Assembly (NCBI GenBank): GCA_001593685.1
Contig: LUKI01000003.1
Location: forward strand, 7,384-71,383
DNA: 64,000 bases
Direction of reading: 5' to 3'
DNA from: Gammaproteobacteria bacterium F7
Lineage (GTDB): Bacteria > Pseudomonadota > Gammaproteobacteria > Pseudomonadales > IMCC2047
This document shows positions 1 to 64,000 of the stretch, one piece after another. The position numbers and the translations under genes are program-made. Each line of letters opens with the position of its first letter. Position 1 is the stretch's first letter. The notes under the pieces are model-generated. The model saw only the letters and a list, made by a program, of their open reading frames with translations. It had not been told where the DNA came from and did not search any database.

Positions 1-1513
1 CATCGGCAAAACGCTGCTGCCACTGTTCCAACCGGTTACGACGGCTGTTTTTAGTGGGCAAACGCACATGCTTTAGATGGGCTGGCAGCACCAGTTTCGA
101 CTCGATCAATGAAAAGATCAGTACCGGGATCACCACTAACGTAATTTGCGCAAAAATAGCCCCTCGTGCGCCTTCCACAAAGGCAATCGGTAAAAAAGCC
201 GCAATGGTCGTCAGAATACCAAAAGTAACCGGTACAGAGACCTCTTTGGTACCGTTGATAGCCGCCTGCAAACCCGTTTCAGAGCCACGCATGTGCCGGT
301 AAACATTCTCACCCGTGACAATCGCGTCATCAACGACAATACCCAGCACCAGAATAAAACCAAACAGGCTAACGATATTGATCGACATTCCCATCAGGTT
401 CATCGCAAAAAAGGCGCCCATAAAGCTAACCGGCACGCCAACAAACACCCAGAATGCAATTGCTGGACGCAGAAATAGCGTTAACAGCAGCAGCACTAAA
501 ATACCGCCCTGCGCGGCATTACGCATCAGCGTACCAATACGGTTTTTCACCGGCACAGAGTTATCGTCCCAATAACTGACGATCATGCCTTCGGGTAAAG
601 AAGGCTGTACCTGATCAATGTAGCGGTGTACTGTTTCAGCAACATCAATAATGTTTTCTTTACCCACGCGATAAACTTCAACTAACGCCGCAGGCTCACC
701 ATTAAAGCGAGTTCTTAGCGGTACCTCTTCGAAGTCATCATTAACCCGGGCAATGTCACCCAGCCGTAAAATACTGCCATCGGCATTTGTCTTCACCACA
801 ATGCGTTCAAACTCGTCACGCTGATAAGCCTGGCCCTTGGAGCGAATCAGCACATCACCGCCCTTCGTGCGAATATTGCCGGCTGACAAATCCAACGAGC
901 TTTTGCTGATCGCCTCACCAATAGCCGCCAGCGTCAATCCATATTCTCGTAGCCGGTCCTGAGCCACCTCAATGCCAATTTCATAATCACGCACAGCATC
1001 AAGCTCAACCTGTGAGATTCCCGGCAGCCGCAATAAGTCATCACGAACCTTCTCGGCATATTCACGCACCTCGTGCTCACCAAAAGATGACGCAACAGCG
1101 ACACTGATCACTCGATTACGGAACTGCTCTAGGCTGACAACCGGCTTTTCGGCATCAACAGGAAAAGTATTAATCGCATCAACTCGGGCTTTAATATCGG
1201 CCAGCAAATCACGGTCGTCGTAGTCATCATCCAGCTCGACTGTAACCGTGGTGCTGCCCTCAGCGGAACGACTAATGATTTTGTCGATGCCCTCCAGATC
1301 AAGTAATGCTTCTTCAATACGAATAGCAATACTCTGCTCCACATCCTGAGGAGTCGCGCCACGCAGAGTTACAGAAATAGTCACTGTATCGGTATCAAAC
1401 TGCGGAAAAAACTCCACCGGCAACTGAGTACGAACCGAGAAAAAACCCAGAAAAACAATGGTAATGAGTAATAGGTTGGCAGCTACATGGTTACGTGCAA
1501 ACCAACTAATCAT
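1..1513 (-). CDS. RND (AcrB/HAE1-type) efflux permease, N-terminal ~504 codons; continues past the window start
   Basis: My translation of the minus strand from the ATG at 1513 gives MISWFARNHVAANLLLITIVFLGFFS...RFNGEPAALVEVYRVG...SLFGFILVLGIVVDDAIV, a typical RND pump N-terminus. The start overlaps the adaptor stop (ATGA, 1510-1513). It is absent from the ORF track because it runs off the edge. Confidence 0.9.
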   Translation of the reverse strand, partial: MISWFARNHVAANLLLITIVFLGFFSVRTQLPVEFFPQFDTDTVTISVTLRGATPQDVEQSIAIRIEEALLDLEGIDKIISRSAEGSTTVTVELDDDYDDRDLLADIKARVDAINTFPVDAEKPVVSLEQFRNRVISVAVASSFGEHEVREYAEKVRDDLLRLPGISQVELDAVRDYEIGIEVAQDRLREYGLTLAAIGEAISKSSLDLSAGNIRTKGGDVLIRSKGQAYQRDEFERIVVKTNADGSILRLGDIARVNDDFEEVPLRTRFNGEPAALVEVYRVGKENIIDVAETVHRYIDQVQPSLPEGMIVSYWDDNSVPVKNRIGTLMRNAAQGGILVLLLLTLFLRPAIAFWVFVGVPVSFMGAFFAMNLMGMSINIVSLFGFILVLGIVVDDAIVTGENVYRHMRGSETGLQAAINGTKEVSVPVTFGILTTIAAFLPIAFVEGARGAIFAQITLVVIPVLIFSLIESKLVLPAHLKHVRLPTKNSRRNRLEQWQQRFAD

Positions 1514-2697
1514 TCGCTTGCCTCGGCCTGTTCGCCAGCCACGACACCCTCAACGATTCTCACCGCGGTACCAGATGCCACTTGCCCCAACGGCGTAAGC
1601 ACCAGTAGCTCGCCAGCCTTTAGCCCCTTTTTTATCAAGGCTTGGTTATCATTTTGCCAGGCAATATCGATATTACGGCGGCGTAAAGTGTCCTGTTCAA
1701 CCAAGTACACATAACTCCCCTGATAAATAGCATTGTTAGGGATCACCAATGCCTGTTTTAGCCTCCGCCCACTAATTTCAGCACGCACATATTGACCTAT
1801 CTTCAGTGGCTGGCGATCACGCGCCGCTTCTCCGTAAGGGTCATCAATTTGCGCAATCACATAGAGTTGTTGACTGGCCGCATCAATCGCCCCCTCGGTA
1901 CGGACTATTTTACCTTGCCAGTGCTCACTTTTACCCAGCTCAGAAATCAATTCGACAGCGGGTAGAGGTTGCTGCCGGTCCTTGTTAACCCGCAAGCTTT
2001 CCGGCAAATCAATATAAGCCAGATCGCGGTTTTTAAGAGGCAGCCTCACCTCCACCGTATCGACAGCGTAAATACTGGCAATCGCGCTATTAGCATTGAC
2101 GACCTGGCCCACATCAACTTTTTTCTCCAGCATACGACCAGCATAAGGCGCAACAATTCGTGTGCGCTCAAGGTTAGCCTGGGCGGTATCAAGTTGCGCC
2201 TCGGCAGCCAGCACCTTGGCCTGTGCAGCCTTTAACTGGGGCTCGCGGGACACCAGCGTGGGAGGTTGCCCCCGATTACCAAGTCGCACCCAGTCATCTT
2301 TGGCCTGCTTAACCTGCGCCTGCTCCTGAATCAATAACTGGCGCGACTCAATTAGGTTGGCACGCGCACTATTAACGCTGGCTTGGTAATCCCGGTCATC
2401 AATTTCCAGTAACAGCTCCCCAGCCTCAAAGAAACCACCATTGCGAAAATTGGGACTAATACGCACTACCTTACCCGCCACCTGCGGCACTAACTCGCTT
2501 TCCGTTCGAGGTTTAACTCGTCCGTAGCTTTGTAGGATCGGTTGGTAAGCTTGTACCTGCAATTTAACCACTTCAACGGCCAGCTCTCTGGTTTTAAGCT
2601 CTGCATTGCGTTCACTGCTGGGGGGATTAAGCTTAATCAGCACCGCTACGACAATCAGTGCGGTGAGTATAATGAAGGGCAATAATTTCTTGGGCAT
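1510..2697 (-). CDS. Efflux RND transporter periplasmic adaptor (membrane fusion protein, HlyD family)
   Basis: 395-aa ORF with an N-terminal membrane anchor, a coiled-coil hairpin (QASVNSARANL...AAEAQLDTAQANLERT) and a beta-barrel region. It is translationally coupled to the downstream RND permease. Confidence 0.9.
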   Translation of the reverse strand: MPKKLLPFIILTALIVVAVLIKLNPPSSERNAELKTRELAVEVVKLQVQAYQPILQSYGRVKPRTESELVPQVAGKVVRISPNFRNGGFFEAGELLLEIDDRDYQASVNSARANLIESRQLLIQEQAQVKQAKDDWVRLGNRGQPPTLVSREPQLKAAQAKVLAAEAQLDTAQANLERTRIVAPYAGRMLEKKVDVGQVVNANSAIASIYAVDTVEVRLPLKNRDLAYIDLPESLRVNKDRQQPLPAVELISELGKSEHWQGKIVRTEGAIDAASQQLYVIAQIDDPYGEAARDRQPLKIGQYVRAEISGRRLKQALVIPNNAIYQGSYVYLVEQDTLRRRNIDIAWQNDNQALIKKGLKAGELLVLTPLGQVASGTAVRIVEGVVAGEQAEASE

Positions 2698-3071
2698 TCA
2701 ACAATCCATTCTGAACTCTAAAATTTAAACGAAAAGCATAGCATTTAGATCACTTTGTTGGGCGTCAATCGGTACTGAATTTATGTGCTAAATCATTGAA
2801 AAATAAACCCAAGAAGTTCACTTAATCATACAAAACACTATACCAATCAACTCAATACGCGCATTTTCAAGCTGTGCCTAAGACTTAGTCGGTCCCCCCA
2901 AGTTCAGCGACTCGGATGAAAAACTCGCCACCATAACCGACTCACCGCTGAACTCTGCAAAAAATCTGTACGGATCACCAAACTTATCCTATTTCCCATG
3001 TCTATACTAAGTCCTTTATAATCGCTGCTCTTTGAAACTTCGATCACTTTGATCCAGATGAAATAAACTTC

Positions 3072-3641
3072 ATGAAAAAACTACTATTCGACTTTTTCCC
3101 TATTGTTATCTTTTTTGCCGTGTATAAGTACACAGATAACATGATTACCGCCACTGCAGTACTCATCCCTGCGACCATTTTTCAAGTTGCTTATGCTTAT
3201 TGGCAGACTCGAAAAATCGAAAAAATGTACCTCATTACGCTAGCTTTGGTTGTGCTGCTAGGCGGCGCAACAATCGTGTTTGAAAACAAGGCTTTCATCC
3301 AGTGGAAGCCAACGATTGTCAATTGGCTCTTTGCCTTGGTCTTCTTAGGCAGCCAATTCATCGGTAGTAAAAATATTCTACAGCGCATGATGGGCGGCCA
3401 GATTGAACTAGCAACGGCCATCTGGGCAAAGCTTAATTATTTATGGGTAGGATTTTTTATTTTCAGCGGCGCAATCAACTTATATGTTGCCTTCAGCGGC
3501 CAATTTTCAGAAGAGGCCTGGGTTAACTTCAAGCTATTCGGCATGCTGGGACTAACGCTGGTATTTATTATTTTGCAGGGCGTCTACCTGTCACGCCATA
3601 TTGAAAACAGCCCCGCTAAAAAAACCGAATCCAGCGACTAA
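3072..3641 (+). CDS. yciB: Intracellular septation protein A (YciB/IspZ family)
   Basis: MKKLLFDFFPIVIFFAVYK... polytopic membrane protein of 189 aa, the characteristic YciB N-terminus. It is followed by a yciI-like gene, as in many gammaproteobacteria. Confidence 0.88.
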   Translation: MKKLLFDFFPIVIFFAVYKYTDNMITATAVLIPATIFQVAYAYWQTRKIEKMYLITLALVVLLGGATIVFENKAFIQWKPTIVNWLFALVFLGSQFIGSKNILQRMMGGQIELATAIWAKLNYLWVGFFIFSGAINLYVAFSGQFSEEAWVNFKLFGMLGLTLVFIILQGVYLSRHIENSPAKKTESSD

Positions 3642-3711
3642 TAACCGCTTATATTTTGTAACCAAAAACCAACATATCAACCATTACTACACTTAATTAC
3701 AGGATTTAACC

Positions 3712-4017
3712 ATGTCACTTTTTTACGCCATTATCAGCCAGGACATCCCTAACAGTCTGCCTCTGCGAAAAGAAGCTCGCCCTGCTCACGTTGAGCGTTT
3801 GGTTGCGCTAAAGGAGCAGGGACGCCTGTTAATTGCCGGCCCTCACCCCGCTATTGATTCCGCTGACCCAGGCGAAGCGGGCTTCACCGGCAGTTTGGTG
3901 GTTGCCGAATTCGATTCCCTTGAGGACGCACAAAGCTGGGCCGACGCCGACCCTTATATTGCAGCAGGGGTTTATGAAAAAGTCATCGTAAAACCCTTCA
4001 ACAAAGTGCTGCCATAA
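3712..4017 (+). CDS. yciI: YciI family protein
   Basis: 101 aa; [22 protein letters not shown]...DPY..AGVYE pattern of YCII-related domain proteins; adjacent to yciB. Confidence 0.8.
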
Positions 4018-4052
4018 CATCCCCAGCACGCTCAATAAGCACCATTGATACA

Positions 4053-4748
4053 ATGAAAATCCAACCAATCAGTGTGGGAACTAACGTGAAAAAAATCGCC
4101 TTTGTGGTGGCCGCCTGGCTCCTCAGCCAGCCAGCGCTGGCTGCCACCGCCTATGTAACGGACAGTTTTAAAGCACCAATGCGCTCAGGACACTCCAATG
4201 CTTACCGCATCATCGCCTATCCCGAAAGCGGTACCGCCATGGAAGTTCTTGAACGCAACAAAGATACCGGCTACACCAAAGTGAAAACCTCTCGCGGTAC
4301 TGAAGGTTGGATTTTGACACGCTACCTTGTCGATACCCCCATCGCCAAACATCGTCTGGCACAGGTTCAAAAACAGCTGGCCGACTTAAAGAAAAAAAAT
4401 CAGGAGTTAACTGCTGGTCAAAATAATGCCAGCCAGGCGGCATCTGAATTAAATCGTCAAAACAAGGCTCTGCAAGACACAAACGCCAAACTGGAAAAGG
4501 AGCTCAATTACATCAAGGATGTGTCGGGTAATGCGATCAGCATTAACCAACGCAACCAGCAATTGATCGAAGAAAATCAGCAGCTGAAAAACGATATTGA
4601 CCTGCTCAGTTCGGATAACGAGCGCCTGAAAAACGACGCTAAGAGCCAGTACTTTATGATGGGAGCTGGCGCCATTTTACTTGGACTGGTACTGGGTTTG
4701 GTGCTGCCATCCCTAAAGCCAAAACGTAAAGACAGCGGCTGGGTTTAG
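4053..4748 (+). CDS. SH3 domain protein with coiled coil and C-terminal TM anchor (YgiM/TIGR04211-like)
   Basis: Signal peptide (KKIAFVVAAWLLSQPALA), SH3-like segment (GTEGWILTRYL), long coiled coil, and a C-terminal hydrophobic helix plus KPKRK. An alternative GTG start at 4086 would give a cleaner signal peptide. Confidence 0.7.
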   Translation: MKIQPISVGTNVKKIAFVVAAWLLSQPALAATAYVTDSFKAPMRSGHSNAYRIIAYPESGTAMEVLERNKDTGYTKVKTSRGTEGWILTRYLVDTPIAKHRLAQVQKQLADLKKKNQELTAGQNNASQAASELNRQNKALQDTNAKLEKELNYIKDVSGNAISINQRNQQLIEENQQLKNDIDLLSSDNERLKNDAKSQYFMMGAGAILLGLVLGLVLPSLKPKRKDSGWV

Positions 4749-5357
4749 ATGATAGCAATGCGTTATTTTTCTCGCTTCTGTCTGCTACTCATCAGCCTCA
4801 GCCTGGCTCCGTTAGTACAAGCGGAAACACAGGTAGAATCTAAATCGAACGCTAAGACGCAGCCTCAGGTCGATATGCGCACCAGCATGGGAACCATAAC
4901 CATCACGCTGTTTCCTGAAAAGGCGCCAGTTACCGTCGCTAACTTTCTCGAATATGTCGATGCCGGCTTCTATGACAATACGGTTTTCCACCGTGTCGTG
5001 CCCAACTTTGTCATCCAGGGTGGCGGCTTTACCAGCAACATGCGACCACGAAAAACTCGTGCGCCAATTGTTAATGAATCGGATAATGGGCTGGCAAACC
5101 GACGTGGTACCCTATCAATGGCACGTACATCACACCCTGATAGCGCCACCTCGCAGTTTTTTATTAACCTGGAAAACAACCCATCGCTCAACGCCAGCTT
5201 TAACAAAGCGGGCTACGCGGTATTTGCCAAGGTGACAGAGGGTTTACCCGTCATCGATATGATCAGCCGTGTGCCGACCGGGCGCGTACAGCGGTACCAA
5301 GACGTTCCTCTTGACCCGGTTATCATTCTATCAATGCGCCGTAAAAGTGACTCTTAG
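4749..5357 (+). CDS. ppiA: Periplasmic cyclophilin-type peptidyl-prolyl cis-trans isomerase
   Basis: Signal peptide plus cyclophilin motifs (FHRVVPNFVIQGGGF, GTLSMAR, SATSQFFINL). Confidence 0.9.
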   Translation: MIAMRYFSRFCLLLISLSLAPLVQAETQVESKSNAKTQPQVDMRTSMGTITITLFPEKAPVTVANFLEYVDAGFYDNTVFHRVVPNFVIQGGGFTSNMRPRKTRAPIVNESDNGLANRRGTLSMARTSHPDSATSQFFINLENNPSLNASFNKAGYAVFAKVTEGLPVIDMISRVPTGRVQRYQDVPLDPVIILSMRRKSDS

Positions 5358-5397
5358 CTCTGTAGACAGGGTTAAGAGTCACTATTCATAGCTGTCT

Positions 5398-5805
5398 CTA
5401 CCCTTCCAGCCCTTTAGCCGCATGCTTGGCGCTGATCAGCTCAATCGCATAACCATCGGGGTCTTTCACAAAGGCGATTTCGGTGGTGCCGCCCTTGACC
5501 GGGCCCGGCTCGCGACTAATAACCCCACCCTTTGCACGAATTTTATCGCAGGCTGAATACACATCATCAACTTCAATAGCGATATGGCCAAAAGCGGCCC
5601 CCAACTCGTACTCAGTAACGCCCCAGTTGTAGGTTAGCTCCAGTACTGTTTCATCAGATTCATCACCATACCCCACAAAGGCTAAAGTGTACTGATATTC
5701 TTCATTATCTGAACGGCGCAACAACCGCATCCCCAGCACCTCTGTATAAAAATCAATAGCGCGCTGCAAGTCACCCACTCGCAACATAGCGTGCAAAATC
5801 CGCAT
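5398..5805 (-). CDS. gloA: Lactoylglutathione lyase (glyoxalase I)
   Basis: [26 protein letters not shown]...[11 protein letters not shown]...GHIAIEVDD; near-canonical GloA sequence of 135 aa. Confidence 0.92.
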
Positions 5806-5827
5806 GGTTCACCTCGTAAAAATGGTC

Positions 5828-5858
5828 AAAAAAAATGGGAAGTGCTTTCACACTTCCC
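5828..5858 (-). terminator. Rho-independent terminator downstream of argG
   Basis: 8-bp stem gggaagtg/cacttccc (5837-5844 / 5851-5858). On the minus strand it is followed by a T8 run (the plus-strand A-run at 5828-5835). Confidence 0.7.
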
Positions 5859-5891
5859 ACCCGTTTAGCTAGCTAAAAAGACTGTTTCCGC

Positions 5892-7109
5892 TTATAGCTG
5901 ACTGCGGCCTTTACTGGCTGCAATTCTCAGGCGCAGTGCATTCAGCTTAATGAATCCTTCCGCATCCTTCTGATCGTACGCACCGGCATCATCTTCAAAG
6001 GTGGCAATGCTTTCGTCGAACAGGCTGTCATTAGACTCACGACCCACGACAATGACGTTACCCTTATAAAGCTTAACGCGTACTTTGCCGTTAACGAAGG
6101 TTTGAGTCTCATCAATCAACGCCTGCATAGCACGACGCTCAGGCGCCCACCAGTATCCGTTGTAGATGATTTCCGCGTATTTTGGAATCAGGCTGTCTTT
6201 CAAGTGCGCTGCTTCACGATCCAGAGTAATGGACTCGATCGCACGGTGCGCCTTCAACATAATCGTACCGCCCGGTGTTTCATAGCAACCGCGGGACTTC
6301 ATACCCACAAAACGGTTTTCAACGATATCAACACGGCCAACACCATTCTCTCCACCTACCTTGTTCAGGTAAGTCAGCACTTCGGCAGGTGTCATCGCTT
6401 TGCCGTCGATGGCAACGATATCGCCTTTCTCGTAGGTCAGTTCCAAATAGGTTGGAGTCTCTGGCGCAGCTTCAGGGGAAACACTCCACATCCACATGCT
6501 GTCTTCAGGCTCAGCCCATGGATCTTCCAAAATTCCGCCTTCGTAGGAGATGTGCAGCAGATTGGCATCCATAGAATAAGGAGATTTAGTACCTTGCTTG
6601 TTCTCAACTGGAATACCATGCTCATCACAGTAAGCCAAGAGCGTTTCACGAGACGTCAGATCCCACTCACGCCAAGGTGCAATCACTTTAACACCAGGCT
6701 TCAACGCGTACGCGCCCAGCTCAAAACGCACCTGGTCATTACCTTTACCAGTGGCACCGTGAGCAATTGCGTCAGCACCCGTCTCATTAGCGATTTCAAT
6801 CAAACGCTTGGTGATCAATGGTCGTGCAATAGAGGTACCCAACAGGTACTCACCTTCGTAGATGGCATTGGCGCGGAACATTGGGAATACAAAATCGCGT
6901 ACAAACTCTTCGCGCAGATCGTCAATGTAGATTTCCTTGATGCCTAGTGCTTCTGCCTTGGCTCGCGCTGGCTCAACCTCTTCACCCTGACCCAGGTCAG
7001 CAGTAAAGGTCACCACTTCACAGTTGTAGGTTTCCTGAATCCATTTACAGATAACAGAGGTATCAAGACCGCCAGAATAGGCCAGCACTACTTTTTTGAT
7101 ATCAGACAT
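5892..7109 (-). CDS. argG: Argininosuccinate synthase
   Basis: [19 protein letters not shown]...; 405 aa with full-length ArgG type-I motifs ([21 protein letters not shown]). Confidence 0.97.
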
Positions 7110-7230
7110 CGTCGCTCCGAGAATTAGGTAAAATCACAGGGCGCATATTCTAAACGCGACGCGTGAAAAAACATAGAGGAAGCAAGGATTTATCAGTTTT
7201 TAGGGGCGCTTGCGGTCGTTTTTCGTCAAT

Positions 7231-8112
7231 CTATTCTCGATCCAGCCGAATCGTCACCCGTCGATTACGTGCCTGCCCTTCATCCGTATCGTTTGCAGCG
7301 GTTGGATAACGGTCACCATGCCACCGCATGACAATGCGTTTTGAGCTGATACCGGCTTTTTTAAAGTAAGCCACCACCAAGCTGGCGCGTTGTTTGGATA
7401 CCCTGATATTGCTTTCTTTATCGCCAGCACTATCCGTATGACCATCAACCACCACACGTTTAATACGCTTATCGGCTTTCATATAGCGAACAATCAAATC
7501 CAACTGTTCCAAAACCTCCGGTGCCAGCTTGGTTCGGCCAGAGGCATAGAAAATAGTAGAGCGCTCAATTTGACGAAAATTGACGGGAATAAGATTTCGC
7601 ACACATCGCTCGTAATCAGCATAGGCTTGCGGGAAATTGACTGTAGAAACCGCCACTTTAACGGCAGGATACCCCTCAGCCAAATCGCTTTTGGTGGCGA
7701 TAGTAGGCATCAGGCCTTCACCCAACTTAGCCATCATTAAATCGGCGAAAGGCGCCTTAACCGTTAACGGAATTAAATCATCGACAACCCAAACATCGGT
7801 AATTTTGTTAGCCTCAACACCCGGCTTCCAGATAGGTCCTTCTGCCATCAATTCAGCCTCACCAGGGGCCAGCGCGGAATTGGCTCCACGCAGATGAAAC
7901 TGTAAGTTATAGCCCGCCCGATTACTGAACACGCCCTCACCAAAGTTGGGGATAGGCTGCCATATCCGGCATTCCAGCTCCGAACTCTGAACAAACCATT
8001 CGCTATCTTCAAGGCCCGCCTGGTAAGTAATCGCATAGACAGGCATCACTACTAACGCCATCAAGGCAGTCAGCAGTAATCGCGCCATTGTCTTAAATCG
8101 ATAATTATTCAT
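7231..8112 (-). CDS. motY: Flagellar motor protein MotY (MotY_N domain plus OmpA-like C-terminal domain)
   Basis: The N-terminal ...SEWFVQSSELECRIWQPIPNFGEGVFSNRAG... resembles Vibrio MotY (...[32 protein letters not shown]..., recalled from memory). The C-terminus is OmpA-like (VDGHTDSAGDKESNIRVSKQRA...NRRVTI). The position between argG and pyrC matches P. aeruginosa. Confidence 0.75.
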   Translation of the reverse strand: MNNYRFKTMARLLLTALMALVVMPVYAITYQAGLEDSEWFVQSSELECRIWQPIPNFGEGVFSNRAGYNLQFHLRGANSALAPGEAELMAEGPIWKPGVEANKITDVWVVDDLIPLTVKAPFADLMMAKLGEGLMPTIATKSDLAEGYPAVKVAVSTVNFPQAYADYERCVRNLIPVNFRQIERSTIFYASGRTKLAPEVLEQLDLIVRYMKADKRIKRVVVDGHTDSAGDKESNIRVSKQRASLVVAYFKKAGISSKRIVMRWHGDRYPTAANDTDEGQARNRRVTIRLDRE

Positions 8113-8329
8113 CGCTCACCAAGCAAAACAAAAAAATCCACGCTACAAATGCGTTATCCGATGAGTTAATCGGCGCGAAATAAAAAAACTTTAATACCAA
8201 TACAGCTTTATCTACCCATCTTTAAGGCCCTGTTGTTCACTAAAAACACCTATCGAAGTTCGGCGCTTTACGGTAGGATGCAACCTCAAATTCAGCCCCA
8301 TTTATTATTCAAATTCTGATCCAAAAGTT

Positions 8330-9361
8330 ATGACAACACTGACCATTACCCGCCCCGATGACTGGCATGTTCATGTTCGCGATGGCGACATGCTGGCCAC
8401 CACTGTACCTGATATTTCACGCTACTTTGGCCGTGCCATTATCATGCCTAACCTGAAACCACCTGTTTCTAACTGCGACGAGGCCCACGCCTATCGAGAA
8501 CGCATCATGGCACAGGTCCCGGCAGGCCGTAACTTTGACCCATTAATGGTGCTATACCTCACGGGCGAAACCTCACCCGCAGAAATTGCCAAAGCCGCCA
8601 AAAGCCCTTCGGTTAAAGCGGTTAAATTTTACCCTGCCGGAGCCACCACAAACTCTGAGTCGGGCGTTGCCGAACTGGAGCAATCTTTCGATACATTGGC
8701 CGCCATGGAAGAGCACAACATCCCCTTCCTGGTGCATGGTGAAGTGACCGATACCAATATTGATATTTTCGATCGTGAAAAAGTTTTCATCGACCGGACA
8801 CTGGCACCGCTGGTTGAGCGCTTCCCGAAGCTGAAAATAGTCATGGAGCACATCACCACAGCTGATGCGGCACAATTTGTTGCGTCAGCCCCCGCTAACG
8901 TAGGTGCAACCATCACCGTTCAGCACCTGCTATACAACCGTAATGACATGTTGGTTGGCGGCATTCGCCCGCACCTGTATTGCCTGCCGATTCTTAAGCG
9001 CGGCACTCACCAGGAAGCCTTACTGAAAGCCGCTATCAGCGGCAGCCCTAAATTCTTCCTCGGCACGGACTCCGCACCTCACCTACGCCACACGAAAGAA
9101 ACCAGCTGTGGTTGTGCCGGTTGCTACACAGGCTTTGCCGCCATCGAACTGTATGCCCATATATTTGAAAAAATGAATGCGCTGGATAAGCTGGAAGGTT
9201 TCGCCAGCCATTTTGGTCCGGATTTTTATCAGCTACCGCGCAATACCGACACCATCACGCTGACCAAAAAAGATTGGCTAATTCCCACCGAAATTGCCGC
9301 CGCAAACGAAGTCATTACGCCGCTTATGGCTGGCGAAACACTGGGTTGGCAAGTTATTTAA
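8330..9361 (+). CDS. pyrC: Dihydroorotase (homodimeric type)
   Basis: [19 protein letters not shown]... and 343 aa; class II PyrC signature. Confidence 0.93.
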
Positions 9362-9393
9362 TCGCGATAACCTATTAACATTAGGGAAAATGG

Positions 9394-10032
9394 ATGTCTG
9401 AACCAACTTCAAAAGCGTCATCAATGATGGCTAACCGCTTCCGCGGCTACCTGCCTGTTGTGATTGATGTGGAAACCGGCGGCTTTAACGCCGCCACCGA
9501 TGCCCTGCTGGAGATCGCCGCCGTTCCCATTCAAATGGATGAGCAGGGGTTACTCTATCCAGGGGAAACGCTCTCTTTTCACGTAAAACCCTTTGAAGGC
9601 GCCAACATTGAAGAAGCTGCCATTAAGTTCACCGGCATCGACCCATACCACCCATTAAGAATTGCCAACACTGAGCAGGAAGCCATGGATGGCATCTTCC
9701 GCACTGTTCGAAAAGCCGTGAAAGCAAGCGGCTGCAAACGTGCAATTCTGGTCGGCCATAATGCTCATTTCGATCATGGTTTTGTTAATGCTGCTGCCGA
9801 ACGCTGCGACATCAAACGCAATCCTTTCCACCCTTTTTCAAACTTTGACACCGTTAGCCTGGCAGGATTAGCTGTTGGCCAAACCGTATTAGCCAGAGCC
9901 TGCGAGGTCGCTGAAATCGAATTCAGCAACGAAGAGGCTCACTCTGCCCGCTACGATACGGAAAAAACCGCCGAATTATTCTGTTTCATCGCCAATCGCT
10001 GGCGCGAATTGGGCGGCTGGCTGGGCGAATAA
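9394..10032 (+). CDS. rnt: Ribonuclease T
   Basis: [18 protein letters not shown]...[13 protein letters not shown]...[14 protein letters not shown]; DEDDh exonuclease motifs of RNase T. Confidence 0.93.
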
Positions 10033-10081
10033 CAATGACCCGCAGGTTAAATTAAAGCTCACCGACAAATTGTAGAGACAT

Positions 10082-10110
10082 AAAAAAACCCGGCAAAAGC
10101 CGGGTTTTTT
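10082..10110. terminator. Bidirectional rho-independent terminator between rnt and the peroxiredoxin gene
   Basis: aaaaaaa-cccggc-aaaa-gccggg-tttttt: a perfect GC stem flanked by an A-run and a T-run. Confidence 0.75.
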
Positions 10111-10130
10111 GTAACGCTATGTTGAGATGC

Positions 10131-10736
10131 TTACAGCTTGTCAGCATTCTCAGACAGGTAAGAGGCCACACCGTCAGGAGAAGCATCCATACCTTTATCG
10201 CCTTTGTTCCAACCAGCAGGACAAACTTCACCGTGCTCTTCGTGGAATTGCAGTGCATCAATCATACGCAGCAGCTCATCAATGTTACGGCCCAGCGGCA
10301 GATCGTTAACAACCTGATGACGAACCTGACCTTCCTTATCGATCAGGAAAGTACCACGGAAAGCAACACCTGCTTCAGGATGTTCAACATCGTAAGCCTG
10401 ACAGATTTCGTGTTTCATATCTGCAACCAGCGTGTAACCCACTTGACCGATACCACCATCGTTGATGGCTGTGTTACGCCACGCATTGTGAGTGAAATGT
10501 GAATCGATAGACACACCGATTACCTCAACACCACGATCGGTAAATTCTTTCAGGCGGTGATCAAAAGCGATCAGCTCTGAAGGGCAAACAAAGGTGAAGT
10601 CCAGTGGATAAAAGAAAACAACTGCATATTTACCTTTGGTGCTTGCTGACAGGTTGAATTCGTCAACAATTTCGCCACTGCCTAAAACAGCAGAAGCAGT
10701 AAAATCTGGGGCAGGTCTACCAACTAAAACACTCAT
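10131..10736 (-). CDS. 2-Cys peroxiredoxin (AhpC/TSA family)
   Basis: FFYPLDFTFVCPSEL (peroxidatic Cys) and ...GEVCPAGW (resolving Cys); 201 aa. Confidence 0.93.
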   Translation of the reverse strand: MSVLVGRPAPDFTASAVLGSGEIVDEFNLSASTKGKYAVVFFYPLDFTFVCPSELIAFDHRLKEFTDRGVEVIGVSIDSHFTHNAWRNTAINDGGIGQVGYTLVADMKHEICQAYDVEHPEAGVAFRGTFLIDKEGQVRHQVVNDLPLGRNIDELLRMIDALQFHEEHGEVCPAGWNKGDKGMDASPDGVASYLSENADKL

Positions 10737-10823
10737 GGTTAATCTCCGTAAAATATGATCTAGATCAAAAAACTCGGCTTATTGTATTACATGGCCAGCT
10801 GACTTCAAACGCTTTTCACCAAC

Positions 10824-10851
10824 AAAAAACCCGCACAAAATGGCGGGTTTT
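10824..10851 (-). terminator. Terminator-like hairpin downstream of grxD
   Basis: aaaaaa-cccgc-acaaaatg-gcggg-tttt. The A-run becomes a T-run on the minus strand. Confidence 0.5.
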
Positions 10852-10874
10852 AGGCAATTAACGACAGTGGCAAA

Positions 10875-11201
10875 TTACTCAGCTGATTCAGCCGCCGCAT
10901 CTTTAATCATCGTTTGCAGCTCACCCTGCTCGTGCAGCTCCATAACAATATCGCAACCTCCAACTAGTTCGCCTTTGATAAAAAGCTGAGGGAATGTCGG
11001 CCAGTTGGAGTAACTTGGCAGTGTAGCGCGAATGTCCGGGTGCTCCAGGATATTAACAAACGCAAAACGCTCGCCACAGGACATGACTGCCTGGCTGGCC
11101 TGCGAAGAGAAGCCACACTGAGGCTGCTGTGGAGAGCCCTTCATATAAAGAATGATCGTGTTGTTCTCGACCTGTTGTTTAATGGTTTCCATTACATCCA
11201 T
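10875..11201 (-). CDS. grxD: Grx4-family monothiol glutaredoxin
   Basis: The CGFS active site is visible (PQCGFSSQ); 108 aa; WPTFPQLFIKGELVGGCDI. Confidence 0.93.
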   Translation of the reverse strand: MDVMETIKQQVENNTIILYMKGSPQQPQCGFSSQASQAVMSCGERFAFVNILEHPDIRATLPSYSNWPTFPQLFIKGELVGGCDIVMELHEQGELQTMIKDAAAESAE

Positions 11202-11562
11202 AACTCACCTCAAAAAATAATACCTGGTATAAAGCATCAACCACGAACAGCACTGCGGTTTCAATAACGGGCGGCATTGTACAGGCATCGGCAACGCATT
11301 AACAGCCCATCAATCAATGCAAGTTTACTAAGTTCGCAAATTATTTGCGCCGCACACATAGACCGTTTTACCGACAAAAAATGCCGTTCAATTATCCCCA
11401 ACACACCCAAACCTAGGCTCCAACCCGTGTAAAATAACAATAAAAGCCCGTAACACCGACTGTTCACGTTGTTTTTAAATCTAGTTCTTTATATGATGAT
11501 CAAAATTTTTCAGTAACAGGGCAGCATCGGCTGCCTTTTTGCGTTTTTCAGGATTAAAGAAA

Positions 11563-12810
11563 ATGGCAAGCACATCCTTAATGGACACCTATAAACGGGC
11601 CGATACAGCCTTTGAAATGGGCCAGGGTGCCTGGTTATTCGACACCAATGGCAATAAGTACCTGGATCTTCTCAGCGGTATTGCTGTGTGCGGCTTAGGT
11701 CACAGTCATCCGGCTGTCACACACGCCATTCGGGACCAGGCTGGGCGCTTACTACACACATCCAACCTGTATGAAATTCCATTGCAAACGGAACTGGCGA
11801 ACCGCCTGACTAAAGTTTCCGGCATGGATAAGGTCTTTTTCTGTAATTCTGGCGCTGAAGCTAATGAAGCAGCGATCAAACTTGCTCGCCTGTACGGTCA
11901 CAAGCAGGGAATTAACACGCCAAATATTATTGTTGTCGACAGCGCCTTTCATGGCCGGACGATGGCGACACTAACCGCGACAGGCAACCGCAAAGCCCAG
12001 GCGGGCTTTGAACCATTGGTCAACGGCTTCATCCGTGCCCCCTATGACGATATTGACGCCATAAAAACAATTGCCGGCAACACCCCCGATGTCGTCGCCA
12101 TTTTTGTTGAGCCCATTCAAGGAGAAGGCGGCGTACACGTGCCCGCAGAAAACTATTTGAATGAATTACGTACGCTGTGTGATGAAAATAACTGGCTATT
12201 GATGCTCGACGAAGTACAAACAGGTAATGGTCGCACCGGTAAATATTTCGCTTACCAGCACAACAATATTCTGCCAGATGTTGTAACAACCGCAAAAGGA
12301 CTCGGTAACGGTGTTCCTATTGGCGCCTGCCTGGCGCAAGGTAAAGCCGCTGGCGTTCTACAGGCAGGCACCCACGGCTCAACCTTTGGCGGCAACCCGC
12401 TTGTTTGTGCTGCGGCTCTTGCAACCGTGGATACCCTTATTCACGACAAATTGATTGAACGTGCCGAGAGTTTGGGGCAACGAATGCTGGACGGTTTAAA
12501 AGCCAGGTTGGCAGATGCTAACTACATTACCGATATTCGCGGTAAAGGCTTAATGATTGGTATCGAGCTGAATGAGCCCTGCACCGAGCTGGTCATGTTA
12601 GCAAAAGCCAAAGGGCTACTAATTAACGTCACCGCCAACTCAGTCATTCGCCTATTGCCACCGCTGATACTGACCGACGAAGAAGCCGATCTGGCTGTCG
12701 AAGCTATCTGCAAGTTAATCAAGGTTTATGCTGGCGATGATCGCCAAGGCCAACGCCGTGCTAAAGATCGCGACACCTCAGACCGTCGTCAATCGAGCAA
12801 TAAAGGTTAA
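11563..12810 (+). CDS. argD: Acetylornithine/succinylornithine aminotransferase (class III PLP aminotransferase)
   Basis: ...[14 protein letters not shown]...[17 protein letters not shown]...[12 protein letters not shown]...[15 protein letters not shown] prefer the ATG at 11563 over the TTG at 11539. It carries an unusual basic C-terminal tail (see findings). Confidence 0.88.
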
Positions 12811-12829
12811 TTCAGCCCACGAGACTCCT

Positions 12830-13750
12830 ATGTCAAACAAGCATTTTCTGACACTCTGTGACCTCACCGGCGCAGAATTTGAACAATTATTGCAACGCGC
12901 CATTGAGCTGAAAAAAATGCAGCACGACGGCGTTATTTATGAGCCACTGAAAAACCGTGTGCTGGCGATGGTTTTTGAAAAATCATCGACACGTACACGT
13001 GTTTCCTTTGAAACCGGTATGGCGCAATTTGGTGGCTCGGCATTATTTCTATCACCGCGTGACACCCAGCTAGGCCGAGGTGAAGCCATCGAAGATAGCG
13101 CCCGGGTCATGTCACGTATGGTCGATATCATTATGATTCGCACCTTCGAGCACAGCAAAATTGAACGCTTTGCTGAATACTCAAGTGTGCCTGTCATCAA
13201 TGCGCTGACCGACGATTACCACCCCTGCCAATTGCTAGCCGACATGCAAACCTATGTTGAGCACCGCGGCTCCATTCGCGGCAAAACAGTTACCTATATT
13301 GGTGACGGCAACAACATGTGTAACTCCTATATTAATGCTGCTCACCTGCTTGGCTTTAAATTACACATCGCCTGCCCGGAAGGCTTTGAGCCAATGGCTT
13401 CTCTGCTTGAGCAGCATAAGAGTCACGTCAAAATTTTCCGCGATCCAGCCGAGGCGACCCTTGGCTCACACTTGGTCGTTACCGATGTCTGGGCATCCAT
13501 GGGCCAGGAAGAGGAACAAAAAGAGCGTGAACAACAGTTTGCTGGCTTCCAGGTGAACCCAAAGCTCATGGATCTCGCATCTCCCGACGCGTTATTCATG
13601 CACTGCTTACCGGCCCACCGCGGCGAAGAAATCAGCCATGACATGCTGGATGACCCGCGCTCCGTTGTCTGGGAAGAGGCCGAAAACCGTCTACACGCTC
13701 AAAAAGCACTGATTGAGCACCTGTGTCAGGATATCTTGCGCAAAGCCTAA
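12830..13750 (+). CDS. argF: Ornithine carbamoyltransferase
   Basis: [12 protein letters not shown]...[13 protein letters not shown]...HPCQLLAD...HCLPA motifs. The ATG at 12830 is preferred; the upstream extension from 12728 overlaps argD. Confidence 0.93.
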
Positions 13751-13924
13751 CCTGACAAATTTCCAAAACGCCGCCTGTCGCCATGACCTGCGGCGCTTAC
13801 TGCCCTTAACAAAGACCACTTTTTTTTAGCGGACTTTTCCGCACTTCTGTTAAAAGCGTCTATCCTTTAGTCAATTAGGCCAATTTAATTGGCTCACCGC
13901 TAACTCGTTTTAGGGAATCAGGGA

Positions 13925-14809
13925 ATGCACGCTATGCAACTCGAAATTGTTGGAGGCTCCGACACCAACACAGACGAACTTCTTGAACAGATTGAAAACG
14001 CGATCAAAAAAGAGGAAATCAAACTCCCGGCAATGCCCGATATTGCCATGAAAATTCGTGATGCGTTCAAAGACGAACAGTACGACATCATGAAAATCGC
14101 TCACATCGTCCAAGCGGAAGCCGGACTCGCCGCCTATATTTTAAAGGTGGCTAACAGCCCTTTGCACCGAGGCCCAATCCCGATAAAAACAGCCAAACAT
14201 GCCGTTTGTCGCCTTGGCCAACACTCCGTACAAAGTATTGTGTTGACCTACACACTGCGTGCCATGTTTCAAACCGACTCCCCACAACTGAAAGTATTGT
14301 TGAGAAAACAGTGGGAACAAAGCACTAGCCTGGCCGCTATCAGTGCTTTACTGGCGACACGTTGCGATGATTTTGACCCTGACCAAGCACTACTCGGTGG
14401 ACTGTTGCAGGATATCGGCTGCTTACCCCTACTCGACTGGTTATCAAAAAACCATGATGCGACTCAGGATCTTGATGCCGTTTACAAAAATTTGACCGAC
14501 AATTATGCAGCTGCTGTTGGTGAACTCATACTACGCAATTGGCAGTTTGATCAGGAGCTAATTGATGTCGTCAAAGCACGCGGCGACTGGACCCGTAGCT
14601 CCAATGCCGAAGTGGATATCACCGATATTGTTACAATTGCTCGCCATCATCAGCACATGGGCCGTGGCGAACTTAATACCTGCCCCAACATCACTGACAT
14701 CCCGGCTTACCATAAGCTACCGTTCCAGCAACTAACACCAGATCAAAGCCTGCATATTTTAGAAGAGGCAAAAGAAGAAATTGAGGAAATCCGCCAAATG
14801 CTGGTGTAA
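13925..14809 (+). CDS. HDOD domain-containing signalling protein
   Basis: LPAMPDIAMKIRDAF...IVQAEAGLAAYILKVANSPL...LLQDIGCLPLL, typical of an HDOD domain. Confidence 0.85.
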   Translation: MHAMQLEIVGGSDTNTDELLEQIENAIKKEEIKLPAMPDIAMKIRDAFKDEQYDIMKIAHIVQAEAGLAAYILKVANSPLHRGPIPIKTAKHAVCRLGQHSVQSIVLTYTLRAMFQTDSPQLKVLLRKQWEQSTSLAAISALLATRCDDFDPDQALLGGLLQDIGCLPLLDWLSKNHDATQDLDAVYKNLTDNYAAAVGELILRNWQFDQELIDVVKARGDWTRSSNAEVDITDIVTIARHHQHMGRGELNTCPNITDIPAYHKLPFQQLTPDQSLHILEEAKEEIEEIRQMLV

Positions 14810-14830
14810 AACCTCATCACCTGAAACAGT

Positions 14831-14857
14831 AAGGCCAACATTTGTTGGCCTTTTTTA
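14831..14857 (+). terminator. Rho-independent terminator after the HDOD gene
   Basis: aaggccaaca-tt-tgttggcctt followed by a T-run. Confidence 0.7.
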
Positions 14858-14943
14858 TTTAAGTTTTAACCTTTTACCAATCATAGTGAATTAATAGAAA
14901 GTTAAAAGTGGCACCAGGTTCCTCTACAAGCGCGCTCCTACCG

Positions 14944-17274
14944 CTACCGTTTAACCCCAGCCTGCTTTAACAAAGCCGCCATGGTGCCTTCCGCCGGTTT
15001 TTTATCCTTTTGCTTATTCGCCACAGTTCTACGTTGCTTTTTATCTGCGCCTGATTTGCGCGATGCAGGTTCACCCTGCCCCTGCTGGTCAGCGGCACTA
15101 TCTGCCATTCTCATTGTTAAACCAATACGCTTGCGCTCAACGTCCACAGCCATCACTTTCACCTTCACAATATCGCCTGCCTTTACCACGCTGTGAGGGT
15201 CCTTAACGAACTTGTCAGCCAACGCCGAGATATGCACCAAACCATCCTGATGAACACCAATATCAACAAACGCACCAAAATTCGTCACATTGGTAATTGT
15301 GCCTTCCAGAACCATATCCGGCTGTAAATCTTTAATCGTTTCCACGCCTTCTTTTAACCGCGCCATTTTAAACTCTGGACGCGGGTCGCGCCCCGGTTTA
15401 TCCAGCTCAGCAATAATATCGGTCACCGTTGGCAATCCAAAACGGTCATCACAAAAGTTTTCAGGCCGTAATTTTTTCAAAAATTCAGTGTCGCCAATCA
15501 GACTATTAACGTCACGACTGCTTTGTTCGGCAATGCGCTCAACAACAGCATAACTTTCCGGATGGACACCGGAAGCATCCAGCGGGTTTTCACCTTCATT
15601 GATGCGTAAAAATCCGGCAGCCTGCTCAAAACTCTTTTCACCAAACCGCGGAACCTGCATAAGTGCCGAGCGATCAGAAAAAGCGCCATTTTGCTCCCGA
15701 AAGTTGACAATATTATTGGCAAGACTTTGATTAAGCCCCGACACTCTTGCCAATAAAGGACTTGAGGCTGTATTTAGATCGACGCCAACAGCGTTTACAC
15801 AATCTTCAACAACGGCATCCAAACTACGCGCCAACTTAATTTGACTCACGTCGTGCTGATATTGACCAACCCCTATTGATTTGGGGTCAATTTTTACTAA
15901 CTCGGCCAAGGGATCCTGTAAACGGCGTGCAATAGAGATAGCCCCTCGAATGGTGACATCTAAATCGGGAAACTCCTGCGCGGCAAACTCCGACGCAGAA
16001 TAAATCGATGCGCCCGCTTCATTCACAATCACTTTCTGAATGCTTAATTCTGGATTGCTGCTGAGCATATCACCGACAAATTTATCGGTTTCACGCGATG
16101 CGGTACCATTGCCAATGGCAATCAAGTTAACGGCATGTTTTCTACAAAACGTCAGCAAAACGGCCTCCGCTTCACGAACACGTTTTTGTGGCGGCGTTGG
16201 ATAAATAGTGTCGTAATCGAGTAGTTTCCCGGTCTCATCTACCACTGCCACTTTAACACCGGTTCGCAACCCCGGATCAAGGCCAATGGTGACCTTACGG
16301 CCAGCAGGTGCAGCCAACAGTAGATCCTTGAGGTTTCGGCCAAAAACCTCAATGGCCTCTAGTTCTGCACGCTCACGCAACTCATTCAACAGCTCCAACT
16401 CCAGGTGTGTTAGCAGTTTGATACGCCACGTCCAGCGCACCACCTCCTGCAACCAACTGTCTGCCGCACGACCTTCGTGTTTAATATGACAATGCTCAGC
16501 CACCATAGCTTCACAGGGATGAGCGGCTGGCTTAGCAGACTCCTCACCAGGTGATTCCAGCGTAATCGCCACCGAAATAATGCCTTCCTTACGCGCACGA
16601 AAAACCGCCAATGCCCGATGCGACGGCATTTTTGATAACCGTTCGCTGTATTCAAAATAGTCACGAAACTTAGCCCCCTCCTGCTCTTTACCCGCCACCA
16701 CTGAAGCCGTTACAACGCCCTCAAGTTTGAGAAAGTCACGTAACTTACTGAGCAGTCCGGCATCTTCGCTAAAGCGCTCCATGAGAATCTGTTTGGCGCC
16801 CTCCAGTGCGGCTTTCGCATCAGCCACTCCCTGATCATCATTGACAAAACCTTCAGCCGTTTCTTGCGGGTCGAGTTCAGGTTGCTCCAAAAGCATTAAG
16901 GCCAACGGCTCTAACCCGGCCTCCCGTGCAATTTGAGCTTTAGTACGACGTTTCTTTTTGAAGGGTAAATAGAGGTCTTCAAGACTCGTTTTAGTTTCAG
17001 CCTCGTTAATGTCACGTTTCAGGGCTGGCGTTAGTTTGCCCTGCTCCTCAATACTATTGAGGATACTTTGCCGACGATCATCTAACTCGCGTAGATAACG
17101 TAAGCGCTCATCCAGTGTACGCAACTGTCCATCATCCAGCCCTTCCGTGGCTTCCTTACGGTAACGCGAAATAAAGGGCACGCTGCTACCTTCATCCAAT
17201 AACCCTACCGCGGCAGCCACCTGGCGTTCCTTTACCTGTAATTCTGCCGCCAGGCGGCTGTTAATCGTCAACAT
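14944..17274 (-). CDS. tex: Tex family transcription accessory protein (S1 RNA-binding domain)
   Basis: 776 aa; ...[30 protein letters not shown]..., a YqgF/HhH region, and a C-terminal S1 domain ([26 protein letters not shown]). Confidence 0.95.
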
Positions 17275-17697
17275 TAATAAAATTTCCTGAAAAACTATTT
17301 TGAAAAGTTATAGCGGACGTAACGCAAACCTGCGGCACCGCAATAGAGTTGTGATTTTATAGGCCGTATCGCCTGTCTGCTAGTTCCACAGCCGCTTAAT
17401 CATGCGACTAATACTCAGAGCCAGAGATATGATGAGTCCCCCCTCTCATGACAACTGCTTTAATTCTTTTGCTCTGTGGGGCTGCTATCAGACACCACGG
17501 CTATTTACTGGCGGTCTCACAGCAGTAAAAAACTGCATCTTCCGATTGAAGGCAGCTTTTTAATCAGCAGTAAAAAGTCATGACTGAGACGTATGACAAG
17601 AAAGGAAAGTTTTTTAAAAACTTTGGTTGAACATTAGCGAATATCTGACGTCGAACAGCGTTCGTTTTAATCTTTAATTTCTGGAACGCTCAAATTA

Positions 17698-17910
17698 CTA
17701 CAAATGGTCTAACTCTGGATTAAACCCGCTTGTTTCAATCACAACCTGCTCACGCTGTCTCAAGGTAACAATACTCACGGAATTTTGTGATTCGCTTTGC
17801 AACTGCTGAGCCACCGAGGCACAGTGTATTTCGACGATCTGAGCAGGACTGCTTGCAACTGGATTGCTGCATTCCGATAATGGGTAGGTATCTGATTCAA
17901 AACTAAGCAT
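17698..17910 (-). CDS. Hypothetical small protein (70 aa)
   Basis: ORF with an AAGGAT-type SD upstream. It has no recognisable family and lies in a long intergenic region. Confidence 0.3.
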   Translation of the reverse strand: MLSFESDTYPLSECSNPVASSPAQIVEIHCASVAQQLQSESQNSVSIVTLRQREQVVIETSGFNPELDHL

Positions 17911-17953
17911 TTTAGTATCCTTCTATTTCATTCATTTTTTTGTTCATGACATT

Positions 17954-18718
17954 ATGTTGCAGATATTTTATGACAGCTTTATGAAAGCCATATCCGATTC
18001 TGATAAGCGCAAAGTCACGACTGGCTCTATTCGCGGTTTAAAGCTGCCGGCTTTAATCAGCCTGGTGCTGCTAACTTCGGGTTGTGGGCTAAATCAACTC
18101 AAACAGCGCGAAGTCGCCCTTAATGAACAGCAACAGGTATTAACAGAACAGTTACAAAAACTGGAAGAAGAAAATCAGCGCCTTGCTTCCCTGGAAGAAA
18201 CGCTCAACCAAGAAAAAAATCGCTTAGAGGTAATGAAAAAGTCACTCGGTGCCTATGCAAAAACCGAGATTAAACAGCGCCAACCTAAATCGCACCTGGT
18301 CATCGGTGAGCTGGAAAATGTATACCTCACACCACCGGATATTGAACTGACCGCACGCATTGATACCGGCGCCAAAACGTCCTCCTTAAACGCACTGGAT
18401 ATGGTCGAGTTTGAACGCGACGGTAAAGCACATGTTCGCTTTAATATCATCGACCCGAAAACCGATAAAAAAATCGAAATCATTCGGCGTATCATTGGTC
18501 ATGTAAAAATTAAAGAGCACGACGGCGATTCACAGTCGCGCCCTATCGTCAAAATCCGCGTACGTCTGGGCAATCTCGACCACCCCATAAAAATGACCCT
18601 TACCGATCGCAGTGTGTTTAGAAACCAGGTATTGATTGGTCGCAATTTTTTACGTGATTACGCCATTGTAGATGTTAGCCAAAAATTTCAAACCACCCCT
18701 GTCATCAACGACGAATAA
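17954..18718 (+). CDS. Lipoprotein with coiled coil and a C-terminal retropepsin-like / 'ATP-dependent zinc protease' (DUF785, RimB-like) domain
   Basis: Lipobox LLTSGC, a coiled coil (QQQVLTEQLQKLEEENQRL...), and a C-terminal ...ARIDTGAKTSSLNA...VLIGRNFL... pattern seen in DUF785 proteins encoded next to RimK-like ligases. Confidence 0.65.
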   Translation: MLQIFYDSFMKAISDSDKRKVTTGSIRGLKLPALISLVLLTSGCGLNQLKQREVALNEQQQVLTEQLQKLEEENQRLASLEETLNQEKNRLEVMKKSLGAYAKTEIKQRQPKSHLVIGELENVYLTPPDIELTARIDTGAKTSSLNALDMVEFERDGKAHVRFNIIDPKTDKKIEIIRRIIGHVKIKEHDGDSQSRPIVKIRVRLGNLDHPIKMTLTDRSVFRNQVLIGRNFLRDYAIVDVSQKFQTTPVINDE

Positions 18719-18732
18719 ATTGAGCCTTTACC

Positions 18733-20319
18733 ATGCATAGCCGCCCCAAATTTTTATTATTCGTTTTGCTATTGCTGGTCACCGGTTTTGGTCTGACACT
18801 CTATAAACACTTTGCGTTGGGTTTCCCCCTTTGGCCAGGAGAAAAAGCCAGCGTCTGGACGATTGAGGCAAAAATTGAGTTTACCGGTCAGGATAAACCC
18901 GCGCTCGTGTCCTTTGCCTTGCCCTATAACCCGCCAGGTATAGAGATTTTAGGTGAGGATTTCGCCTCGCCAAACTACGGTTTCACCAAAATTGAACAGC
19001 GCGATCAGCGACGCGCACAATGGAGCTCCCGTCAAGCAACCGGCAGCCAAACTGTTTATTACCGCCTTGATGTGTATGAAAAGCCGGGGGAAAATCAGGG
19101 TCAGATCAGCCAACAACCCACGGCCATCCAAACACCAGAATTTGAAGAACCTTTTCGTACTGCTGCCAGCACGCTGGTTGACGAGCTAAACCAACGTTCA
19201 TCGGACACACGTACTTTTACGCTGGAGTTACTGCATACTCTTAACGCCGAAAAACCCAGTCAAAATGTACGCCTGTTACTGGGCGACCGCCCGGGCGAAG
19301 ATTTCAAAGCCCGCCTTGCCATTGACCTGTTAAACCTCGCTGAGATTCCAGCACGTAAAGTCCGCGGCCTGTTTCTTGAGGATGGCCGCCGTCGCCAGGC
19401 ATTAATCAGCTTTATTGAAGTTCATGATGGAAAAAAATGGCGGTTATTTAACCAATCCACCGCCGAAGAGGGTATCCCTGAACACTTTATCCTCTGGCAG
19501 CGTGGCGGTCTCTCCCTGCTCGACGTCGAAGGCGGTCACCGTTCCAGAGTGCACTTTTCAATTATTGAAAATAACCAGTCCGCACGCAGCATTGCCGTTC
19601 AACAGGGCCGTGACGAACAGGCCGCATTGGTAGACTTCTCCATCTACAGCCTGCCCATTGAAGAACAAAACGCCTTTAAAGCTATCTTACTGGTACCCAT
19701 TGGCGCACTAATTGTGGTTATTTTACGCACCCTGGTGGGCATTCGTACCTCCGGCACCTTTATGCCCATTTTGATCGCGCTGGCTTTTATTAAAACGTCA
19801 CTCATTACCGGGTTATTTATTTTTATCTTTGTAGTCAGTGCCGGCTTGCTGATTCGCTCCTATCTCTCACACCTTAATCTACTCCTGGTGGCGCGCATAT
19901 CGGCAGTCATCATCGTCGTTATCGGCCTGATGGCGGCGATGAGCATTGTTAGCCAGAAACTCGGCTTCAGTCAGGCGTTGACGGTAACCTTCTTCCCAAT
20001 GATTATTCTCGCGTGGACGATCGAACGCATGTCCATTCTGTGGGAAGAAGATGGCCCCAAGGAAGTGCTCATTCAAGGTGCCGGCAGTTTATTTGTCGCA
20101 ATACTGGCTTACCTGTGCATGACCAACCGCGTCGTTGAATATCTGACCTTCAACTTCCCGGAGCTGCTATTTGTCAATCTGGCGGTCATTCTATTGCTCG
20201 GTCAATACACGGGTTATCGCCTGTCCGAATTACGCCGTTTCCAACCACTGGCGGAGACCGAACTGGATAGCGTCTTACGCCAGCAAAAAAGCAATCACAA
20301 CACGGCAAATGACAAATGA
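18733..20319 (+). CDS. Inactive transglutaminase-like domain fused to a 7TM module (UUP1/7TM_transglut-like membrane protein)
   Basis: 528 aa with an N-terminal TM, a ~300-aa extracytoplasmic domain, and then about 7 hydrophobic helices (ILLVPIGALIVVILRTLVGIRTSGTFMPILIALAF...). The start lies 14 nt after the upstream gene's stop, and the stop overlaps the next gene's start. Confidence 0.65.
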   Translation: MHSRPKFLLFVLLLLVTGFGLTLYKHFALGFPLWPGEKASVWTIEAKIEFTGQDKPALVSFALPYNPPGIEILGEDFASPNYGFTKIEQRDQRRAQWSSRQATGSQTVYYRLDVYEKPGENQGQISQQPTAIQTPEFEEPFRTAASTLVDELNQRSSDTRTFTLELLHTLNAEKPSQNVRLLLGDRPGEDFKARLAIDLLNLAEIPARKVRGLFLEDGRRRQALISFIEVHDGKKWRLFNQSTAEEGIPEHFILWQRGGLSLLDVEGGHRSRVHFSIIENNQSARSIAVQQGRDEQAALVDFSIYSLPIEEQNAFKAILLVPIGALIVVILRTLVGIRTSGTFMPILIALAFIKTSLITGLFIFIFVVSAGLLIRSYLSHLNLLLVARISAVIIVVIGLMAAMSIVSQKLGFSQALTVTFFPMIILAWTIERMSILWEEDGPKEVLIQGAGSLFVAILAYLCMTNRVVEYLTFNFPELLFVNLAVILLLGQYTGYRLSELRRFQPLAETELDSVLRQQKSNHNTANDK

Positions 20320-21266
20320 TGTTCGCCACCCCTAAACAGTTACGTGCGCGCGGCATTATGGGCATGAACCGTCGCAATGTAGACTATGTTGCTGCCCACA
20401 ACCCGCGGCACCTATATCCGTTAGTGGATAACAAACTGAAAACCAAGCTGTTAGCTGAGCAAGCCGGCATTGCCGTGCCAAAGCTACTGGGCACTTTACG
20501 TTATCAACACGATGTCAAAGGTCTGCACAGTCAACTGCTACCGCATGAAAAGTTTGTCATCAAACCCTCTAAGGGCAGCGGCGGTAAAGGCATTTTGGTG
20601 ATCGCAGAACGTGAACACGACATTTATTTCAAACCCAGCGAAGAGGCCATTAGCCACGAAGCGCTAGAACGTCATGTCACTAATATTTTGAGCGGCTTAT
20701 ATAGTTTAAGCGGCTCCCCGGATATCGCCATGATCGAATCAATGATTGAGGCGCACAACATCTTTGATGCCTACAGCTTTGAAGGCGTTCCTGATATCCG
20801 TGTGATTATTTTTAAGGGCTACCCTGTCATGGCGATGTTACGCCTTGCAACTCACGCTTCCGATGGCAAAGCGAACTTGCATCAGGGGGCTGTAGGGGTC
20901 GGCATTGACCTGGCGACAGGTAAAGCGCTGCACGCAGTTCAGCATGACCGCCCCATTTATCAGCATCCGGATACACAACGCGATTTCAGTGAGCTACAAA
21001 TTCCAGATTGGGACAAGCTATTACCGCTGGCCGCAGCCTGTCAGGAAGTGACTGGATTAGGTTATATGGGCGTGGATATTGTGATTGATAAAAATCATGG
21101 CCCACTCATTTTGGAGCTAAACGCCCGCCCCGGCCTGGCAATTCAAATGGCTAACGGCACCGGCATTTTCCCACGCCTACAGCAAGTGGAAGCGTTGAGC
21201 GGAGAACAGCGCACGCCAGAACAGCGTGCGCAGATTAGTCGCGAATTATTTGGGCAACAGCCTTAA
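20316..21266 (+). CDS. Alpha-L-glutamate ligase-like ATP-grasp protein (RimK-related)
   Basis: ...LRARGIMGMNRRNVDYVAAHNPRHLYPLVDNKLKTKLLAEQAGIAVP...KPSKGSGGKGI...GVDIVIDKNHGPLILELNARPGL; ATP-grasp motifs. There is a 4-nt ATGA overlap with the upstream gene. Confidence 0.8.
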   Translation: MMFATPKQLRARGIMGMNRRNVDYVAAHNPRHLYPLVDNKLKTKLLAEQAGIAVPKLLGTLRYQHDVKGLHSQLLPHEKFVIKPSKGSGGKGILVIAEREHDIYFKPSEEAISHEALERHVTNILSGLYSLSGSPDIAMIESMIEAHNIFDAYSFEGVPDIRVIIFKGYPVMAMLRLATHASDGKANLHQGAVGVGIDLATGKALHAVQHDRPIYQHPDTQRDFSELQIPDWDKLLPLAAACQEVTGLGYMGVDIVIDKNHGPLILELNARPGLAIQMANGTGIFPRLQQVEALSGEQRTPEQRAQISRELFGQQP

Positions 21267-22021
21267 AACAAATCCTTGAGCTTATCGCCTAGTTTCTCAT
21301 CGAGCTTTTGCATCGCTTCGCCTTTTTTCTTGTCGATGGCTTCCTGAATCTTTTGCTTACCAAGTTCATCGACGGCAGCCTTAGTGGCAGCCTTGGTCAC
21401 CAAACGCACCACCTCATCAACTATCGCAGCAACCGAACCATCGTTGCCACCTTGACCTAAATCCTTGAGATGCATATCCGGGATAGTGACACTTCGCTGC
21501 TCTTCCCTATCCAGCAATTTAGCACTGACATTAACCTTGGTGTTATTAATGAAAAGGTCATCAATCAACAGCTGAATATTACTGGAACCACCCTCATCCG
21601 CTGCCGCACCGCCGCTATCTGCACCGGTATTTTTTTCGACATTACGTCTCAGGGCATCAATATTCGAGCTTTTATTAACCTGTTCATAGGTCAACTCAGC
21701 CCCGTCAATAAGGATTTTTTCGATACGGATTTGTTCAGAAAAAAGACTGCCCACATCCAGCTTGACGGCAACCTCACCAACCCGGAAAGCCTCATTACTT
21801 TTAAAGCCCTTGGGATTACCAATAACAAGATTATTAATACTCGCGCTGCCAGACAACAGCGAAACGTCAACACCACTGAGCGTCACAGAAGTGCCGGTAA
21901 TATCCGGACCATAGCTTTCGACACCGTTCTTGATCAATGATCCTGCCTGGGAGGCAACGACCACAACGGCGATGATAATCAGCAGCAGTAAAACACCCAC
22001 CGCAATCATTAACTTTTTCAT
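21263..22021 (-). CDS. Membrane-anchored protein of unknown function
   Basis: The ATG at 22021 is preceded by a strong SD (AAGGAGAAG). It has an N-terminal TM (MKKLMIAVGVLLLLIIIAVVVVA) and a Lys-rich C-terminus. Its stop overlaps the stop of the convergent ATP-grasp gene (TTAA, 21263-21266). Confidence 0.6.
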   Translation of the reverse strand: MKKLMIAVGVLLLLIIIAVVVVASQAGSLIKNGVESYGPDITGTSVTLSGVDVSLLSGSASINNLVIGNPKGFKSNEAFRVGEVAVKLDVGSLFSEQIRIEKILIDGAELTYEQVNKSSNIDALRRNVEKNTGADSGGAAADEGGSSNIQLLIDDLFINNTKVNVSAKLLDREEQRSVTIPDMHLKDLGQGGNDGSVAAIVDEVVRLVTKAATKAAVDELGKQKIQEAIDKKKGEAMQKLDEKLGDKLKDLF

Positions 22022-22268
22022 AACAACTTCTCCTTGTGTATTTATTGATCCATAGTTATACAGGCACTCCCCAAATACAAGCACCTTGATAACCGCTATT
22101 GCCTTCGCTAAAAGCTTTAACAGCACCGTTGAAATACCGCCTATTAAATAGGCAGTTGATCCTGGTCAAGTCTTCAGGTCTAATTAAAACAGCTCTACGT
22201 TACAAATTTTGTAGAAAGGCTTTGTCGCTTTTCAACGTTGCATAAGACGAATGGATAAGGAGGTACCC

Positions 22269-22949
22269 ATGCCACTTTCCGAGTTACCGAATGTGCGTAT
22301 TGTCAAAATCACTCAGGAAAACCTGTCCCAGGCACAATCGCTCCTCTGTGATGCCTATAGGGACAATGAGTTCACCCGCTATATGTTCAATGCCGATAAA
22401 AACGGTTATGAACAACGTCTACGCGGCTTTATCCATGAAGAGCTACTACTTCACTTTTCTCTTTCTAATATTTCAGTCGCGATAGCACTGGATAATCGCC
22501 TAATTGGTGTTGCAATGGTTAGCCGCGCCGACTTACCACTCAGCATGGCCACCAATTGGCGCTGGCGCATGGGTATGTATTCAGTGGTCGGCGTTATTTA
22601 TACCGAACGTCTGCGCAGTTATTACAAAACGGTTCAAGAATCGCTGAAAGACAAAAAACACTATTGGATAAGCCTGATGGGCCTGCACCACGATTTCCAG
22701 CACCATGGCTACGGGCATATGCTCATTGAAGCGGTTCACAATGAATGTGAAAAAGAAACTAACTACTGTGGTATCAGTATCGATTCCGTAGATTCTCAAT
22801 ACAAACACTTCTTCAAATCACTGGGTTACGAAAAAGAAGCGCAATTTGAAATCGGTCACTTAACGATGGATGTTTTATTCCACGCCCGCGGTAACAAGTT
22901 GCCCCCCTCGCCAGACCGGGAAGCCATTAAAACAGCCGAAAGTGCATAA
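22269..22949 (+). CDS. GNAT-family N-acetyltransferase
   Basis: The ATG at 22269 lies 5 nt after AAGGAGG. An acetyl-CoA-binding-like motif FQHHGYGHMLIE is present. Confidence 0.6.
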   Translation: MPLSELPNVRIVKITQENLSQAQSLLCDAYRDNEFTRYMFNADKNGYEQRLRGFIHEELLLHFSLSNISVAIALDNRLIGVAMVSRADLPLSMATNWRWRMGMYSVVGVIYTERLRSYYKTVQESLKDKKHYWISLMGLHHDFQHHGYGHMLIEAVHNECEKETNYCGISIDSVDSQYKHFFKSLGYEKEAQFEIGHLTMDVLFHARGNKLPPSPDREAIKTAESA

Positions 22950-23064
22950 TTCTGGGGCCAGATGCCTGCTATAGCCGTCAGTCGCAATTGTGCGACTGGC
23001 TGCTATACTTGCTTAAAAAAGCGCTTCAGAACAAAGCGCTTACGATAAAAAAAATAACTCGATA

Positions 23065-23463
23065 TTGGCCAACAGAGCCCCACAAACCGTGATCAACGAT
23101 AGCCGAATTAACCCCCGTGTCCCTCTCAGTGTATCAATCAAGGTTGACCTGCCCGATGGCCGCACGATTCAACTTCAATCGCAAAATATTTCCCTCAGCG
23201 GTCTGATGCTCGTTGCAGACCAAAAGCAGTTTGAAGCCCTTCTTCATCGTAAAAACTCAAGTGGCGTCAATATTCAGCCAGAGCTACATGCAACATTTAA
23301 CTTGCCTCGCTCAAAGAACAAAGACCTGCTTGTCGATACCCGCTGCCGAGCAATTCACGTACGCCGTGAATCACAAAATAAATATTATGTCGGTGTAAAG
23401 TTTTTACAGCTGAATCAAGCCGCAGTATCCGCCATTCAGCAGCATGTAACCAATAACTTGTAA
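23065..23463 (+). CDS. PilZ domain protein
   Basis: ...INPRVPLSVSIKV...ISLSGLML... resembles the RxxxR / DxSxxG c-di-GMP-binding PilZ layout. The TTG start is uncertain. Confidence 0.65.
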   Translation: MANRAPQTVINDSRINPRVPLSVSIKVDLPDGRTIQLQSQNISLSGLMLVADQKQFEALLHRKNSSGVNIQPELHATFNLPRSKNKDLLVDTRCRAIHVRRESQNKYYVGVKFLQLNQAAVSAIQQHVTNNL

Positions 23464-23489
23464 TGCCAACTCTTAGATAGTCACCTTAG

Positions 23490-25145
23490 CTAAACCGACA
23501 GGCAAATGCCGCCCCGGCGAGGGTCTCCAACACCTGAAAAGGCCCCTGCCTGACACTGAACTGAATGCACTCCACCAAAAAAAAGATTCAATGACTGCCA
23601 GCTTTTATACTGCTCAAAATGCTCAAATAAGTTCTTCAACTCGCTCTCGGCAAAACCTTTCTCAACATTTAAAAAACCATTTTCAAAATGCAAACGGGGT
23701 AAGCAAACCGCCTCCTCTAGCGGCTTGCCAAAGTCCGTCATATTGATAATGGTCTGCAAAATCGCCGTCCGTATACGGTTGGAACCACCTGAACCGAGCG
23801 CAACAAGACCACCATCACGCTGATTGATAATGCTCGGCGCCATCATCGACGTCATGCGTTGGTTGGTTTGCCAACGCTGAAAGCCATGGGGGTTCAAGTC
23901 CTCTTCACCCAGCATATTATTGAGCATAAAGCCCGTTCCCGGCAGCATATAACCACAACCCTCACCATTAGAAACAGTCAAGGTCGCGACATTTTGCCAA
24001 CGGTCAATCACACTAATATGAGTTGTGCCCCGATGTGCCCTACGTCGACCAAGAATAGCGTCACGATAACGACACAGTAATTTTTCATCGAGCAACATGT
24101 CTCCGCGCGGGTGACCATTACTGTCATCAAGGTGCGCCTCAATACGCGCCTGGTTAGTTCTTTCCATAACCTCGGCTAAACAGCGTAAATGCGCCACTGA
24201 GCCATGCTCTTTCACTCCGCCGCAGACCTGCTGCCAAAGCTGTAGAGCAAAAGCAATCAAAATACCGCCGGAACTGGGGGGCGGATTGGTGACCACCTGC
24301 GAGTCCCGGTATTTAAAACTCAAAGGTTGATGACATTGCACACGGTAATCAGTGAAGTCTTTGTATTGCAGGTGTCCACCATACTCGCTGCATTCGTCAG
24401 CCATCTGCTGTGCCAGCTCGCCTCGATAAAAAAGAGCATCCCCTTCAATCGCAAGTATTTCCAGCGTATCGGCTAACTGGGGCAAACAAAAGAGTTCACC
24501 CTCAGCCACCGTTTGCCCCGTTACTTGTCCAGAAAATAGCGCAGCCGATTCCGGTGAAGCCATCAAAATGGGCGATACAACACTAAAGATGTAGGCTTGA
24601 AGCGCGTTAAGACGAACCCCCGTGCGAGCCGCATGAATAGCTGGCTGAACCAGCTCTGTCATGGGTATGGAGCCCAATTCGCGATGCACCTCAAATATGC
24701 CCTTAACCACCCCCGGCGTGGCAATCGCCCCAAAACCAATATGAAACTCCTGTCGTGTGGTTCCAAAGTCGGCCCAGATAGGTTTGAAGTCGATCAGCTC
24801 AGCGGATCGCTTTTGGCAGGGTGTCTGCACAAAAAAATCAAACAGCTGATGTTGTCCCGACGCCGTTTGCGACAGTAAAAAACCACCGCCGCCCAGCGAT
24901 GACAGTACCGGCTCAGCAACACAGGAAGCAAAAAAAGCGGCAATCGCAGCGTCATAGGCATTACCACCCGCAGCCAAAACATCACGCCCAGCCTCAGCGG
25001 TAATGGCGTGGCCCGCAGCAATAGCGCCATGGTTTCCTGTGTGTGTTTTGATGTTGGAGTTCATCATACTTTGCGCCTGGTTTCGCAACACGCCGTATTT
25101 TTCGGGGTTTGCTAAAGCAAGTATGCCTGCTGACCAAGCTAGCAT
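23490..25145 (-). CDS. Gamma-glutamyltransferase family protein with no obvious signal peptide
   Basis: ...GGGGFLL...PPPSSGG... and the autoprocessing site GTTHISVID. An alternative start exists at 25067 (MMNSN...). Confidence 0.85.
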   Translation of the reverse strand: MLAWSAGILALANPEKYGVLRNQAQSMMNSNIKTHTGNHGAIAAGHAITAEAGRDVLAAGGNAYDAAIAAFFASCVAEPVLSSLGGGGFLLSQTASGQHQLFDFFVQTPCQKRSAELIDFKPIWADFGTTRQEFHIGFGAIATPGVVKGIFEVHRELGSIPMTELVQPAIHAARTGVRLNALQAYIFSVVSPILMASPESAALFSGQVTGQTVAEGELFCLPQLADTLEILAIEGDALFYRGELAQQMADECSEYGGHLQYKDFTDYRVQCHQPLSFKYRDSQVVTNPPPSSGGILIAFALQLWQQVCGGVKEHGSVAHLRCLAEVMERTNQARIEAHLDDSNGHPRGDMLLDEKLLCRYRDAILGRRRAHRGTTHISVIDRWQNVATLTVSNGEGCGYMLPGTGFMLNNMLGEEDLNPHGFQRWQTNQRMTSMMAPSIINQRDGGLVALGSGGSNRIRTAILQTIINMTDFGKPLEEAVCLPRLHFENGFLNVEKGFAESELKNLFEHFEQYKSWQSLNLFFGGVHSVQCQAGAFSGVGDPRRGGICLSV

Positions 25146-25281
25146 CCGCGTATGTAGTACACTACCAACACTCGTTCTACTTTGGCCGCAGTTTTGATAT
25201 TTGGGTTAGCAAGCCCTAGTATTAATAGAAACACCTGCTCCAAGTTTTGTCTATTCTGAAAAACCTTTTACAGGGCACGTT

Positions 25282-26763
25282 ATGGGCACGAACGTACAGA
25301 CCAGACGTTTTAAACAGGCTGATTACGATGTTTTTTCTGAACGCCTGCAGGCCAACTTACAAGTGTTAATACAGCTACTTAAACGTCCAGGATTCGGGGT
25401 TGGGAGTACCTCGCTTGGCGCCGAGCTGGAACTCAGCCTGGTCGATCATGCTGGCAAGACCCAATGGGTTAATCAGCAACTCCTGGAGCTCGCCAAGGAT
25501 CCACTGCTGGCACTGGAGATTAATCGCTATAATCTCGAGTACAACCTCGCCCCCGTTGCCGCCAAAGGCAAGCCGTTCACAAAAATCACCGAAGCAATTG
25601 ATACACAGCTCAAAACCATCGCTCGGCTAGCCAAACCACTGGGGGCCGAGCCGTTGGCTATTGGCATTCTACCAACACTTAATAAGCGTGATATCAGTCC
25701 AGCCGCAATGACCGATAATAATCGCTATCACGTCCTCAATAACGCGCTCAAAAAACTACGCGGTCATGATCTGGAGGTTGATATTGATGGTCCGGAGCCA
25801 CTACAGCTATCACTTTCCAACCTCAATATAGAAGGTGCTAACACCTCTTTTCAGGTTCACCTGAGGGTGAACCCCGATGATTTTGCCAATTGCTACAATG
25901 CTGCACAATTGGGCACAGCCGCAGCACTTGCCATTAGCACAAACTCCCCCTTACTGCTGGGTCGCCGGCTATGGGAAGAAACCCGTGTGATTCTGTTCAA
26001 ACAGTCTGTCGAATCGCGCGATATCGAACGCAATCATTATGTTGGGCCCAGTCGTGCCGGTCTCGGTAACTGTTGGATCAACCACAGTGCGGCAGAATTA
26101 TTTACCGCCTCAGTTAGAGATTATCCAATTCTAATTCCCGAGCACAGCGAGGAGAATTATCAGCAGGTTTTAAAGGATGGCGATGTCCCCAAGTTAGCCG
26201 ATTTATGCATGCATCACGGTTCTATCTGGCACTGGAATCGCGCCATTTACGACTCCGCCAGTGGCGGCCATCTGCGCATTGAGTTGCGCGCACTGCCCAG
26301 CGGCCCGACCAGTCTCGACATGGCTGCCAACGCCGCCTTTATCGTCGGCATCACCAAAGGACTGGCCTCATCCATGCCAGCCTTCTGTCGCCAACTCGAC
26401 TTTTCTGCCGTACAAAATAATTTTTATGCCGCTGCTAAACAGGGACTTGATGCCGAATTTTTATGGCCACGAAAAACCCGCGCCAGTGCAGCAACAGCCT
26501 CAGCCACTCACGTAATTAAAAAATTAATACCGATCGCTGCCTCCGGGCTAACGGAGCTGGGTGTCGACAGTAAAGAAATTGATACCTTTCTCGGCATCAT
26601 TGAAGGGCGTTTAAAAGCTCGTCAGACTGGCGCACGTTGGCAGCTAAACAAACTGGATCAACTCGAAGAAACGCTGGCTCGTCCAGCAGCATTACAAAAA
26701 TTGTTACAGCGTTATATGGCAAATGCCGGTAGCGGCCAACCTGTGCACCTCTGGGACAACTGA
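25282..26763 (+). CDS. GCS2-type carboxylate-amine ligase (glutamate-cysteine ligase family 2-like)
   Basis: 493 aa; ...GAELELSLVD...EINRYNLEYNL...TSFQVHLRV...HLRIELRALP, a pattern typical of YbdK/GCS2-like ligases. Confidence 0.65.
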   Translation: MGTNVQTRRFKQADYDVFSERLQANLQVLIQLLKRPGFGVGSTSLGAELELSLVDHAGKTQWVNQQLLELAKDPLLALEINRYNLEYNLAPVAAKGKPFTKITEAIDTQLKTIARLAKPLGAEPLAIGILPTLNKRDISPAAMTDNNRYHVLNNALKKLRGHDLEVDIDGPEPLQLSLSNLNIEGANTSFQVHLRVNPDDFANCYNAAQLGTAAALAISTNSPLLLGRRLWEETRVILFKQSVESRDIERNHYVGPSRAGLGNCWINHSAAELFTASVRDYPILIPEHSEENYQQVLKDGDVPKLADLCMHHGSIWHWNRAIYDSASGGHLRIELRALPSGPTSLDMAANAAFIVGITKGLASSMPAFCRQLDFSAVQNNFYAAAKQGLDAEFLWPRKTRASAATASATHVIKKLIPIAASGLTELGVDSKEIDTFLGIIEGRLKARQTGARWQLNKLDQLEETLARPAALQKLLQRYMANAGSGQPVHLWDN

Positions 26764-26780
26764 CGCAAACGGAGCAGACT

Positions 26781-27836
26781 ATGCTAGTCAATAACAGTGA
26801 CCCCATTTACTACTGGGAAGCCCCCTCAGTGGACGAAATTGGCGCCACTATCGAAGAGTTTCTTAAGCAGTTAACTGCGCCCACCTGGATCTATATACCG
26901 GGTCGTGACCACAGCCGCTGTCGCGCCATCACCACACTTTTACATGGCAACGAACCATCTGGCTTGCACGCTATTCACGCTTGGTTACGCAGCGGCGATC
27001 AACCTGAAACTGATCTGTATTTTTGTATCGCCTCCGTTAAAACGGCCCAGCACCCACCCGGTTTTTTTTATCGCATGCTACCTGACTGTCGAGACCTCAA
27101 CCGCTGTTTCAGGCCGCCTTATAAAGATTCTGAGGGTGTACTCGCCGCCAACATTCTACGCCGTTTATGTGCTGTCCAACCCGAAGCCGTTCTGGATATT
27201 CACAACACCTCCGGCTCAGGCCCGTCCTTTGCTGTTGTTACCAACACCGATAGGCGCCACAAAGCACTGGCCTCGTTATTTACCCAGCATTTGATTATTA
27301 CTGATCTAAAATTGGGCGCTATTATGGAATTCGAAGAGGGGGGCTTTCCTGTTACCACCATCGAATGCGGTGGTTGCCATGACCCCCATGCCCACCAGCT
27401 TGCCACGGAAGGTCTGCGTCGCTTTGCACTCAAACAGAATTTATTTGACTACCACAGCATCAATGCAGAGATGGTACTTTATAAACACCCACTGCGGGTT
27501 GAAATGATTGAAGGCAGTGAAATTGCCTACGCCGACCACCCTATTGATGGCCCGGATTTAACCCTGCATAGCGATGTTGAGCATTTCAATTTCGGCGAAG
27601 CGCCGGCAAACAGCGTGCTTGGCTGGCTTGGGCCAAGAGGCATCAACTGCCTGACGGCACGAGATTCAATGGGTAGCGAGCATATTGAACATTACTTTGA
27701 CGTACATGATAACCAACTGCTGACACGCCAGCCTTTGCGACTGTTTATGGTCACTAAAAATCCCAGTATTGCCCTTTCTGACTGCCTGTTTTATTTAGTA
27801 CCGGTAGATGATTGTCACCGCCACCAAAGCCGTTAA
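26781..27836 (+). CDS. Succinylglutamate desuccinylase/aspartoacylase (AstE/AspA, M14-like zinc hydrolase) family protein
   Basis: LLHGNEPSG zinc-binding motif and DIHNTSG; 351 aa; SD ACGGAG before the ATG. Confidence 0.72.
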   Translation: MLVNNSDPIYYWEAPSVDEIGATIEEFLKQLTAPTWIYIPGRDHSRCRAITTLLHGNEPSGLHAIHAWLRSGDQPETDLYFCIASVKTAQHPPGFFYRMLPDCRDLNRCFRPPYKDSEGVLAANILRRLCAVQPEAVLDIHNTSGSGPSFAVVTNTDRRHKALASLFTQHLIITDLKLGAIMEFEEGGFPVTTIECGGCHDPHAHQLATEGLRRFALKQNLFDYHSINAEMVLYKHPLRVEMIEGSEIAYADHPIDGPDLTLHSDVEHFNFGEAPANSVLGWLGPRGINCLTARDSMGSEHIEHYFDVHDNQLLTRQPLRLFMVTKNPSIALSDCLFYLVPVDDCHRHQSR

Positions 27837-27938
27837 GCAAAGGCTCCCTGGATTTAAATGAAATCAATCTAAACCCAGCTTAATAGGCCCTAGCGATATC
27901 CGTTTCATTTTTGCTGGCCTATCGCAATAACTCTAAAG

Positions 27939-28475
27939 TTAACGTTGCACCGGTCGTTTGTGTAATTTGCGCTGCAATGTACGCCGATGCATACCCAACG
28001 CCCGAGCCGTTGCCGATACGTTGCCATCATGTTCGGCCAACACCTTTTGGATATGCTCCCATTCCAGACGGTTAACCGAAATAGGGCTATCAGAAACCCC
28101 TATTTCGTGACCTGTTTTCACCTCAAAAGCAGCCAGAATTTCATCCGCATTGGCAGGCTTACATAAATAATTGCTCGCCCCCAGCTTTATCGCCTGTACG
28201 GCTGTTGCAATGCTGGAATAGCCGGTAAGTACAACAATATTAACGTCAGGTAAGACCTGAAGTAATGGTTGAATTAACTGTAAGCCGGAACCATCCGCCA
28301 TTTTCAGATCCAGTGTCACTCGCTGCGGTTTAAAGCTGTTAGCTAACGCTAACGCTTGCTCCGCATCATGCGCCTCTCGTACATCATAGCCGCGGCGGCT
28401 TAACGCCCTTGAGAGCACCTGAGTAAACACTTGTTCATCATCAACAATTAAAATTCTGCGTTGTGCCTCAGTCAT
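27939..28475 (-). CDS. roxR: RegA/PrrA/ActR/RoxR-family response regulator
   Basis: Receiver domain (ILIVDDE...D...) plus the near-invariant RegA-type HTH NVSATARALGMHRRTLQRKL. The ATG at 28475 overlaps the kinase stop by 8 nt. Confidence 0.85.
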   Translation of the reverse strand: MTEAQRRILIVDDEQVFTQVLSRALSRRGYDVREAHDAEQALALANSFKPQRVTLDLKMADGSGLQLIQPLLQVLPDVNIVVLTGYSSIATAVQAIKLGASNYLCKPANADEILAAFEVKTGHEIGVSDSPISVNRLEWEHIQKVLAEHDGNVSATARALGMHRRTLQRKLHKRPVQR

Positions 28476-29763
28476 TTTCGGTTGCCTGCATCCAACGAAT
28501 AGGGAGCTGTAGCTCTGTGAGCGTACCGCCCCCGTCATGATTATATTGGGTTAAATGTCCGTTAAAACGACGCACGGTTGCATGGGATAAATACAACCCA
28601 AGCCCAAGCCCCTTGCGTTTAGTACTGACAAAGGGTTTGCCTATTTTTTCGGCCAACTCAGGCGCGATGCCTTCTCCAAAATCGCGAATACTCAGCTGCA
28701 TCAATTGCTGGTTCCAGCTTAGCTCAACCTCAATATGTTCAGGGCTGGCATCTGCCGCATTGTTGAGCAAATTGATGATCGCCTGCCCCATGGTTTCATC
28801 CACTGTAATAACAGGCACAGGTCCGGTACTTTTGACCTGATACTGATCGCGGACTTCCGGCCGCATCAAACGCCAACGCTCCAGCTGCTCCTCAATATAC
28901 CCGGTGACGGGACAGGCACTATTTTTTGCCTGTGCATCAACACTGAATTTATCCATCATTGCCCGCATCGATTGCTTACACACTTGCAACTGGCTATGCA
29001 GTAATTGTAAATCTGTTTTCAATTCGCTGTTATCGGCATAATCCTGCTGCATCTCATCAAGCAAAACAGACATGGTCGACAGGGGCGTACCCAGTTCATG
29101 CGCCGTGCCAGCAGCCAATGTTGCAACAGCCAACAGTTGTTCATCATGTAACGTCGTTTCGCGTTGCTCCGCCAAATCCGCTTCCTGCCGTCGAATGGCC
29201 TGTGCCATCTTGACCACAAAATAGGTAATCAGCAGTGCGCTGATCAAAAAGGTCAGCCACATACCAACGATATGTAGGTTGAAGAGATGGCCATGCATCA
29301 TCTCCGCCATATCATGGCCCGATAAAATCAACGGCTGATAATAGAACAACAGACCACTATAGGTCGTACAGGTAATTGCGGCCATGCACCAGGTATAAAG
29401 CCACGGCAGAGTCGCAGCACAAATGGTGAGAATCACCAAATAGTAAGATATAAAGGGGTTGGTGGAACCGCCGGAATAATACAGCAGCACGGTCAATGCA
29501 ATGACATCGAGCAGCAACTGCAAAAAGTATTCGCCATCACTAACCGGCCAGCTTAGACGTAAGCGCAGCAGCGTTGCCAGCGTCACCAATGCCATCAGCA
29601 TAATAACAAATAGCAATACCGCATAATCCAGCGATGCCTCGAGGTACCACCAGGCAAATAAAACACCCGCCAACTGTCCAAGCAATGCAATAATACGTAC
29701 CAGAGCCAAGCGGCCCATATTATCGCGAGCAGCAGAGAGCGGTAGCTGTTTGGTTAAAAGCAT
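28468..29763 (-). CDS. roxS: RegB/PrrB/RoxS-family redox-sensing histidine kinase
   Basis: Six TM segments, a GGSTNPF (RegB quinone-site-like GGxxNPF) motif, the H-box GTAHELGTPLST, a conserved Cys after the H-box (LQVCKQSM), and an HATPase domain. Confidence 0.8.
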   Translation of the reverse strand: MLLTKQLPLSAARDNMGRLALVRIIALLGQLAGVLFAWWYLEASLDYAVLLFVIMLMALVTLATLLRLRLSWPVSDGEYFLQLLLDVIALTVLLYYSGGSTNPFISYYLVILTICAATLPWLYTWCMAAITCTTYSGLLFYYQPLILSGHDMAEMMHGHLFNLHIVGMWLTFLISALLITYFVVKMAQAIRRQEADLAEQRETTLHDEQLLAVATLAAGTAHELGTPLSTMSVLLDEMQQDYADNSELKTDLQLLHSQLQVCKQSMRAMMDKFSVDAQAKNSACPVTGYIEEQLERWRLMRPEVRDQYQVKSTGPVPVITVDETMGQAIINLLNNAADASPEHIEVELSWNQQLMQLSIRDFGEGIAPELAEKIGKPFVSTKRKGLGLGLYLSHATVRRFNGHLTQYNHDGGGTLTELQLPIRWMQATEND

Positions 29764-29962
29764 AGTGGATTATTCATCGTCATCAGTTTTTAGGTCTCCA
29801 CGGGGCCATGACAGGACTCGAATACTGCAGAAGAAAAAGCAGTATAACAGTCATCACAGCGACATGAATGCTAAAACGGGTGCGACAATTTGTCGCATTC
29901 AGACAGTCCTGACAGCGCTTTATAATGCCGCTCCTCAAATCGTTCATCCATAGGAACCTAAC

Positions 29963-30994
29963 ATGCCTGCCCATAAACCTGTCTCGTTAATCTTAACCGC
30001 TGCCCTGACCTCTTCATTAGCCAGCGCAACGGCCTTTGCCCACTGGGAAGGCAGTCGCCCCGACGCCCACGCACCGATCGGCGTGATGGCCGACCACACC
30101 CACAAAAAAGGCGAGTGGATGTTCTCCTACCGTGTCATGCGCATGGAAATGGACGGTAACCGCGAGGGTTCCAGCCGCCAAAGCACCGCTGACGTACTGA
30201 ACCGCTTTATGGTCGCACCACTAAAAATGGACATGGATATGCACATGCTCGGTGCCATGTATGCACCCAGCGACGACCTGACTCTGAACATTATGGTGCC
30301 CTACGTTAAAAACAGCATGGATCACGTCACCCGTATGGGCATCGAATTTGAAACCGTCGGAGAAGGCTTGGGCGATATCAGCCTCGGCGGCATCTTTAAC
30401 CTGGGCTCAAAACATGTGGATGGTGATACCCCCGTTCAACACCGTCTGCTGGCTAGTTTAAGCATCAGCCTGCCGACCGGTGAAGACGATGTCCGTGATG
30501 ACACGCCCGCGATGGCAAATGCCAAGCTGCCCTACCCCATGCAGGTCGGTTCCGGCACCTATAATCTGATGCCTGGCATTACCTATTTGGGCCAGCAGGT
30601 GAACGGCCACTATTCCTGGGGCGCGCAGGCAATGGCAACGATTCACATCGACACCAACGATGAAGGCTGGAGCCGTGGTGACAAACTGCAGGTGACTGGC
30701 TGGATCGCGCGTCTACTATCTGAAAACGTCAGCGCATCAGTGCGTTTAAATGCGCAGAAATGGGATCGTATTGATGGCCGTGACAGCGACCTCAATCCCA
30801 TGATGGTACAAACCGCCAACCCCAGCCTGTTAGCCGGTAAACGGGCTGATTTAAGCCTCGGCCTGAATATTAAAGTTCCAGGCACCGGCCACCGCTTCGG
30901 CATCGAAGTCGGCAAACCCGTGTGGCAGGATTTGGACGGCCCACAACTGGAAACCGACATGATTGTGACGGCTGGCTGGCAGTGGGCGCTGTAA
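29963..30994 (+). CDS. Outer-membrane beta-barrel 'transporter' (Phenol_MetA_deg/PF13557-like), Met/His-rich
   Basis: Signal peptide, HAPIGVMADHTHKKGEWMFSYRVM motif, an MDMDMHM stretch, and a C-terminal beta-strand ending ...GWQWAL. Confidence 0.6.
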   Translation: MPAHKPVSLILTAALTSSLASATAFAHWEGSRPDAHAPIGVMADHTHKKGEWMFSYRVMRMEMDGNREGSSRQSTADVLNRFMVAPLKMDMDMHMLGAMYAPSDDLTLNIMVPYVKNSMDHVTRMGIEFETVGEGLGDISLGGIFNLGSKHVDGDTPVQHRLLASLSISLPTGEDDVRDDTPAMANAKLPYPMQVGSGTYNLMPGITYLGQQVNGHYSWGAQAMATIHIDTNDEGWSRGDKLQVTGWIARLLSENVSASVRLNAQKWDRIDGRDSDLNPMMVQTANPSLLAGKRADLSLGLNIKVPGTGHRFGIEVGKPVWQDLDGPQLETDMIVTAGWQWAL

Positions 30995-31019
30995 CTGTCT
31001 CAGCCCATAAAACAATGGA

Positions 31020-31062
31020 GCTGCGGTGACAGGTATTTGCCAATCATCGCAGCTTTTTTATT
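31020..31062 (+). terminator. Rho-independent terminator after the OM barrel gene
   Basis: gctgcggtga ... tcatcgcagc stem (one mismatch) followed by a tttttt run. Confidence 0.65.
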
Positions 31063-31172
31063 TCTCTCAGCATGTCTTTATTCCTGCTTTAATTATCAAC
31101 ACACCTGCCCCGACTTCACGTTTTAGCTTAGAATGACCTGCTTGCTGATATTAAAACTAGCCGCAGGAAACC

Positions 31173-32480
31173 ATGAATACGCTCAACGCAGATCAAATTC
31201 TCAACATCGACCGTCAACACATCTGGCACCCCTACAGCTCCATCACCAACCCGCTGCCACAGTATGTGGTGAAATCCGCCGAAGGGGTACGCCTGACGCT
31301 GGAGGACGGAAGCGAACTGATCGACGGCATGGCCTCCTGGTGGTCGGTCATTCACGGCTACAATCACCCTCGTTTGAACCAGGCGCTGCAACAGCAGAGC
31401 GCACAAATGAGTCATGTCATGTTTGGTGGCTTGACCCATGAACCTGCCGCCAAGCTGGCTAAACTTCTGGTGGATATCACGCCGGAAAAATTGCAAAAGG
31501 TATTTTTCAGCGACTCCGGCTCAGTGGCGATAGAAGTCGCTATCAAAATGGCCATCCAATACTGGCACGCCGCTGGTCAGCCACAGAAACAACGTATGCT
31601 ATCACTGCGTAACGGCTACCACGGTGACACCTTTGCCGCGATGTCAGTGTGCGACCCTGTCACCGGCATGCACGAACTATTTAACGCCGTGTTACCACAA
31701 CAGTTTTTTGCCGACGCACCGCAGTGCGGCTTTCATGAAGACTGGAACGAACAGGATATAAGCAGCCTAAAAACTCAACTTGAGCAACATCATCACGAAA
31801 TAGCCGCGGTGGTACTGGAACCCATCGTACAGGGTGCCGGCGGCATGCGTTTTTATTCACCAGACTATTTGCGCCGCGTGCGCGAACTGTGTGACCAATA
31901 CGAGGTGCTGCTGATTTGCGATGAAATCGCCACCGGCTTTGGCCGTACCGGTAAATTGTTTGCCTGCGAACATGCCGGTATCAGCCCGGATATTTTATGT
32001 CTCGGCAAAGCGCTGACCGGCGGCACCATGACACTCGCGGCGACGCTGACGACTGAGCAGGTTAGCGCCACCATCTGTAATGCTAACCCCGGCGTCTTTA
32101 TGCATGGTCCAACCTTTATGGGCAACCCACTGGCCTGTGCGGTTGCGACAGCCAGCTTAGAACTATTGCTTGAGAGCCCCTGGCAACAGCGTATTGCGCA
32201 ACTGGAACAGGGCTTGCAACAGGGCCTGGCAGCGGCACGTGAATTGCCTCATGTTGCCGAGGTTCGTGTGCTGGGTGGTATTGGCGTGGTGGAAATGAAA
32301 GCGCCAGTGCGAATGCAGGAAATTACTGCTGCCTTTGTTGATCACGGCATCTGGGTGCGCCCCTTTGGAAAGCTCGTTTACTTGATGCCTCCCTATGTGA
32401 TGAGCGCAGAGGATTTGCACGAATTGACAGCAAAATTAGTAGCGGTGATTGCTGATCCTGCACTGTTTGCTGAAAGTTAA
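31173..32480 (+). CDS. bioA: Adenosylmethionine-8-amino-7-oxononanoate aminotransferase
   Basis: ...HIWHPYSS...[16 protein letters not shown]...[35 protein letters not shown]...; canonical BioA. Confidence 0.93.
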
Positions 32481-32698
32481 GGGGCCGAAAAATCGCTCGC
32501 TTGCGCTCTGGATAACAAATCTTACTGTTACTCCGAGCCACCCGAGCCATTTCAAGTGCAATGAGAAATCTAAAGCCCCCAGCAACGCATAAGCTCATAA
32601 CAGAATATTCCTGTCATTCAGATGCAGGAAAAAGCCGATACGCGTATAATCGCCGCCTGTTTTAAACACCGACTTGAACGATCAGGATTAGAGTTACC

Positions 32699-33340
32699 AT
32701 GTCAGCAACTGCCATCAGCGATATCGATTTAGCCGCCATCAATGCCGAACTGGCCGACAAATCACCCGAAGAAATCATCCGTTGGGCCGCGACTCTGGGT
32801 AAAAAAACCATGATGACCACCACCTTTGGGGATCATTCAGCAGTGATTTTACACCTGGTCACCGGTATTCTTCCCGACACTAAAATTATCTGGGTTGATA
32901 CCGGCTATAACTCTTCAGCCACTTACCGTTTTGCCGAAAAGCTGATGAACGAGCTGAATTTGAATGTCGATGTCTACACGCCGGAAATGACCTCGGCGCG
33001 TCGCAACGTACTGATGAAAGGTATTCCCGAAGTAGGCGAACCGTTGCACGAAGAATTCACCCGTCAGGTAAAACTGGAACCCTTTGAACGCGCAATTCGT
33101 GAAACCCAGCCTGAAATCTGGATTACCGGCCTGCGTCGTGAACAGACTGAACATCGCAAAAATATGGACATCGTTACCCGCTCAGAGGAAGGCTACCTGA
33201 AAGTCGCGCCAATTCTAGACTGGACAGAAGCGGATATGGATCAATATTTAGCAGACCATAATCTGCCGAACGAGCCCGATTACTTTGATCCAACCAAGGG
33301 CCAGGAAGGTCGTGAATGCGGGCTACATACTAAGTTTTAA
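32699..33340 (+). CDS. cysH: Phosphoadenosine phosphosulfate (PAPS/APS) reductase family protein
   Basis: PAPS_reduct fold motifs (...TTTFGDHSAVILHL..., WITGLRREQ) and the C-terminal ECGLH catalytic Cys motif. Confidence 0.8.
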   Translation: MSATAISDIDLAAINAELADKSPEEIIRWAATLGKKTMMTTTFGDHSAVILHLVTGILPDTKIIWVDTGYNSSATYRFAEKLMNELNLNVDVYTPEMTSARRNVLMKGIPEVGEPLHEEFTRQVKLEPFERAIRETQPEIWITGLRREQTEHRKNMDIVTRSEEGYLKVAPILDWTEADMDQYLADHNLPNEPDYFDPTKGQEGRECGLHTKF

Positions 33341-33371
33341 GTATCAGCTTTAAGTTTTGTTATAGCCACAC

Positions 33372-33395
33372 GGCGAAGGAAACCTTCGCCGTTTT
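33372..33395. terminator. Hairpin terminator between the convergent cysH and HDOD genes
   Basis: ggcgaagg-aaa-ccttcgcc followed by gtttt. Confidence 0.65.
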
Positions 33396-33404
33396 AGCTG
33401 CAAA

Positions 33405-34907
33405 TCATCCCCATACCTGAGACAGACTCTCCTCGCCTTCATTTAATACTTTCCACATCGCCTCAAACACCTCTTCATGCAGCCCCTGCTGCATTAAAAT
33501 CGCCTTTACACGAGCTTCATCATAACGGCCTTTCTGGTACAGCATGTGTAAGGACGCACACAGTCGGCCATAATAAAGAGAGCGTCCTAAGGGGCTAAGA
33601 TCATTTACATCACCCTGTAACTGATAAGCTTTGAGGGTATCAACGAACTCGTCGGATAAATTCCAACTTTCTATCACTGACGCTGACACACGGTCAGCAT
33701 AGGCCCGTTGTAACTGATTCAGCACTTCAATTTTAGGGTGTACGCCTGAGTAGTTTTTGTAAACATCCAAGAGCATCTGAAAAATCACGATATGGCCAAT
33801 ACTACTCAGCAATCCCAGCAAATGTGCGGTAAAACTATCGCAACTGCGAGTTTTGCGTGCATAAGCCTGCCCCGCATTAGCCGCCAGCACCGACTGCAAC
33901 CAAACCCGCTTGGTAAAGCCCGGGAAATACGTTTTATCGGTTTGTGCCACCGGCTTCAATACCAGTGTCGATGTTAACGAACGCAGCCCCTCGATACCAA
34001 GTACCAAAATAGCACGCCCAATACTATCAACCTTGCCTTCAGCGAGTTTGTAATAAGGGCTGTTTGCCACTCGTAGCAGCTCACCGGCTATGACAGGGTC
34101 CTGACTAATCACCTTCACCAGGGTTTGTTTAGTGGCCTCTTCACTGTTAACCGCACGAATCAGCTTTGGAATAATCATGGGCTGGCGCGGAAAATATTTA
34201 CTCTGCGAGGGCAACGTTTCGATATTTTTCTGAGCCTCTGTTAAAGCTCGGTAATGATCACCCTCAATCACATCGCGCAACTCTCGGGTTACATCCAGCA
34301 ACAGCTGTTTGAATGATTCTTCAACCTCATCGGTACTATCGGTATGAAAAGCAATGCGCTGTGGTAACGCAGCATAGTCTTCAATTGGCGTCGTCAGCAT
34401 CGCTTCACGCTGCAACTCTTCCTGTAATTCCTGCTTCCAGCTTTGTTCTCGCTCATCAATGGCCTCAACGTTCTGAGTGAAACGTAACAACAGCCAACAG
34501 CACAGAGCAAAAACAATCACTAATACAAGCTGAGCAGCGGCCAATAACGCGCCTTGATCAGCCACCCACGCCGTACTCTGCAACGACACCAGCCCATAAA
34601 CCAGCAGACTGCCACCAGCAAATAGCAGACCTAAACCAGCCCCTATACGACGTGCTGCCGGAATTAATAAAAGGCACAGTGTAATGAGTTCGACATTAGC
34701 GATGCCAAAAGCACCATAGCGGCGCAAGCTTGCGATGAGGCTTTCCGAAGAAAGCATTGTTTGCAACCAATCACAAAGCGCATTAAAAACACCCCCCGTT
34801 TTGAATTCGCCAATAAATTTCAATGATAAAGAGGTCAGTAAAAGAATGATGATGAAAACAACCAGGCTATTTTTTGCTGTCACTGATCGGTTTATTTGAG
34901 TTGTCAT
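33405..34907 (-). CDS. Membrane-anchored HDOD domain protein (N-terminal multi-TM module plus cytoplasmic HDOD)
   Basis: About 4 N-terminal hydrophobic helices followed by ...VISQDPVIAGELLRVANSPYY...HLLGLLSSIGHIVIF (HDOD). The ATG at 34907 is preferred over the TTG at 34949. Confidence 0.72.
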   Translation of the reverse strand: MTTQINRSVTAKNSLVVFIIILLLTSLSLKFIGEFKTGGVFNALCDWLQTMLSSESLIASLRRYGAFGIANVELITLCLLLIPAARRIGAGLGLLFAGGSLLVYGLVSLQSTAWVADQGALLAAAQLVLVIVFALCCWLLLRFTQNVEAIDEREQSWKQELQEELQREAMLTTPIEDYAALPQRIAFHTDSTDEVEESFKQLLLDVTRELRDVIEGDHYRALTEAQKNIETLPSQSKYFPRQPMIIPKLIRAVNSEEATKQTLVKVISQDPVIAGELLRVANSPYYKLAEGKVDSIGRAILVLGIEGLRSLTSTLVLKPVAQTDKTYFPGFTKRVWLQSVLAANAGQAYARKTRSCDSFTAHLLGLLSSIGHIVIFQMLLDVYKNYSGVHPKIEVLNQLQRAYADRVSASVIESWNLSDEFVDTLKAYQLQGDVNDLSPLGRSLYYGRLCASLHMLYQKGRYDEARVKAILMQQGLHEEVFEAMWKVLNEGEESLSQVWG

Positions 34908-35177
34908 CTGTTTCCTGCAAAGGCTTATTATTAATGATGAGTTCGGCAATGGCGTGCGTTAAATATACCCTATTTAACATTCTGTTACTCGAGTTACTAA
35001 AGCGCCCCAGATACTCAAAATAACTGGCATTATTGACACTAAAAACACAATAACCGCCCTATGATTAAAACGCAGGCACTAGGATTATAATTCCAGTGGT
35101 GAACTATGTTGCCTTTAGAGTAACCTAATAGGTAAGAGAGCAGTAATAATGCTTCGGCTGTTTGGGGGTAACTCATT

Positions 35178-35684
35178 ATGCAAAAAAATCGCCAACCACT
35201 ACCACTACTGAGCCCTGATAAGGTTCGTGCCATAATAAACGATATTTCATTACTCGGTGGACTTGATGATGTGCAGCTTGAAACGGTGCTTGCTGAACTA
35301 CGCACCCTCAGCTATCAAAAAGACGATGTGATTTTTGAACAGGACTCTCAGCCTACCTATATCTACATCGTGTTGTCCGGCCAAGTCAAAACCTTCAGTC
35401 ACTATCAAGATACAAAGCTGGAAATGCTGGTATTGGAACGTGGCCAGTGTTTTGGTGAAACCTCATTGATTGGCATTCAACCACACTCGGTAACAGCCGT
35501 TGCGCAGGCTGATTGCGAACTGCTGGTGCTTTCGCCAGCAGCATTATCGAGCCTGTTTGAAAAAGATAAGACCTTGTACGGCATGCTGGTACTCAATATT
35601 GCCCGTGAAGCATCCCGTAATTTGCGCGACTCCCGTGAACACTTTATCGAGTACGCCATGACGCACCAGGCGAAAACCTGCTGA
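35178..35684 (+). CDS. Cyclic nucleotide-binding domain protein
   Basis: 168 aa; ...IFEQDSQPTYIYIVLSGQV...GQCFGETSLIG... resembles a cNMP-binding beta-roll. Confidence 0.75.
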   Translation: MQKNRQPLPLLSPDKVRAIINDISLLGGLDDVQLETVLAELRTLSYQKDDVIFEQDSQPTYIYIVLSGQVKTFSHYQDTKLEMLVLERGQCFGETSLIGIQPHSVTAVAQADCELLVLSPAALSSLFEKDKTLYGMLVLNIAREASRNLRDSREHFIEYAMTHQAKTC

Positions 35685-35732
35685 CCGAACAAACACGACT
35701 CTGCTTCTACCACAACCGATTCAGAGGTACGC

Positions 35733-36518
35733 ATGGAGACCGGCATTCTATTTGATCTTGATGGCGTCATTTATCAAAACGGTAAGGCCATTCCCGGCGC
35801 GGTAGAAACCCTCCAGTGGGTAAAAGCCCACCACATCCCCTATTTATTTGTCACCAATACCAGCTCCAAACCCCGTGCTGCGGTGGTTGAAAAATTAGCC
35901 GCTTTTGGCATCAATGCAAACGAAAACCTGATGCTCACGCCTGCGATTGCAGCCAGCAACTGGCTAAAGCAACAGTCCAATTCACCGCGCGTTTCACTGT
36001 ACATTGCTGAAGCGACAAAAACAGACATTAGCGGCTGTAACCTTGTTACGGACGAGCAAAACGTTGACGCGGTGGTCGTCGGCGATTTAGCCCAACAGTG
36101 GTCATTCGAGCTGATGAACACTATTTTTCGCCAACTGATGGAATCGCCCAACAGCCAATTGATTGCACTCGGGCTGACCCGTTACTGGAGAACCGGCAAT
36201 ACATTACAACTGGACGTGGGCCCCTTTGTGAAAGCGCTGGAATACGCCACCGGCAAACAGGCCATAGTCTGCGGAAAACCATCAACGTCATTTTTCCAAG
36301 CGGCAGCTCAGCAATTACAACTATCGCCAGAAAATTTAATGATGGTTGGTGATGATATCCAAGGGGATATTAACGGCGCACAGCAGGCAGGCTTACGGGC
36401 GATTCAAGTTCGAACAGGTAAATTTCAGCCATCCGATTTACAGCACAACATACAGCCGGATGCTATCATCGACTCCATTGCCGACTTACCCAACTGGTGG
36501 AAACAACACATTGACTAA
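35733..36518 (+). CDS. HAD-IIA family hydrolase (NagD/TIGR01458-like)
   Basis: FDLDGVIY...FVTNTSS...GKPS...VGDDIQGDINGA motifs. Confidence 0.85.
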   Translation: METGILFDLDGVIYQNGKAIPGAVETLQWVKAHHIPYLFVTNTSSKPRAAVVEKLAAFGINANENLMLTPAIAASNWLKQQSNSPRVSLYIAEATKTDISGCNLVTDEQNVDAVVVGDLAQQWSFELMNTIFRQLMESPNSQLIALGLTRYWRTGNTLQLDVGPFVKALEYATGKQAIVCGKPSTSFFQAAAQQLQLSPENLMMVGDDIQGDINGAQQAGLRAIQVRTGKFQPSDLQHNIQPDAIIDSIADLPNWWKQHID

Positions 36519-36840
36519 AGCACAGATAACCATCTATTACTGCAATGGCTGCCGTTGGCTGCCCCGCGCCAGCTGGATGGCACAGGAACTGCTCACCACC
36601 TTTGCCGACGAACTCACTGAAGTTTCACTACGACCCGGTGCTAGCGGTCAGTTTGATATTCTCCTCAACGATCAAACCATCTGGTGCCGTAAGGACGATG
36701 GCGGCTTTCCGGAATTAAAACCCATCAAACAGCGCATTCGCGACCATATTGCCCCCAAAAAATCGCTGGGCCACTCGGACAAAACCGCGACCGATAAACC
36801 CTGCGGACCACTGGATTGCGATGCAGGAAAATCCGCCTGA
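36511..36840 (+). CDS. SelW/SelT/Rdx-family thioredoxin-like protein (Cys form)
   Basis: ...ITIYYCNGCRWLPRASWMAQELL...; a CxxC in the position of the Rdx CxxU/C motif. The inferred TTG start at 36511 overlaps the HAD gene stop. The longer track ORF from 36346 overlaps the HAD gene. Confidence 0.55.
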   Translation: MTKAQITIYYCNGCRWLPRASWMAQELLTTFADELTEVSLRPGASGQFDILLNDQTIWCRKDDGGFPELKPIKQRIRDHIAPKKSLGHSDKTATDKPCGPLDCDAGKSA

Positions 36841-36929
36841 TTAACCGTAAAAGCCAGCAACGAAAAAACTGCCCGTCATCCCCCCTGATAGGGTAAACTT
36901 GCCGCAGTTAAACGCATGGAAAACAGTTT

Positions 36930-37715
36930 ATGAGCAATCACCGTATTCATCCCAGCGCCATCATAGCCGATAACGTCACACTGGGCGAAAACATCAGTAT
37001 TGGCCCCTTCGCCATCATCGAAGACAACGTCACACTGGGTGACAACTGCACCATTGATGGCCACGCCATTGTTCATAGCCATACAATAATGGGCGACAAT
37101 AATCATGTTTACCCACAGGCGGTCATTGGCGGTCTGCCTCAGGATTTGAGTTTCGATCCCAGCATCGTCACCACCACGCTCATTGGTGATAACAACAGCT
37201 TCCGCGAAGGCGTTACCATCAGCCGTGGCTCAGCCGCCAGCGGTACCACACAGGTTGGCTCAAACTGTTATTTTATGAACAATGCCCATGTCGCCCATGA
37301 CTGCATAGTGGGTGACAACAATATTTTTGCAACCAGTGCCACGTTAGGTGGCCACGTGGTAGTTGGCAGTCGCGTTTTCTTTGGCGGCGGAGCCATGGTG
37401 CATCAGTTCTGCCGAATCGGCTCCTTTGCCATGATTGCCGGTGTTATTGGCGTGCGTAAAGATGTGATGCCCTACACACTCATCGGCGGCCAACCCGTCA
37501 AACACTACCGCCTTAACACCATCGGCCTGCGCCGTGCCGGAATTACTGGTGACCGCTATAAAGCCCTATCCAAGGCCTTTCGCTGCCTCAAAGATAACCA
37601 GCCGCTGGCAGATGATATCCCAGACACGGACGAAATTGTGCACTTAAAGCATTGGTTGGCAGCCGATTCAGACCGAGGTATCTACGGTTTCGCCTCACCT
37701 AATCACGATCAGTAA
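36930..37715 (+). CDS. lpxA: LpxA-like acyl-ACP--UDP-N-acetylglucosamine O-acyltransferase (stand-alone copy)
   Basis: Left-handed beta-helix hexapeptide repeats, NNAHVAHDC (catalytic His region), MVHQFCRIG, and ...NTIGLRRAG.... Confidence 0.75.
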   Translation: MSNHRIHPSAIIADNVTLGENISIGPFAIIEDNVTLGDNCTIDGHAIVHSHTIMGDNNHVYPQAVIGGLPQDLSFDPSIVTTTLIGDNNSFREGVTISRGSAASGTTQVGSNCYFMNNAHVAHDCIVGDNNIFATSATLGGHVVVGSRVFFGGGAMVHQFCRIGSFAMIAGVIGVRKDVMPYTLIGGQPVKHYRLNTIGLRRAGITGDRYKALSKAFRCLKDNQPLADDIPDTDEIVHLKHWLAADSDRGIYGFASPNHDQ

Positions 37716-37768
37716 CGGTCACGCCGAGCACCTCCTGTGACTGCAACGCTAAAAAATAGACACTGACC

Positions 37769-37984
37769 ATGTGGAATCCCGTCCAATCACTGCAAAAAAC
37801 GGCCAATCCCGAAGGCTATAAACGCTGGCAGTGCTTGGCCTGTAGTTATGTTTACGACGAAGCCAAAGGCTGGCCTGATGATGGCATCGCACCCGGTACG
37901 CGCTGGCAGGACGTGCCGGATGATTGGGTTTGCCCAGAATGCGGGGCAACAAAAGATGATTTTGAGATGATCAGAATCGGCTAA
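37769..37984 (+). CDS. Rubredoxin
   Basis: [12 protein letters not shown]...[14 protein letters not shown]: two CxxC knuckles in the canonical rubredoxin context. Confidence 0.9.
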
Positions 37985-38075
37985 TCTAGCCTTACCTCGA
38001 CTAAAGTCGATTAAGCCAGCAATTTTTCTACGTTATACTGTTTGAACACCGCCAATCACTCATTGGAAGGCCAGC

Positions 38076-39065
38076 ATGTTTAACGCCCTCGTCGCCCAAC
38101 AAACAGGCAAAACCGTCACCTGCCGCTTTGAACAATGGGACAACTGCCAACTTCCGGACCATCCGATACTGGTTAAAGTTTCTCATTCCAGTATTAACTA
38201 CAAAGATGCGCTGGCCGTCACCAATCGCGGCAAAATTCTACGCAGTTTACCGATGGTGCCGGGCATTGATCTTGTCGGAAATGTTGTTGAATCAGCCAGC
38301 ACTGACTTTCAACCCGGCGATACCGTTGTACTCTGCGGTGGAGGGTTAGGTGAAGATTACTGCGGCGGCTTTGCCGAATATGCGCGTGTTCCCGCTGAAC
38401 CGCTGGTTAAACTGCCCGCCACAATGAGTCCGAAAGATGCAATGGCTGCAGGCACCGCAGGTTTCACCGCTATGTTATGCGTACTGGCGCTACAGGATGC
38501 CAGTATTAAGACTTCTTCCGGCAGCATCATTGTATCCGGTGCATCCGGTGGCGTTGGCAGCGTAGCCATCGCTATTTTGGCGCGTTTAGGCTATTCGGTC
38601 ACGGCCATCAGCGGACGTCCAGAACACAGCGGGTTTTTAAAGCAGCTAGGTGCCTCAGAAGTTCTGCCAAGAGAAGCGTTTCAGGAACCCGCAAAGCCGC
38701 TGGAACCCCAGCGCTGGGCGGGCGCCATTGATACTGTTGGCGACAACCTGCTTGCTAAACTGCTCGCTCAAATCAATTATGCCGGCGCCGTAGCCAGCTG
38801 TGGTCTGGCCGGTGGCCATCAACTAAACACCACCGTCATGCCCTTTATTTTACGTGGCGTAAAACTGCTCGGTATCAACTCAACCTACGTTGACAACCCG
38901 CTACGCCAGCGCGCCTGGCAGCAATTGGCTGACGTTCTCGATCACCGTTTCTGGGCAAGCATTAGCCAGACTATCGGCTTTCAAGCCATTCCGGAATATT
39001 CGGAAAAGCTGCTGGCTGGAGAGGTGCGCGGGCGGATAATTGTCGATATGAACAGCGCTGAATAA
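38076..39065 (+). CDS. acuI: YhdH/AcuI-family acrylyl-CoA reductase (MDR oxidoreductase)
   Basis: Alignable along its full length, from memory, to E. coli YhdH (...SSINYKDALAVTNRGKILRSLPMVPGIDLVG...GTAGFTAMLCV...VSGASGGVGS...). Confidence 0.85.
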   Translation: MFNALVAQQTGKTVTCRFEQWDNCQLPDHPILVKVSHSSINYKDALAVTNRGKILRSLPMVPGIDLVGNVVESASTDFQPGDTVVLCGGGLGEDYCGGFAEYARVPAEPLVKLPATMSPKDAMAAGTAGFTAMLCVLALQDASIKTSSGSIIVSGASGGVGSVAIAILARLGYSVTAISGRPEHSGFLKQLGASEVLPREAFQEPAKPLEPQRWAGAIDTVGDNLLAKLLAQINYAGAVASCGLAGGHQLNTTVMPFILRGVKLLGINSTYVDNPLRQRAWQQLADVLDHRFWASISQTIGFQAIPEYSEKLLAGEVRGRIIVDMNSAE

Positions 39066-39071
39066 GCACCC

Positions 39072-39956
39072 TTATTCAGTCTTTAAAAACCCTGTTACCG
39101 CCGCCATAAACAAATCAAACTGGTCATGGTGCAACCAATGACCTGCATCGGTAAAATTCATCACTTCAGCCTGTCGAAAATACGCAGCACGGCCATCCTT
39201 CGCGGGATCACTCGCCCAACTGTCCTCGCCGCGCATAAGCAACACCGGGCAATCAATGTTTTGCCACAGCAGCTGACTGTCACGACCACTCATATCAAAG
39301 GGCTGATGCGCGCGCAGCAAGGGATCAAATTTCCAGCTAAAACTGCCATCGTCATTCTCACGACTGCCATGAATTGCCAGATGCCGTGCGTAGCTCTCTG
39401 TCAAATGACTGTTGGCCTCATGCATACGCTTGATCGCCTCTTCCTGGCTGGCATATCGGCGATGCGGCCGTTTGACAATGCGCTGCATCTGCTTCACCCA
39501 GCGTGTCAATTTCTGCGCGGGCGGTGCTTCGTTTTCATCAACCATTTTCTGCGGCGGCACCAGGCCTTCAATGATCACCAGTTGCTTCACTTTTTCAGGA
39601 AAAGCCCCGGCATATTTCAAAGTAATCGCGCCGCCTAACGAGTGGCCAACAATGGACACCGGCGATAATGCCAGCTGATCGATCAATTCCGCCATATCGC
39701 AGACATAATCAGCCATCGAATAGGCGTTACCTCCGGACCACTCAGAGTCACCATGTCCTCGCAGATCAGGCGTAATAACACGATAATCATTACACAACTG
39801 CGAAGCCGCCCAATCCCAGCTGCGGCAATGGTCAAAACCGCCATGCACCAACAGTAAGGGTGGTGCCTCTATATTTCCCCAATCACGATAATGTAACCGT
39901 AAACGGGTGGATTCGATAAATTTGGATGTCGCTCGGGCCGCGTTATCAATACTCAT
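39072..39956 (-). CDS. Alpha/beta-fold hydrolase
   Basis: ...PPLLLVHGGFDH... and the nucleophile elbow GHSLGG; 294 aa. Confidence 0.85.
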   Translation of the reverse strand: MSIDNAARATSKFIESTRLRLHYRDWGNIEAPPLLLVHGGFDHCRSWDWAASQLCNDYRVITPDLRGHGDSEWSGGNAYSMADYVCDMAELIDQLALSPVSIVGHSLGGAITLKYAGAFPEKVKQLVIIEGLVPPQKMVDENEAPPAQKLTRWVKQMQRIVKRPHRRYASQEEAIKRMHEANSHLTESYARHLAIHGSRENDDGSFSWKFDPLLRAHQPFDMSGRDSQLLWQNIDCPVLLMRGEDSWASDPAKDGRAAYFRQAEVMNFTDAGHWLHHDQFDLFMAAVTGFLKTE

Positions 39957-40046
39957 CTGCGCAGCTTACCGCGATTGCCAAGTCAAAAAAAATAGCTAAT
40001 ATTCAATTTCAGTCATAATTTCAAAAACTGCCCGTGAGAGCCAACC

Positions 40047-40232
40047 ATGACCGAAAAAACAACCCTGCCCTACACTAAGAAAGAATTTATCTATGAATGC
40101 TGTTTACGCGGCTTGCAAGGCAGCCTCGCCAACCCCAACCAACAGGCCTCCATTGCCAGCTTGGTTCGTGATGCTGAAAAACTTTGGGAAGAACTGCAGG
40201 AGTGGGAACAACAAAACGCAGCACGGGAATAA
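40047..40232 (+). CDS. Hypothetical small protein (61 aa)
   Basis: ORF only, with a weak SD. It lies between the hydrolase gene and the intI 3' end. Confidence 0.25.
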   Translation: MTEKTTLPYTKKEFIYECCLRGLQGSLANPNQQASIASLVRDAEKLWEELQEWEQQNAARE

Positions 40233-40276
40233 AGCCAAAGCCTTATACTTTTTCAAAGCCAGAGCACATAAAAAGC

Positions 40277-41242
40277 TCAAATCATATTATCTGCCGGGCT
40301 ACGCACTCCTTTACCACCTTTATTAAGCACGTGGGTATAAATCATCGTTGTCGCCACATTGGCATGCCCCAGTAATTCCTGAACCGTACGAATATCGTAG
40401 CCGGCTTCAAGCAGCTGTGTCGCGAAACTATGACGCAAAGTGTGGCAAGTACAACGCTTCATAATGCCAGCAGCTTTGGCACCGTTAGCAATGGCACGCT
40501 GAACAGGCTTATGATGAATATGATGACGCCCGCGGTGACCACTACGTGGGTCAATAGAAAGTGCGTCCGAAGGAAAAATAAATCGCCAGCGAAAGTCTTT
40601 ACCCGCATTCGGGTACTTACGCAGCAACGCCCCCGGCAAATTAATAAAGGTGATGCCGTTTGCCATGTCACGCTCAAATAAATCACGCGCCTTAATCCGT
40701 TGCTTCTCCATGCCTGTAACGGCTCGCTCAGGAAACATAGTGACCCGATCCTTGTTGCCCTTTCCAGCACGGACAATTAACTCTTTACGAGCAAAGTCAA
40801 CATCCATAATACGAAGCCTCAACGCCTCATTCAAACGCAATCCTGCTCCGTACATTAACAGCGCTAACGTAAAATAAGGTTCCTTAAGGCACCGCAAAAC
40901 AGCTTCCACCTCAGCTTTGGTCAGAACCGTTGGCAACCGCCTGGGTTTCTGAGGCCTGATAACGTCCGGCAACTCCCCAATCTCTTTACCCAGAATCTCT
41001 CGGTATAAAAAAACCAACGCATTAAGCGCCTGATTCTGAGTGGCCACAGCGACATGCTCATTAACCGCTAAATTTGTCAGAAAGGAGGCTATTTCAGGCC
41101 CACCCATATCCCGCGGGTGGCGCTTCTGATGAAAAAAGATGAATCGTTTGACCCAATGACAGTAAGCTCTTTCAGTCGCCAACGCATAGTGCTTGTAACG
41201 TAATTTTGCTCGCAACTGATCCAACAATTTTGGTGATGTCAT
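40277..41242 (-). CDS. intI: Integron integrase
   Basis: 321 aa; ...YALATERAYCHWVKRFIFFH...NQALNALVFLY...GAGLRLNEALRLRIMDVDF..., the IntI-specific insertion (...PGALLRKYPNAGKDFRWRFIFPS...), and then HTLRHSFATQLLEAGYDIRTVQELLGHANVATTMIYTHV. Confidence 0.95.
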   Translation of the reverse strand: MTSPKLLDQLRAKLRYKHYALATERAYCHWVKRFIFFHQKRHPRDMGGPEIASFLTNLAVNEHVAVATQNQALNALVFLYREILGKEIGELPDVIRPQKPRRLPTVLTKAEVEAVLRCLKEPYFTLALLMYGAGLRLNEALRLRIMDVDFARKELIVRAGKGNKDRVTMFPERAVTGMEKQRIKARDLFERDMANGITFINLPGALLRKYPNAGKDFRWRFIFPSDALSIDPRSGHRGRHHIHHKPVQRAIANGAKAAGIMKRCTCHTLRHSFATQLLEAGYDIRTVQELLGHANVATTMIYTHVLNKGGKGVRSPADNMI

Positions 41243-41264
41243 GGTATTCGCCTCCCTGCAAACA

Positions 41265-41280
41265 CTGTTTATTCATACAG
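41265..41280. promoter_or_regulatory. LexA (SOS) box upstream of intI
   Basis: CTGTttattcatACAG (CTGT-N8-ACAG, context caCTGTTTATTCATACAGtt), 23-38 nt upstream of the intI start codon. Confidence 0.7.
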
Positions 41281-41426
41281 TTAAAATAAATCAATAACAG
41301 TACTCTGTACAGAAAATATTACTGCATTATTGGGCAAAACCACGCAACCAACTGTTTTTAAATGATTTTTACGTGTCCGTTTTTGTAAGGATTTTGAGGA
41401 TATCGGTACTTCACAAAATTTGTATA

Positions 41427-41455
41427 TTGAAAACAGCAAAAAGGACACGTACGAT
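41427..41455 (+). promoter_or_regulatory. Candidate cassette promoter (Pc-like) in the attI region
   Basis: TTGAAA, a 17-nt spacer, then TACGAT, reading toward the cassettes. Identified by sequence pattern only. Confidence 0.3.
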
Positions 41456-41569
41456 ATTGAGATCAAACCGCTAAGGAGTAGCGTAAGCCTATGAATTTAA
41501 ATGGATTCCCACCTTTTCGCCCACTGTCACCTATAACATATTATGGGACAAACGGGTCCATATCCCACT

Positions 41570-41576
41570 GTTATGT
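41570..41576 (+). other. attI recombination core (GTTATGT; crossover G|TT at 41570/41571)
   Basis: It has the same 7-mer as the R' cores of attC1 and attC5. The following TTATGT is the exact complement of the R'' (ACATAAC) that closes cassette 1. Confidence 0.65.
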
Positions 41577-42029
41577 GTACTCATTGATACTCGGCGTGTT
41601 ACGGGCGACTTGAACTTTCTCTAAAAAGGAATAAGCATCCTCAAGTAAGTCTGTTGGCAAATTCATACTTTTATTAAAGTCAATTCTAGCTGTAAGCGTT
41701 TCGAACATGTTGAATTTATTATTCATTTTAGCATCCGCTTCCGGCGTTCCAGTTGTGTCGATTACACTCCCATCACTATTAACCTTTAGAAGTGGCGGGG
41801 GGAGGAATGCTGAGCTTAAATCACCCTCGCCAGCTTTCATTAAGGCGCTGGCAAGAGCCATTGACTCGTTGTAGTTCATATTCTTTGGGTCAAATGTTTC
41901 GGCAAGTTCACGAGCTAGCGGTTGGTTGGATTGTGTGTTGCCAGTCATCGTTGTTTGGGGCGGCATATTGTTGCCGCTTTTTTGTGTTGGTGTTATAGCT
42001 GAAGTCGCTATTGCACTTCCAATTTGCAT
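41571..42029 (-). CDS. Cassette 1 ORF, antisense to the array; hypothetical 152-aa protein
   Basis: ORF with a low-complexity N-terminus (TSAITPTQKSGNNMPPQTTMTGNTQSNQ) and no recognised family. Its stop codon is the TTA of the attI/R' core. Confidence 0.5.
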   Translation of the reverse strand: MQIGSAIATSAITPTQKSGNNMPPQTTMTGNTQSNQPLARELAETFDPKNMNYNESMALASALMKAGEGDLSSAFLPPPLLKVNSDGSVIDTTGTPEADAKMNNKFNMFETLTARIDFNKSMNLPTDLLEDAYSFLEKVQVARNTPSINEYT

Positions 42030-42102
42030 GGTTAGCCCCTAGTATCATTAGTTAAAAATTAAGTGTTGCAAGGTGTATGCCATTAAACTAGTGAAGCCAA
42101 AC

Positions 42103-42186
42103 ACATAACAAGTGCAGGCACGGCGACGCCTACTACATTGCGCCTTCGGCTCCATTTCGCAGGCGCGCATGCTGCAAGCGTTATGT
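42103..42186 (+). repeat. attC site 1 (84 bp)
   Basis: R'' ACATAAC (42103-42109) ... R' GTTATGT (42180-42186); arms ACATAACAAGTGCAGGCA / ATGCTGCAAGCGTTATGT are imperfectly complementary. Confidence 0.8.
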
Positions 42187-42271
42187 GATTGGTGGACAAT
42201 TCATACCCATTGGGGCTAAAATGCCCGCTCGCGGCTGCACATGAATTTCAGTCAACTTTAGAGAAAATACG

Positions 42272-42703
42272 ATGATTGTAGAAAATGTGCTTCCTGAAAA
42301 CTACGCAGAAATGCTTAGTGTTTGGGAAAATTCAGTCCGAGCAACTCATGACTTCATAATAGAAGAAGATATTGAGTTTTTTAAACCAATTATCATTGAG
42401 CAGGCTTTTCCTGCTGTCACGTTAAGATGTGTGAAAAATGAAAGTGGTTCAATTTTAGGTTTCGTGGGTATCCACGACTCAAAGGTTGAAATGCTGTTCA
42501 TCTTAAACGAGGTAAGAGGGCAAGGTGTTGGTAAGGTGCTACTGCAATACGCAATAGAGCAGTTAGGCGTAACCAAAGTCGATGTAAACGAACAAAACCC
42601 GCAAGCGGTAGGTTTCTACGAGCATATGGGTTTCAAAGTTGTTTCTCGCTCGCCGCTTGATGATATGGGAAAACCTTTTCCAATTCTGCATATGACACTT
42701 TAA
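42272..42703 (+). CDS. Cassette 2: YjaB-like GNAT N-acetyltransferase
   Basis: ...VWENSVRATHDFI...VDVNEQNPQAVGFYEHMGFKVVSRSPLDDMGKPFPILHM closely parallels E. coli YjaB as I recall it (...CRSVDATHDFL...NVNEQNEQAVGFYKKVGFKVTGRSEVDDLGKPYPLLNL). Confidence 0.85.
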   Translation: MIVENVLPENYAEMLSVWENSVRATHDFIIEEDIEFFKPIIIEQAFPAVTLRCVKNESGSILGFVGIHDSKVEMLFILNEVRGQGVGKVLLQYAIEQLGVTKVDVNEQNPQAVGFYEHMGFKVVSRSPLDDMGKPFPILHMTL

Positions 42704-42786
42704 AGCTCGGTTTGTCGTAACCAGTTTGTCAGAAGAAACGCCCAAGGCTAATAACTTTGGGCGTTTCCGTATGCGGCGAAAAAATC

Positions 42787-42913
42787 ACATAACAAAGCGT
42801 TTAAGACGGATTCCCAACGCTTGGCATTTTCAGTTTGAATCGGCTTTAGTGTTTACGGCACAATAGCTTAGGTCTGGTGGTAGCGTTGCTCACCACTTAA
42901 CGCGGCGTTAGCT
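42787..42913 (+). repeat. attC site 2 (127 bp)
   Basis: R'' ACATAAC (42787-42793) ... R' GTTAGCT (42907-42913); arms ACATAACAAAGCGTTTAAG / CTTAACGCGGCGTTAGCT. Confidence 0.75.
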
Positions 42914-43183
42914 GTCACAGTCACCATCGCAATAAGCTCTGCATGTAATGCAATACCCAAACTCCTGCGTTAACGCTCGCATCGTGTCTGCAGTGGGATT
43001 ACCGTTTAGCGATTGATCCCAACTCAATACAAGAGCATCGAGCAATCGCCCAAATGTACCAGCGTTTTTATAGCACTGAGTTTCTAATCTCTGGTTTTTA
43101 TCGACCAGAGCAGCAACGCAGTATTCCAAACCGGCTTTGTCGTGATTTTGTTCGCAAATAGTACATTTCATAGCATTTTTCAC
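42908..43183 (-). CDS. Cassette 3 ORF, antisense to the array; Cys-rich 91-aa protein
   Basis: CTIC near the N-terminus and CITCRAYCDGDC at the C-terminus. The stop codon is the TTA of the R' core GTTAGCT. Confidence 0.45.
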   Translation of the reverse strand: MKNAMKCTICEQNHDKAGLEYCVAALVDKNQRLETQCYKNAGTFGRLLDALVLSWDQSLNGNPTADTMRALTQEFGYCITCRAYCDGDCDS

Positions 43184-43207
43184 ACTCGGTAAAATTGGTC
43201 AATTAAC

Positions 43208-43265
43208 AGCTAACAAGTCATTCGTGCGGGACGGCTATCGCCGCCCCTCAATTCAAGCGTTAAAA
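43208..43265 (+). repeat. attC site 3 (58 bp)
   Basis: R'' AGCTAAC (43208-43214), the exact complement of the cassette-3 start TTAGCT ... R' GTTAAAA (43259-43265). Confidence 0.8.
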
Positions 43266-43288
43266 GTCACAGACACGTTGGAGGTATT

Positions 43289-43927
43289 TTGAAAGGTCCT
43301 AGCCCTGAAGATAAAGAACCCATGAAAGGGTTTCCTCAAGTAGGATATTTGAAGAATTACATTTCGTCTGAAAATATCATCGTCGGTGACTATACCTATT
43401 ACGATGATCCTGAAGGCCCAGAACGATTTGAAAGCAATGTGCTTTATCATTTTCCATTTATTGGAGATAAGCTCCTGATAGGAAAATTTTGCGCCATCGC
43501 AAAAGACGTAAAATTCATCATGAATGGCGCTAACCATAAAGTTTCCGGATTTTCTACATACCCATTCCAAATATTTGGTAATGGTTGGGAGAAGGTCATG
43601 CCCAAAGAGGGCGATCTGCCCTATAAAGGCGATACGGAAATCGGGGATGATGTTTGGATAGGCTATGAAGCTACAATCATGCCAGGAGTCAAAATTGGCA
43701 GCGGTGCAATTATAGCAAGTAAGTCTATTGTGACAGCTGATGTCCCGGCATACAGCGTAGTTGGTGGCAATCCTGCCAAAGTAATCAAATACCGATTTAA
43801 TGAAAACACAATCAATGAGCTCCTGGAAATCGCGTGGTGGGATTGGAGTGCAGAAAAAATTACTGAAAATCTAGAATCAATAGTCGGTTGTGACCTGATT
43901 GCACTTCGGAATGTAAGTGACTTTTAA
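43289..43927 (+). CDS. vat: Cassette 4: Vat-family streptogramin A O-acetyltransferase (xenobiotic acetyltransferase, hexapeptide repeat)
   Basis: ...[12 protein letters not shown]...[49 protein letters not shown]...[29 protein letters not shown]...[25 protein letters not shown] is nearly colinear with VatD as I recall it. The TTG start lies 5 nt after GGAGG. The stop TAA lies inside R''. Confidence 0.88.
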
Positions 43928-43969
43928 CAAAGCATTGCAGCGGACAAGCCGCTGAATGCGGCGTTAGGA
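43922..43969 (+). repeat. attC site 4 (minimal, 48 bp)
   Basis: R'' TTTTAAC (complement of the cassette-4 start TTAAAA), stems GCATT-G-CAGCGG / CCGCTG-AATGC, a 5-nt loop, and R' GTTAGGA. Confidence 0.7.
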
Positions 43970-43973
43970 CAAG

Positions 43974-44582
43974 ATGATGGAATCATTAAATAGCTTGCCC
44001 ATTATTGAAATTCTCACAGGTGCTCTCGTAGTGATTACGGGGTTCTACGCTTGGGCAACCTACCATATCTTGAAGGCCAACAAGCGTGTTGTTGACGTGA
44101 TGCAGGAGCAGAATGAGGCTATGAGCCGCCCATACGTTACAATTTCGCCGAAGTTGGAACCCGACAACCCGATTTTCTATCTCACGATTTGCAACACAGG
44201 GCGCACGTCTGCACGTAATTTAAGGCTTACCCTTGATAAGTCTTTCCATAAGTTTGGCGAAAAAAATCCAGACAGTGATTTGGCAGCTTGCGCCGCCTTC
44301 ACTCAACCAATAGAGGCTTTTTCGCCTGGTTCTGAAATGACCTTTTCTTTGGCGCAGGGATTCGTAGTCTTCGCTCAAGACGCAGATGATTCGTTAATGC
44401 CAAAGAAATTTACAATTCATGCCGAATATGAGTACGGCGTAGATAGGGTGGTCAAAGAGTCGCATATTATTGATTTGCGTCCGTACTTGGGAGCAGATGT
44501 TCCGCAGGAAGCCCTAATACGAAAAATGAAAGACCTGATTAAGGCATTAGAAAAAATTGCCTCAAATGTCAAAAAGTCCTAA
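43974..44582 (+). CDS. Cassette 5: hypothetical protein with an N-terminal TM helix (202 aa)
   Basis: ORF fills the cassette. TM helix LPIIEILTGALVVITGFYAWATY. The stop TAA lies inside R'' TCCTAAC. Confidence 0.55.
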   Translation: MMESLNSLPIIEILTGALVVITGFYAWATYHILKANKRVVDVMQEQNEAMSRPYVTISPKLEPDNPIFYLTICNTGRTSARNLRLTLDKSFHKFGEKNPDSDLAACAAFTQPIEAFSPGSEMTFSLAQGFVVFAQDADDSLMPKKFTIHAEYEYGVDRVVKESHIIDLRPYLGADVPQEALIRKMKDLIKALEKIASNVKKS

Positions 44583-44654
44583 CAATCGGCTGCACAGCGA
44601 CCGATTTTCCGCCGCTTCGCGGCTCCAAACCGGCGCGTGAGCCGGGCGTTATGT
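44577..44654 (+). repeat. attC site 5 (78 bp)
   Basis: R'' TCCTAAC (complement of the cassette-5 start TTAGGA) ... R' GTTATGT (44648-44654). Confidence 0.8.
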
Positions 44655-44669
44655 GTCCATGAGCATCAG

Positions 44670-44966
44670 ATGAAGTTTACTTACAGGAATGCAAACAAAG
44701 TACTTTGGGTATGCTTTTGGCTACTTCTGGCTTTGTCTCTTGTATTACATTTTTCAAACAATGAGAAACTGGCATATTTTTCAATGTCTTTCTTACTTGT
44801 TGTTTGGGGAGGCCGGTCTGTATTGGAGTATTTGTTCAATCAAGAAATCACCCTGACGCTTCATCATGTTAAGCCAACCGCTAGCAGTATTGAACGCAAT
44901 ATACATTTCGCACTATCAATAGGCATAATGGGGGCTGGCATATGGTTTCTAATAAGCAACACATAA
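44670..44966 (+). CDS. Cassette 6: small multi-TM membrane protein (98 aa from the ATG at 44670)
   Basis: Three hydrophobic segments. The track ORF begins at a GTG inside attC5, so I prefer the first in-frame ATG. The stop TAA lies inside R'' ACATAAC. Confidence 0.45.
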   Translation: MKFTYRNANKVLWVCFWLLLALSLVLHFSNNEKLAYFSMSFLLVVWGGRSVLEYLFNQEITLTLHHVKPTASSIERNIHFALSIGIMGAGIWFLISNT

Positions 44967-45048
44967 CAAAACGGTCAATGATCGCCTACGGCTGGACAAC
45001 TTTAAGCGCTGCTTCGCAGCAAAGTTGCCCATTACCTTGGCGTTAAAC
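44961..45048 (+). repeat. attC site 6 (88 bp)
   Basis: R'' ACATAAC (44961-44967) ... R' GTTAAAC (45042-45048); arms ACATAACAAAACGGTCAATG / CCATTACCTTGGCGTTAAAC. Confidence 0.8.
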
Positions 45049-45057
45049 ACTAAAGAT

Positions 45058-45387
45058 ATGATAGATATTTGTACCCGTTGTGGAAAACGAAGCAAACTTG
45101 GAGTTAGTTTCAAAATATCTCCCTTGGATGCCGTAGGCTTCGTATTTTTATTATTAGTTTCAACTGTTCCTATATGGTTAATCTCATTCATCGTTACAGT
45201 TATTGCAACGACAAGTGAAGACGGAGGGCCATCGCCACTTGTCTTATCTATCGTTACTTGTTTTTACTTTGTTTTATTCGGTAGCAAACTCGCAAAATTC
45301 ATAAGTTTATTTATAAATTACAAATTCTTATTCCGGTCTTACTGCAAAGACTGTGATGTAGAGTTTCTGCGCAAGGAACTACCATAA
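45058..45387 (+). CDS. Cassette 7: small membrane protein with a split CxxC...CxxC (zinc-ribbon-like) pair (109 aa)
   Basis: MIDICTRCGK... at the N-terminus and ...YCKDCDVEF at the C-terminus, flanking two or three TM helices. The ATG at 45058 is preferred. Confidence 0.45.
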   Translation: MIDICTRCGKRSKLGVSFKISPLDAVGFVFLLLVSTVPIWLISFIVTVIATTSEDGGPSPLVLSIVTCFYFVLFGSKLAKFISLFINYKFLFRSYCKDCDVEFLRKELP

Positions 45388-45388
45388 T

Positions 45389-45429
45389 GTTTAACAAGTG
45401 ACTATGGCGTCACGCCCTGAGCGTTAGAT
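45389..45429 (+). repeat. attC site 7 (atypical, 41 bp, possibly a hybrid or deleted site)
   Basis: R'' GTTTAAC (complement of the cassette-7 start TTAAAC) and R' GCGTTAGAT are present. The arms pair only through GTGAC/GTCAC, and the spacers are asymmetric. Confidence 0.45.
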
Positions 45430-45628
45430 ACCCTAGCTGCTCTGAATTCGATAGGATTTATAAGAGACTTGTTTAATTAAAAGTTAAATTATCAATCGGC
45501 AACTAAAATAAAAACAACTGTGATTTTGTCGTAAAAGCAAATACTTAGTATGAAGCTTGAAAAAATGCTGGATCAAGCAAGTGGTTTAAAATTTTCAAAA
45601 GATCAATTATTTAGCCAAGGAGAAAATA

Positions 45629-46249
45629 ATGAAACAGATTATAGTATTGGCGTTCACTGCCCTCGTTACCAGCATGTCGGTGCATGCAGTAGATGACTTA
45701 GAGGCTCTATATCAGTCAGTCATACCAAAATCTAGTGAATGCTATTCTGCAAAACTTAAAAACTCCGCTGCTGTAGCATGTAACACCTCATGCGGTGAGG
45801 CCGTCGTGAATTTACGTTTGCTTGTAAATGGTATTCCTCAACCACTTCCTGAGAAAGTGAAACAACAAGTTTCCAAATGTGAATTTGATTATTCAGCATA
45901 CGCAGCTGCGACGGCTGGATATAAGGAATCTCAAGTAAAAGGCGTATTGATAAATCCAGAAAGTCTCGGGACGGTAAAGAATAGCAAGATACAAGATCAG
46001 GTAACTAAAGACTCTTATGCATCATTAAAAACTGAACTGGCCGAGTTGGAAAAAGTTTGTGCTAATGCTGATCAAAATCGGCATTCAAAGAATTGTGTGA
46101 AATTCTGCAATAACGCCATATTAGAGCTACAGAAAATCAATACGAATGACGAAAACATTAAACAAGCAATGAAAAATGCGAGAGGCAATGTTGAGAAACT
46201 TCCTTCCGTTCGGCAATGCCGTCTGCGGCATAAATTAGCAACTAGATAA
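45629..46249 (+). CDS. Cassette 8: secreted protein with two copies of a 4-Cys module (206 aa)
   Basis: Signal peptide MKQIIVLAFTALVTSMSVHA, good SD (AAGGAGAAAATA-ATG), and Cys spacing C-x12-C-x3-C... repeated twice. Confidence 0.55.
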   Translation: MKQIIVLAFTALVTSMSVHAVDDLEALYQSVIPKSSECYSAKLKNSAAVACNTSCGEAVVNLRLLVNGIPQPLPEKVKQQVSKCEFDYSAYAAATAGYKESQVKGVLINPESLGTVKNSKIQDQVTKDSYASLKTELAELEKVCANADQNRHSKNCVKFCNNAILELQKINTNDENIKQAMKNARGNVEKLPSVRQCRLRHKLATR

Positions 46250-46418
46250 GATTTTAGGCGTAAATGAAAACCACAGATATTAATCGTGATCGAGGCCAAT
46301 TCAGTTTACTTCGTCGCATGACACCTAACAAGGCTAAGCACTCGGACTATAAAATGAATTTGTTCTTTGCTCCCTACCCTAGAAAAGTAGCTTTTACTAC
46401 GCATTGTATATCCATGTT

Positions 46419-46489
46419 TTATAACAAGTAGCTGTACAGGAAAAATAATTCGCTTTGCTCGCCATTTTCCGGCGAGCTAGGCGTTAAGT
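46419..46489 (+). repeat. attC site 8 (71 bp as the inner option; an alternative 5' arm lies at 46323)
   Basis: R'' TTATAAC (46419-46425) ... R' GTTAAGT (46483-46489); TAGCT/AGCTA pairing. A second 5'-arm-like ACCTAACAAGG lies at 46323-46333. Confidence 0.6.
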
Positions 46490-46567
46490 GTATTAGAAGC
46501 GCAAATTATGCGCCCGTAATGTAAATAATCCATTTCTCCCGTTGCACTCATCAAAGGAATTGAAACT

Positions 46568-47119
46568 ATGCAGGCATACAATATTTTAACAATCAGCACG
46601 GCATTACTGTTAGCCAGTATCAATACAGCGTATGCAGACCTTCTTAATGTGGAATTACGTAAGGCTTATTCAGAATGTAAAACAGCGCAACAGGCATGTG
46701 AATCCACCTGCAAGCAGGCTGTCATCGCAAGAAAAAAAGCCTCGACTAATGCCGAAGATAAGACCCAACAATGCATTGCCGAACATCGTCAGCAGTTTCG
46801 CGGATCAGCAATCAAACAGAAAAGTGAAGGTCCGTTAATAGATGGCTTCGCTTGGATGCCAGACGTAACTGGCACCTATATGCGCCCAGGCCGAGGCATG
46901 TCGTATGTAATTGACGTCCCGGGCAATAAAGACTGGACAAACCTCTGTAAGGGAGAAGCAATAATCAACCCTGAAAATGCTCAGCAGATTCGAACCACAT
47001 TAAGAAACTCACCCAAAGCCATTCCCCAAAAAACGACTTTGAAACTTAGCAAAATCCAGTATCACACAGCCCCCGGTCAAGCTAAATGCTTTTTCTCTGA
47101 AATTGAGGTATTGGAATAG
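46568..47119 (+). CDS. Cassette 9: secreted protein with one 4-Cys module plus a distinct C-terminal domain (183 aa)
   Basis: Signal peptide ...ALLLASINTAYA, SD AAGGAA, and the motif SECKTAQQACESTCKQAVI, similar to the cassette 8 protein. Confidence 0.55.
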   Translation: MQAYNILTISTALLLASINTAYADLLNVELRKAYSECKTAQQACESTCKQAVIARKKASTNAEDKTQQCIAEHRQQFRGSAIKQKSEGPLIDGFAWMPDVTGTYMRPGRGMSYVIDVPGNKDWTNLCKGEAIINPENAQQIRTTLRNSPKAIPQKTTLKLSKIQYHTAPGQAKCFFSEIEVLE

Positions 47120-47152
47120 TTTGAACAAAACTCAGTTAGAACAGATTCTAAT

Positions 47153-47229
47153 ACCTAACAAAAGCAGGCAGCGGCAACAGCAAACCGCCGCTCACTCTGG
47201 CTGTCGCCCCTCTGCTTCTAGCGTTAGGG
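47153..47229 (+). repeat. attC site 9 (77 bp), the last in the array
   Basis: R'' ACCTAAC ... R' GTTAGGG; arms ACCTAACAAAAGCAGGCAGCGG / CTCTGCTTCTAGCGTTAGGG. Confidence 0.8.
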
Positions 47230-47650
47230 CCAAGAGCAACCTGCATGGAGCTTAAAGCTTATATCAAAACACTCATTACGGCAGAATCCGAAATAACCTA
47301 CATAAATAGATTCACAAACTAGCGAGACCGCGAACGAAAATTGAGACTGGCATTTTGTCGTTTTTGTCAATGAAGAAGTAATATCGAGCAACCCTAAAAA
47401 TAAACCGTCATCATACCAATGTAGAGTATTGGTTGTATTTTACGAAGATCACTTTAGAACCCCACCACAGGACCGATCTCGGGCACACTTTGCTATCACG
47501 TTTGACTGCCGTGAATTATTGTTGCTCTATGATTGCTTTAGATTTTTTAAATCCTCAATAAATCCTCGACCAACGGTTATTGCTCTTTGATAATAGCGTC
47601 ACCCCTTCTATGGGGTTTTATCATCACTAATCGATTAAAAAGGCGGCGTA

Positions 47651-47995
47651 ATGGATCACAACACTCCCACCCCTGAAATAACCCAAGACTCAAAAAATTT
47701 AGCCCTGATCACCTGGATTGCCACACTGTTTTTTGGCTTTATCCCCGGCTTAATCATCTATCTCGTTAAAAAAGATGATGCCTACCTATTCGATCAAGCT
47801 AAAGAATCACTAAACTGGTCAATTACCGCAATATTAGCTTACCTGGCTGCCATGCTGCTTAGCTTGATTGTTATTGGCGTTTTTTTAATGCCCATTATTG
47901 GTATTTGCCATTTAATATTTTGCATCATGGGGGTTATTGAATCATCAAAGGGTAAGACGTTCCGAGTGCCCTTTGCCATTCGGTTAATAAAATAA
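47651..47995 (+). CDS. DUF4870-like small membrane protein
   Basis: ...NLALITWIATLFFGFIPGLIIYLVKKDD.Y....AKESLNWSIT... is the layout I associate with DUF4870 proteins; 114 aa. Confidence 0.65.
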   Translation: MDHNTPTPEITQDSKNLALITWIATLFFGFIPGLIIYLVKKDDAYLFDQAKESLNWSITAILAYLAAMLLSLIVIGVFLMPIIGICHLIFCIMGVIESSKGKTFRVPFAIRLIK

Positions 47996-48173
47996 CACTT
48001 ATCGCCTGGGGTTTATTAATAGGCCTCAGGCTACCTATGCTAAAACATCAAAAAACAACAATTACCTATAATAATTACAACAACTTAGCTCAGCATTAAT
48101 CAAAAAAGCGCAAGATTTATAAGGCTTTAGTGGGCTACAATAGTTAAATCGAAATCACCAAGAGATCAGTCCA

Positions 48174-48611
48174 GTGACAAGGAACTGTTGCAAAGTATTT
48201 GTGCTCTCGTTAGTTCTATTATCTGGTTTTTTCTCAGCGGCCTTTAGCTATGCTGAAGTTGTCATCATTAACAGCCAAAACCCTTTGACCTCTGTTGACC
48301 GCAACGAACTGCGGGCAATTTTCAGCATGCAACACACGCAATGGAAAGACGGCTCATTAATCAAAGTGTTTGTTTATGAGGACAGATATCCCATACACCA
48401 AAAATTTTGTAAAAACGTTTTAGAGATATTTCCTTACCAATTACGTAAAAATTGGGATCGCCTAATTTATTCAGGTACAGGAAAAGCACCGGCACTGGTG
48501 AAAAATAAAGAGGAAATGCTCCGCGTTATCGCGGCAACACCTGGCGCCATCGGCTATATTGATGAGAGAGGTACGGGTCATGGTGTCAAAACTGTTCCGG
48601 TTGAAAAATAA
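48174..48611 (+). CDS. Small periplasmic PBP-like (PstS-like fragment-type) protein
   Basis: Signal peptide, then ...VVIINSQNPLTSVDRNELRAIFSMQHTQWKDGSLIKV...PGAIGYID, typical of short 'phosphate ABC substrate-binding-like' proteins. GTG start. Confidence 0.6.
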   Translation: MTRNCCKVFVLSLVLLSGFFSAAFSYAEVVIINSQNPLTSVDRNELRAIFSMQHTQWKDGSLIKVFVYEDRYPIHQKFCKNVLEIFPYQLRKNWDRLIYSGTGKAPALVKNKEEMLRVIAATPGAIGYIDERGTGHGVKTVPVEK

Positions 48612-48648
48612 TACCAACCAATGTTCAAAGCAGCCTGCGAAATCAATA

Positions 48649-49842
48649 ATGAAGCATAATTTTTTAAATTCCGCCCTACTCCTTGTTTGCGGCAGTGTAA
48701 ATAGCGCACTGGCGGCTGACGATACCAGCTGGACAGATCGCCTTCAGATACATGGCTTTTTAACGCAGGGATATATTAATACCAACCATAATAACTGGTT
48801 TGGTGATAGTGAGGACGGCAGTTTTGAGTTCACCGAAGCAGGCCTCAATACTCGCCTGCAGCTAACCTCTAACCTGTCCGCCTCTGCACAGATTCTGTCG
48901 CGTCGAGCTGGCGAAATGGATAATGGCTCACCACATTTAGATTATGGCTTTTTTAGCTACCAGCTATTCGAAGGTCGCGCCGGTGAATTAGGCTTCCGTG
49001 TGGGTAGAATTAAAAATAAATTTGGTCTCTATAACGATACCCGAGATGTTGCTGCAACCCGTCCCGGGGTATTTATGCCTCAATCCATTTACTTTGACCG
49101 CGTCAGAAACGTTCTTTTATCATCCGACGGCCTGAGCGCGTTTGGCGGTATGAATTTTGATAACAGTTCCATCACTTTCAACGTCAATGTAGGTAAATTT
49201 CCTACGGATAAAAACATTAAAGCCACATTTATTGGCGAGAACCTGCCTGGCTCACTCGATAGCGACGAAAAGAATGTGACCTCAAGCTTGCTATATGAGT
49301 ATGATGCGGGCCGCATTCGTATCGCACTTTCCAATGTGAACTACACGCTACGCTTTAATGCCCAACCCGGCCCTATTTTCAGTGACGGCTATATTGATGG
49401 CGACATTCGTATTTTATCGGCCGAATATAATGCCGAACGCTGGAGCTTTACCGCTGAATACTCGCGCCAACCGATTTACTACAACGGTATTTCACCGGTC
49501 TTTGAAACACTGGACGGTGAAGCAGAAGCTTACTATGTCCAGGCATTACACCGTTTTTCTAACCGCTGGTCTTCCTGGCTTCGCTACGAGGCTTCGTTCC
49601 GGGATAAGGATGACAAGAGCGGTAAAATGCGCGGACCGGCCAGTGGGCAGCCACCCCACTCCACATTTACAAAATCCTGGGTAGCAGGCGTACGTTGGGA
49701 CGTTAGCCGTAACCTTATGGTCAGTGCCGAGTACCACCGAAATGACGGCACCTTCATTTTATCCCGGGTTGATAATCCACCCTCAACGCCAACCGATCCT
49801 GAATGGGACATTTTTGCGCTACTAGTCTCTTACCGTTTTTAA
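48649..49842 (+). CDS. Outer-membrane beta-barrel (porin-like) protein
   Basis: ATG at 48649, signal peptide ...VNSALAADD, alternating beta-strand pattern, and the terminal ...LLVSYRF (C-terminal Phe OMP signature). Confidence 0.6.
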   Translation: MKHNFLNSALLLVCGSVNSALAADDTSWTDRLQIHGFLTQGYINTNHNNWFGDSEDGSFEFTEAGLNTRLQLTSNLSASAQILSRRAGEMDNGSPHLDYGFFSYQLFEGRAGELGFRVGRIKNKFGLYNDTRDVAATRPGVFMPQSIYFDRVRNVLLSSDGLSAFGGMNFDNSSITFNVNVGKFPTDKNIKATFIGENLPGSLDSDEKNVTSSLLYEYDAGRIRIALSNVNYTLRFNAQPGPIFSDGYIDGDIRILSAEYNAERWSFTAEYSRQPIYYNGISPVFETLDGEAEAYYVQALHRFSNRWSSWLRYEASFRDKDDKSGKMRGPASGQPPHSTFTKSWVAGVRWDVSRNLMVSAEYHRNDGTFILSRVDNPPSTPTDPEWDIFALLVSYRF

Positions 49843-49866
49843 CAAACACCTGACGGCATTCACCGA

Positions 49867-52680
49867 ATGAACCACAAACCAAGCTCAAGCCACAGGCTCA
49901 GCTTAAAATGGAAAGTCGGCCTGATTATCGGTTGCGTATTAGCCCTGTTTGGCTCCGTTATGGGGTGGTTTACCCAACATACTCTGGAACACCAACTTGC
50001 CAATAATCTAGAACAGGATAAAAAGCGCAACGAACAGCAGCTTAAAACGCTACTCGAGTACGAGCGTGAATACCTGTTAAGAATTGCTGACGCCATCAAC
50101 ACAGAGATGGATGGCAACATCAGCGATCGTACTGAACACCTTGAAAAACGCTGGCAAAAGCTGCGCTTTGAATGGAATTTAAACGCCCTGCAACTTCACA
50201 AAATGAACGGGGATATAGTTTTCTCTGGTGGCAATAGAATTAACACAGGCAACCTCGCCAGCTGGCTGCAACAAGTCAGGGAAAACGAGCACTCTCTTAC
50301 GTTTCTCGCCTGCCAGCAACGCTGTGAGGTTATTGCTGTTACGCCGGTGTTAGAGCAAGGCGATATCAACGGTTTTATTGTCCTCAGTCGTTCTCTTGCT
50401 GATTTAGTCATCGGCTTGGGCTACTCAAGCCAAGCCATTGCCGGACTAATTAGCGCAAATACCAATAGTAACCACATACCGAACTGGGGGGTTGGCATTG
50501 CCGCGTTAACCTCAATGGCAACCAACCGCCCATTACTGCTCAAATTCAGTGAAGAAGCCTCTTTCGACACAGCACTGAAACAGGGTGCGCAAACAGGCTT
50601 TGGTGACAGAAGTTTTAACCTGCAATTACTCCCCTTGAGCCCAAACAGCACGACTGAACAGGACTATATTCTTATCATTGAGGACGTCACCGACGCGCTG
50701 CACAGCATTCGAAACATCACCTACACCAGCCTGCTCTCTGACTTTGCAGCCTTGGCTCTGTCACTCCTTTTTATACTTCTGTTGCTTCGCCCACCATTGG
50801 CGCGCCTGCAAAATATCGCCCGCCACTTGCCATTACTTGCTGAAGGAGCTTTCGATCAAGTCAAAAAACGTTTGCAGCAGTCGGCTCGCCTCAGTGGCAC
50901 AAGGGACGAAATTGACACACTGAATGATACCGCTATCGCCTTATCAGAAAAGCTCGAGTTGCTTGACACATCGGTTAACGAACATGCTCAGCAGCTCGTC
51001 GAGCGTTCAAGTGAGCTTGCGCAGGAGCGTGACTTTGTCAATCAACTGCTGGACACCGCCCAAGTCATTATTGTGACTCAGGATATTGAAGGCCGCATTC
51101 GCCTGCTAAATTCACACGGCGAAACCTTTTCAGGCTACCAGGAAGAGCGAACAATCGGTCAACTTTTCCGCGACTCCTTTTTAGCCCCCCACACCTTGCC
51201 TTCTGTTCTGCTTGCTATTGAAGCAGTGCGATCCGGCAAGCGTCAAAGCTTCCGCCATGAGGCCGATTTCTATCACACCGATGGCAGCTTATCCTCCATT
51301 TCATGGATTCACACCCACCTGCAAAGCAAGGCTATGGATGATAACGGTGCGGTCATGATTTCCATTGGTTTAAACATCAGCGAACGCATCGAAGCTGAGC
51401 AACGGCTCGCCTGGCTAGCTGATCACGACCCCCTAACCTCACTGTATAATCGCCGCCGCTTTCAAAATGAATTCAAAGCCGCTATTGAGGTGGCTAAACG
51501 CTATGGCCGCAGCGGCGCACTGCTAATGCTGGATTTAGATGATTTTAAACTTATCAATGAAACACTGGGCCACCATGCCGGTGACCAGCTGCTGAATCAG
51601 GTCGCTGAGCAGCTTCGCAGCATTACCAGCCCAAGTGATATTGTGGCACGACTGGGTGGTGATGAATTTGCGATCGTGTTACGTGAAGCCAACCAAAACC
51701 AGGCCGCGGCATTTGCAGAAAATGTTGTCAGACAAATCAACAGCCTGGAAACCAGCAGCAAAAAAGATCAATCCGCTATTGGCTCAAGTATTGGCATCGT
51801 TTTATTTCCAACGCATGGTGATGATATTAATGAGCTACTCTCCTATGCTGATCTGGCGATGTACCAGGCCAAAGAAATGGGTAAGGGATGCTCGCACCTG
51901 TTTCAATTGGACGACAAAACCCGGGAACGAATCCATAAACGGGTGTTTTGGAAAGAGCGCATTGAAAACGCCTTAAAAAACGATCTGTTTGTTCTCTATT
52001 TTCAACCCATTTTAGAAATTGCCACCCATAAAGTGTCGCATTATGAAGTCTTGCTACGCATGCTGGATGGTGAAGGCGGCGTATTCCCGCCGGGCCCCTT
52101 CATTGAAGTGGCTGAGCAAACAGGCATGATACACGCGATTGATCACTGGGTCATCAAGGAAGCTATTCGCCAGCATATTGAGCTTAATAACGACGGTCAG
52201 CAAATTAAACTATCCATTAACCTGTCTGGCCGGGTTATCAACGACGAAACACTTTTGCCGCTATTAAGAGAGCACCTCGGTCAGGAAGGTGTGGTTGCCA
52301 ACAATATTGTTTTTGAGCTCACTGAAACATCAGCGGTAGCCGATTTAGCATCAGCGGAACAACTCATGAACGAAGTGCTCGCACTGGGTTGCCATTTCGC
52401 ACTCGATGATTTTGGTGTTGGCTTCTCATCCTTTGCTTACCTTAAACAGCTGCCTGTTGATTACGTCAAAATTGACGGCGCATTTATCCGCCACCTGGCC
52501 GATAACCACGATGATCAATTATTTGTGAAAGCCCTGACCGACGTTGCCAAAGGCATGGGTAAAAAAACCATTGCCGAGTTTGTTGAGGATGGAGAAACTC
52601 TGAAGATGCTTAATGAGTACGGTGTTGACTATGCACAGGGCTATTTCATCGGCAAGCCACAAGCCCGCACTCGTTATTAA
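49867..52680 (+). CDS. Membrane sensor with a periplasmic domain, HAMP, PAS, GGDEF and EAL domains
   Basis: Two TM helices flank a ~270-aa periplasmic region. GGDEF is intact (RLGGDEFAI), and I saw no RxxD I-site upstream of it. EAL domain motifs are EVLLR, DDFGVGFSS, EFVE and QGYFIGKP. Confidence 0.9.
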   Translation: MNHKPSSSHRLSLKWKVGLIIGCVLALFGSVMGWFTQHTLEHQLANNLEQDKKRNEQQLKTLLEYEREYLLRIADAINTEMDGNISDRTEHLEKRWQKLRFEWNLNALQLHKMNGDIVFSGGNRINTGNLASWLQQVRENEHSLTFLACQQRCEVIAVTPVLEQGDINGFIVLSRSLADLVIGLGYSSQAIAGLISANTNSNHIPNWGVGIAALTSMATNRPLLLKFSEEASFDTALKQGAQTGFGDRSFNLQLLPLSPNSTTEQDYILIIEDVTDALHSIRNITYTSLLSDFAALALSLLFILLLLRPPLARLQNIARHLPLLAEGAFDQVKKRLQQSARLSGTRDEIDTLNDTAIALSEKLELLDTSVNEHAQQLVERSSELAQERDFVNQLLDTAQVIIVTQDIEGRIRLLNSHGETFSGYQEERTIGQLFRDSFLAPHTLPSVLLAIEAVRSGKRQSFRHEADFYHTDGSLSSISWIHTHLQSKAMDDNGAVMISIGLNISERIEAEQRLAWLADHDPLTSLYNRRRFQNEFKAAIEVAKRYGRSGALLMLDLDDFKLINETLGHHAGDQLLNQVAEQLRSITSPSDIVARLGGDEFAIVLREANQNQAAAFAENVVRQINSLETSSKKDQSAIGSSIGIVLFPTHGDDINELLSYADLAMYQAKEMGKGCSHLFQLDDKTRERIHKRVFWKERIENALKNDLFVLYFQPILEIATHKVSHYEVLLRMLDGEGGVFPPGPFIEVAEQTGMIHAIDHWVIKEAIRQHIELNNDGQQIKLSINLSGRVINDETLLPLLREHLGQEGVVANNIVFELTETSAVADLASAEQLMNEVLALGCHFALDDFGVGFSSFAYLKQLPVDYVKIDGAFIRHLADNHDDQLFVKALTDVAKGMGKKTIAEFVEDGETLKMLNEYGVDYAQGYFIGKPQARTRY

Positions 52681-52814
52681 TCGGCCCACTCAACCCAATA
52701 AAACCGTATACGGCCTGATGGGGCATTTTGCGCCCTAATGACAACGCACAGTTTAAGCCGCCACGACAATCGTGTAACGTACTAAACACACCCCCACAAA
52801 ACTCAGGAGTCATT

Positions 52815-52976
52815 ATGGACAACAAACTCGTCTTGATTGTGATCGCCATCCTGCTTGCGCCACTGGCTGTATTCCTTAAAAAAGGGGCCGGTAAGGATCT
52901 CGTTATTAACCTTATCCTATGCCTGTTTTTCTACTTCCCCGCCGTCTTACATGCGCTTTGGGTTGTCACTCAGTAA
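52815..52976 (+). CDS. YqaE/Pmp3-family small membrane proteolipid
   Basis: MDNKLVLIVIAILLAPLAVFLKKG...NLILCLFFYFPAVLHALWVV; the ATG at 52815 follows a CAGGAG SD. Confidence 0.8.
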   Translation: MDNKLVLIVIAILLAPLAVFLKKGAGKDLVINLILCLFFYFPAVLHALWVVTQ

Positions 52977-52999
52977 GCAAGCCTCCACGGAGACCGGAA

Positions 53000-53359
53000 A
53001 TGAAAGCACACGAAAAAATTAATTATCTGGAATTTCCGGCCTCCAAACTGAGTGCTACCAAGGCCTTCTTCACAAACGTCTTTGGTTGGGCGTTTACCGA
53101 CTACGGACCAGATTACAGCGCCTTTTCCGAGGCCAGTGTTGATGGTGGTTTTTATCGCGCCGACCTTGCGTCACAAACTCGACATGGTGCCGCACTGGTG
53201 GTCTTTTACAGCGAACAACTGGAAGCAACACAGGAAAAAATCTGCGCCGCAGGTGGTCTGATTATCAAACCGATTTTTGAACTCCCTGGCGGCCGTCGTT
53301 TTCATTTCAGCGAACCCAGCGGTAATGAATTTGCGGTCTGGTCGGACGTACAGGCATAA
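53000..53359 (+). CDS. VOC (glyoxalase/bleomycin resistance) family protein
   Basis: ...INYLEFPA..L..TKAFF..VFGW.F.DYGP.Y..F...PGGRRFHF.EPSGNEFAVWS; ATG at 53000. Confidence 0.8.
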   Translation: MKAHEKINYLEFPASKLSATKAFFTNVFGWAFTDYGPDYSAFSEASVDGGFYRADLASQTRHGAALVVFYSEQLEATQEKICAAGGLIIKPIFELPGGRRFHFSEPSGNEFAVWSDVQA

Positions 53360-53402
53360 TCCGCCTCTCTACACACGCACCGCAAAATAAGCGAACAAGC
53401 CC

Positions 53403-53735
53403 ATGCCTGAACTTAAAACCCTACTGTTGTTTTTGGTGACCGCCGTTGCCGAAATTGTTGGCTGCTACCTACCCTATCTGTGGTTACGGGAAGGAAAAAC
53501 AATTCTGCTGTTAATACCCGCGGCCATTAGCCTGGCCTTGTTTGCCTGGCTATTATCGCTTCATCCAACGGCCGCCGGACGCGTTTATGCCGCCTATGGT
53601 GGGGTCTATATTTTTGCAGCCATTTTATGGTTATGGGCAGTGGACGGCATCAAGCCAACCAGTTGGGATTTAGTGGGCTCTGGCGTGGCATTACTGGGAA
53701 TGGCAATTATTATGTTCGCGCCAAGGAATGTTTAG
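53403..53735 (+). CDS. ynfA: YnfA (UPF0060) family membrane protein
   Basis: ...[19 protein letters not shown]...[12 protein letters not shown]...; 110 aa. Confidence 0.85.
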
Positions 53736-53934
53736 GGGGCTCGCCCCTTAGTCATCACGCTGAATACTTTTAGTTAATCTTAGAGGAGCCGGAAAGACGG
53801 CTCTCTTCGTTCGGGGTGACACGATAAAACATTGTCACTCCGAACCAATGTGAAAATTCTTTATCGCTAACCTGCCAGCAAAAACAACAACAAAACCTTA
53901 AGGCAGCCGAAACAGTTTCACGCTAAATACAGCC

Positions 53935-55308
53935 TTAACGGTTGCCAGTCTGCCCTGACTTAGCTGCACCGCCACCGGAACGACTGCGGTTGCCGCTGTT
54001 ACCCCGACGCGCACCACCCGGTTTACCGCCACCGGTATGGCGCTTGTTTTTACCTGCTGGCTTATGGCCTCGGGCCGTGTCACCTGAACGCTGGCCATCA
54101 CGATGGTCAGGCTTTGGCTTTTTCGGCTTTTTGGGTTTGATGGGGCGACGATCCAGTTTTGATTCTGGCACATCATGTACGGGCTCAAAACCATCCACCA
54201 ATTCCCGCCGCAACAGCTGTTGGATCAGACGCTCAATAGCAAACAACTCTTTGAACTCATCGGCACAAACCAACGATACCGCTTGCCCTTTAGCGCCAGC
54301 ACGGCCGGTGCGACCAATCCGGTGCACATAATCCTCTGCCACATTGGGCAGGTCGAAATTAACCACTTGAGGTAACTGATCGATATCCAGTCCACGAGCG
54401 GCAATATCCGTTGCTACCAGAGCCTGAACAGCACCACGCTTAAAATCAGCCAACGCCTTGGTGCGTGCACCCTGGCTTTTATTACCGTGAATGGGCGCCG
54501 CAGTAATACCCGCCGCCTCCAACTGCTTAGCCAGTTTGTTAGCGCCATGTTTGGTACGCGAGAATACCAGCACCTGCTGCCAGTCATTATCACGTATCAG
54601 CTGAATCAGCAGGCCAGCCTTTTGCTTTTTATCCACCGGACAAATCCACTGTTCAACTGTTTTTGCCGTGGTATTACGAGGGCTGACAGAAATCTCAACC
54701 GGGTCTTTCACCAAACCCTTCGCCAACTGGCGAATATCGTCAGAAAAAGTGGCCGAAAACATCAGTGTTTGGCGTTCTTTTGGTAGCAGCGCAATAATCT
54801 TTTTAATGTCATGAATGAAGCCCATATCCAGCATGCGGTCGGCCTCATCCAACACCAATACTTCAAGCTGCTGGAATTTAACGGCCCCCTGTTGATACAA
54901 ATCCAGTAACCGACCCGGCGTTGCAACCAACACATCAGCGCCACGTCGTAAACGCATCATCTGTGGATTAATTTTTACGCCACCAAACACGACCGCTGAG
55001 CTTAACGGTAAATATTTGCCATAGGTCGCAACACTGTCTGCCACCTGTGCAGCCAGCTCACGTGTTGGCGTTAACACCAGCGCACGCGCCTGATTGGACT
55101 CGGCTGATTTGCCCTGCATCAACACTTCCAGTAATGGCAAGGTGAAGCCCGCTGTTTTACCGGTACCCGTCTGCGCCGCAGCCATGACATCCCGGCCAGA
55201 CAACACGGCTGGAATAGCCTGCGCCTGAATAGGGGACGGCGTGTGATAGCCCTTCTCGGTGAGCGCTTCCTGAATTTGTGGTAAGAGGCCAATAGTGCTG
55301 AAAGTCAT
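53935..55308 (-). CDS. rhlE: DEAD-box ATP-dependent RNA helicase (RhlE-like) with a basic C-terminal tail
   Basis: Q-motif, [21 protein letters not shown] and [10 protein letters not shown] motifs are all visible; Arg/Gly/Lys-rich tail. Confidence 0.93.
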
Positions 55309-55476
55309 GTGTTATCTCATTAAGAATTAAAATCGCCAGTCAATGTGCGGCGGGCGGGCAGCTTACAGCAATAAAGCGCTGATTGACATGACTATCAAGC
55401 CGTTGGCAGGCATTGCCTAATTAGAAGCTGCATTAGATACTGGAGCGATGAATCACTATTGTAATCGGTAAGTCAC

Positions 55477-55923
55477 ATGGAAATCACCACTGCTATTTCT
55501 TCAGATATCCCCCAGCTCTGTCTTCTTCTTGATCAGTTATTCGCCCAGGAAGCCGAATTCAAGCCCAATCATGAAGCCCAGAGCCGAGGGTTGGCCGCAA
55601 TTATTGATAATGCTGAAACCGGTGACATTATTGTTGCCCACGAAGCTGGGCAAATCATCGGCATGATCAATTTGCTGTATACCATGTCCACGGCGCTGGG
55701 TGCTCGGGTTGCCATTCTTGAAGACATGGTTATTTCATCTCATTACCGATCACGCGGTGTCGGCTCAAAGCTGCTTAAGTATGCGCTAAATTTCGCACGT
55801 GAGCAGGGCTGCCAACGGATCACCCTGCTTACCGACCAGGATAATATTGGCGCCCATCGTTTTTACGAACGTCACGGTTTTGAGCAATCAACGATGGTAC
55901 CGTTTCGCTGGACCCCCAACTGA
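55477..55923 (+). CDS. GNAT-family N-acetyltransferase
   Basis: ...VISSHYRSRGVGSKLL...FYERHGF; 148 aa. Confidence 0.8.
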   Translation: MEITTAISSDIPQLCLLLDQLFAQEAEFKPNHEAQSRGLAAIIDNAETGDIIVAHEAGQIIGMINLLYTMSTALGARVAILEDMVISSHYRSRGVGSKLLKYALNFAREQGCQRITLLTDQDNIGAHRFYERHGFEQSTMVPFRWTPN

Positions 55924-55997
55924 ACAGCATCTGCAACCGTTATCAAAAACCTGCTAAAGTGAGCGTCTTTAAAAATGATCCATTTATGAGGCCTGTC

Positions 55998-56300
55998 ATG
56001 TTTTTAGCAATGAACCGTTTCAAGGTTGCCCTTGGCAAAGAGGACGATTTTATCAACATCTGGAAAAACCGTGACTCGTACCTTGAGGGCGTGCCCGGTT
56101 TTGTCAGTTTCAATTTACTGCGCGGCGAAACCAACGAAGACCACACTCTGTTTTCCTCCCATGCCACTTGGGAATCCCGTCAGGCCTTTGAGGACTGGAC
56201 CAAATCAGAAGCCTTTCGCAACGCCCACAAAAATGCTGGCAGCGCCAAAGATATCTACAATGGCCACCCCAAGCTTGAACTGTTTGATGCCGTCATTTAG
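55998..56300 (+). CDS. Antibiotic biosynthesis monooxygenase (ABM) domain protein
   Basis: MFLAMNRFKV...GF..F.LLRG....FSSHATWESRQAFEDW..SEAFR.AH. The start is uncertain (55959 GTG, 55986 or 55998 ATG). Confidence 0.72.
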   Translation: MFLAMNRFKVALGKEDDFINIWKNRDSYLEGVPGFVSFNLLRGETNEDHTLFSSHATWESRQAFEDWTKSEAFRNAHKNAGSAKDIYNGHPKLELFDAVI

Positions 56301-56332
56301 GGACTGCTGACAGGCCAAATCAGGAACCAACC

Positions 56333-56710
56333 ATGCCCATTACGACCATTTACGCGTCGTTGCTTGCCCTACTCGTTGTTTGGCTATCAACCAACGTTAT
56401 TAAGTCACGGCAACGTTTTCAAATTAGCCTTGGCGACGGCAATAACCCGCGCTTAAAGTTGGCCATCAGTGCCCAGGCAAACGCGGCGCAATACATTCCT
56501 ATTGCCCTGTTGCTGATGCTACTGCTGGAGTTAAATCAAGCGCACAGTTTATTACTACACCTGTTCGGTCTATGTCTTCTGGCTGGGCGACTTATCCACG
56601 CGCGCGGTATTTTAACCGAACATATGCCAACTCGAGTACGCGGCATGCAGCTCACCTTTTTTGTCCTGATTGGTGCCGCTGCGGCCAACCTGATCCTGCT
56701 TATTTTTTAA
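56333..56710 (+). CDS. MAPEG family (YecN-like) membrane protein
   Basis: 125 aa, 3-4 TM helices, ...RQRFQISLGDGNN..L..AI.AQANAAQYIP...LGRLIHA.... Confidence 0.72.
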   Translation: MPITTIYASLLALLVVWLSTNVIKSRQRFQISLGDGNNPRLKLAISAQANAAQYIPIALLLMLLLELNQAHSLLLHLFGLCLLAGRLIHARGILTEHMPTRVRGMQLTFFVLIGAAAANLILLIF

Positions 56711-56836
56711 ACACTTTATAATAATAGGGAACCGCTAATTGATCTGCTAGAATACGGCGGTGAGCGCGATATAAAGCCGTAAGCAGATAATTTAAAACAA
56801 TAAAAATACAATTATATAAAGAGATACAGCCCGAGC

Positions 56837-57106
56837 ATGTCAGTCCACCAATCACTCATCGTACAAATGCGGGACATGGCCCGCAATAACAGCAAAGCCT
56901 CTCAAATATTGCGCTTTCTGGTTATCAACCAAGGCATTGAAGACCAAGTATTACTAATGGAGTTGTTTCGTGACGCTTTTAATACCTCACTCGGTAGTGT
57001 TACCGCGATTGGGGCTTGGTGGCATGAAGGTGAGCGCGAACTCGACGATGACGCCATCGACAGCTACATTAGTTATGTCATTACGGATTTCCTGGCGCAC
57101 CATTGA
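56837..57106 (+). CDS. Hypothetical protein (89 aa)
   Basis: ORF only; no family recognised. Confidence 0.35.
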   Translation: MSVHQSLIVQMRDMARNNSKASQILRFLVINQGIEDQVLLMELFRDAFNTSLGSVTAIGAWWHEGERELDDDAIDSYISYVITDFLAHH

Positions 57107-57140
57107 TACTCTATTTAGCTCAAACAGGGCCTTCTATAAC

Positions 57141-57905
57141 ATGAGCAAAACCACCGATTTTTTTACGCCAGGCTGGCAAAACCTGTTTACCAACCACGGA
57201 GTGGGCGATTTTGAGTCATTATGGAATGCTAAACTGGGCTTTGTCGATGAACCCAATATTGGTCGCGGCGGCCGCAGTGAAGTGGGCAAACTGGTCATTG
57301 CCGACGACAGCGGCAAACAGCATATTTTTTACGTCAAACGCCAAGTCAACTACATCAGCAAGACACTGACCCACCCGATTACAGGGATTCCCTTAACCCT
57401 TAAGGAATTTAACAATATTACGGCCTTCCAATCACTGGGAATCGAATGCCTCGATGCCTGCTATCAAGGCTATAGAACTCAAGATAATGAATTACAATCG
57501 ATTCTGGTTACCCCGGAGCTTGAAGGCTATCAGGACCTTGATCACTACCAGCCCAGCTCCATTAACGAAAGCCGGCGCATAACACGCGAGCTCGCCAATG
57601 TGATTGCCAAACTGCATGCTGCCGGTTACCGTCACGGCTGCCTCTACCCGAAGCATATTTTTATCAATCCCGACAACAACGAAGCGCCAGTGCGTTTAAT
57701 TGATTTAGAGAAGGTTTCACGCTCGCCCTTCAAAAAATATAACGCACTTAAAGACCTTACGACGTTGCAGCGTCGAATCAGCAACAATAAAAGCTGCCAA
57801 CTGTACTTTCTACTGTGTTATTTTCACCTCAACAAACACAACGACAAAATTCGTCAGTTTGTGCTTAAAATGAACGAACGGCGACGTAAAAGAAATAAAC
57901 GCTAG
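57141..57905 (+). CDS. Lipopolysaccharide kinase (InaA/Kdo/WaaP) family protein
   Basis: ...GRGGRSEV......FYVKRQ.NY...LH.AGY.HGCLYPKHIFI......VRLIDLEK.... The ATG at 57141 is preferred over the overlapping upstream extension. Confidence 0.75.
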   Translation: MSKTTDFFTPGWQNLFTNHGVGDFESLWNAKLGFVDEPNIGRGGRSEVGKLVIADDSGKQHIFYVKRQVNYISKTLTHPITGIPLTLKEFNNITAFQSLGIECLDACYQGYRTQDNELQSILVTPELEGYQDLDHYQPSSINESRRITRELANVIAKLHAAGYRHGCLYPKHIFINPDNNEAPVRLIDLEKVSRSPFKKYNALKDLTTLQRRISNNKSCQLYFLLCYFHLNKHNDKIRQFVLKMNERRRKRNKR

Positions 57906-57995
57906 CAGGGTTTTAATTTTTTAAACAGCGCTTGCTTCCAAGCGTTAAATTTAGTCCACTGAAACCTGTAATAGCCCACCCATTGAGGAATCACC

Positions 57996-58238
57996 ATGCC
58001 CTACACAGCTGATCTGATTGAAGAAGTAAACATCCTGGCACGTTTCAACCTCAGCACCACACACGAGGGTATCAAAGTACACTCTTCCGCCGCTGATGGC
58101 GTCATCACTGCTACACAGCGCCTTTACGATAAAGGATTGATTACTCAACCTGATGGTGGCTACTTAACCCCACTGGGGTTAAAGGCGGCAGAGCATGTAC
58201 AAAACGCGCTCATCATCCTGACACCAACACAACACTAA
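57996..58238 (+). CDS. Small conserved protein (resembles the TIGR02647 family)
   Basis: ...ILARFNLSTTHEGIKVHSSA....ATQRLYDKGLITQPDGGYLTPLG..AAEHVQ.. matches my memory of that family. This is a low-certainty call. Confidence 0.45.
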   Translation: MPYTADLIEEVNILARFNLSTTHEGIKVHSSAADGVITATQRLYDKGLITQPDGGYLTPLGLKAAEHVQNALIILTPTQH

Positions 58239-58274
58239 ATTTATACCACCCCAGACAGGTACCAGGAGTTTTTA

Positions 58275-58754
58275 ATGATCATCACGGGCAAGGTCGTGGC
58301 TACCCTGCATTACACCGCCACCGACGATAACGGCCAACAAGTCGACGCGTCCCCAGAATGGGAGCCGCTGACTTATATGCATAACACCCACGGCCTCTTG
58401 CCAGGCCTGGAAAAAGCCCTCGAAGGTCACAAAGCCGGTGATCAGCTACAGGTCACCGTCCAGCCAGAGGACGGTTATGGCCAGCCAGATGCCGAACTTA
58501 TTCACAAAGTACCGCTGACCGCATTTGCCGATGTGGGTCCATTAGAGGTCGGCATGCAGTTTGAACTTGAAAGTGAAGAAGGCCATGGCGAGCAGTTCAC
58601 CGTTACCGCTATTGATGGTGATGAGGTCACCATTGATGCCAACCACTCGCTGGCCGGCAAAGTACTGCATTTTGATGTGCGTATTGAAAGCCTGCGCGAA
58701 GCCACCAGTCTGGAGCTCGAAGTGGGTCACCCGCTCGAAGGTATTCTCGAATAA
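58275..58754 (+). CDS. slyD: FKBP-type peptidyl-prolyl cis-trans isomerase (SlyD-like, without a His-rich tail)
   Basis: ...V.LHYT..DD.G...D.S....PL.Y.HG...L.PGLE.AL.GHKAGD...V.V.PEDGYG...FDV.I...REAT..E...GH. Confidence 0.82.
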   Translation: MIITGKVVATLHYTATDDNGQQVDASPEWEPLTYMHNTHGLLPGLEKALEGHKAGDQLQVTVQPEDGYGQPDAELIHKVPLTAFADVGPLEVGMQFELESEEGHGEQFTVTAIDGDEVTIDANHSLAGKVLHFDVRIESLREATSLELEVGHPLEGILE

Positions 58755-58792
58755 CAAAATCAACCGTCATTTAAGGTAATTCACAAACAACA

Positions 58793-59542
58793 ATGAACGA
58801 ACTAAAAGAACTTTTTCAAAAAAATCGCGAGTGGGCCGCCGCTATCGTTAAAGAGCAGCCCGACTTCTTCGAGCAGCTATCACAACAACAGGCTCCCGAG
58901 TACCTGTGGATTGGCTGTTCTGACTCTCGAGTACCCGCCAACGAAATTCTTGGATTAATGCCCGGTGAGATCTTTGTCCACCGTAATGTTGCCAACCTCG
59001 TTGTTCATACTGACCTCAACTGCCTATCGGTCATTCAGTTCGCTGTTGAGGTGCTCAAGGTCAAGCATGTCATCGTGGTAGGTCATTATGGCTGTGGCGG
59101 CGTTAAGGCCGCGGTATTAAATGAAAAACACGGCCTTATTGACAGCTGGTTGCAGCATATTCAGGATGTACATAGCAAACACAAACCCTTTTTAGATGAA
59201 CTGGAAAGCGAAAGCCGCCTCCATAACTATATGTGTGAACTGAATGTGTTAGAAGGTATGAAAAATGTCTGCCGCACCAACATTATTCAGGATGCCTGGG
59301 CGCGCAAGCAGCCACTTTCCGTGCACGGCTGGATTTATGGTTTAAGCGATGGGCTATTGCGTAACCTGTCAGAATGCTTTTCAAGCCCGGAAGATATTGA
59401 GCCCAACTACGACGCTGCAATCGCTGAAATCAAAAAACGCGTCAATGCCTCCGTTCAAAAAGATAAAGCGGCCCGTGGAAATGCTCAGATAGTAGACCAG
59501 AGCAAATCACCAGCCTCTAACGATCAAGCCACCAACTCATAA
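58793..59542 (+). CDS. can: Beta-class carbonic anhydrase
   Basis: ...PEYLWIGCSDSRVPANEI...VVGHYGCGGVKAA... zinc-ligand motifs, with a C-terminal extension. Confidence 0.9.
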   Translation: MNELKELFQKNREWAAAIVKEQPDFFEQLSQQQAPEYLWIGCSDSRVPANEILGLMPGEIFVHRNVANLVVHTDLNCLSVIQFAVEVLKVKHVIVVGHYGCGGVKAAVLNEKHGLIDSWLQHIQDVHSKHKPFLDELESESRLHNYMCELNVLEGMKNVCRTNIIQDAWARKQPLSVHGWIYGLSDGLLRNLSECFSSPEDIEPNYDAAIAEIKKRVNASVQKDKAARGNAQIVDQSKSPASNDQATNS

Positions 59543-59561
59543 CCTCTAACTCCTATTGATA

Positions 59562-59984
59562 ATGCTGACTGCACTGCTGACATCCTCTCTGCTCGTTATG
59601 TTAGCAGTGCTGGTGCACTACGAAATGCTTACGCGACTGTCACAGTTGCTGCCGAAAATTAATATCCGCCACCGCCTCAGGCTGGTGGTAGCGGTATTAG
59701 GCACCATGATTGCCCACGTCATTGAAATCTGGATTTTCGGTATTGGCTACTATTTGCTTATCGCCAGCGAACAAATTGGTACACTCACCGGCAATTTTAC
59801 CGGGTCATTGTTAGATTGCGGCTACCACTCTTTTGTCACATACACCTCGCTGGGATTCGGCGACATTATTCCCACCGATTACCTACGCTTTGTTACTGGT
59901 ATTGAAGCCCTGGCTGGATTGGTACTGATTGCCTGGACAGCCTCCTTCGTCTATGTTGAGATGAGACGTTTTTGGGATAATTAA
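59562..59984 (+). CDS. Small two-TM potassium-channel-like protein (Ion_trans_2)
   Basis: The pore segment ...FVTYTSLGFGDIIP... resembles the K+ selectivity-filter region. I prefer the ATG at 59562; the track uses a TTG at 59556. Confidence 0.72.
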   Translation: MLTALLTSSLLVMLAVLVHYEMLTRLSQLLPKINIRHRLRLVVAVLGTMIAHVIEIWIFGIGYYLLIASEQIGTLTGNFTGSLLDCGYHSFVTYTSLGFGDIIPTDYLRFVTGIEALAGLVLIAWTASFVYVEMRRFWDN

Positions 59985-60004
59985 CAGGTTTCCAGGAGTT
60001 CATC

Positions 60005-60793
60005 ATGCACCACTCATTTGTGCGAAGCGGTTTTTGTTCACTTGCGCTACTTTTCTGCACGTCGCTATCCGCAGAAATCCAAACGCAAGAGATCCACTAC
60101 CTGCATAACAATACGCCATTAAAGGGCTACCTAAGCTGGGATGACAGTATCGAAGGCAAACGGCCGGGTGTGCTCGTTGTTCACGAGTGGTGGGGATTAA
60201 ACGATTATGCGCGCGAGCGAACGCGTATGTTGGCAGATTTAGGCTATGTCGCCTTCGCGGTCGATATGTATGGCAAAGACCAAATCACAAAACACCCAGA
60301 GCAGGCAAACGCCTGGATGTCAAAAATCACCGAGAATGTGGACACCTGGCAGCAACGTGCACAACTCGGGCTGGATCAACTGAAGGGTCACGAACTGGTC
60401 GATGAGGAAAAAACCGCTGCCATTGGTTATTGCTTTGGCGGCGCAACGGTCATGCAACTTGCCTATAGTGGTGCCGATATTGACGGCGTAGTGAGCTTTC
60501 ACGGTTCTCTGCCAGCCGCAACGCCTGCCCAATATGACAATATCAACGCCAAGATTCTCGCCGCCCATGGTCACGCTGACCCCTTTGTTTCCGCTGAGCA
60601 GGTAGGCGCCTTTAAGCAATCACTGGAAGCGGCCCATGCTGACTGGCAATTACTTAGCTTTGGCGGCGTTAAGCACAGCTTCACCAACCCCAATTCGAGT
60701 ATTTATGGGCTGGACGCACTGGCCTATGATGAAGATGCTGATCGCCGTTCCTGGCAAGCGATGCAAAATTTCTTTTCCGAAATTTTTCGCTAA
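60005..60793 (+). CDS. Dienelactone hydrolase family protein (secreted)
   Basis: Signal peptide; ...GVLVVHEWWGLNDY...GYCFGG...HG..DP.V. Confidence 0.88.
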   Translation: MHHSFVRSGFCSLALLFCTSLSAEIQTQEIHYLHNNTPLKGYLSWDDSIEGKRPGVLVVHEWWGLNDYARERTRMLADLGYVAFAVDMYGKDQITKHPEQANAWMSKITENVDTWQQRAQLGLDQLKGHELVDEEKTAAIGYCFGGATVMQLAYSGADIDGVVSFHGSLPAATPAQYDNINAKILAAHGHADPFVSAEQVGAFKQSLEAAHADWQLLSFGGVKHSFTNPNSSIYGLDALAYDEDADRRSWQAMQNFFSEIFR

Positions 60794-60824
60794 CTAGTCG
60801 CTTCAGCATTCCACTCAATTAGGC

Positions 60825-62132
60825 TTAAAGCGCTAATAATCCCTGCTGCCGGGCCACTCCACGCAGCAGGTGATAGGCCACCAGCGCCGCAATGATATTA
60901 GCCAACCCAGCGCCCACAAACATCCCCGTCGCACCGGCCAACTGAAAACCAATAAACGCTAATGGTACATAAAGCACCAGCAGTCTAATCAGCGTTGTCA
61001 GTAGCGCTAACTTTGGCCGTTTCAGCACGTTTAAACAGACCATAATTAAAATGACGACCCCATGTGCACCATAGGTTAAGGGCAAAATGAGCAGAAATGC
61101 GCGAATCACCTCAATAACCCGCTCGTCACTACTGAATGCTGAGGCAATAAACTGCGATCCCAGCAGCAGCAACAGATAAACAGCAGCCTGAAAAAACAGG
61201 CTAAAACGCAGACCAATCAATAACGCTGAATAAGCACGCTGTGGCTTGCCCGCACCAATATTCTGGCCGATAAACATGGGCAATACCGACGACAGCGCAA
61301 AAACCAGAATTAGAGCAACCGATTCAATCCGGCTACCAACACCAAAACCGGCCACAGACTCAGGCCCTGACTGCGCGATAATGGCCGTTAAGATCGCCGC
61401 CGCAACCGGCGTCATAATATTCGAGCCCATGGCCGGTAAGGCAATAACCAATAGGCGCCGCCAATTTGCAACGAGCGCAGATAAACCAGGCCAGCAGAGC
61501 AATAATAGTTTTTCTTTGTGCCAAATGGTCAACAACGAAATAAACCAGGTTAACAACACCGCCAGTAAAGTCGCCAACGCGGCCCCTGCTACCCCCATTG
61601 CCGGCAACGGCCCTACGCCAAAAATCAGCAATGGATCAAAGATGGCGTTACTCACTGCCAGCAGCGTTGATAACCAGGCAGATGCTTTGACATTACCAAT
61701 GGCTCGAAATGCATTATTAGTCACCAGAATCAACATGAGAAAAGGAGCGCCTAATAACCAGTAATGCATATAGCTTTTAATATCGGGCATCACCTCACTG
61801 GTCGCACCTAATAACTTAAAAATTGGCTCAATCAGCCCAAAGCCCATTAACGCCAGGACCAAACCTACACAGAACGTAAACAGCTGGGTATCAGTAATCA
61901 GTCGTGCAGCATGCTCATGCTTTCCGGCACCAATCAAACGCGACACCAACGCACCTAACGACATCCCAATACCCAATCCGGCGCTAATCACCGTAAAGGT
62001 CACCGGCAGAGTAAAACTGACCGCCGCCAAGGGGCCAGTACCAAGCAGTGCTACAAAATAACTATCAACCAAGCCCAGCAACATCATTGAGATGATGGCC
62101 AACAACATTGGGATGGTTAATTTAACCAGCAA
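60825..62132 (-). CDS. MATE family efflux transporter (N-terminal boundary uncertain)
   Basis: 12-TM protein; ...LVKLTIPMLLAIISMMLLGLVDSYFV... is a MATE N-terminal motif. The frame stays open upstream to 62210 without a canonical start (see findings). Confidence 0.85.
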   Translation of the reverse strand: MLVKLTIPMLLAIISMMLLGLVDSYFVALLGTGPLAAVSFTLPVTFTVISAGLGIGMSLGALVSRLIGAGKHEHAARLITDTQLFTFCVGLVLALMGFGLIEPIFKLLGATSEVMPDIKSYMHYWLLGAPFLMLILVTNNAFRAIGNVKASAWLSTLLAVSNAIFDPLLIFGVGPLPAMGVAGAALATLLAVLLTWFISLLTIWHKEKLLLLCWPGLSALVANWRRLLVIALPAMGSNIMTPVAAAILTAIIAQSGPESVAGFGVGSRIESVALILVFALSSVLPMFIGQNIGAGKPQRAYSALLIGLRFSLFFQAAVYLLLLLGSQFIASAFSSDERVIEVIRAFLLILPLTYGAHGVVILIMVCLNVLKRPKLALLTTLIRLLVLYVPLAFIGFQLAGATGMFVGAGLANIIAALVAYHLLRGVARQQGLLAL

Positions 62133-62233
62133 CGGTCCGATGGGGTCTGTCGTGATCGCCTGAACACGCTGTTGGGCTTTAACTCGGATAATGAACTCCT
62201 TATCTAAAGATTAATCAGCTAAGGGTATTACCC

Positions 62234-63109
62234 TTAGCCAATGTCCTTAGCTTGCAATCGGGCAAGCAGGCTCGAAGTATCCCAGCGACCTCCGCCCATA
62301 GACTGCACATCACCATAAAACTGGTCGACAAGCTCAGTCACCGGCAGCTCAATGCCGTTGTTTTTTGCTTCACTCAGGGCCATGCCCAAATCCTTGCGCA
62401 TCCAGTCGACTGCAAAGCCGAAGTCGTACTCCCCTCTCAGCATACTTTGATGACGGTTTTCCATTTGCCAGGAGCTCGCCGCGCCATTACATAGAACAGA
62501 CATTACAGCGTTGCCATTCAAGCCCGCTGCCTCTGCAAAATGCAGACCCTCCGCCAATGACTCAATCAAGCCGGCAACACAGATCTGGTTAACCATCTTG
62601 GTCAACTGACCACTTCCCACCGGCCCCATCAATTTGACCGTTTTGCCATACACATCCAGAACCACAGCCCCATGAACAAAGTCTGTCGGTGTCCCACCAA
62701 CCATAATGGTCAACTCTCCACTTTCGGCACCAGCCTGTCCCCCGGAAACCGGGGCATCCATGAAGTTAAAACCGCGTTCTCGCGCTTCCCTATCCAGCTC
62801 GCGCGCAAGATCCGCCGATGCCGTTGTATGATCAATGAATAAAGTCCCTTTTCGCATGGCATCAAAGGCGCCATTCTCGCCTAATAAAATCTCGCGTAAA
62901 TGGTCATCATTACCGACACAGGAGACAACCACGTCGGCTTCCTTCACAGCGGCAGCGGGTGTTGGCGCCAGGGTGCCCGGATACTGTTCCATCCACTTTA
63001 GAACTCGCTCCTTGGTCCGATTAAATACCGTCATTTCGATGCCTGAATGGGCCAAGTGTCCCGCCATGGGGTAACCCATCACGCCTAATCCTAAAAATGC
63101 AACTTTCAT
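62234..63109 (-). CDS. NAD(P)-dependent oxidoreductase of the 3-hydroxyisobutyrate dehydrogenase (MmsB/GarR) family
   Basis: MKVAFLGLGVMGYPMAGHL... Rossmann fold plus ...DAPVSGG..GAE.G.L.IMVGG. Confidence 0.88.
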   Translation of the reverse strand: MKVAFLGLGVMGYPMAGHLAHSGIEMTVFNRTKERVLKWMEQYPGTLAPTPAAAVKEADVVVSCVGNDDHLREILLGENGAFDAMRKGTLFIDHTTASADLARELDREARERGFNFMDAPVSGGQAGAESGELTIMVGGTPTDFVHGAVVLDVYGKTVKLMGPVGSGQLTKMVNQICVAGLIESLAEGLHFAEAAGLNGNAVMSVLCNGAASSWQMENRHQSMLRGEYDFGFAVDWMRKDLGMALSEAKNNGIELPVTELVDQFYGDVQSMGGGRWDTSSLLARLQAKDIG

Positions 63110-63118
63110 AAAACTACC

Positions 63119-63592
63119 TTAATAATCAGAGCCCGACTGGGCGTATTTAATCTGTTCAAAACTAAAGCCACGCTGTGCCAGAAAACGCTGCTGCTTAGCG
63201 CGACTCTTGGCATCATTCTCTGGACTTGTTCCGTATTTCTTTTCAAAGGCTAACCTAGCCTGCTCAAACCAGTCATTATCGTGAGCCGCCATATACTGTG
63301 CAATCAATTGATCACAAACACCGCGGTCTTTTAACTCTGCACGTACGCGAACCGGCCCATAGCCGCTATTCGCCCGCATACGCACGAATGCTTCACAAAA
63401 TCGCTCATCATCCAGCAGGTGATCCTCGATGAGTCGATCAAGTACAGTGTCCAACAACTCCATATTCTCCACCCGTGTTTGCAACTTGCGCACTAATTCC
63501 AAACGGGAGTGTTCGCGTCGTGCCAGCAGATTCATGGCGGCAAAACGGATATCAGCGGATGTTTCTAAAATTTTGCTGCTTTTGCTTTTCAT
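63119..63592 (-). CDS. recX: Recombination regulator RecX
   Basis: ...AAMNLLARREHSRLEL..KL...; a three-repeat helical protein of 157 aa, immediately downstream of recA. Confidence 0.9.
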   Translation of the reverse strand: MKSKSSKILETSADIRFAAMNLLARREHSRLELVRKLQTRVENMELLDTVLDRLIEDHLLDDERFCEAFVRMRANSGYGPVRVRAELKDRGVCDQLIAQYMAAHDNDWFEQARLAFEKKYGTSPENDAKSRAKQQRFLAQRGFSFEQIKYAQSGSDY

Positions 63593-63811
63593 TTTTCTAG
63601 AGCGTCAGTTTAATTTAGCCACGCATCTGTGGAACTCGGTCTGCGCCGGGTGGCGTAGGAGAAATAAATACAATGTGGATTCTAACCTACGTCAGAATAG
63701 CGTCTTTGGAGAACACCTTTCCCCAAAACAAAAAACGGCAAGCCGAAGCCTACCGTTTTCTCATCAAATCGCCACACCTATTGCAGGTTAGAACTCAACT
63801 TCTTCAATACC

Positions 63812-63867
63812 TTCGTCCGCCACTGGTGTGACATTACCTTTCGTCCGCCACTGGTGTGACATTACCT
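63812..63867. repeat. Perfect 2 x 28-bp tandem direct duplication inside the recA 3' end
   Basis: ttcgtccgccactggtgtgacattacct occurs at 63812-63839 and again at 63840-63867 with no mismatch. Confidence 0.95.
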
Positions 63868-64000
63868 AGCAATGCGGCACGAATCTGACCTTCAATTTCT
63901 TCTGCGACAGCTGGATTATCATTCAGAAACTGCGCCGCATTAGCTTTACCCTGACCAATTTTATCGCCCTGATAGCTGTACCAAGCACCCGCTTTACCAA
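63834..64000 (-). CDS. recA: RecA, C-terminal 55 codons (the gene continues past the window end); the reading frame is altered by a 28-bp tandem duplication
   Basis: My translation of the minus strand gives [54 protein letters not shown]. The stop is at 63836-63834. Without the duplicated copy, the frame would read ...ADEGIEEVEF* and end at 63788. Confidence 0.85.

Follow-up and report, generated by a model that had tools for sequence, protein, structure and literature searches.

What kind of element occupies positions 40277-47229 of the window (the whole 64,000-nucleotide stretch of DNA analysed here), where an integrase gene on the minus strand stands beside a row of short units? We consider it very probable that this is a complete integron whose place in the chromosome is conserved, and that each of its nine cassettes ends in an attC site. 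It is a genuine gene-capture element, and a well-documented yet ordinary example of a known system. Integron integrases (IntI) act at G|TT, recombining either attI or a second attC with an attC whose bottom strand has folded; cassettes are thereby excised as circles and inserted at attI. The folded strand comprises an R box, an unpaired spacer, an L box with an extrahelical base, and a variable tip. An earlier note on this DNA had proposed a nine-cassette integron, and every coordinate that it gave was borne out. It had also named three outcomes that would speak against an integron (non-significant attC scores, an integrase lacking the IntI-specific domain, and an array content fixed among relatives); the attC scores, the integrase and the array content were all examined, and none of these outcomes was found.

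The intI gene (40277-41242, minus strand) encodes a 321-aa integron integrase, identified with TIGR02249, Pfam and alignments to VchIntIA and IntI1. It scores 428.2 bits against TIGR02249 (cut-off 265), covers profile positions 1-315 of 315, and is matched by both PF13495 and PF00589. The alignment with VchIntIA (PDB 2A3V; E 5.5e-83) is full-length, spanning residues 8-318; R136, H267, R270, H293 and Y302 align with the corresponding VchIntIA residues, as do W219, P232 and H240-H241, and the catalytic residues and those contacting the extrahelical base are retained. As for the IntI-specific domain, TIGR02249 is passed and the alignments with VchIntIA and IntI1 run ungapped through the IntI-specific segment, the latter being gap-free at 49% identity.

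A LexA-type box ahead of the minus-strand intI would place the integrase under SOS control. The candidate is a LexA-box-like palindrome, ACTGTTTATTCATACAGT, at 41264-41281, 22-39 bp upstream of the intI start codon. It is the sole ACTGT-N8-ACAGT match in the window (chance expectation 0.02), is kept in the relatives L088, L081 and L101, is degenerate in L083, and may bind LexA. Facing the array is a conserved promoter-like block that could act as Pc and drive cassette expression, TTGAAA-17-TACGAT at 41427-41455 on the plus strand; it makes 9 of 12 matches in a promoter scan that, taken whole, gave no enrichment over shuffles, and the block TTGTATATTGAAAACAGCAAAAAGGACACGTACGATATTGA is nearly invariant across eight related attI regions. 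Both putative assignments are based on consensus matches and conservation. At 41469-41613 on the plus strand there follow a hairpin, CGCTAAGGAGTAGCG (41469-41483), and a short ORF that starts at ATG 41491 and runs through attI into cassette 1; relatives retain the hairpin as well as the ATGAA...AAATGGATTCC block, and these features may represent IntI binding sites or a leader ORF. The attI site is placed at 41500-41576 on the plus strand, with its R site GTTATGT at 41570-41576, and the crossover lies at G41570|T41571, beyond which lie the nine cassettes with one terminal attC apiece.

The cassette borders can be read exactly. All ten junctions (41571, 42181, 42908, 43260, 43964, 44649, 45043, 45424, 46484 and 47224) have the form ...G|TTRRRY. 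In cassettes 1-7, as the earlier note had maintained, the six opening bases have an exact reverse complement just once in the cassette, precisely at the R'' core (42103, 42787, 43208, 43922, 44577, 44961 and 45389, respectively). Three of the six bases are free, giving a chance of about 1/64 per match and, by our own arithmetic, about 1e-11 for seven matches in nine. The deviations of one or two bases described for the last two cassettes are also there: the cassette 8 R'' is off by two bases (TTATAAC, expected ATCTAAC) and that of cassette 9 by one (ACCTAAC, expected ACTTAAC). The TAACAA/GCGTTA signature is invariant in all nine sites, and ORFs 4, 5 and 6 do use the TAA within R'' as their stop codon (43925-43927, 44580-44582 and 44964-44966).

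How well do these sites conform to the attC architecture? Two covariance models were used, R2, which was seeded with window attC sites but from which attC7 was held out, and R3, seeded with attC sites of other genomes only. With R3, all window sites but one are recovered, at E values of 6e-11 to 3e-5, a result that is only partly independent because both models derive directly or indirectly from these window sites: attC1 scores 31.1 bits (E 1.7e-6), attC2 38.7 bits, attC3 29.5 bits (E 4.7e-6), attC4 46.8 bits, attC5 45.5 bits, attC6 26.5 bits (E 3.4e-5), attC8 31.8 bits (E 1e-6) and attC9 36.7 bits (E 4.3e-8). The proposed check with an attC model, carried out with models built for this analysis, supports these eight, but attC7, although the top non-seed match in the window, reaches only 15-16 bits and is borderline (R2, 15.9 bits, E 0.34; R3, 15.2 bits, E 0.05). 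At 41 bp and with a chance-level score, it may no longer separate cassettes 7 and 8. With E values up to 10, neither model finds a further attC downstream of 47232, and an extra R''-like motif, ACCTAACAAGG, at 46323 inside cassette 8 has no model support. Outside the window, R2 picks up the two attCs of a class 1 integron, six Vibrio repeats and eight sites of a relative's array, each correctly oriented, and around 80 foreign intI genes 14 of its 15 matches lie on the right strand and side. The window sites are diverse in length (41-127 bp) and sequence (mean column identity 39%); pairing occupies 90.9% of cells in the given register versus 26-39% in slid registers, and compensatory changes occur in six of the seven L-box pairs. 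Bottom-strand folding of the excised-circle form, which had been suggested as a check, gave a mixed outcome: in attC1, 2, 4, 5, 6 and 7 the R box and spacer are followed by another stem, which has a bulge except in attC7; attC3 yields just its R box and tip, and no R box forms in the minimum-energy fold of attC8 or attC9.

Cassette content changes within the lineage, and three cassettes recur elsewhere. Nucleotide homology with relatives L083-L086 extends from the flank through intI and ends at 41576, at the attI crossover. Sixteen metagenome contigs share an identical 28-nt attI and carry ten different sequences immediately after CACTG|TTA; the window's first cassette is unlike all ten. The comparison of arrays, which had been advised in order to see whether content is fixed, shows that relatives sharing this intI locus have wholly different cassettes in it; L088, whose IntI is 99% identical, falls outside it because its contig stops before attI. 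Cassette 2 is 96.7% identical at the nucleotide level over 42178-42910 to a cassette of Vibrio campbellii LJC015 (NZ_CP050465.1), where the counterpart sits in a chromosome-2 cassette array with the same borders. For cassette 4 the match, 84.6% identical over 43260-43966, lies between unrelated flanks in Thiomicrorhabdus sp. Kp2, and cassette 5 is 99.3% identical over 43961-44651 to the unrelated metagenome contigs L092-L094, in which the neighbours differ on both sides. In all three cases homology stops no more than three bases from the predicted G|TT borders, which helps to fix these borders.

Could the array instead be a fossil, with an intact intI beside a frozen array whose cassettes are merely inherited? 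We think this unlikely. It would account for the degenerate attC7, the imperfect R boxes of attC8 and attC9 and the relic R''-like motif within cassette 8, and both present-day activity and excision at the array are predictions. Against this, the near-identity of cassettes 5 and 2 to copies elsewhere indicates recent acquisition, the relatives with IntI identities of 83-86% and the contigs sharing attI all hold other cassettes, and the integrase is full-length with all its catalytic residues. That there is no integron at all, only a Xer-like recombinase with palindromic repeats (REP elements or terminators, for example) as chance neighbours, is barely credible. Several attC stems do register as terminator-like hairpins in a simple scan, and Rfam has no family matching the region. 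An XerC or XerD identity was nevertheless rejected, their models falling far below cut-offs whereas TIGR02249 passes; the repeats share a covarying attC architecture, a model of them also picks out bona fide class 1 and Vibrio sites, and in other genomes homology breaks off where the units end. Within the reach of sequence analysis, this reading is refuted.

It is also very unlikely that the element is a mobile integron which a transposon, ICE or plasmid carried into the chromosome, as opposed to a resident one, although a short array and attC sites heterogeneous in length and sequence are both typical of mobile integrons and one attC resembles that of a class 1 cassette. The order intI, 61-aa ORF, hydrolase, YhdH-family reductase, rubredoxin and LpxA-like gene is common to L081, L083 and L111; homologous DNA and this intI-side gene order recur in several relatives, whose IntI proteins are 83-86% identical, while IntI1 is only 49% identical. 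Housekeeping genes flank the element on both sides, and the neighbouring ORFs scanned (36930-40232 and 47651-55308), which are housekeeping or other chromosomal genes, have no transposase, resolvase or conjugation family match. GC content is 0.38-0.45 in the array and 0.48-0.53 in the flanks. The integron is chromosomal and fixed in position. With its short array and mixed attC sites, it nevertheless falls outside what is classically required, in size and attC homogeneity, of a sedentary chromosomal integron.

Like the sedentary chromosomal integrons, of which the Vibrio cholerae superintegron (VchIntIA, VCR repeats) is one, the element has a lineage-conserved chromosomal position, an intI divergent from the array, an integrase aligning full-length with VchIntIA, a LexA-box-like site upstream of intI, and mostly cassettes of unassigned function; one cassette is itself of Vibrio-repeat type. 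Unlike them, it has nine cassettes (5.7 kb) rather than tens to hundreds, its attCs are not one species-specific repeat, and no toxin-antitoxin cassette was recognised among the nine. The close relative L084 differs from it in having uniform repeats, every model match spanning 76 nt. With class 1 mobile integrons (IntI1, attI1, Pc, aadA-type 60-bp attC) it shares the general architecture, heterogeneous attCs, a TAAC...GTTA core, AAGC|GTTA-type R' ends and attC sites detectable with the window-derived model, but it lacks the Tn402/tni backbone, the qacEdelta1-sul1 3' conserved segment and a plasmid context, and occupies a fixed chromosomal position in related bacteria.

What do the cassettes, all on the plus strand, encode? 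A likely function can be given to two genes only, a streptogramin-type acetyltransferase (Vat) and a GNAT acetyltransferase. Cassette 4 (43260-43963; attC4 43922-43969, 48 bp) carries a Vat-family streptogramin A O-acetyltransferase ORF (43289-43927) with a TTG start preceded by GGAGG. It scores 312.6 bits against NF000311 (cut-off 300) but stays below the threshold in all the models for named alleles, Vat(A) to Vat(I); many genera have homologues that are 80-90% identical. catB genes are known integron cassettes; cassette 4 is a hexapeptide-repeat acetyltransferase carried in the same way, and its predicted substrates are streptogramins. The 43-nt core of attC4 is 100% identical to an attC of the Desulfobacteraceae locus L056. 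Cassette 2 (42181-42907; attC2 42787-42913, 127 bp, Vibrio-repeat type, 71-77% like five neighbouring Vibrio repeats) carries the GNAT ORF (42272-42703), which matches Pfam GNAT domains and reaches 125.8 bits against NF007807, below its cut-off of 134.

The other seven of the nine proteins have no Pfam or NCBIfam match, as the earlier note had anticipated in finding no family for them; its hint of phage defence found no support, none of the nine matching a PADLOC defence model. Two of the seven, those of cassettes 1 and 5, are no orphans: each belongs to an unnamed yet conserved protein family. The 152-aa ORF of cassette 1 (41571-42180; ORF 41571-42029, minus strand; attC1 42103-42186, 84 bp, sharing 92% identity with an attC of L095/L103) has 36 representative homologue clusters, with conservation reaching the last residue, and an AF2 core with pLDDT >90 and no PDB neighbour. 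That of cassette 5 (43964-44648; ORF 43977-44582, 201 aa; attC5 44577-44654, 78 bp) comprises a membrane helix and a beta-sandwich (AF2 pLDDT 86.9, weak PDB matches only) and has at least 260 homologues, all hypothetical and none carrying a Pfam domain. The proteins of cassettes 3, 6, 7, 8 and 9 gave no family match in the Pfam and NCBIfam searches. For the putative coding ORF of cassette 3 (42908-43259; ORF 42908-43183, minus strand, 91 aa, Cys-rich), no resource usable for it, including Pfam, NCBIfam and PADLOC, held a homologue; by eye, its attC3 (43208-43265, 58 bp) resembles the homogeneous repeat of a relative's array. Cassette 6 (44649-45042; attC6 44961-45048, 88 bp) encodes a small membrane protein (probable start ATG 44670, to 44966), and cassette 7 (45043-45423; atypical attC7 45389-45429) a CxxC ... 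CxxC membrane protein (probable start ATG 45058, to 45387), its R'' GTTTAAC being exactly complementary to TTAAAC, with which the cassette opens. Cassettes 8 (45424-46483; ORF 45629-46249, 206 aa; attC8 46419-46489, 71 bp) and 9 (46484-47223; ORF 46568-47119, 183 aa; attC9 47153-47229, 77 bp, the array's final attC) both encode Cys-rich proteins with an N-terminus that looks signal-peptide-like by eye, and attC8 is about 81% like the attC that ends the first cassette of a class 1 integron carried by E. coli plasmid NZ_AP024115.1.

What fixes the borders of the cassettes that follow intI (40277-41242, minus strand)? Three of the nine units recur in other genomes. Cassette 2, predicted at 42181-42907, is homologous over 42178-42910 (96.7%) to the Vibrio campbellii replicon NZ_CP050465.1; cassette 4, predicted at 43260-43963, is homologous over 43260-43966 (84.6%) to Thiomicrorhabdus sp. 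Kp2; and cassette 5, predicted at 43964-44648, is homologous over 43961-44651 (99.3%) to the comparison contigs L092-L094. These spans establish three borders with no model involved and demonstrate that the units are mobile. NZ_CP050465.1, 2.06 Mb long, is filed as a plasmid, and we regard it as chromosome 2; Vibrio-type attC repeats follow one another across the matched region, and cassette 2 is flanked there by typical Vibrio repeats that are 71-77% similar to the 127-bp attC2. In Thiomicrorhabdus, cassette 4 lies within a run of small genes with more attC matches and has unrelated flanks, and cassette 5 in L092-L094 has another gene with its attC upstream and other DNA downstream. The attC4 core, 43 nt long, recurs with 100% identity in an attC of an integron in a Desulfobacteraceae MAG (L056, 6262-7146, minus strand), where the cassette with the attC4-like site carries an unrelated 274-aa gene with a TIR domain of the CAP12/Pycsar effector type (PF10137, E 1e-37), so that the same attC has been joined to two different genes. 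The identical-border units in other arrays lend indirect support to the predicted excision and integration of cassettes by IntI. The 80 intI loci from GTDB representative genomes have no cassette in common with the window, and the top IntI identity there is only 62%; neither blastn of cassette 1 nor tblastn of cassettes 3, 8 and 9 against plasmids gave a match. Look-ups by exact sequence for IntI, the YhdH-family reductase and the cassette 5 protein also came back empty.

The integrase is an IntI-clade tyrosine recombinase. It matches TIGR02249 "integron integrase" along the full profile (positions 1-315 of 315) with 428 bits (cut-off 265), and is far under the cut-offs of both the XerC and XerD models. 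The match to the Vibrio cholerae integrase VchIntIA (PDB 2A3V) extends over residues 8-318 (E 5.5e-83) and brings R136, H267, R270, H293 and Y302 into alignment, together with W219, P232 and H240-H241, whose VchIntIA counterparts, according to the 2A3V structure paper, reportedly hold the extrahelical bases of folded attC. Between patches II and III it has the IntI-specific segment, residues 190-245 being gap-free against VchIntIA and IntI1 and W219, P232 and H240-H241 being conserved, and identity with IntI1 as a whole is 49% with zero gaps.

Upstream of the integrase gene, nucleotide homology with relatives continues through intI and the intergenic region and ends at 41576, six bases beyond the proposed crossover G41570|T41571. 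An exact 28-nt attI probe found 16 metagenome contigs with ten sequences directly after CACTG|TTA, to which the window adds an eleventh. The predicted attI adjoins the 5' end of intI, with insertion at G|TT. The only ACTGT-N8-ACAGT in the window (0.02 expected) is ACTGTTTATTCATACAGT at 41264-41281, which precedes the intI start codon by 22-39 bp. Three of four intI-bearing relatives retain it, and it is a putative LexA box that may regulate intI. Facing the array, TTGAAA-17-TACGAT (41427-41455) matches 9 of 12 promoter positions within a block that is almost unchanged in eight related attI regions, and is a candidate Pc that would drive the array. Next comes a hairpin, also conserved, whose loop contains AAGGAG, followed by a short ORF that runs from inside attI into cassette 1; this block (41469-41613) is kept in eight relatives, and the ORF recalls the ORF-11 leader of attI1.

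The earlier note had described this element, from its sequence alone, as a chromosomal integron of nine cassettes, and both the observation and the interpretation stand. The ten G|TTRRRY junctions are where it put them (41571, 42181, 42908, 43260, 43964, 44649, 45043, 45424, 46484 and 47224). Each of cassettes 1-7 contains the reverse complement of its opening six bases exactly once, at the R'' core, and cassettes 8 and 9 depart from it by two bases and one base, respectively, in line with what had been noted; we calculate the chance of seven exact complements in nine at about 1e-11, only three of the six bases being free. The signature TAACAA and GCGTTA is without variation in all nine attC sites, and the 5.7 kb array holds 11 of the 34 plus-strand occurrences of TAACAA in the window and 10 of the 30 of GCGTTA. 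The TAA of R'' does serve as the stop codon of ORFs 4, 5 and 6. In mirror image, the reverse ORFs of cassettes 1 and 3 stop on the TTA of their own G|TTRRRY core (41571-41573 and 42908-42910).

Rfam searched at gathering thresholds gave no match in the window, and we saw no attC family there; because Rfam is silent on this region, covariance models were purpose-built. The model R1, from trimmed arms, missed sites with long variable tips and was dropped in favor of R2, which learns the insert and was seeded with eight window attC sites, attC7 being held out. In the window R2 recovered the eight seeds and then ranked attC7 top among non-seeds (15.9 bits, E 0.34). As a positive control it found both class 1 integron attCs on the E. 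coli plasmid NZ_AP024115.1 in the correct orientation, and it also detected, all correctly oriented, six repeats of the cassette array in Vibrio campbellii and, in the array of a relative, eight sites. Across 80 foreign intI loci, 14 of 15 R2 matches were on the strand and side expected of an array. R3, built solely from 15 foreign R2 sites, was significant for eight of the nine window sites (26.5-46.8 bits, E 6e-11 to 3e-5) and borderline for attC7 (15.2 bits, E 0.05). A palindrome at 1706-1744 (ACATAAC...TGTTAGG) scores about 15 bits with both models on both strands (14.7 with R3); it lies inside an RND-adaptor ORF and we take it as chance, and since it reaches the level of attC7 it marks the noise floor of both models. 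Neither R2 nor R3, with matches admitted up to E 10, found a further window attC beyond 47232.

Apart from the borderline attC7, the sites conform to the attC plan of imperfect R''-L''...L'-R' palindromes with an RYYYAAC/GTTRRRY core, an unpaired spacer and an extrahelical base. The pairing within the sites agrees with the proposed register, in which 90.9% of cells of the structural alignment are paired; sliding the register lowers this to 26-39%. Compensatory changes occur in six of the seven L-box pairs, and the L box is broken by one unpaired base. When folded freely as they lie in the array, only four of the nine attC sites form the canonical hairpin, because R' is there supplied by the next cassette. 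The bottom strands of the excised circles of attC1, 2, 4, 5, 6 and 7 fold into a 7-bp R box that an unpaired spacer separates from another stem, the latter bulged in every case but attC7, and excised attC3 forms the R box and tip alone. The R box is missing from the excised forms of attC8 and attC9 because of the mismatches between R'' and R'.

Two further places, one in the array and one just after it, resemble parts of attC. Inside cassette 8, an R''-like ACCTAACAAGG (46323-46333) lies 96 bp upstream of the true attC8 R'' within a 55-aa ORF (46264-46431); as an attC it is unsupported by R2 or R3, and it may be the relic of a lost site, i.e., of two fused cassettes. Between attC9 and the DUF4870 gene, about 430 bp (47224-47650) hold no convincing ORF, and a CCCTAAA near 47394 is one base short of complementing the TTAGGG that follows attC9. 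A decayed tenth cassette may lie here, and a tenth attC was matched by neither R2 nor R3.

What kind of integron is this? The element lies among argG, argD, bioA, ggt and rhlE-type genes, and intI, a 61-aa ORF, an alpha/beta hydrolase, a YhdH-family reductase, rubredoxin and an LpxA-like gene follow one another in the same order in the window and in the relatives L081, L083 and L111; the element is chromosomal and its locus is conserved among relatives. The mobile integron classes 1-5 are set apart by this conserved chromosomal locus and by the distance of the window integrase from IntI1, the only one of their integrases compared, and the adjacent ORFs scanned contain no mobility genes. A classic sedentary chromosomal integron, which usually has 20 or more cassettes, is likewise chromosomal and found at the same locus in relatives, but the window array has only nine attC sites and these are heterogeneous rather than uniform species-specific repeats. 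From attC1 to attC9 they measure 84, 127, 58, 48, 78, 88, 41, 71 and 77 bp, and mean column identity across them is 39%. GC content is 0.38-0.45 in the array vs 0.48-0.53 in the flanks. We read the array as a mosaic drawn from several cassette pools.

IntI homologues of 99%, 86% and 83% identity occur in metagenomes and on a single NCBI contig of 2.36 Mb. The arrays of these relatives yielded none of the cassette proteins of the window. Entirely different cassettes occupy the same locus, so the array is not fixed among them. The array of L084, whose IntI is 86% identical, consists of ten near-identical repeats (TAACAAGTGGGTCGTGCGGGAC...CCCTAAGCGTTA), nine of whose model matches span 76 nt and one a shortened 70 nt; by eye, attC3 is the only window site that resembles them. 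Could a small integron at a fixed position be an exchange hub that samples cassettes from distant lineages, with attI modules that can be detached and duplicated and that rely on an integrase from another locus, acting in trans? We offer this as a speculation that we would sooner doubt than accept. The hub would draw on the Vibrio chromosome-2 cassette array and on Thiomicrorhabdus, and would have an attC in common with the Desulfobacteraceae integron; the sister lineage, by contrast, would keep a uniform, home-made array.

The orphan attI modules were seen outside the window. The attI-plus-promoter module, with its counterpart at window 41292-41573, occurs without an adjacent intI in L095/L103 (Ga0070726_10000060, Ga0209273_10000765), L096 and L106. 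L095/L103 have two copies 4.1 kb apart, 94-95% identical to the window, the second following ppsR-like and CbiM-like genes, and each orphan copy heads its own attC-bounded run of cassettes. Homology with the orphan modules starts at about 41300, so neither the LexA box nor the ribosome-binding site of intI is part of them. In the intI-bearing relatives L083, L085 and L086 (IntI 86%), an extra aminopeptidase-like gene that is absent from the window (PF10023, 346 aa; L083 3618-4658) overlaps the 3' end of intI, between intI and a 62-aa ORF. At the same locus in L111 (GCA_942492345.1, CALOEK010000001.1, 1-10000; IntI about 83% identical) the array exceeds 10 kb; among its contents are cassettes of immunity-like type (Tsi6, Imm32), an inserted IS110, and larger genes for a Na/Ca exchanger and a formate/nitrite transporter.

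The window element belongs to a well-known system, the integron; a preprint (bioRxiv 10.64898/2026.03.17.712381) reports integrons in about 17% of bacterial genomes, and the find is useful rather than surprising because integrons are well known and common. What goes beyond routine is the presence of recent cross-genus cassettes, the mosaic as against the uniform array of the sister, and the duplicated orphan attI-promoter modules outside the window. Cassette 2, at 96.7% to its Vibrio copy, is a concrete case of recent cassette flow among distant bacteria. The integron is cleanly delimited and, three cassette borders being proven by comparison, the nine cassettes can be cloned as exact units, which include two conserved, unnamed protein families.

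What do the cassettes encode? The cassette 4 protein scores 312.6 bits against NF000311 (cut-off 300), matches PF00132 (hexapeptide-repeat) and is under every allele-specific Vat cut-off; its homologues, 80-90% identical and named Vat family by NCBI, are found in Thiomicrorhabdus, Vibrio, Sedimenticola, Halomonas, Shewanella, Rhodohalobacter and Desulfovibrio. The gene is predicted to encode a Vat-family streptogramin A O-acetyltransferase, a resistance-type gene that moves as a cassette with a 48-bp attC. Profile searches identify the cassette 2 product as a GNAT acetyltransferase, and the remaining seven cassette proteins are without a Pfam or NCBIfam family, in line with the earlier note. 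Its hint at phage defense fared less well, with no PADLOC match at E up to 0.1 among the ten cassette ORFs, and a PHROGs search of the cassette proteins gave only acetyltransferase matches and weak ones. The cassette 5 protein falls in a family that has no name and whose members, at least 260 of them, are about 194 aa long. In its AF2 model (pLDDT 86.9) a beta-sandwich stands between a long helix at the N-terminus and another helix at the C-terminus; the model has weak PDB neighbors only, none of them convincing. The reverse ORF of cassette 1 is a real gene, with 36 representative clusters and conservation reaching the last residue; its confidently predicted core has no PDB neighbor. Cassettes 3 and 6-9 had no homologue in the resources searched for them, and the cassette 3 ORF is putative. 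The similarity by BLASTP between the proteins of cassettes 8 (45629-46249) and 9 (46568-47119) is not significant, and we set aside their being relatives. Both look secreted by eye, and common to them is the motif C-x(5-11)-C-x3-C-xxAV(V/I), which occurs twice in the cassette 8 protein.

Follow-up and report, generated by a model that had tools for sequence, protein, structure and literature searches.

A 28-bp tandem duplication that would remove the acidic C-terminal cluster of RecA in a marine IMCC2047-group gammaproteobacterium: recent mutation or artefact

The recA gene at the end of the window (the whole stretch of DNA analysed here, 64 kb in length) carries close to its 3' end a perfect tandem duplication by which the acidic end of RecA is lost. 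The question raised by this locus is whether the duplication belongs to the organism and, if it does, what it would do to the protein. The 28-mer TTCGTCCGCCACTGGTGTGACATTACCT was found in two abutting copies that are 100% identical, at exactly the coordinates given by the sequence-only reading (Table 1). The copy number at period 28 is exactly 2.0, and neither flank extends the repeat. A scan of the entire 64-kb window for perfect adjacent duplications, with unit sizes of 8–300 nt, returned this one only, and the chance expectation of a perfect 28-nt tandem repeat in 64 kb (roughly 64000 x 4^-28) is effectively zero. The junction between the copies reads GACATTACCT followed directly by TTCGTCCGCC, i.e., TACCT/TTCG.

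Table 1. Coordinates of the features at the 3' end of recA and downstream of it (window positions).
Feature	Position	Strand	Remarks
recX	63119..63592	-	157 aa, intact, downstream of recA
Intrinsic-terminator-like hairpin 3' of recA	63730..63761	-	14-bp stem, UUCG loop, U-rich tail
Ancestral last seven recA codons and stop	63788..63811	-	GGT ATT GAA GAA GTT GAG TTC TAA = GIEEVEF, stop
TACCT short direct repeat	63808..63812		matches the TACCT that ends each 28-mer (63835-63839, 63863-63867)
28-bp repeat, second copy in mRNA order	63812..63839	-	out-of-frame reading AGG TAA ...
28-bp repeat, copy met first by the ribosome	63840..63867	-	encodes G-N-V-T-P-V-A-D-E in the native recA frame
Premature TAA	63834..63836	-	made by the frameshift; preceding codon AGG (Arg)
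recA 3' end	63834..64000	-	gene runs past the window end

The recA frame is shifted, 28 not being divisible by 3. With the duplication the protein ends in ...VADER at the premature TAA, whereas with one copy deleted in silico it ends in ...VADEGIEEVEF, with TAA at 63790-63788; the two translations agree with what had been read earlier from the sequence, namely that the last seven residues, three Glu among them, are exchanged for one Arg, and that the single-copy frame closes at the downstream stop. The residues lost (GIEEVEF) include E339, E340 and E342 in the numbering of the 343-aa protein, and the product is 337 aa long instead of 343. The ancestral codons for these residues are still present in the window, now out of frame and untranslated, and are found with the same sequence and in the same frame in IMCC2047 and in the JGI metagenome contigs. 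The new stop is preceded by AGG, the least used of the Arg codons in the window (2.5% of all Arg, 1.4 per 1000 codons). The full recA product of the assembly (P0003, 337 aa), encoded on a contig of 78,796 bp, was found in a large protein collection by a search whose scoring used the C-terminal 60 residues.

The folded part of RecA is untouched by the duplication. P0003 has the precomputed Pfam families PF00154 (RecA_N) and PF21096 (RecA_C), and the Walker A motif, sought as GPESSGKT, is present as EIYGPESSGKTTLTLQ and is invariant in the alignment of the closest RecA proteins, P0003 included, as is the DIRRIGAIKEG segment that holds the docking residues. The 343-aa RecA of IMCC2047 (P0001) aligned with E. 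coli RecA chains over residues 1-340 without a gap (E = 8e-165), residue n of P0001 being residue n+1 of E. coli RecA. From this gapless alignment it follows that the folded C-terminal domain ends at ...LLG and that everything beyond it is disordered tail. The duplication shortens this tail from 16 to 10 residues and changes its net charge from -5 to -1; the stretch GNVTPVADE is retained, and three of the five acidic tail residues are removed, the terminal three-Glu cluster among them. The window RecA was accordingly not classed as carrying a net-acidic disordered tail, but the gene is nonetheless a recA.

Single-copy sequence was found in all six of the same-species contigs compared, at identities of 95-98%: IMCC2047, two JGI metagenome contigs and three Logan contigs. 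The Logan contigs span the site, come from three independent metagenome runs and are each shorter there by exactly 28 bases; two of them (X1 and X2) are about 95% identical to the window, and the third (X4, about 98%) holds the window's own version of the 28-mer, with one base different, in a single copy. Over 3.2 kb of DNA the identity to the window was 95.7% for IMCC2047 (L009) and 97.1% for the JGI contigs (L010 and L011), all three with one copy of the 28-mer. IMCC2047 (GCA_000211335.2, AEGL01000371.1) shares with the window the gene order cinA, recA, terminator, recX, NAD-binding dehydrogenase and MATE transporter, but has the 28-mer region once, where the window has it twice, and its RecA has 343 aa and the end ...VKDEGIEEVEF, against 337 aa and ...VADER in the window.

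The protein comparison gave the same picture. P0003 is 99% identical to the RecA of IMCC2047 and 98% identical to P0002 (343 aa, encoded on six JGI/ENA metagenome contigs), and the nine closest RecA proteins are all 343-345 aa long, with C-termini EEVEF or EVEI. In a set of 74 RecA proteins, the window's included, for which the last helix could serve as an anchor, the window RecA has the shortest tail after the anchor (14 residues; 19-47 in the others) and the least acidic one (net charge -1; -2 to -9 in the others, -5 in IMCC2047), and is the only one with Arg as its C-terminal residue; no similar tail loss was found in the 73 others. The relatives were also checked for a natural ...ADER ending, which had been named earlier as an observation that would undo the frameshift reading, and none was found at the DNA or the protein level. 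These sequences show the duplication to be a derived state that is private to this genome.

The junction itself was sought more widely. A junction 30-mer was absent from genome_contigs, a collection in which the closest match to the window's RecX peptides is only 78% identical, and a junction 24-mer was absent from the JGI metagenome contigs. A wobble-tolerant pattern for the tail-coding sequence had no match in metagenome_contigs, since the relatives have Lys where the window has Ala. No sequencing run matched three sampled junction-spanning words; the best run shares just 0.55-0.64 of the window's sampled words and so does not hold this genome's reads, and with a 10-kb stretch as the query no run exceeded 0.55 of the words. 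Six further Logan contig runs gave only short unitigs, none of which reaches the site, and run X22, searched as raw reads, was without reads of this organism.

The segment that is duplicated (63812-63867), which links the folded domain to the end of the tail, was observed to be a local hotspot of strain divergence. When it was compared with L009:3060-3090 and with L010/L011:3970-4000, about 7 of 27 bases differed, against 3-4% in the surrounding 3.2 kb, and the linker peptide reads GNVTPVADE in the window and GDVTPVKDE in IMCC2047 and the JGI contigs. The adjoining terminal GIEEVEF codons are, unlike the linker, nearly invariant among the strains.

A recent, strain-specific 28-bp tandem duplication, truly present in the recA of this marine bacterium of the IMCC2047 group, is the reading that we favour, at somewhat better than an even chance; its presence in the organism's own DNA is inferred. 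In 3.2 kb compared with the three closest relatives no other coding indel was found, recX, the dehydrogenase gene and the MATE gene being intact, and the 78.8-kb contig extends at least 1 kb beyond the site on both sides. Since the copies are identical, the event would be very recent. Of the marks of replication slippage, identical and directly adjacent copies are present, and microhomology at period 28 was found on neither border of the duplication, which counts against a real event, as does the occurrence of the allele in one assembly only. In the single-copy form, two copies of TACCT are spaced 27 nt apart and not 28, so that the observed sequence equals a 27-bp slippage product with one extra T, and TRF reported the repeat as 2.2 copies with an indel. 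A near-miss repeat of the TACCT type occurs at only 1.7% of random positions, and its presence here hints at polymerase slippage with the addition of one T rather than at a join made by software.

The strongest competitor is an artefact of assembly, finishing or library preparation in an organism that has a single copy, to which we assign a substantial chance, though one short of even. Three routes may be envisaged: concatenation of contigs through an overlap of k-1 = 28, gap closing or polishing, and an in vitro polymerase slip during PCR or MDA that reached the consensus. The first is suggested by the repeat length, as an untrimmed join of de Bruijn contigs built with k = 29, a k-mer size in common use, would leave an overlap of just these 28 bases. 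The single-copy state of the six same-species contigs, the restriction of the junction to one assembly among all the runs and collections searched and the lack of microhomology at the repeat's own period are also what an artefact would give. De Bruijn assemblers, however, do not make up junction words that no read contains, and the site is internal to its contig. No systematic fault is evident, either, as the 64 kb hold no other perfect tandem duplication and the 3.2 kb compared with the three relatives no second coding indel. The TACCT near-miss favours a polymerase, which may itself have acted in vitro, over software as the source. Base-calling errors do not give rise to changes of this kind, a perfect 28-bp duplication. 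A duplication produced from a haplotype bubble in a metagenome assembly was considered separately and rejected, since not a single base separates the two copies, in a segment where strain variants have many differences.

Should the duplication be real, as we favour, its effect can be anticipated from work on enterobacterial RecA, from which all the functional consequences given here for the tail loss are extrapolated. In E. coli and Klebsiella, RecA is autoinhibited by its terminal three-Glu cluster, which docks on the ATPase core in a contact that is abolished by mutation (PMC13076628, Su et al. 2026). The tail has likewise been described as a flap with an autoregulatory role, which keeps RecA from nucleating on dsDNA and on SSB-coated ssDNA, and the deletion delta-C17 was found to raise recombination about fourfold (PMC4849656, PMC8548320); the view of the acidic tail as an autoinhibitory element, put forward when this DNA was first read, is thus in line with all three reports. 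In K. pneumoniae and E. coli, tail deletion and the 3E-to-K exchange increased DNA binding, filament length, strand exchange and UmuD cleavage. LexA cleavage in vitro fell with either change. With an SOS reporter in vivo, tail deletion lowered induction and only the Glu-to-Ala and Glu-to-Lys point mutants raised it (PMC13076628). Of delta-C6, the small deletion, the same report says only that it belongs to a group of deletion mutants with raised DNA binding (PMC13076628).

The window RecA has lost the very three-Glu cluster that docks on the core, and the basic core residues to which the tail docks in the published systems are conserved in it. The laboratory deletions of the E. coli tail (as cited in PMC4849656 and PMC8548320) likewise lose the terminal cluster of three acidic residues and leave the folded domains intact. 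Unlike those designed deletions, the change in the window is a frameshifting duplication, a natural accident, and it takes seven residues from a 16-residue tail and adds an Arg, whereas the E. coli tail has 24 residues, eight more. The ribosome would leave the native frame after ...V-A-D-E, read the rare AGG and stop. The tail-less RecA would then be expected to bind DNA, to nucleate and extend filaments and to exchange strands more readily, and the 337-aa protein would promote UmuD cleavage better, while its co-protease activity on LexA may be weaker. A partly derepressed recombinase is therefore the best-supported prediction, should the allele be real. Loss of one of the two identical copies would also be expected at an appreciable rate.

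The direction in which the allele would move the SOS response is ambiguous, since the published tail deletions lower LexA cleavage; the deletion mutants, with lower SOS induction, and the charge mutants, with higher induction, disagree, and the outcome in the window is not readable from them. A more readily activated RecA had been proposed for this allele on first reading. DNA binding and strand exchange would rise, but a simple gain in SOS induction or in intI expression is not supported, given the lower SOS of the deletions (PMC13076628). In a sister strain (L010, 2922-2937), recA is preceded at a distance of 64 nt by a canonical LexA box, CTGTTTGTTTATACAG; the matching part of the window's own contig falls outside the window. 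A CTGT-N8-ACAG motif was confirmed in the window at 41265-41280, about 22.5 kb from recA, in agreement with the earlier mention of a LexA-boxed integron integrase 22 kb away. As the sign of the SOS effect is ambiguous, that of any effect on this integrase is equally so.

Downstream, recX follows recA directly, as the sequence-only reading had it, and its orthologue in L009 and L010 has the Pfam domains RecX_HTH2 and RecX_HTH3. The recX of the window has no coding indels with respect to the relatives. The hairpin 3' of recA folds with -19.1 kcal/mol (z -3.3) and is conserved in the relatives. A consensus terminator scan of the recA-recX region nevertheless returned no site in spite of this strong fold, probably because the A-U extension of the stem uses part of the T run and so defeats the scanner. 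A polar effect of the allele on recX is unlikely, as the new stop precedes the old one by just 46 nt and the terminator has not changed. Four other indels with respect to the three closest relatives were found, at window positions 63619, 63650, 63736 and 63777, all in the recA-recX spacer; they are single bases, mostly in short runs, and none falls in recX, the dehydrogenase gene or the MATE gene. The idea that this spacer is unusually conserved was rejected, since its few substitutions and four 1-nt indels in about 195 nt match the background of 3-4%. A match to the Rfam family BASRCII26 (Brucella sRNA CII26) at 63596-63760 on the minus strand was dismissed as noise (24 bits against a gathering score of 218). 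Further downstream, the MATE transporter gene (window 60825-62132, minus strand) was called with 435 aa from a TTG start and its orthologues (L009 4782-6086, L010 5737-6999 and L011 5716-6999) with 434, 420 and 427 aa, respectively, and the true start is uncertain.

It is very improbable that the duplication is both real and selected, or forms a reversible switch, with the tail-less RecA as a favoured allele for hyper-recombination or an altered SOS response; the same slight chance is given to its particular form as a contingency switch, maintained or recurring, in which gain and loss of a 28-bp copy would toggle RecA between an autoinhibited and a derepressed state. Tandem repeats are intrinsically reversible and collapse by slippage, which would suit a switch. 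The change removes exactly the autoinhibitory acidic cluster and spares the whole folded protein, and an SOS-type box stands upstream of recA in the species as CTGT-N8-ACAG does upstream of the integron integrase. Were it true, recombination, UmuD activation and the SOS-dependent expression of the integrase would be retuned in a subpopulation. Nothing similar was seen, however, in any of the six same-species contigs or the 73 other RecA proteins, and the identity of the copies speaks for a very recent event. Derepressed RecA variants are, moreover, costly and quickly lost in E. coli (PMC4849656). The sequences compared give no sign of selection or of spread of the allele.

Translational recoding, by which a +1 shift at GAA-AGG-TAA would bring the ribosome back to the native frame and to the ...GIEEVEF end, leaving a nine-residue duplication in the tail and function largely kept, has a negligible probability: AGG is indeed the rarest Arg codon here, and slow AGG codons promote +1 shifts in some systems such as Ty1, but re-pairing of tRNA-Glu from GAA to AAA would be poor, nothing that might stimulate a shift is evident and the arrangement is accidental and conserved in no relative, so that a trace product would be expected at best.

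For the species, the recA of this assembly should be flagged as one allele in one assembly and not be taken as the normal sequence. A RecA that has lost its tail in this way would be a natural but minor, strain-level curiosity, in a gene and a regulatory element that are already well understood. If the favoured reading of a recent duplication is correct, the allele would parallel in nature the RecA tail deletions made in the laboratory, and would do so in a bacterium from the environment whose chromosomal integron has a LexA-type box in front of its integrase. It would offer a probe of the importance of the terminal acidic cluster outside the Enterobacteriaceae, and could show which way the loss of the tail moves the SOS response, the very point on which deletion and charge mutants disagree.
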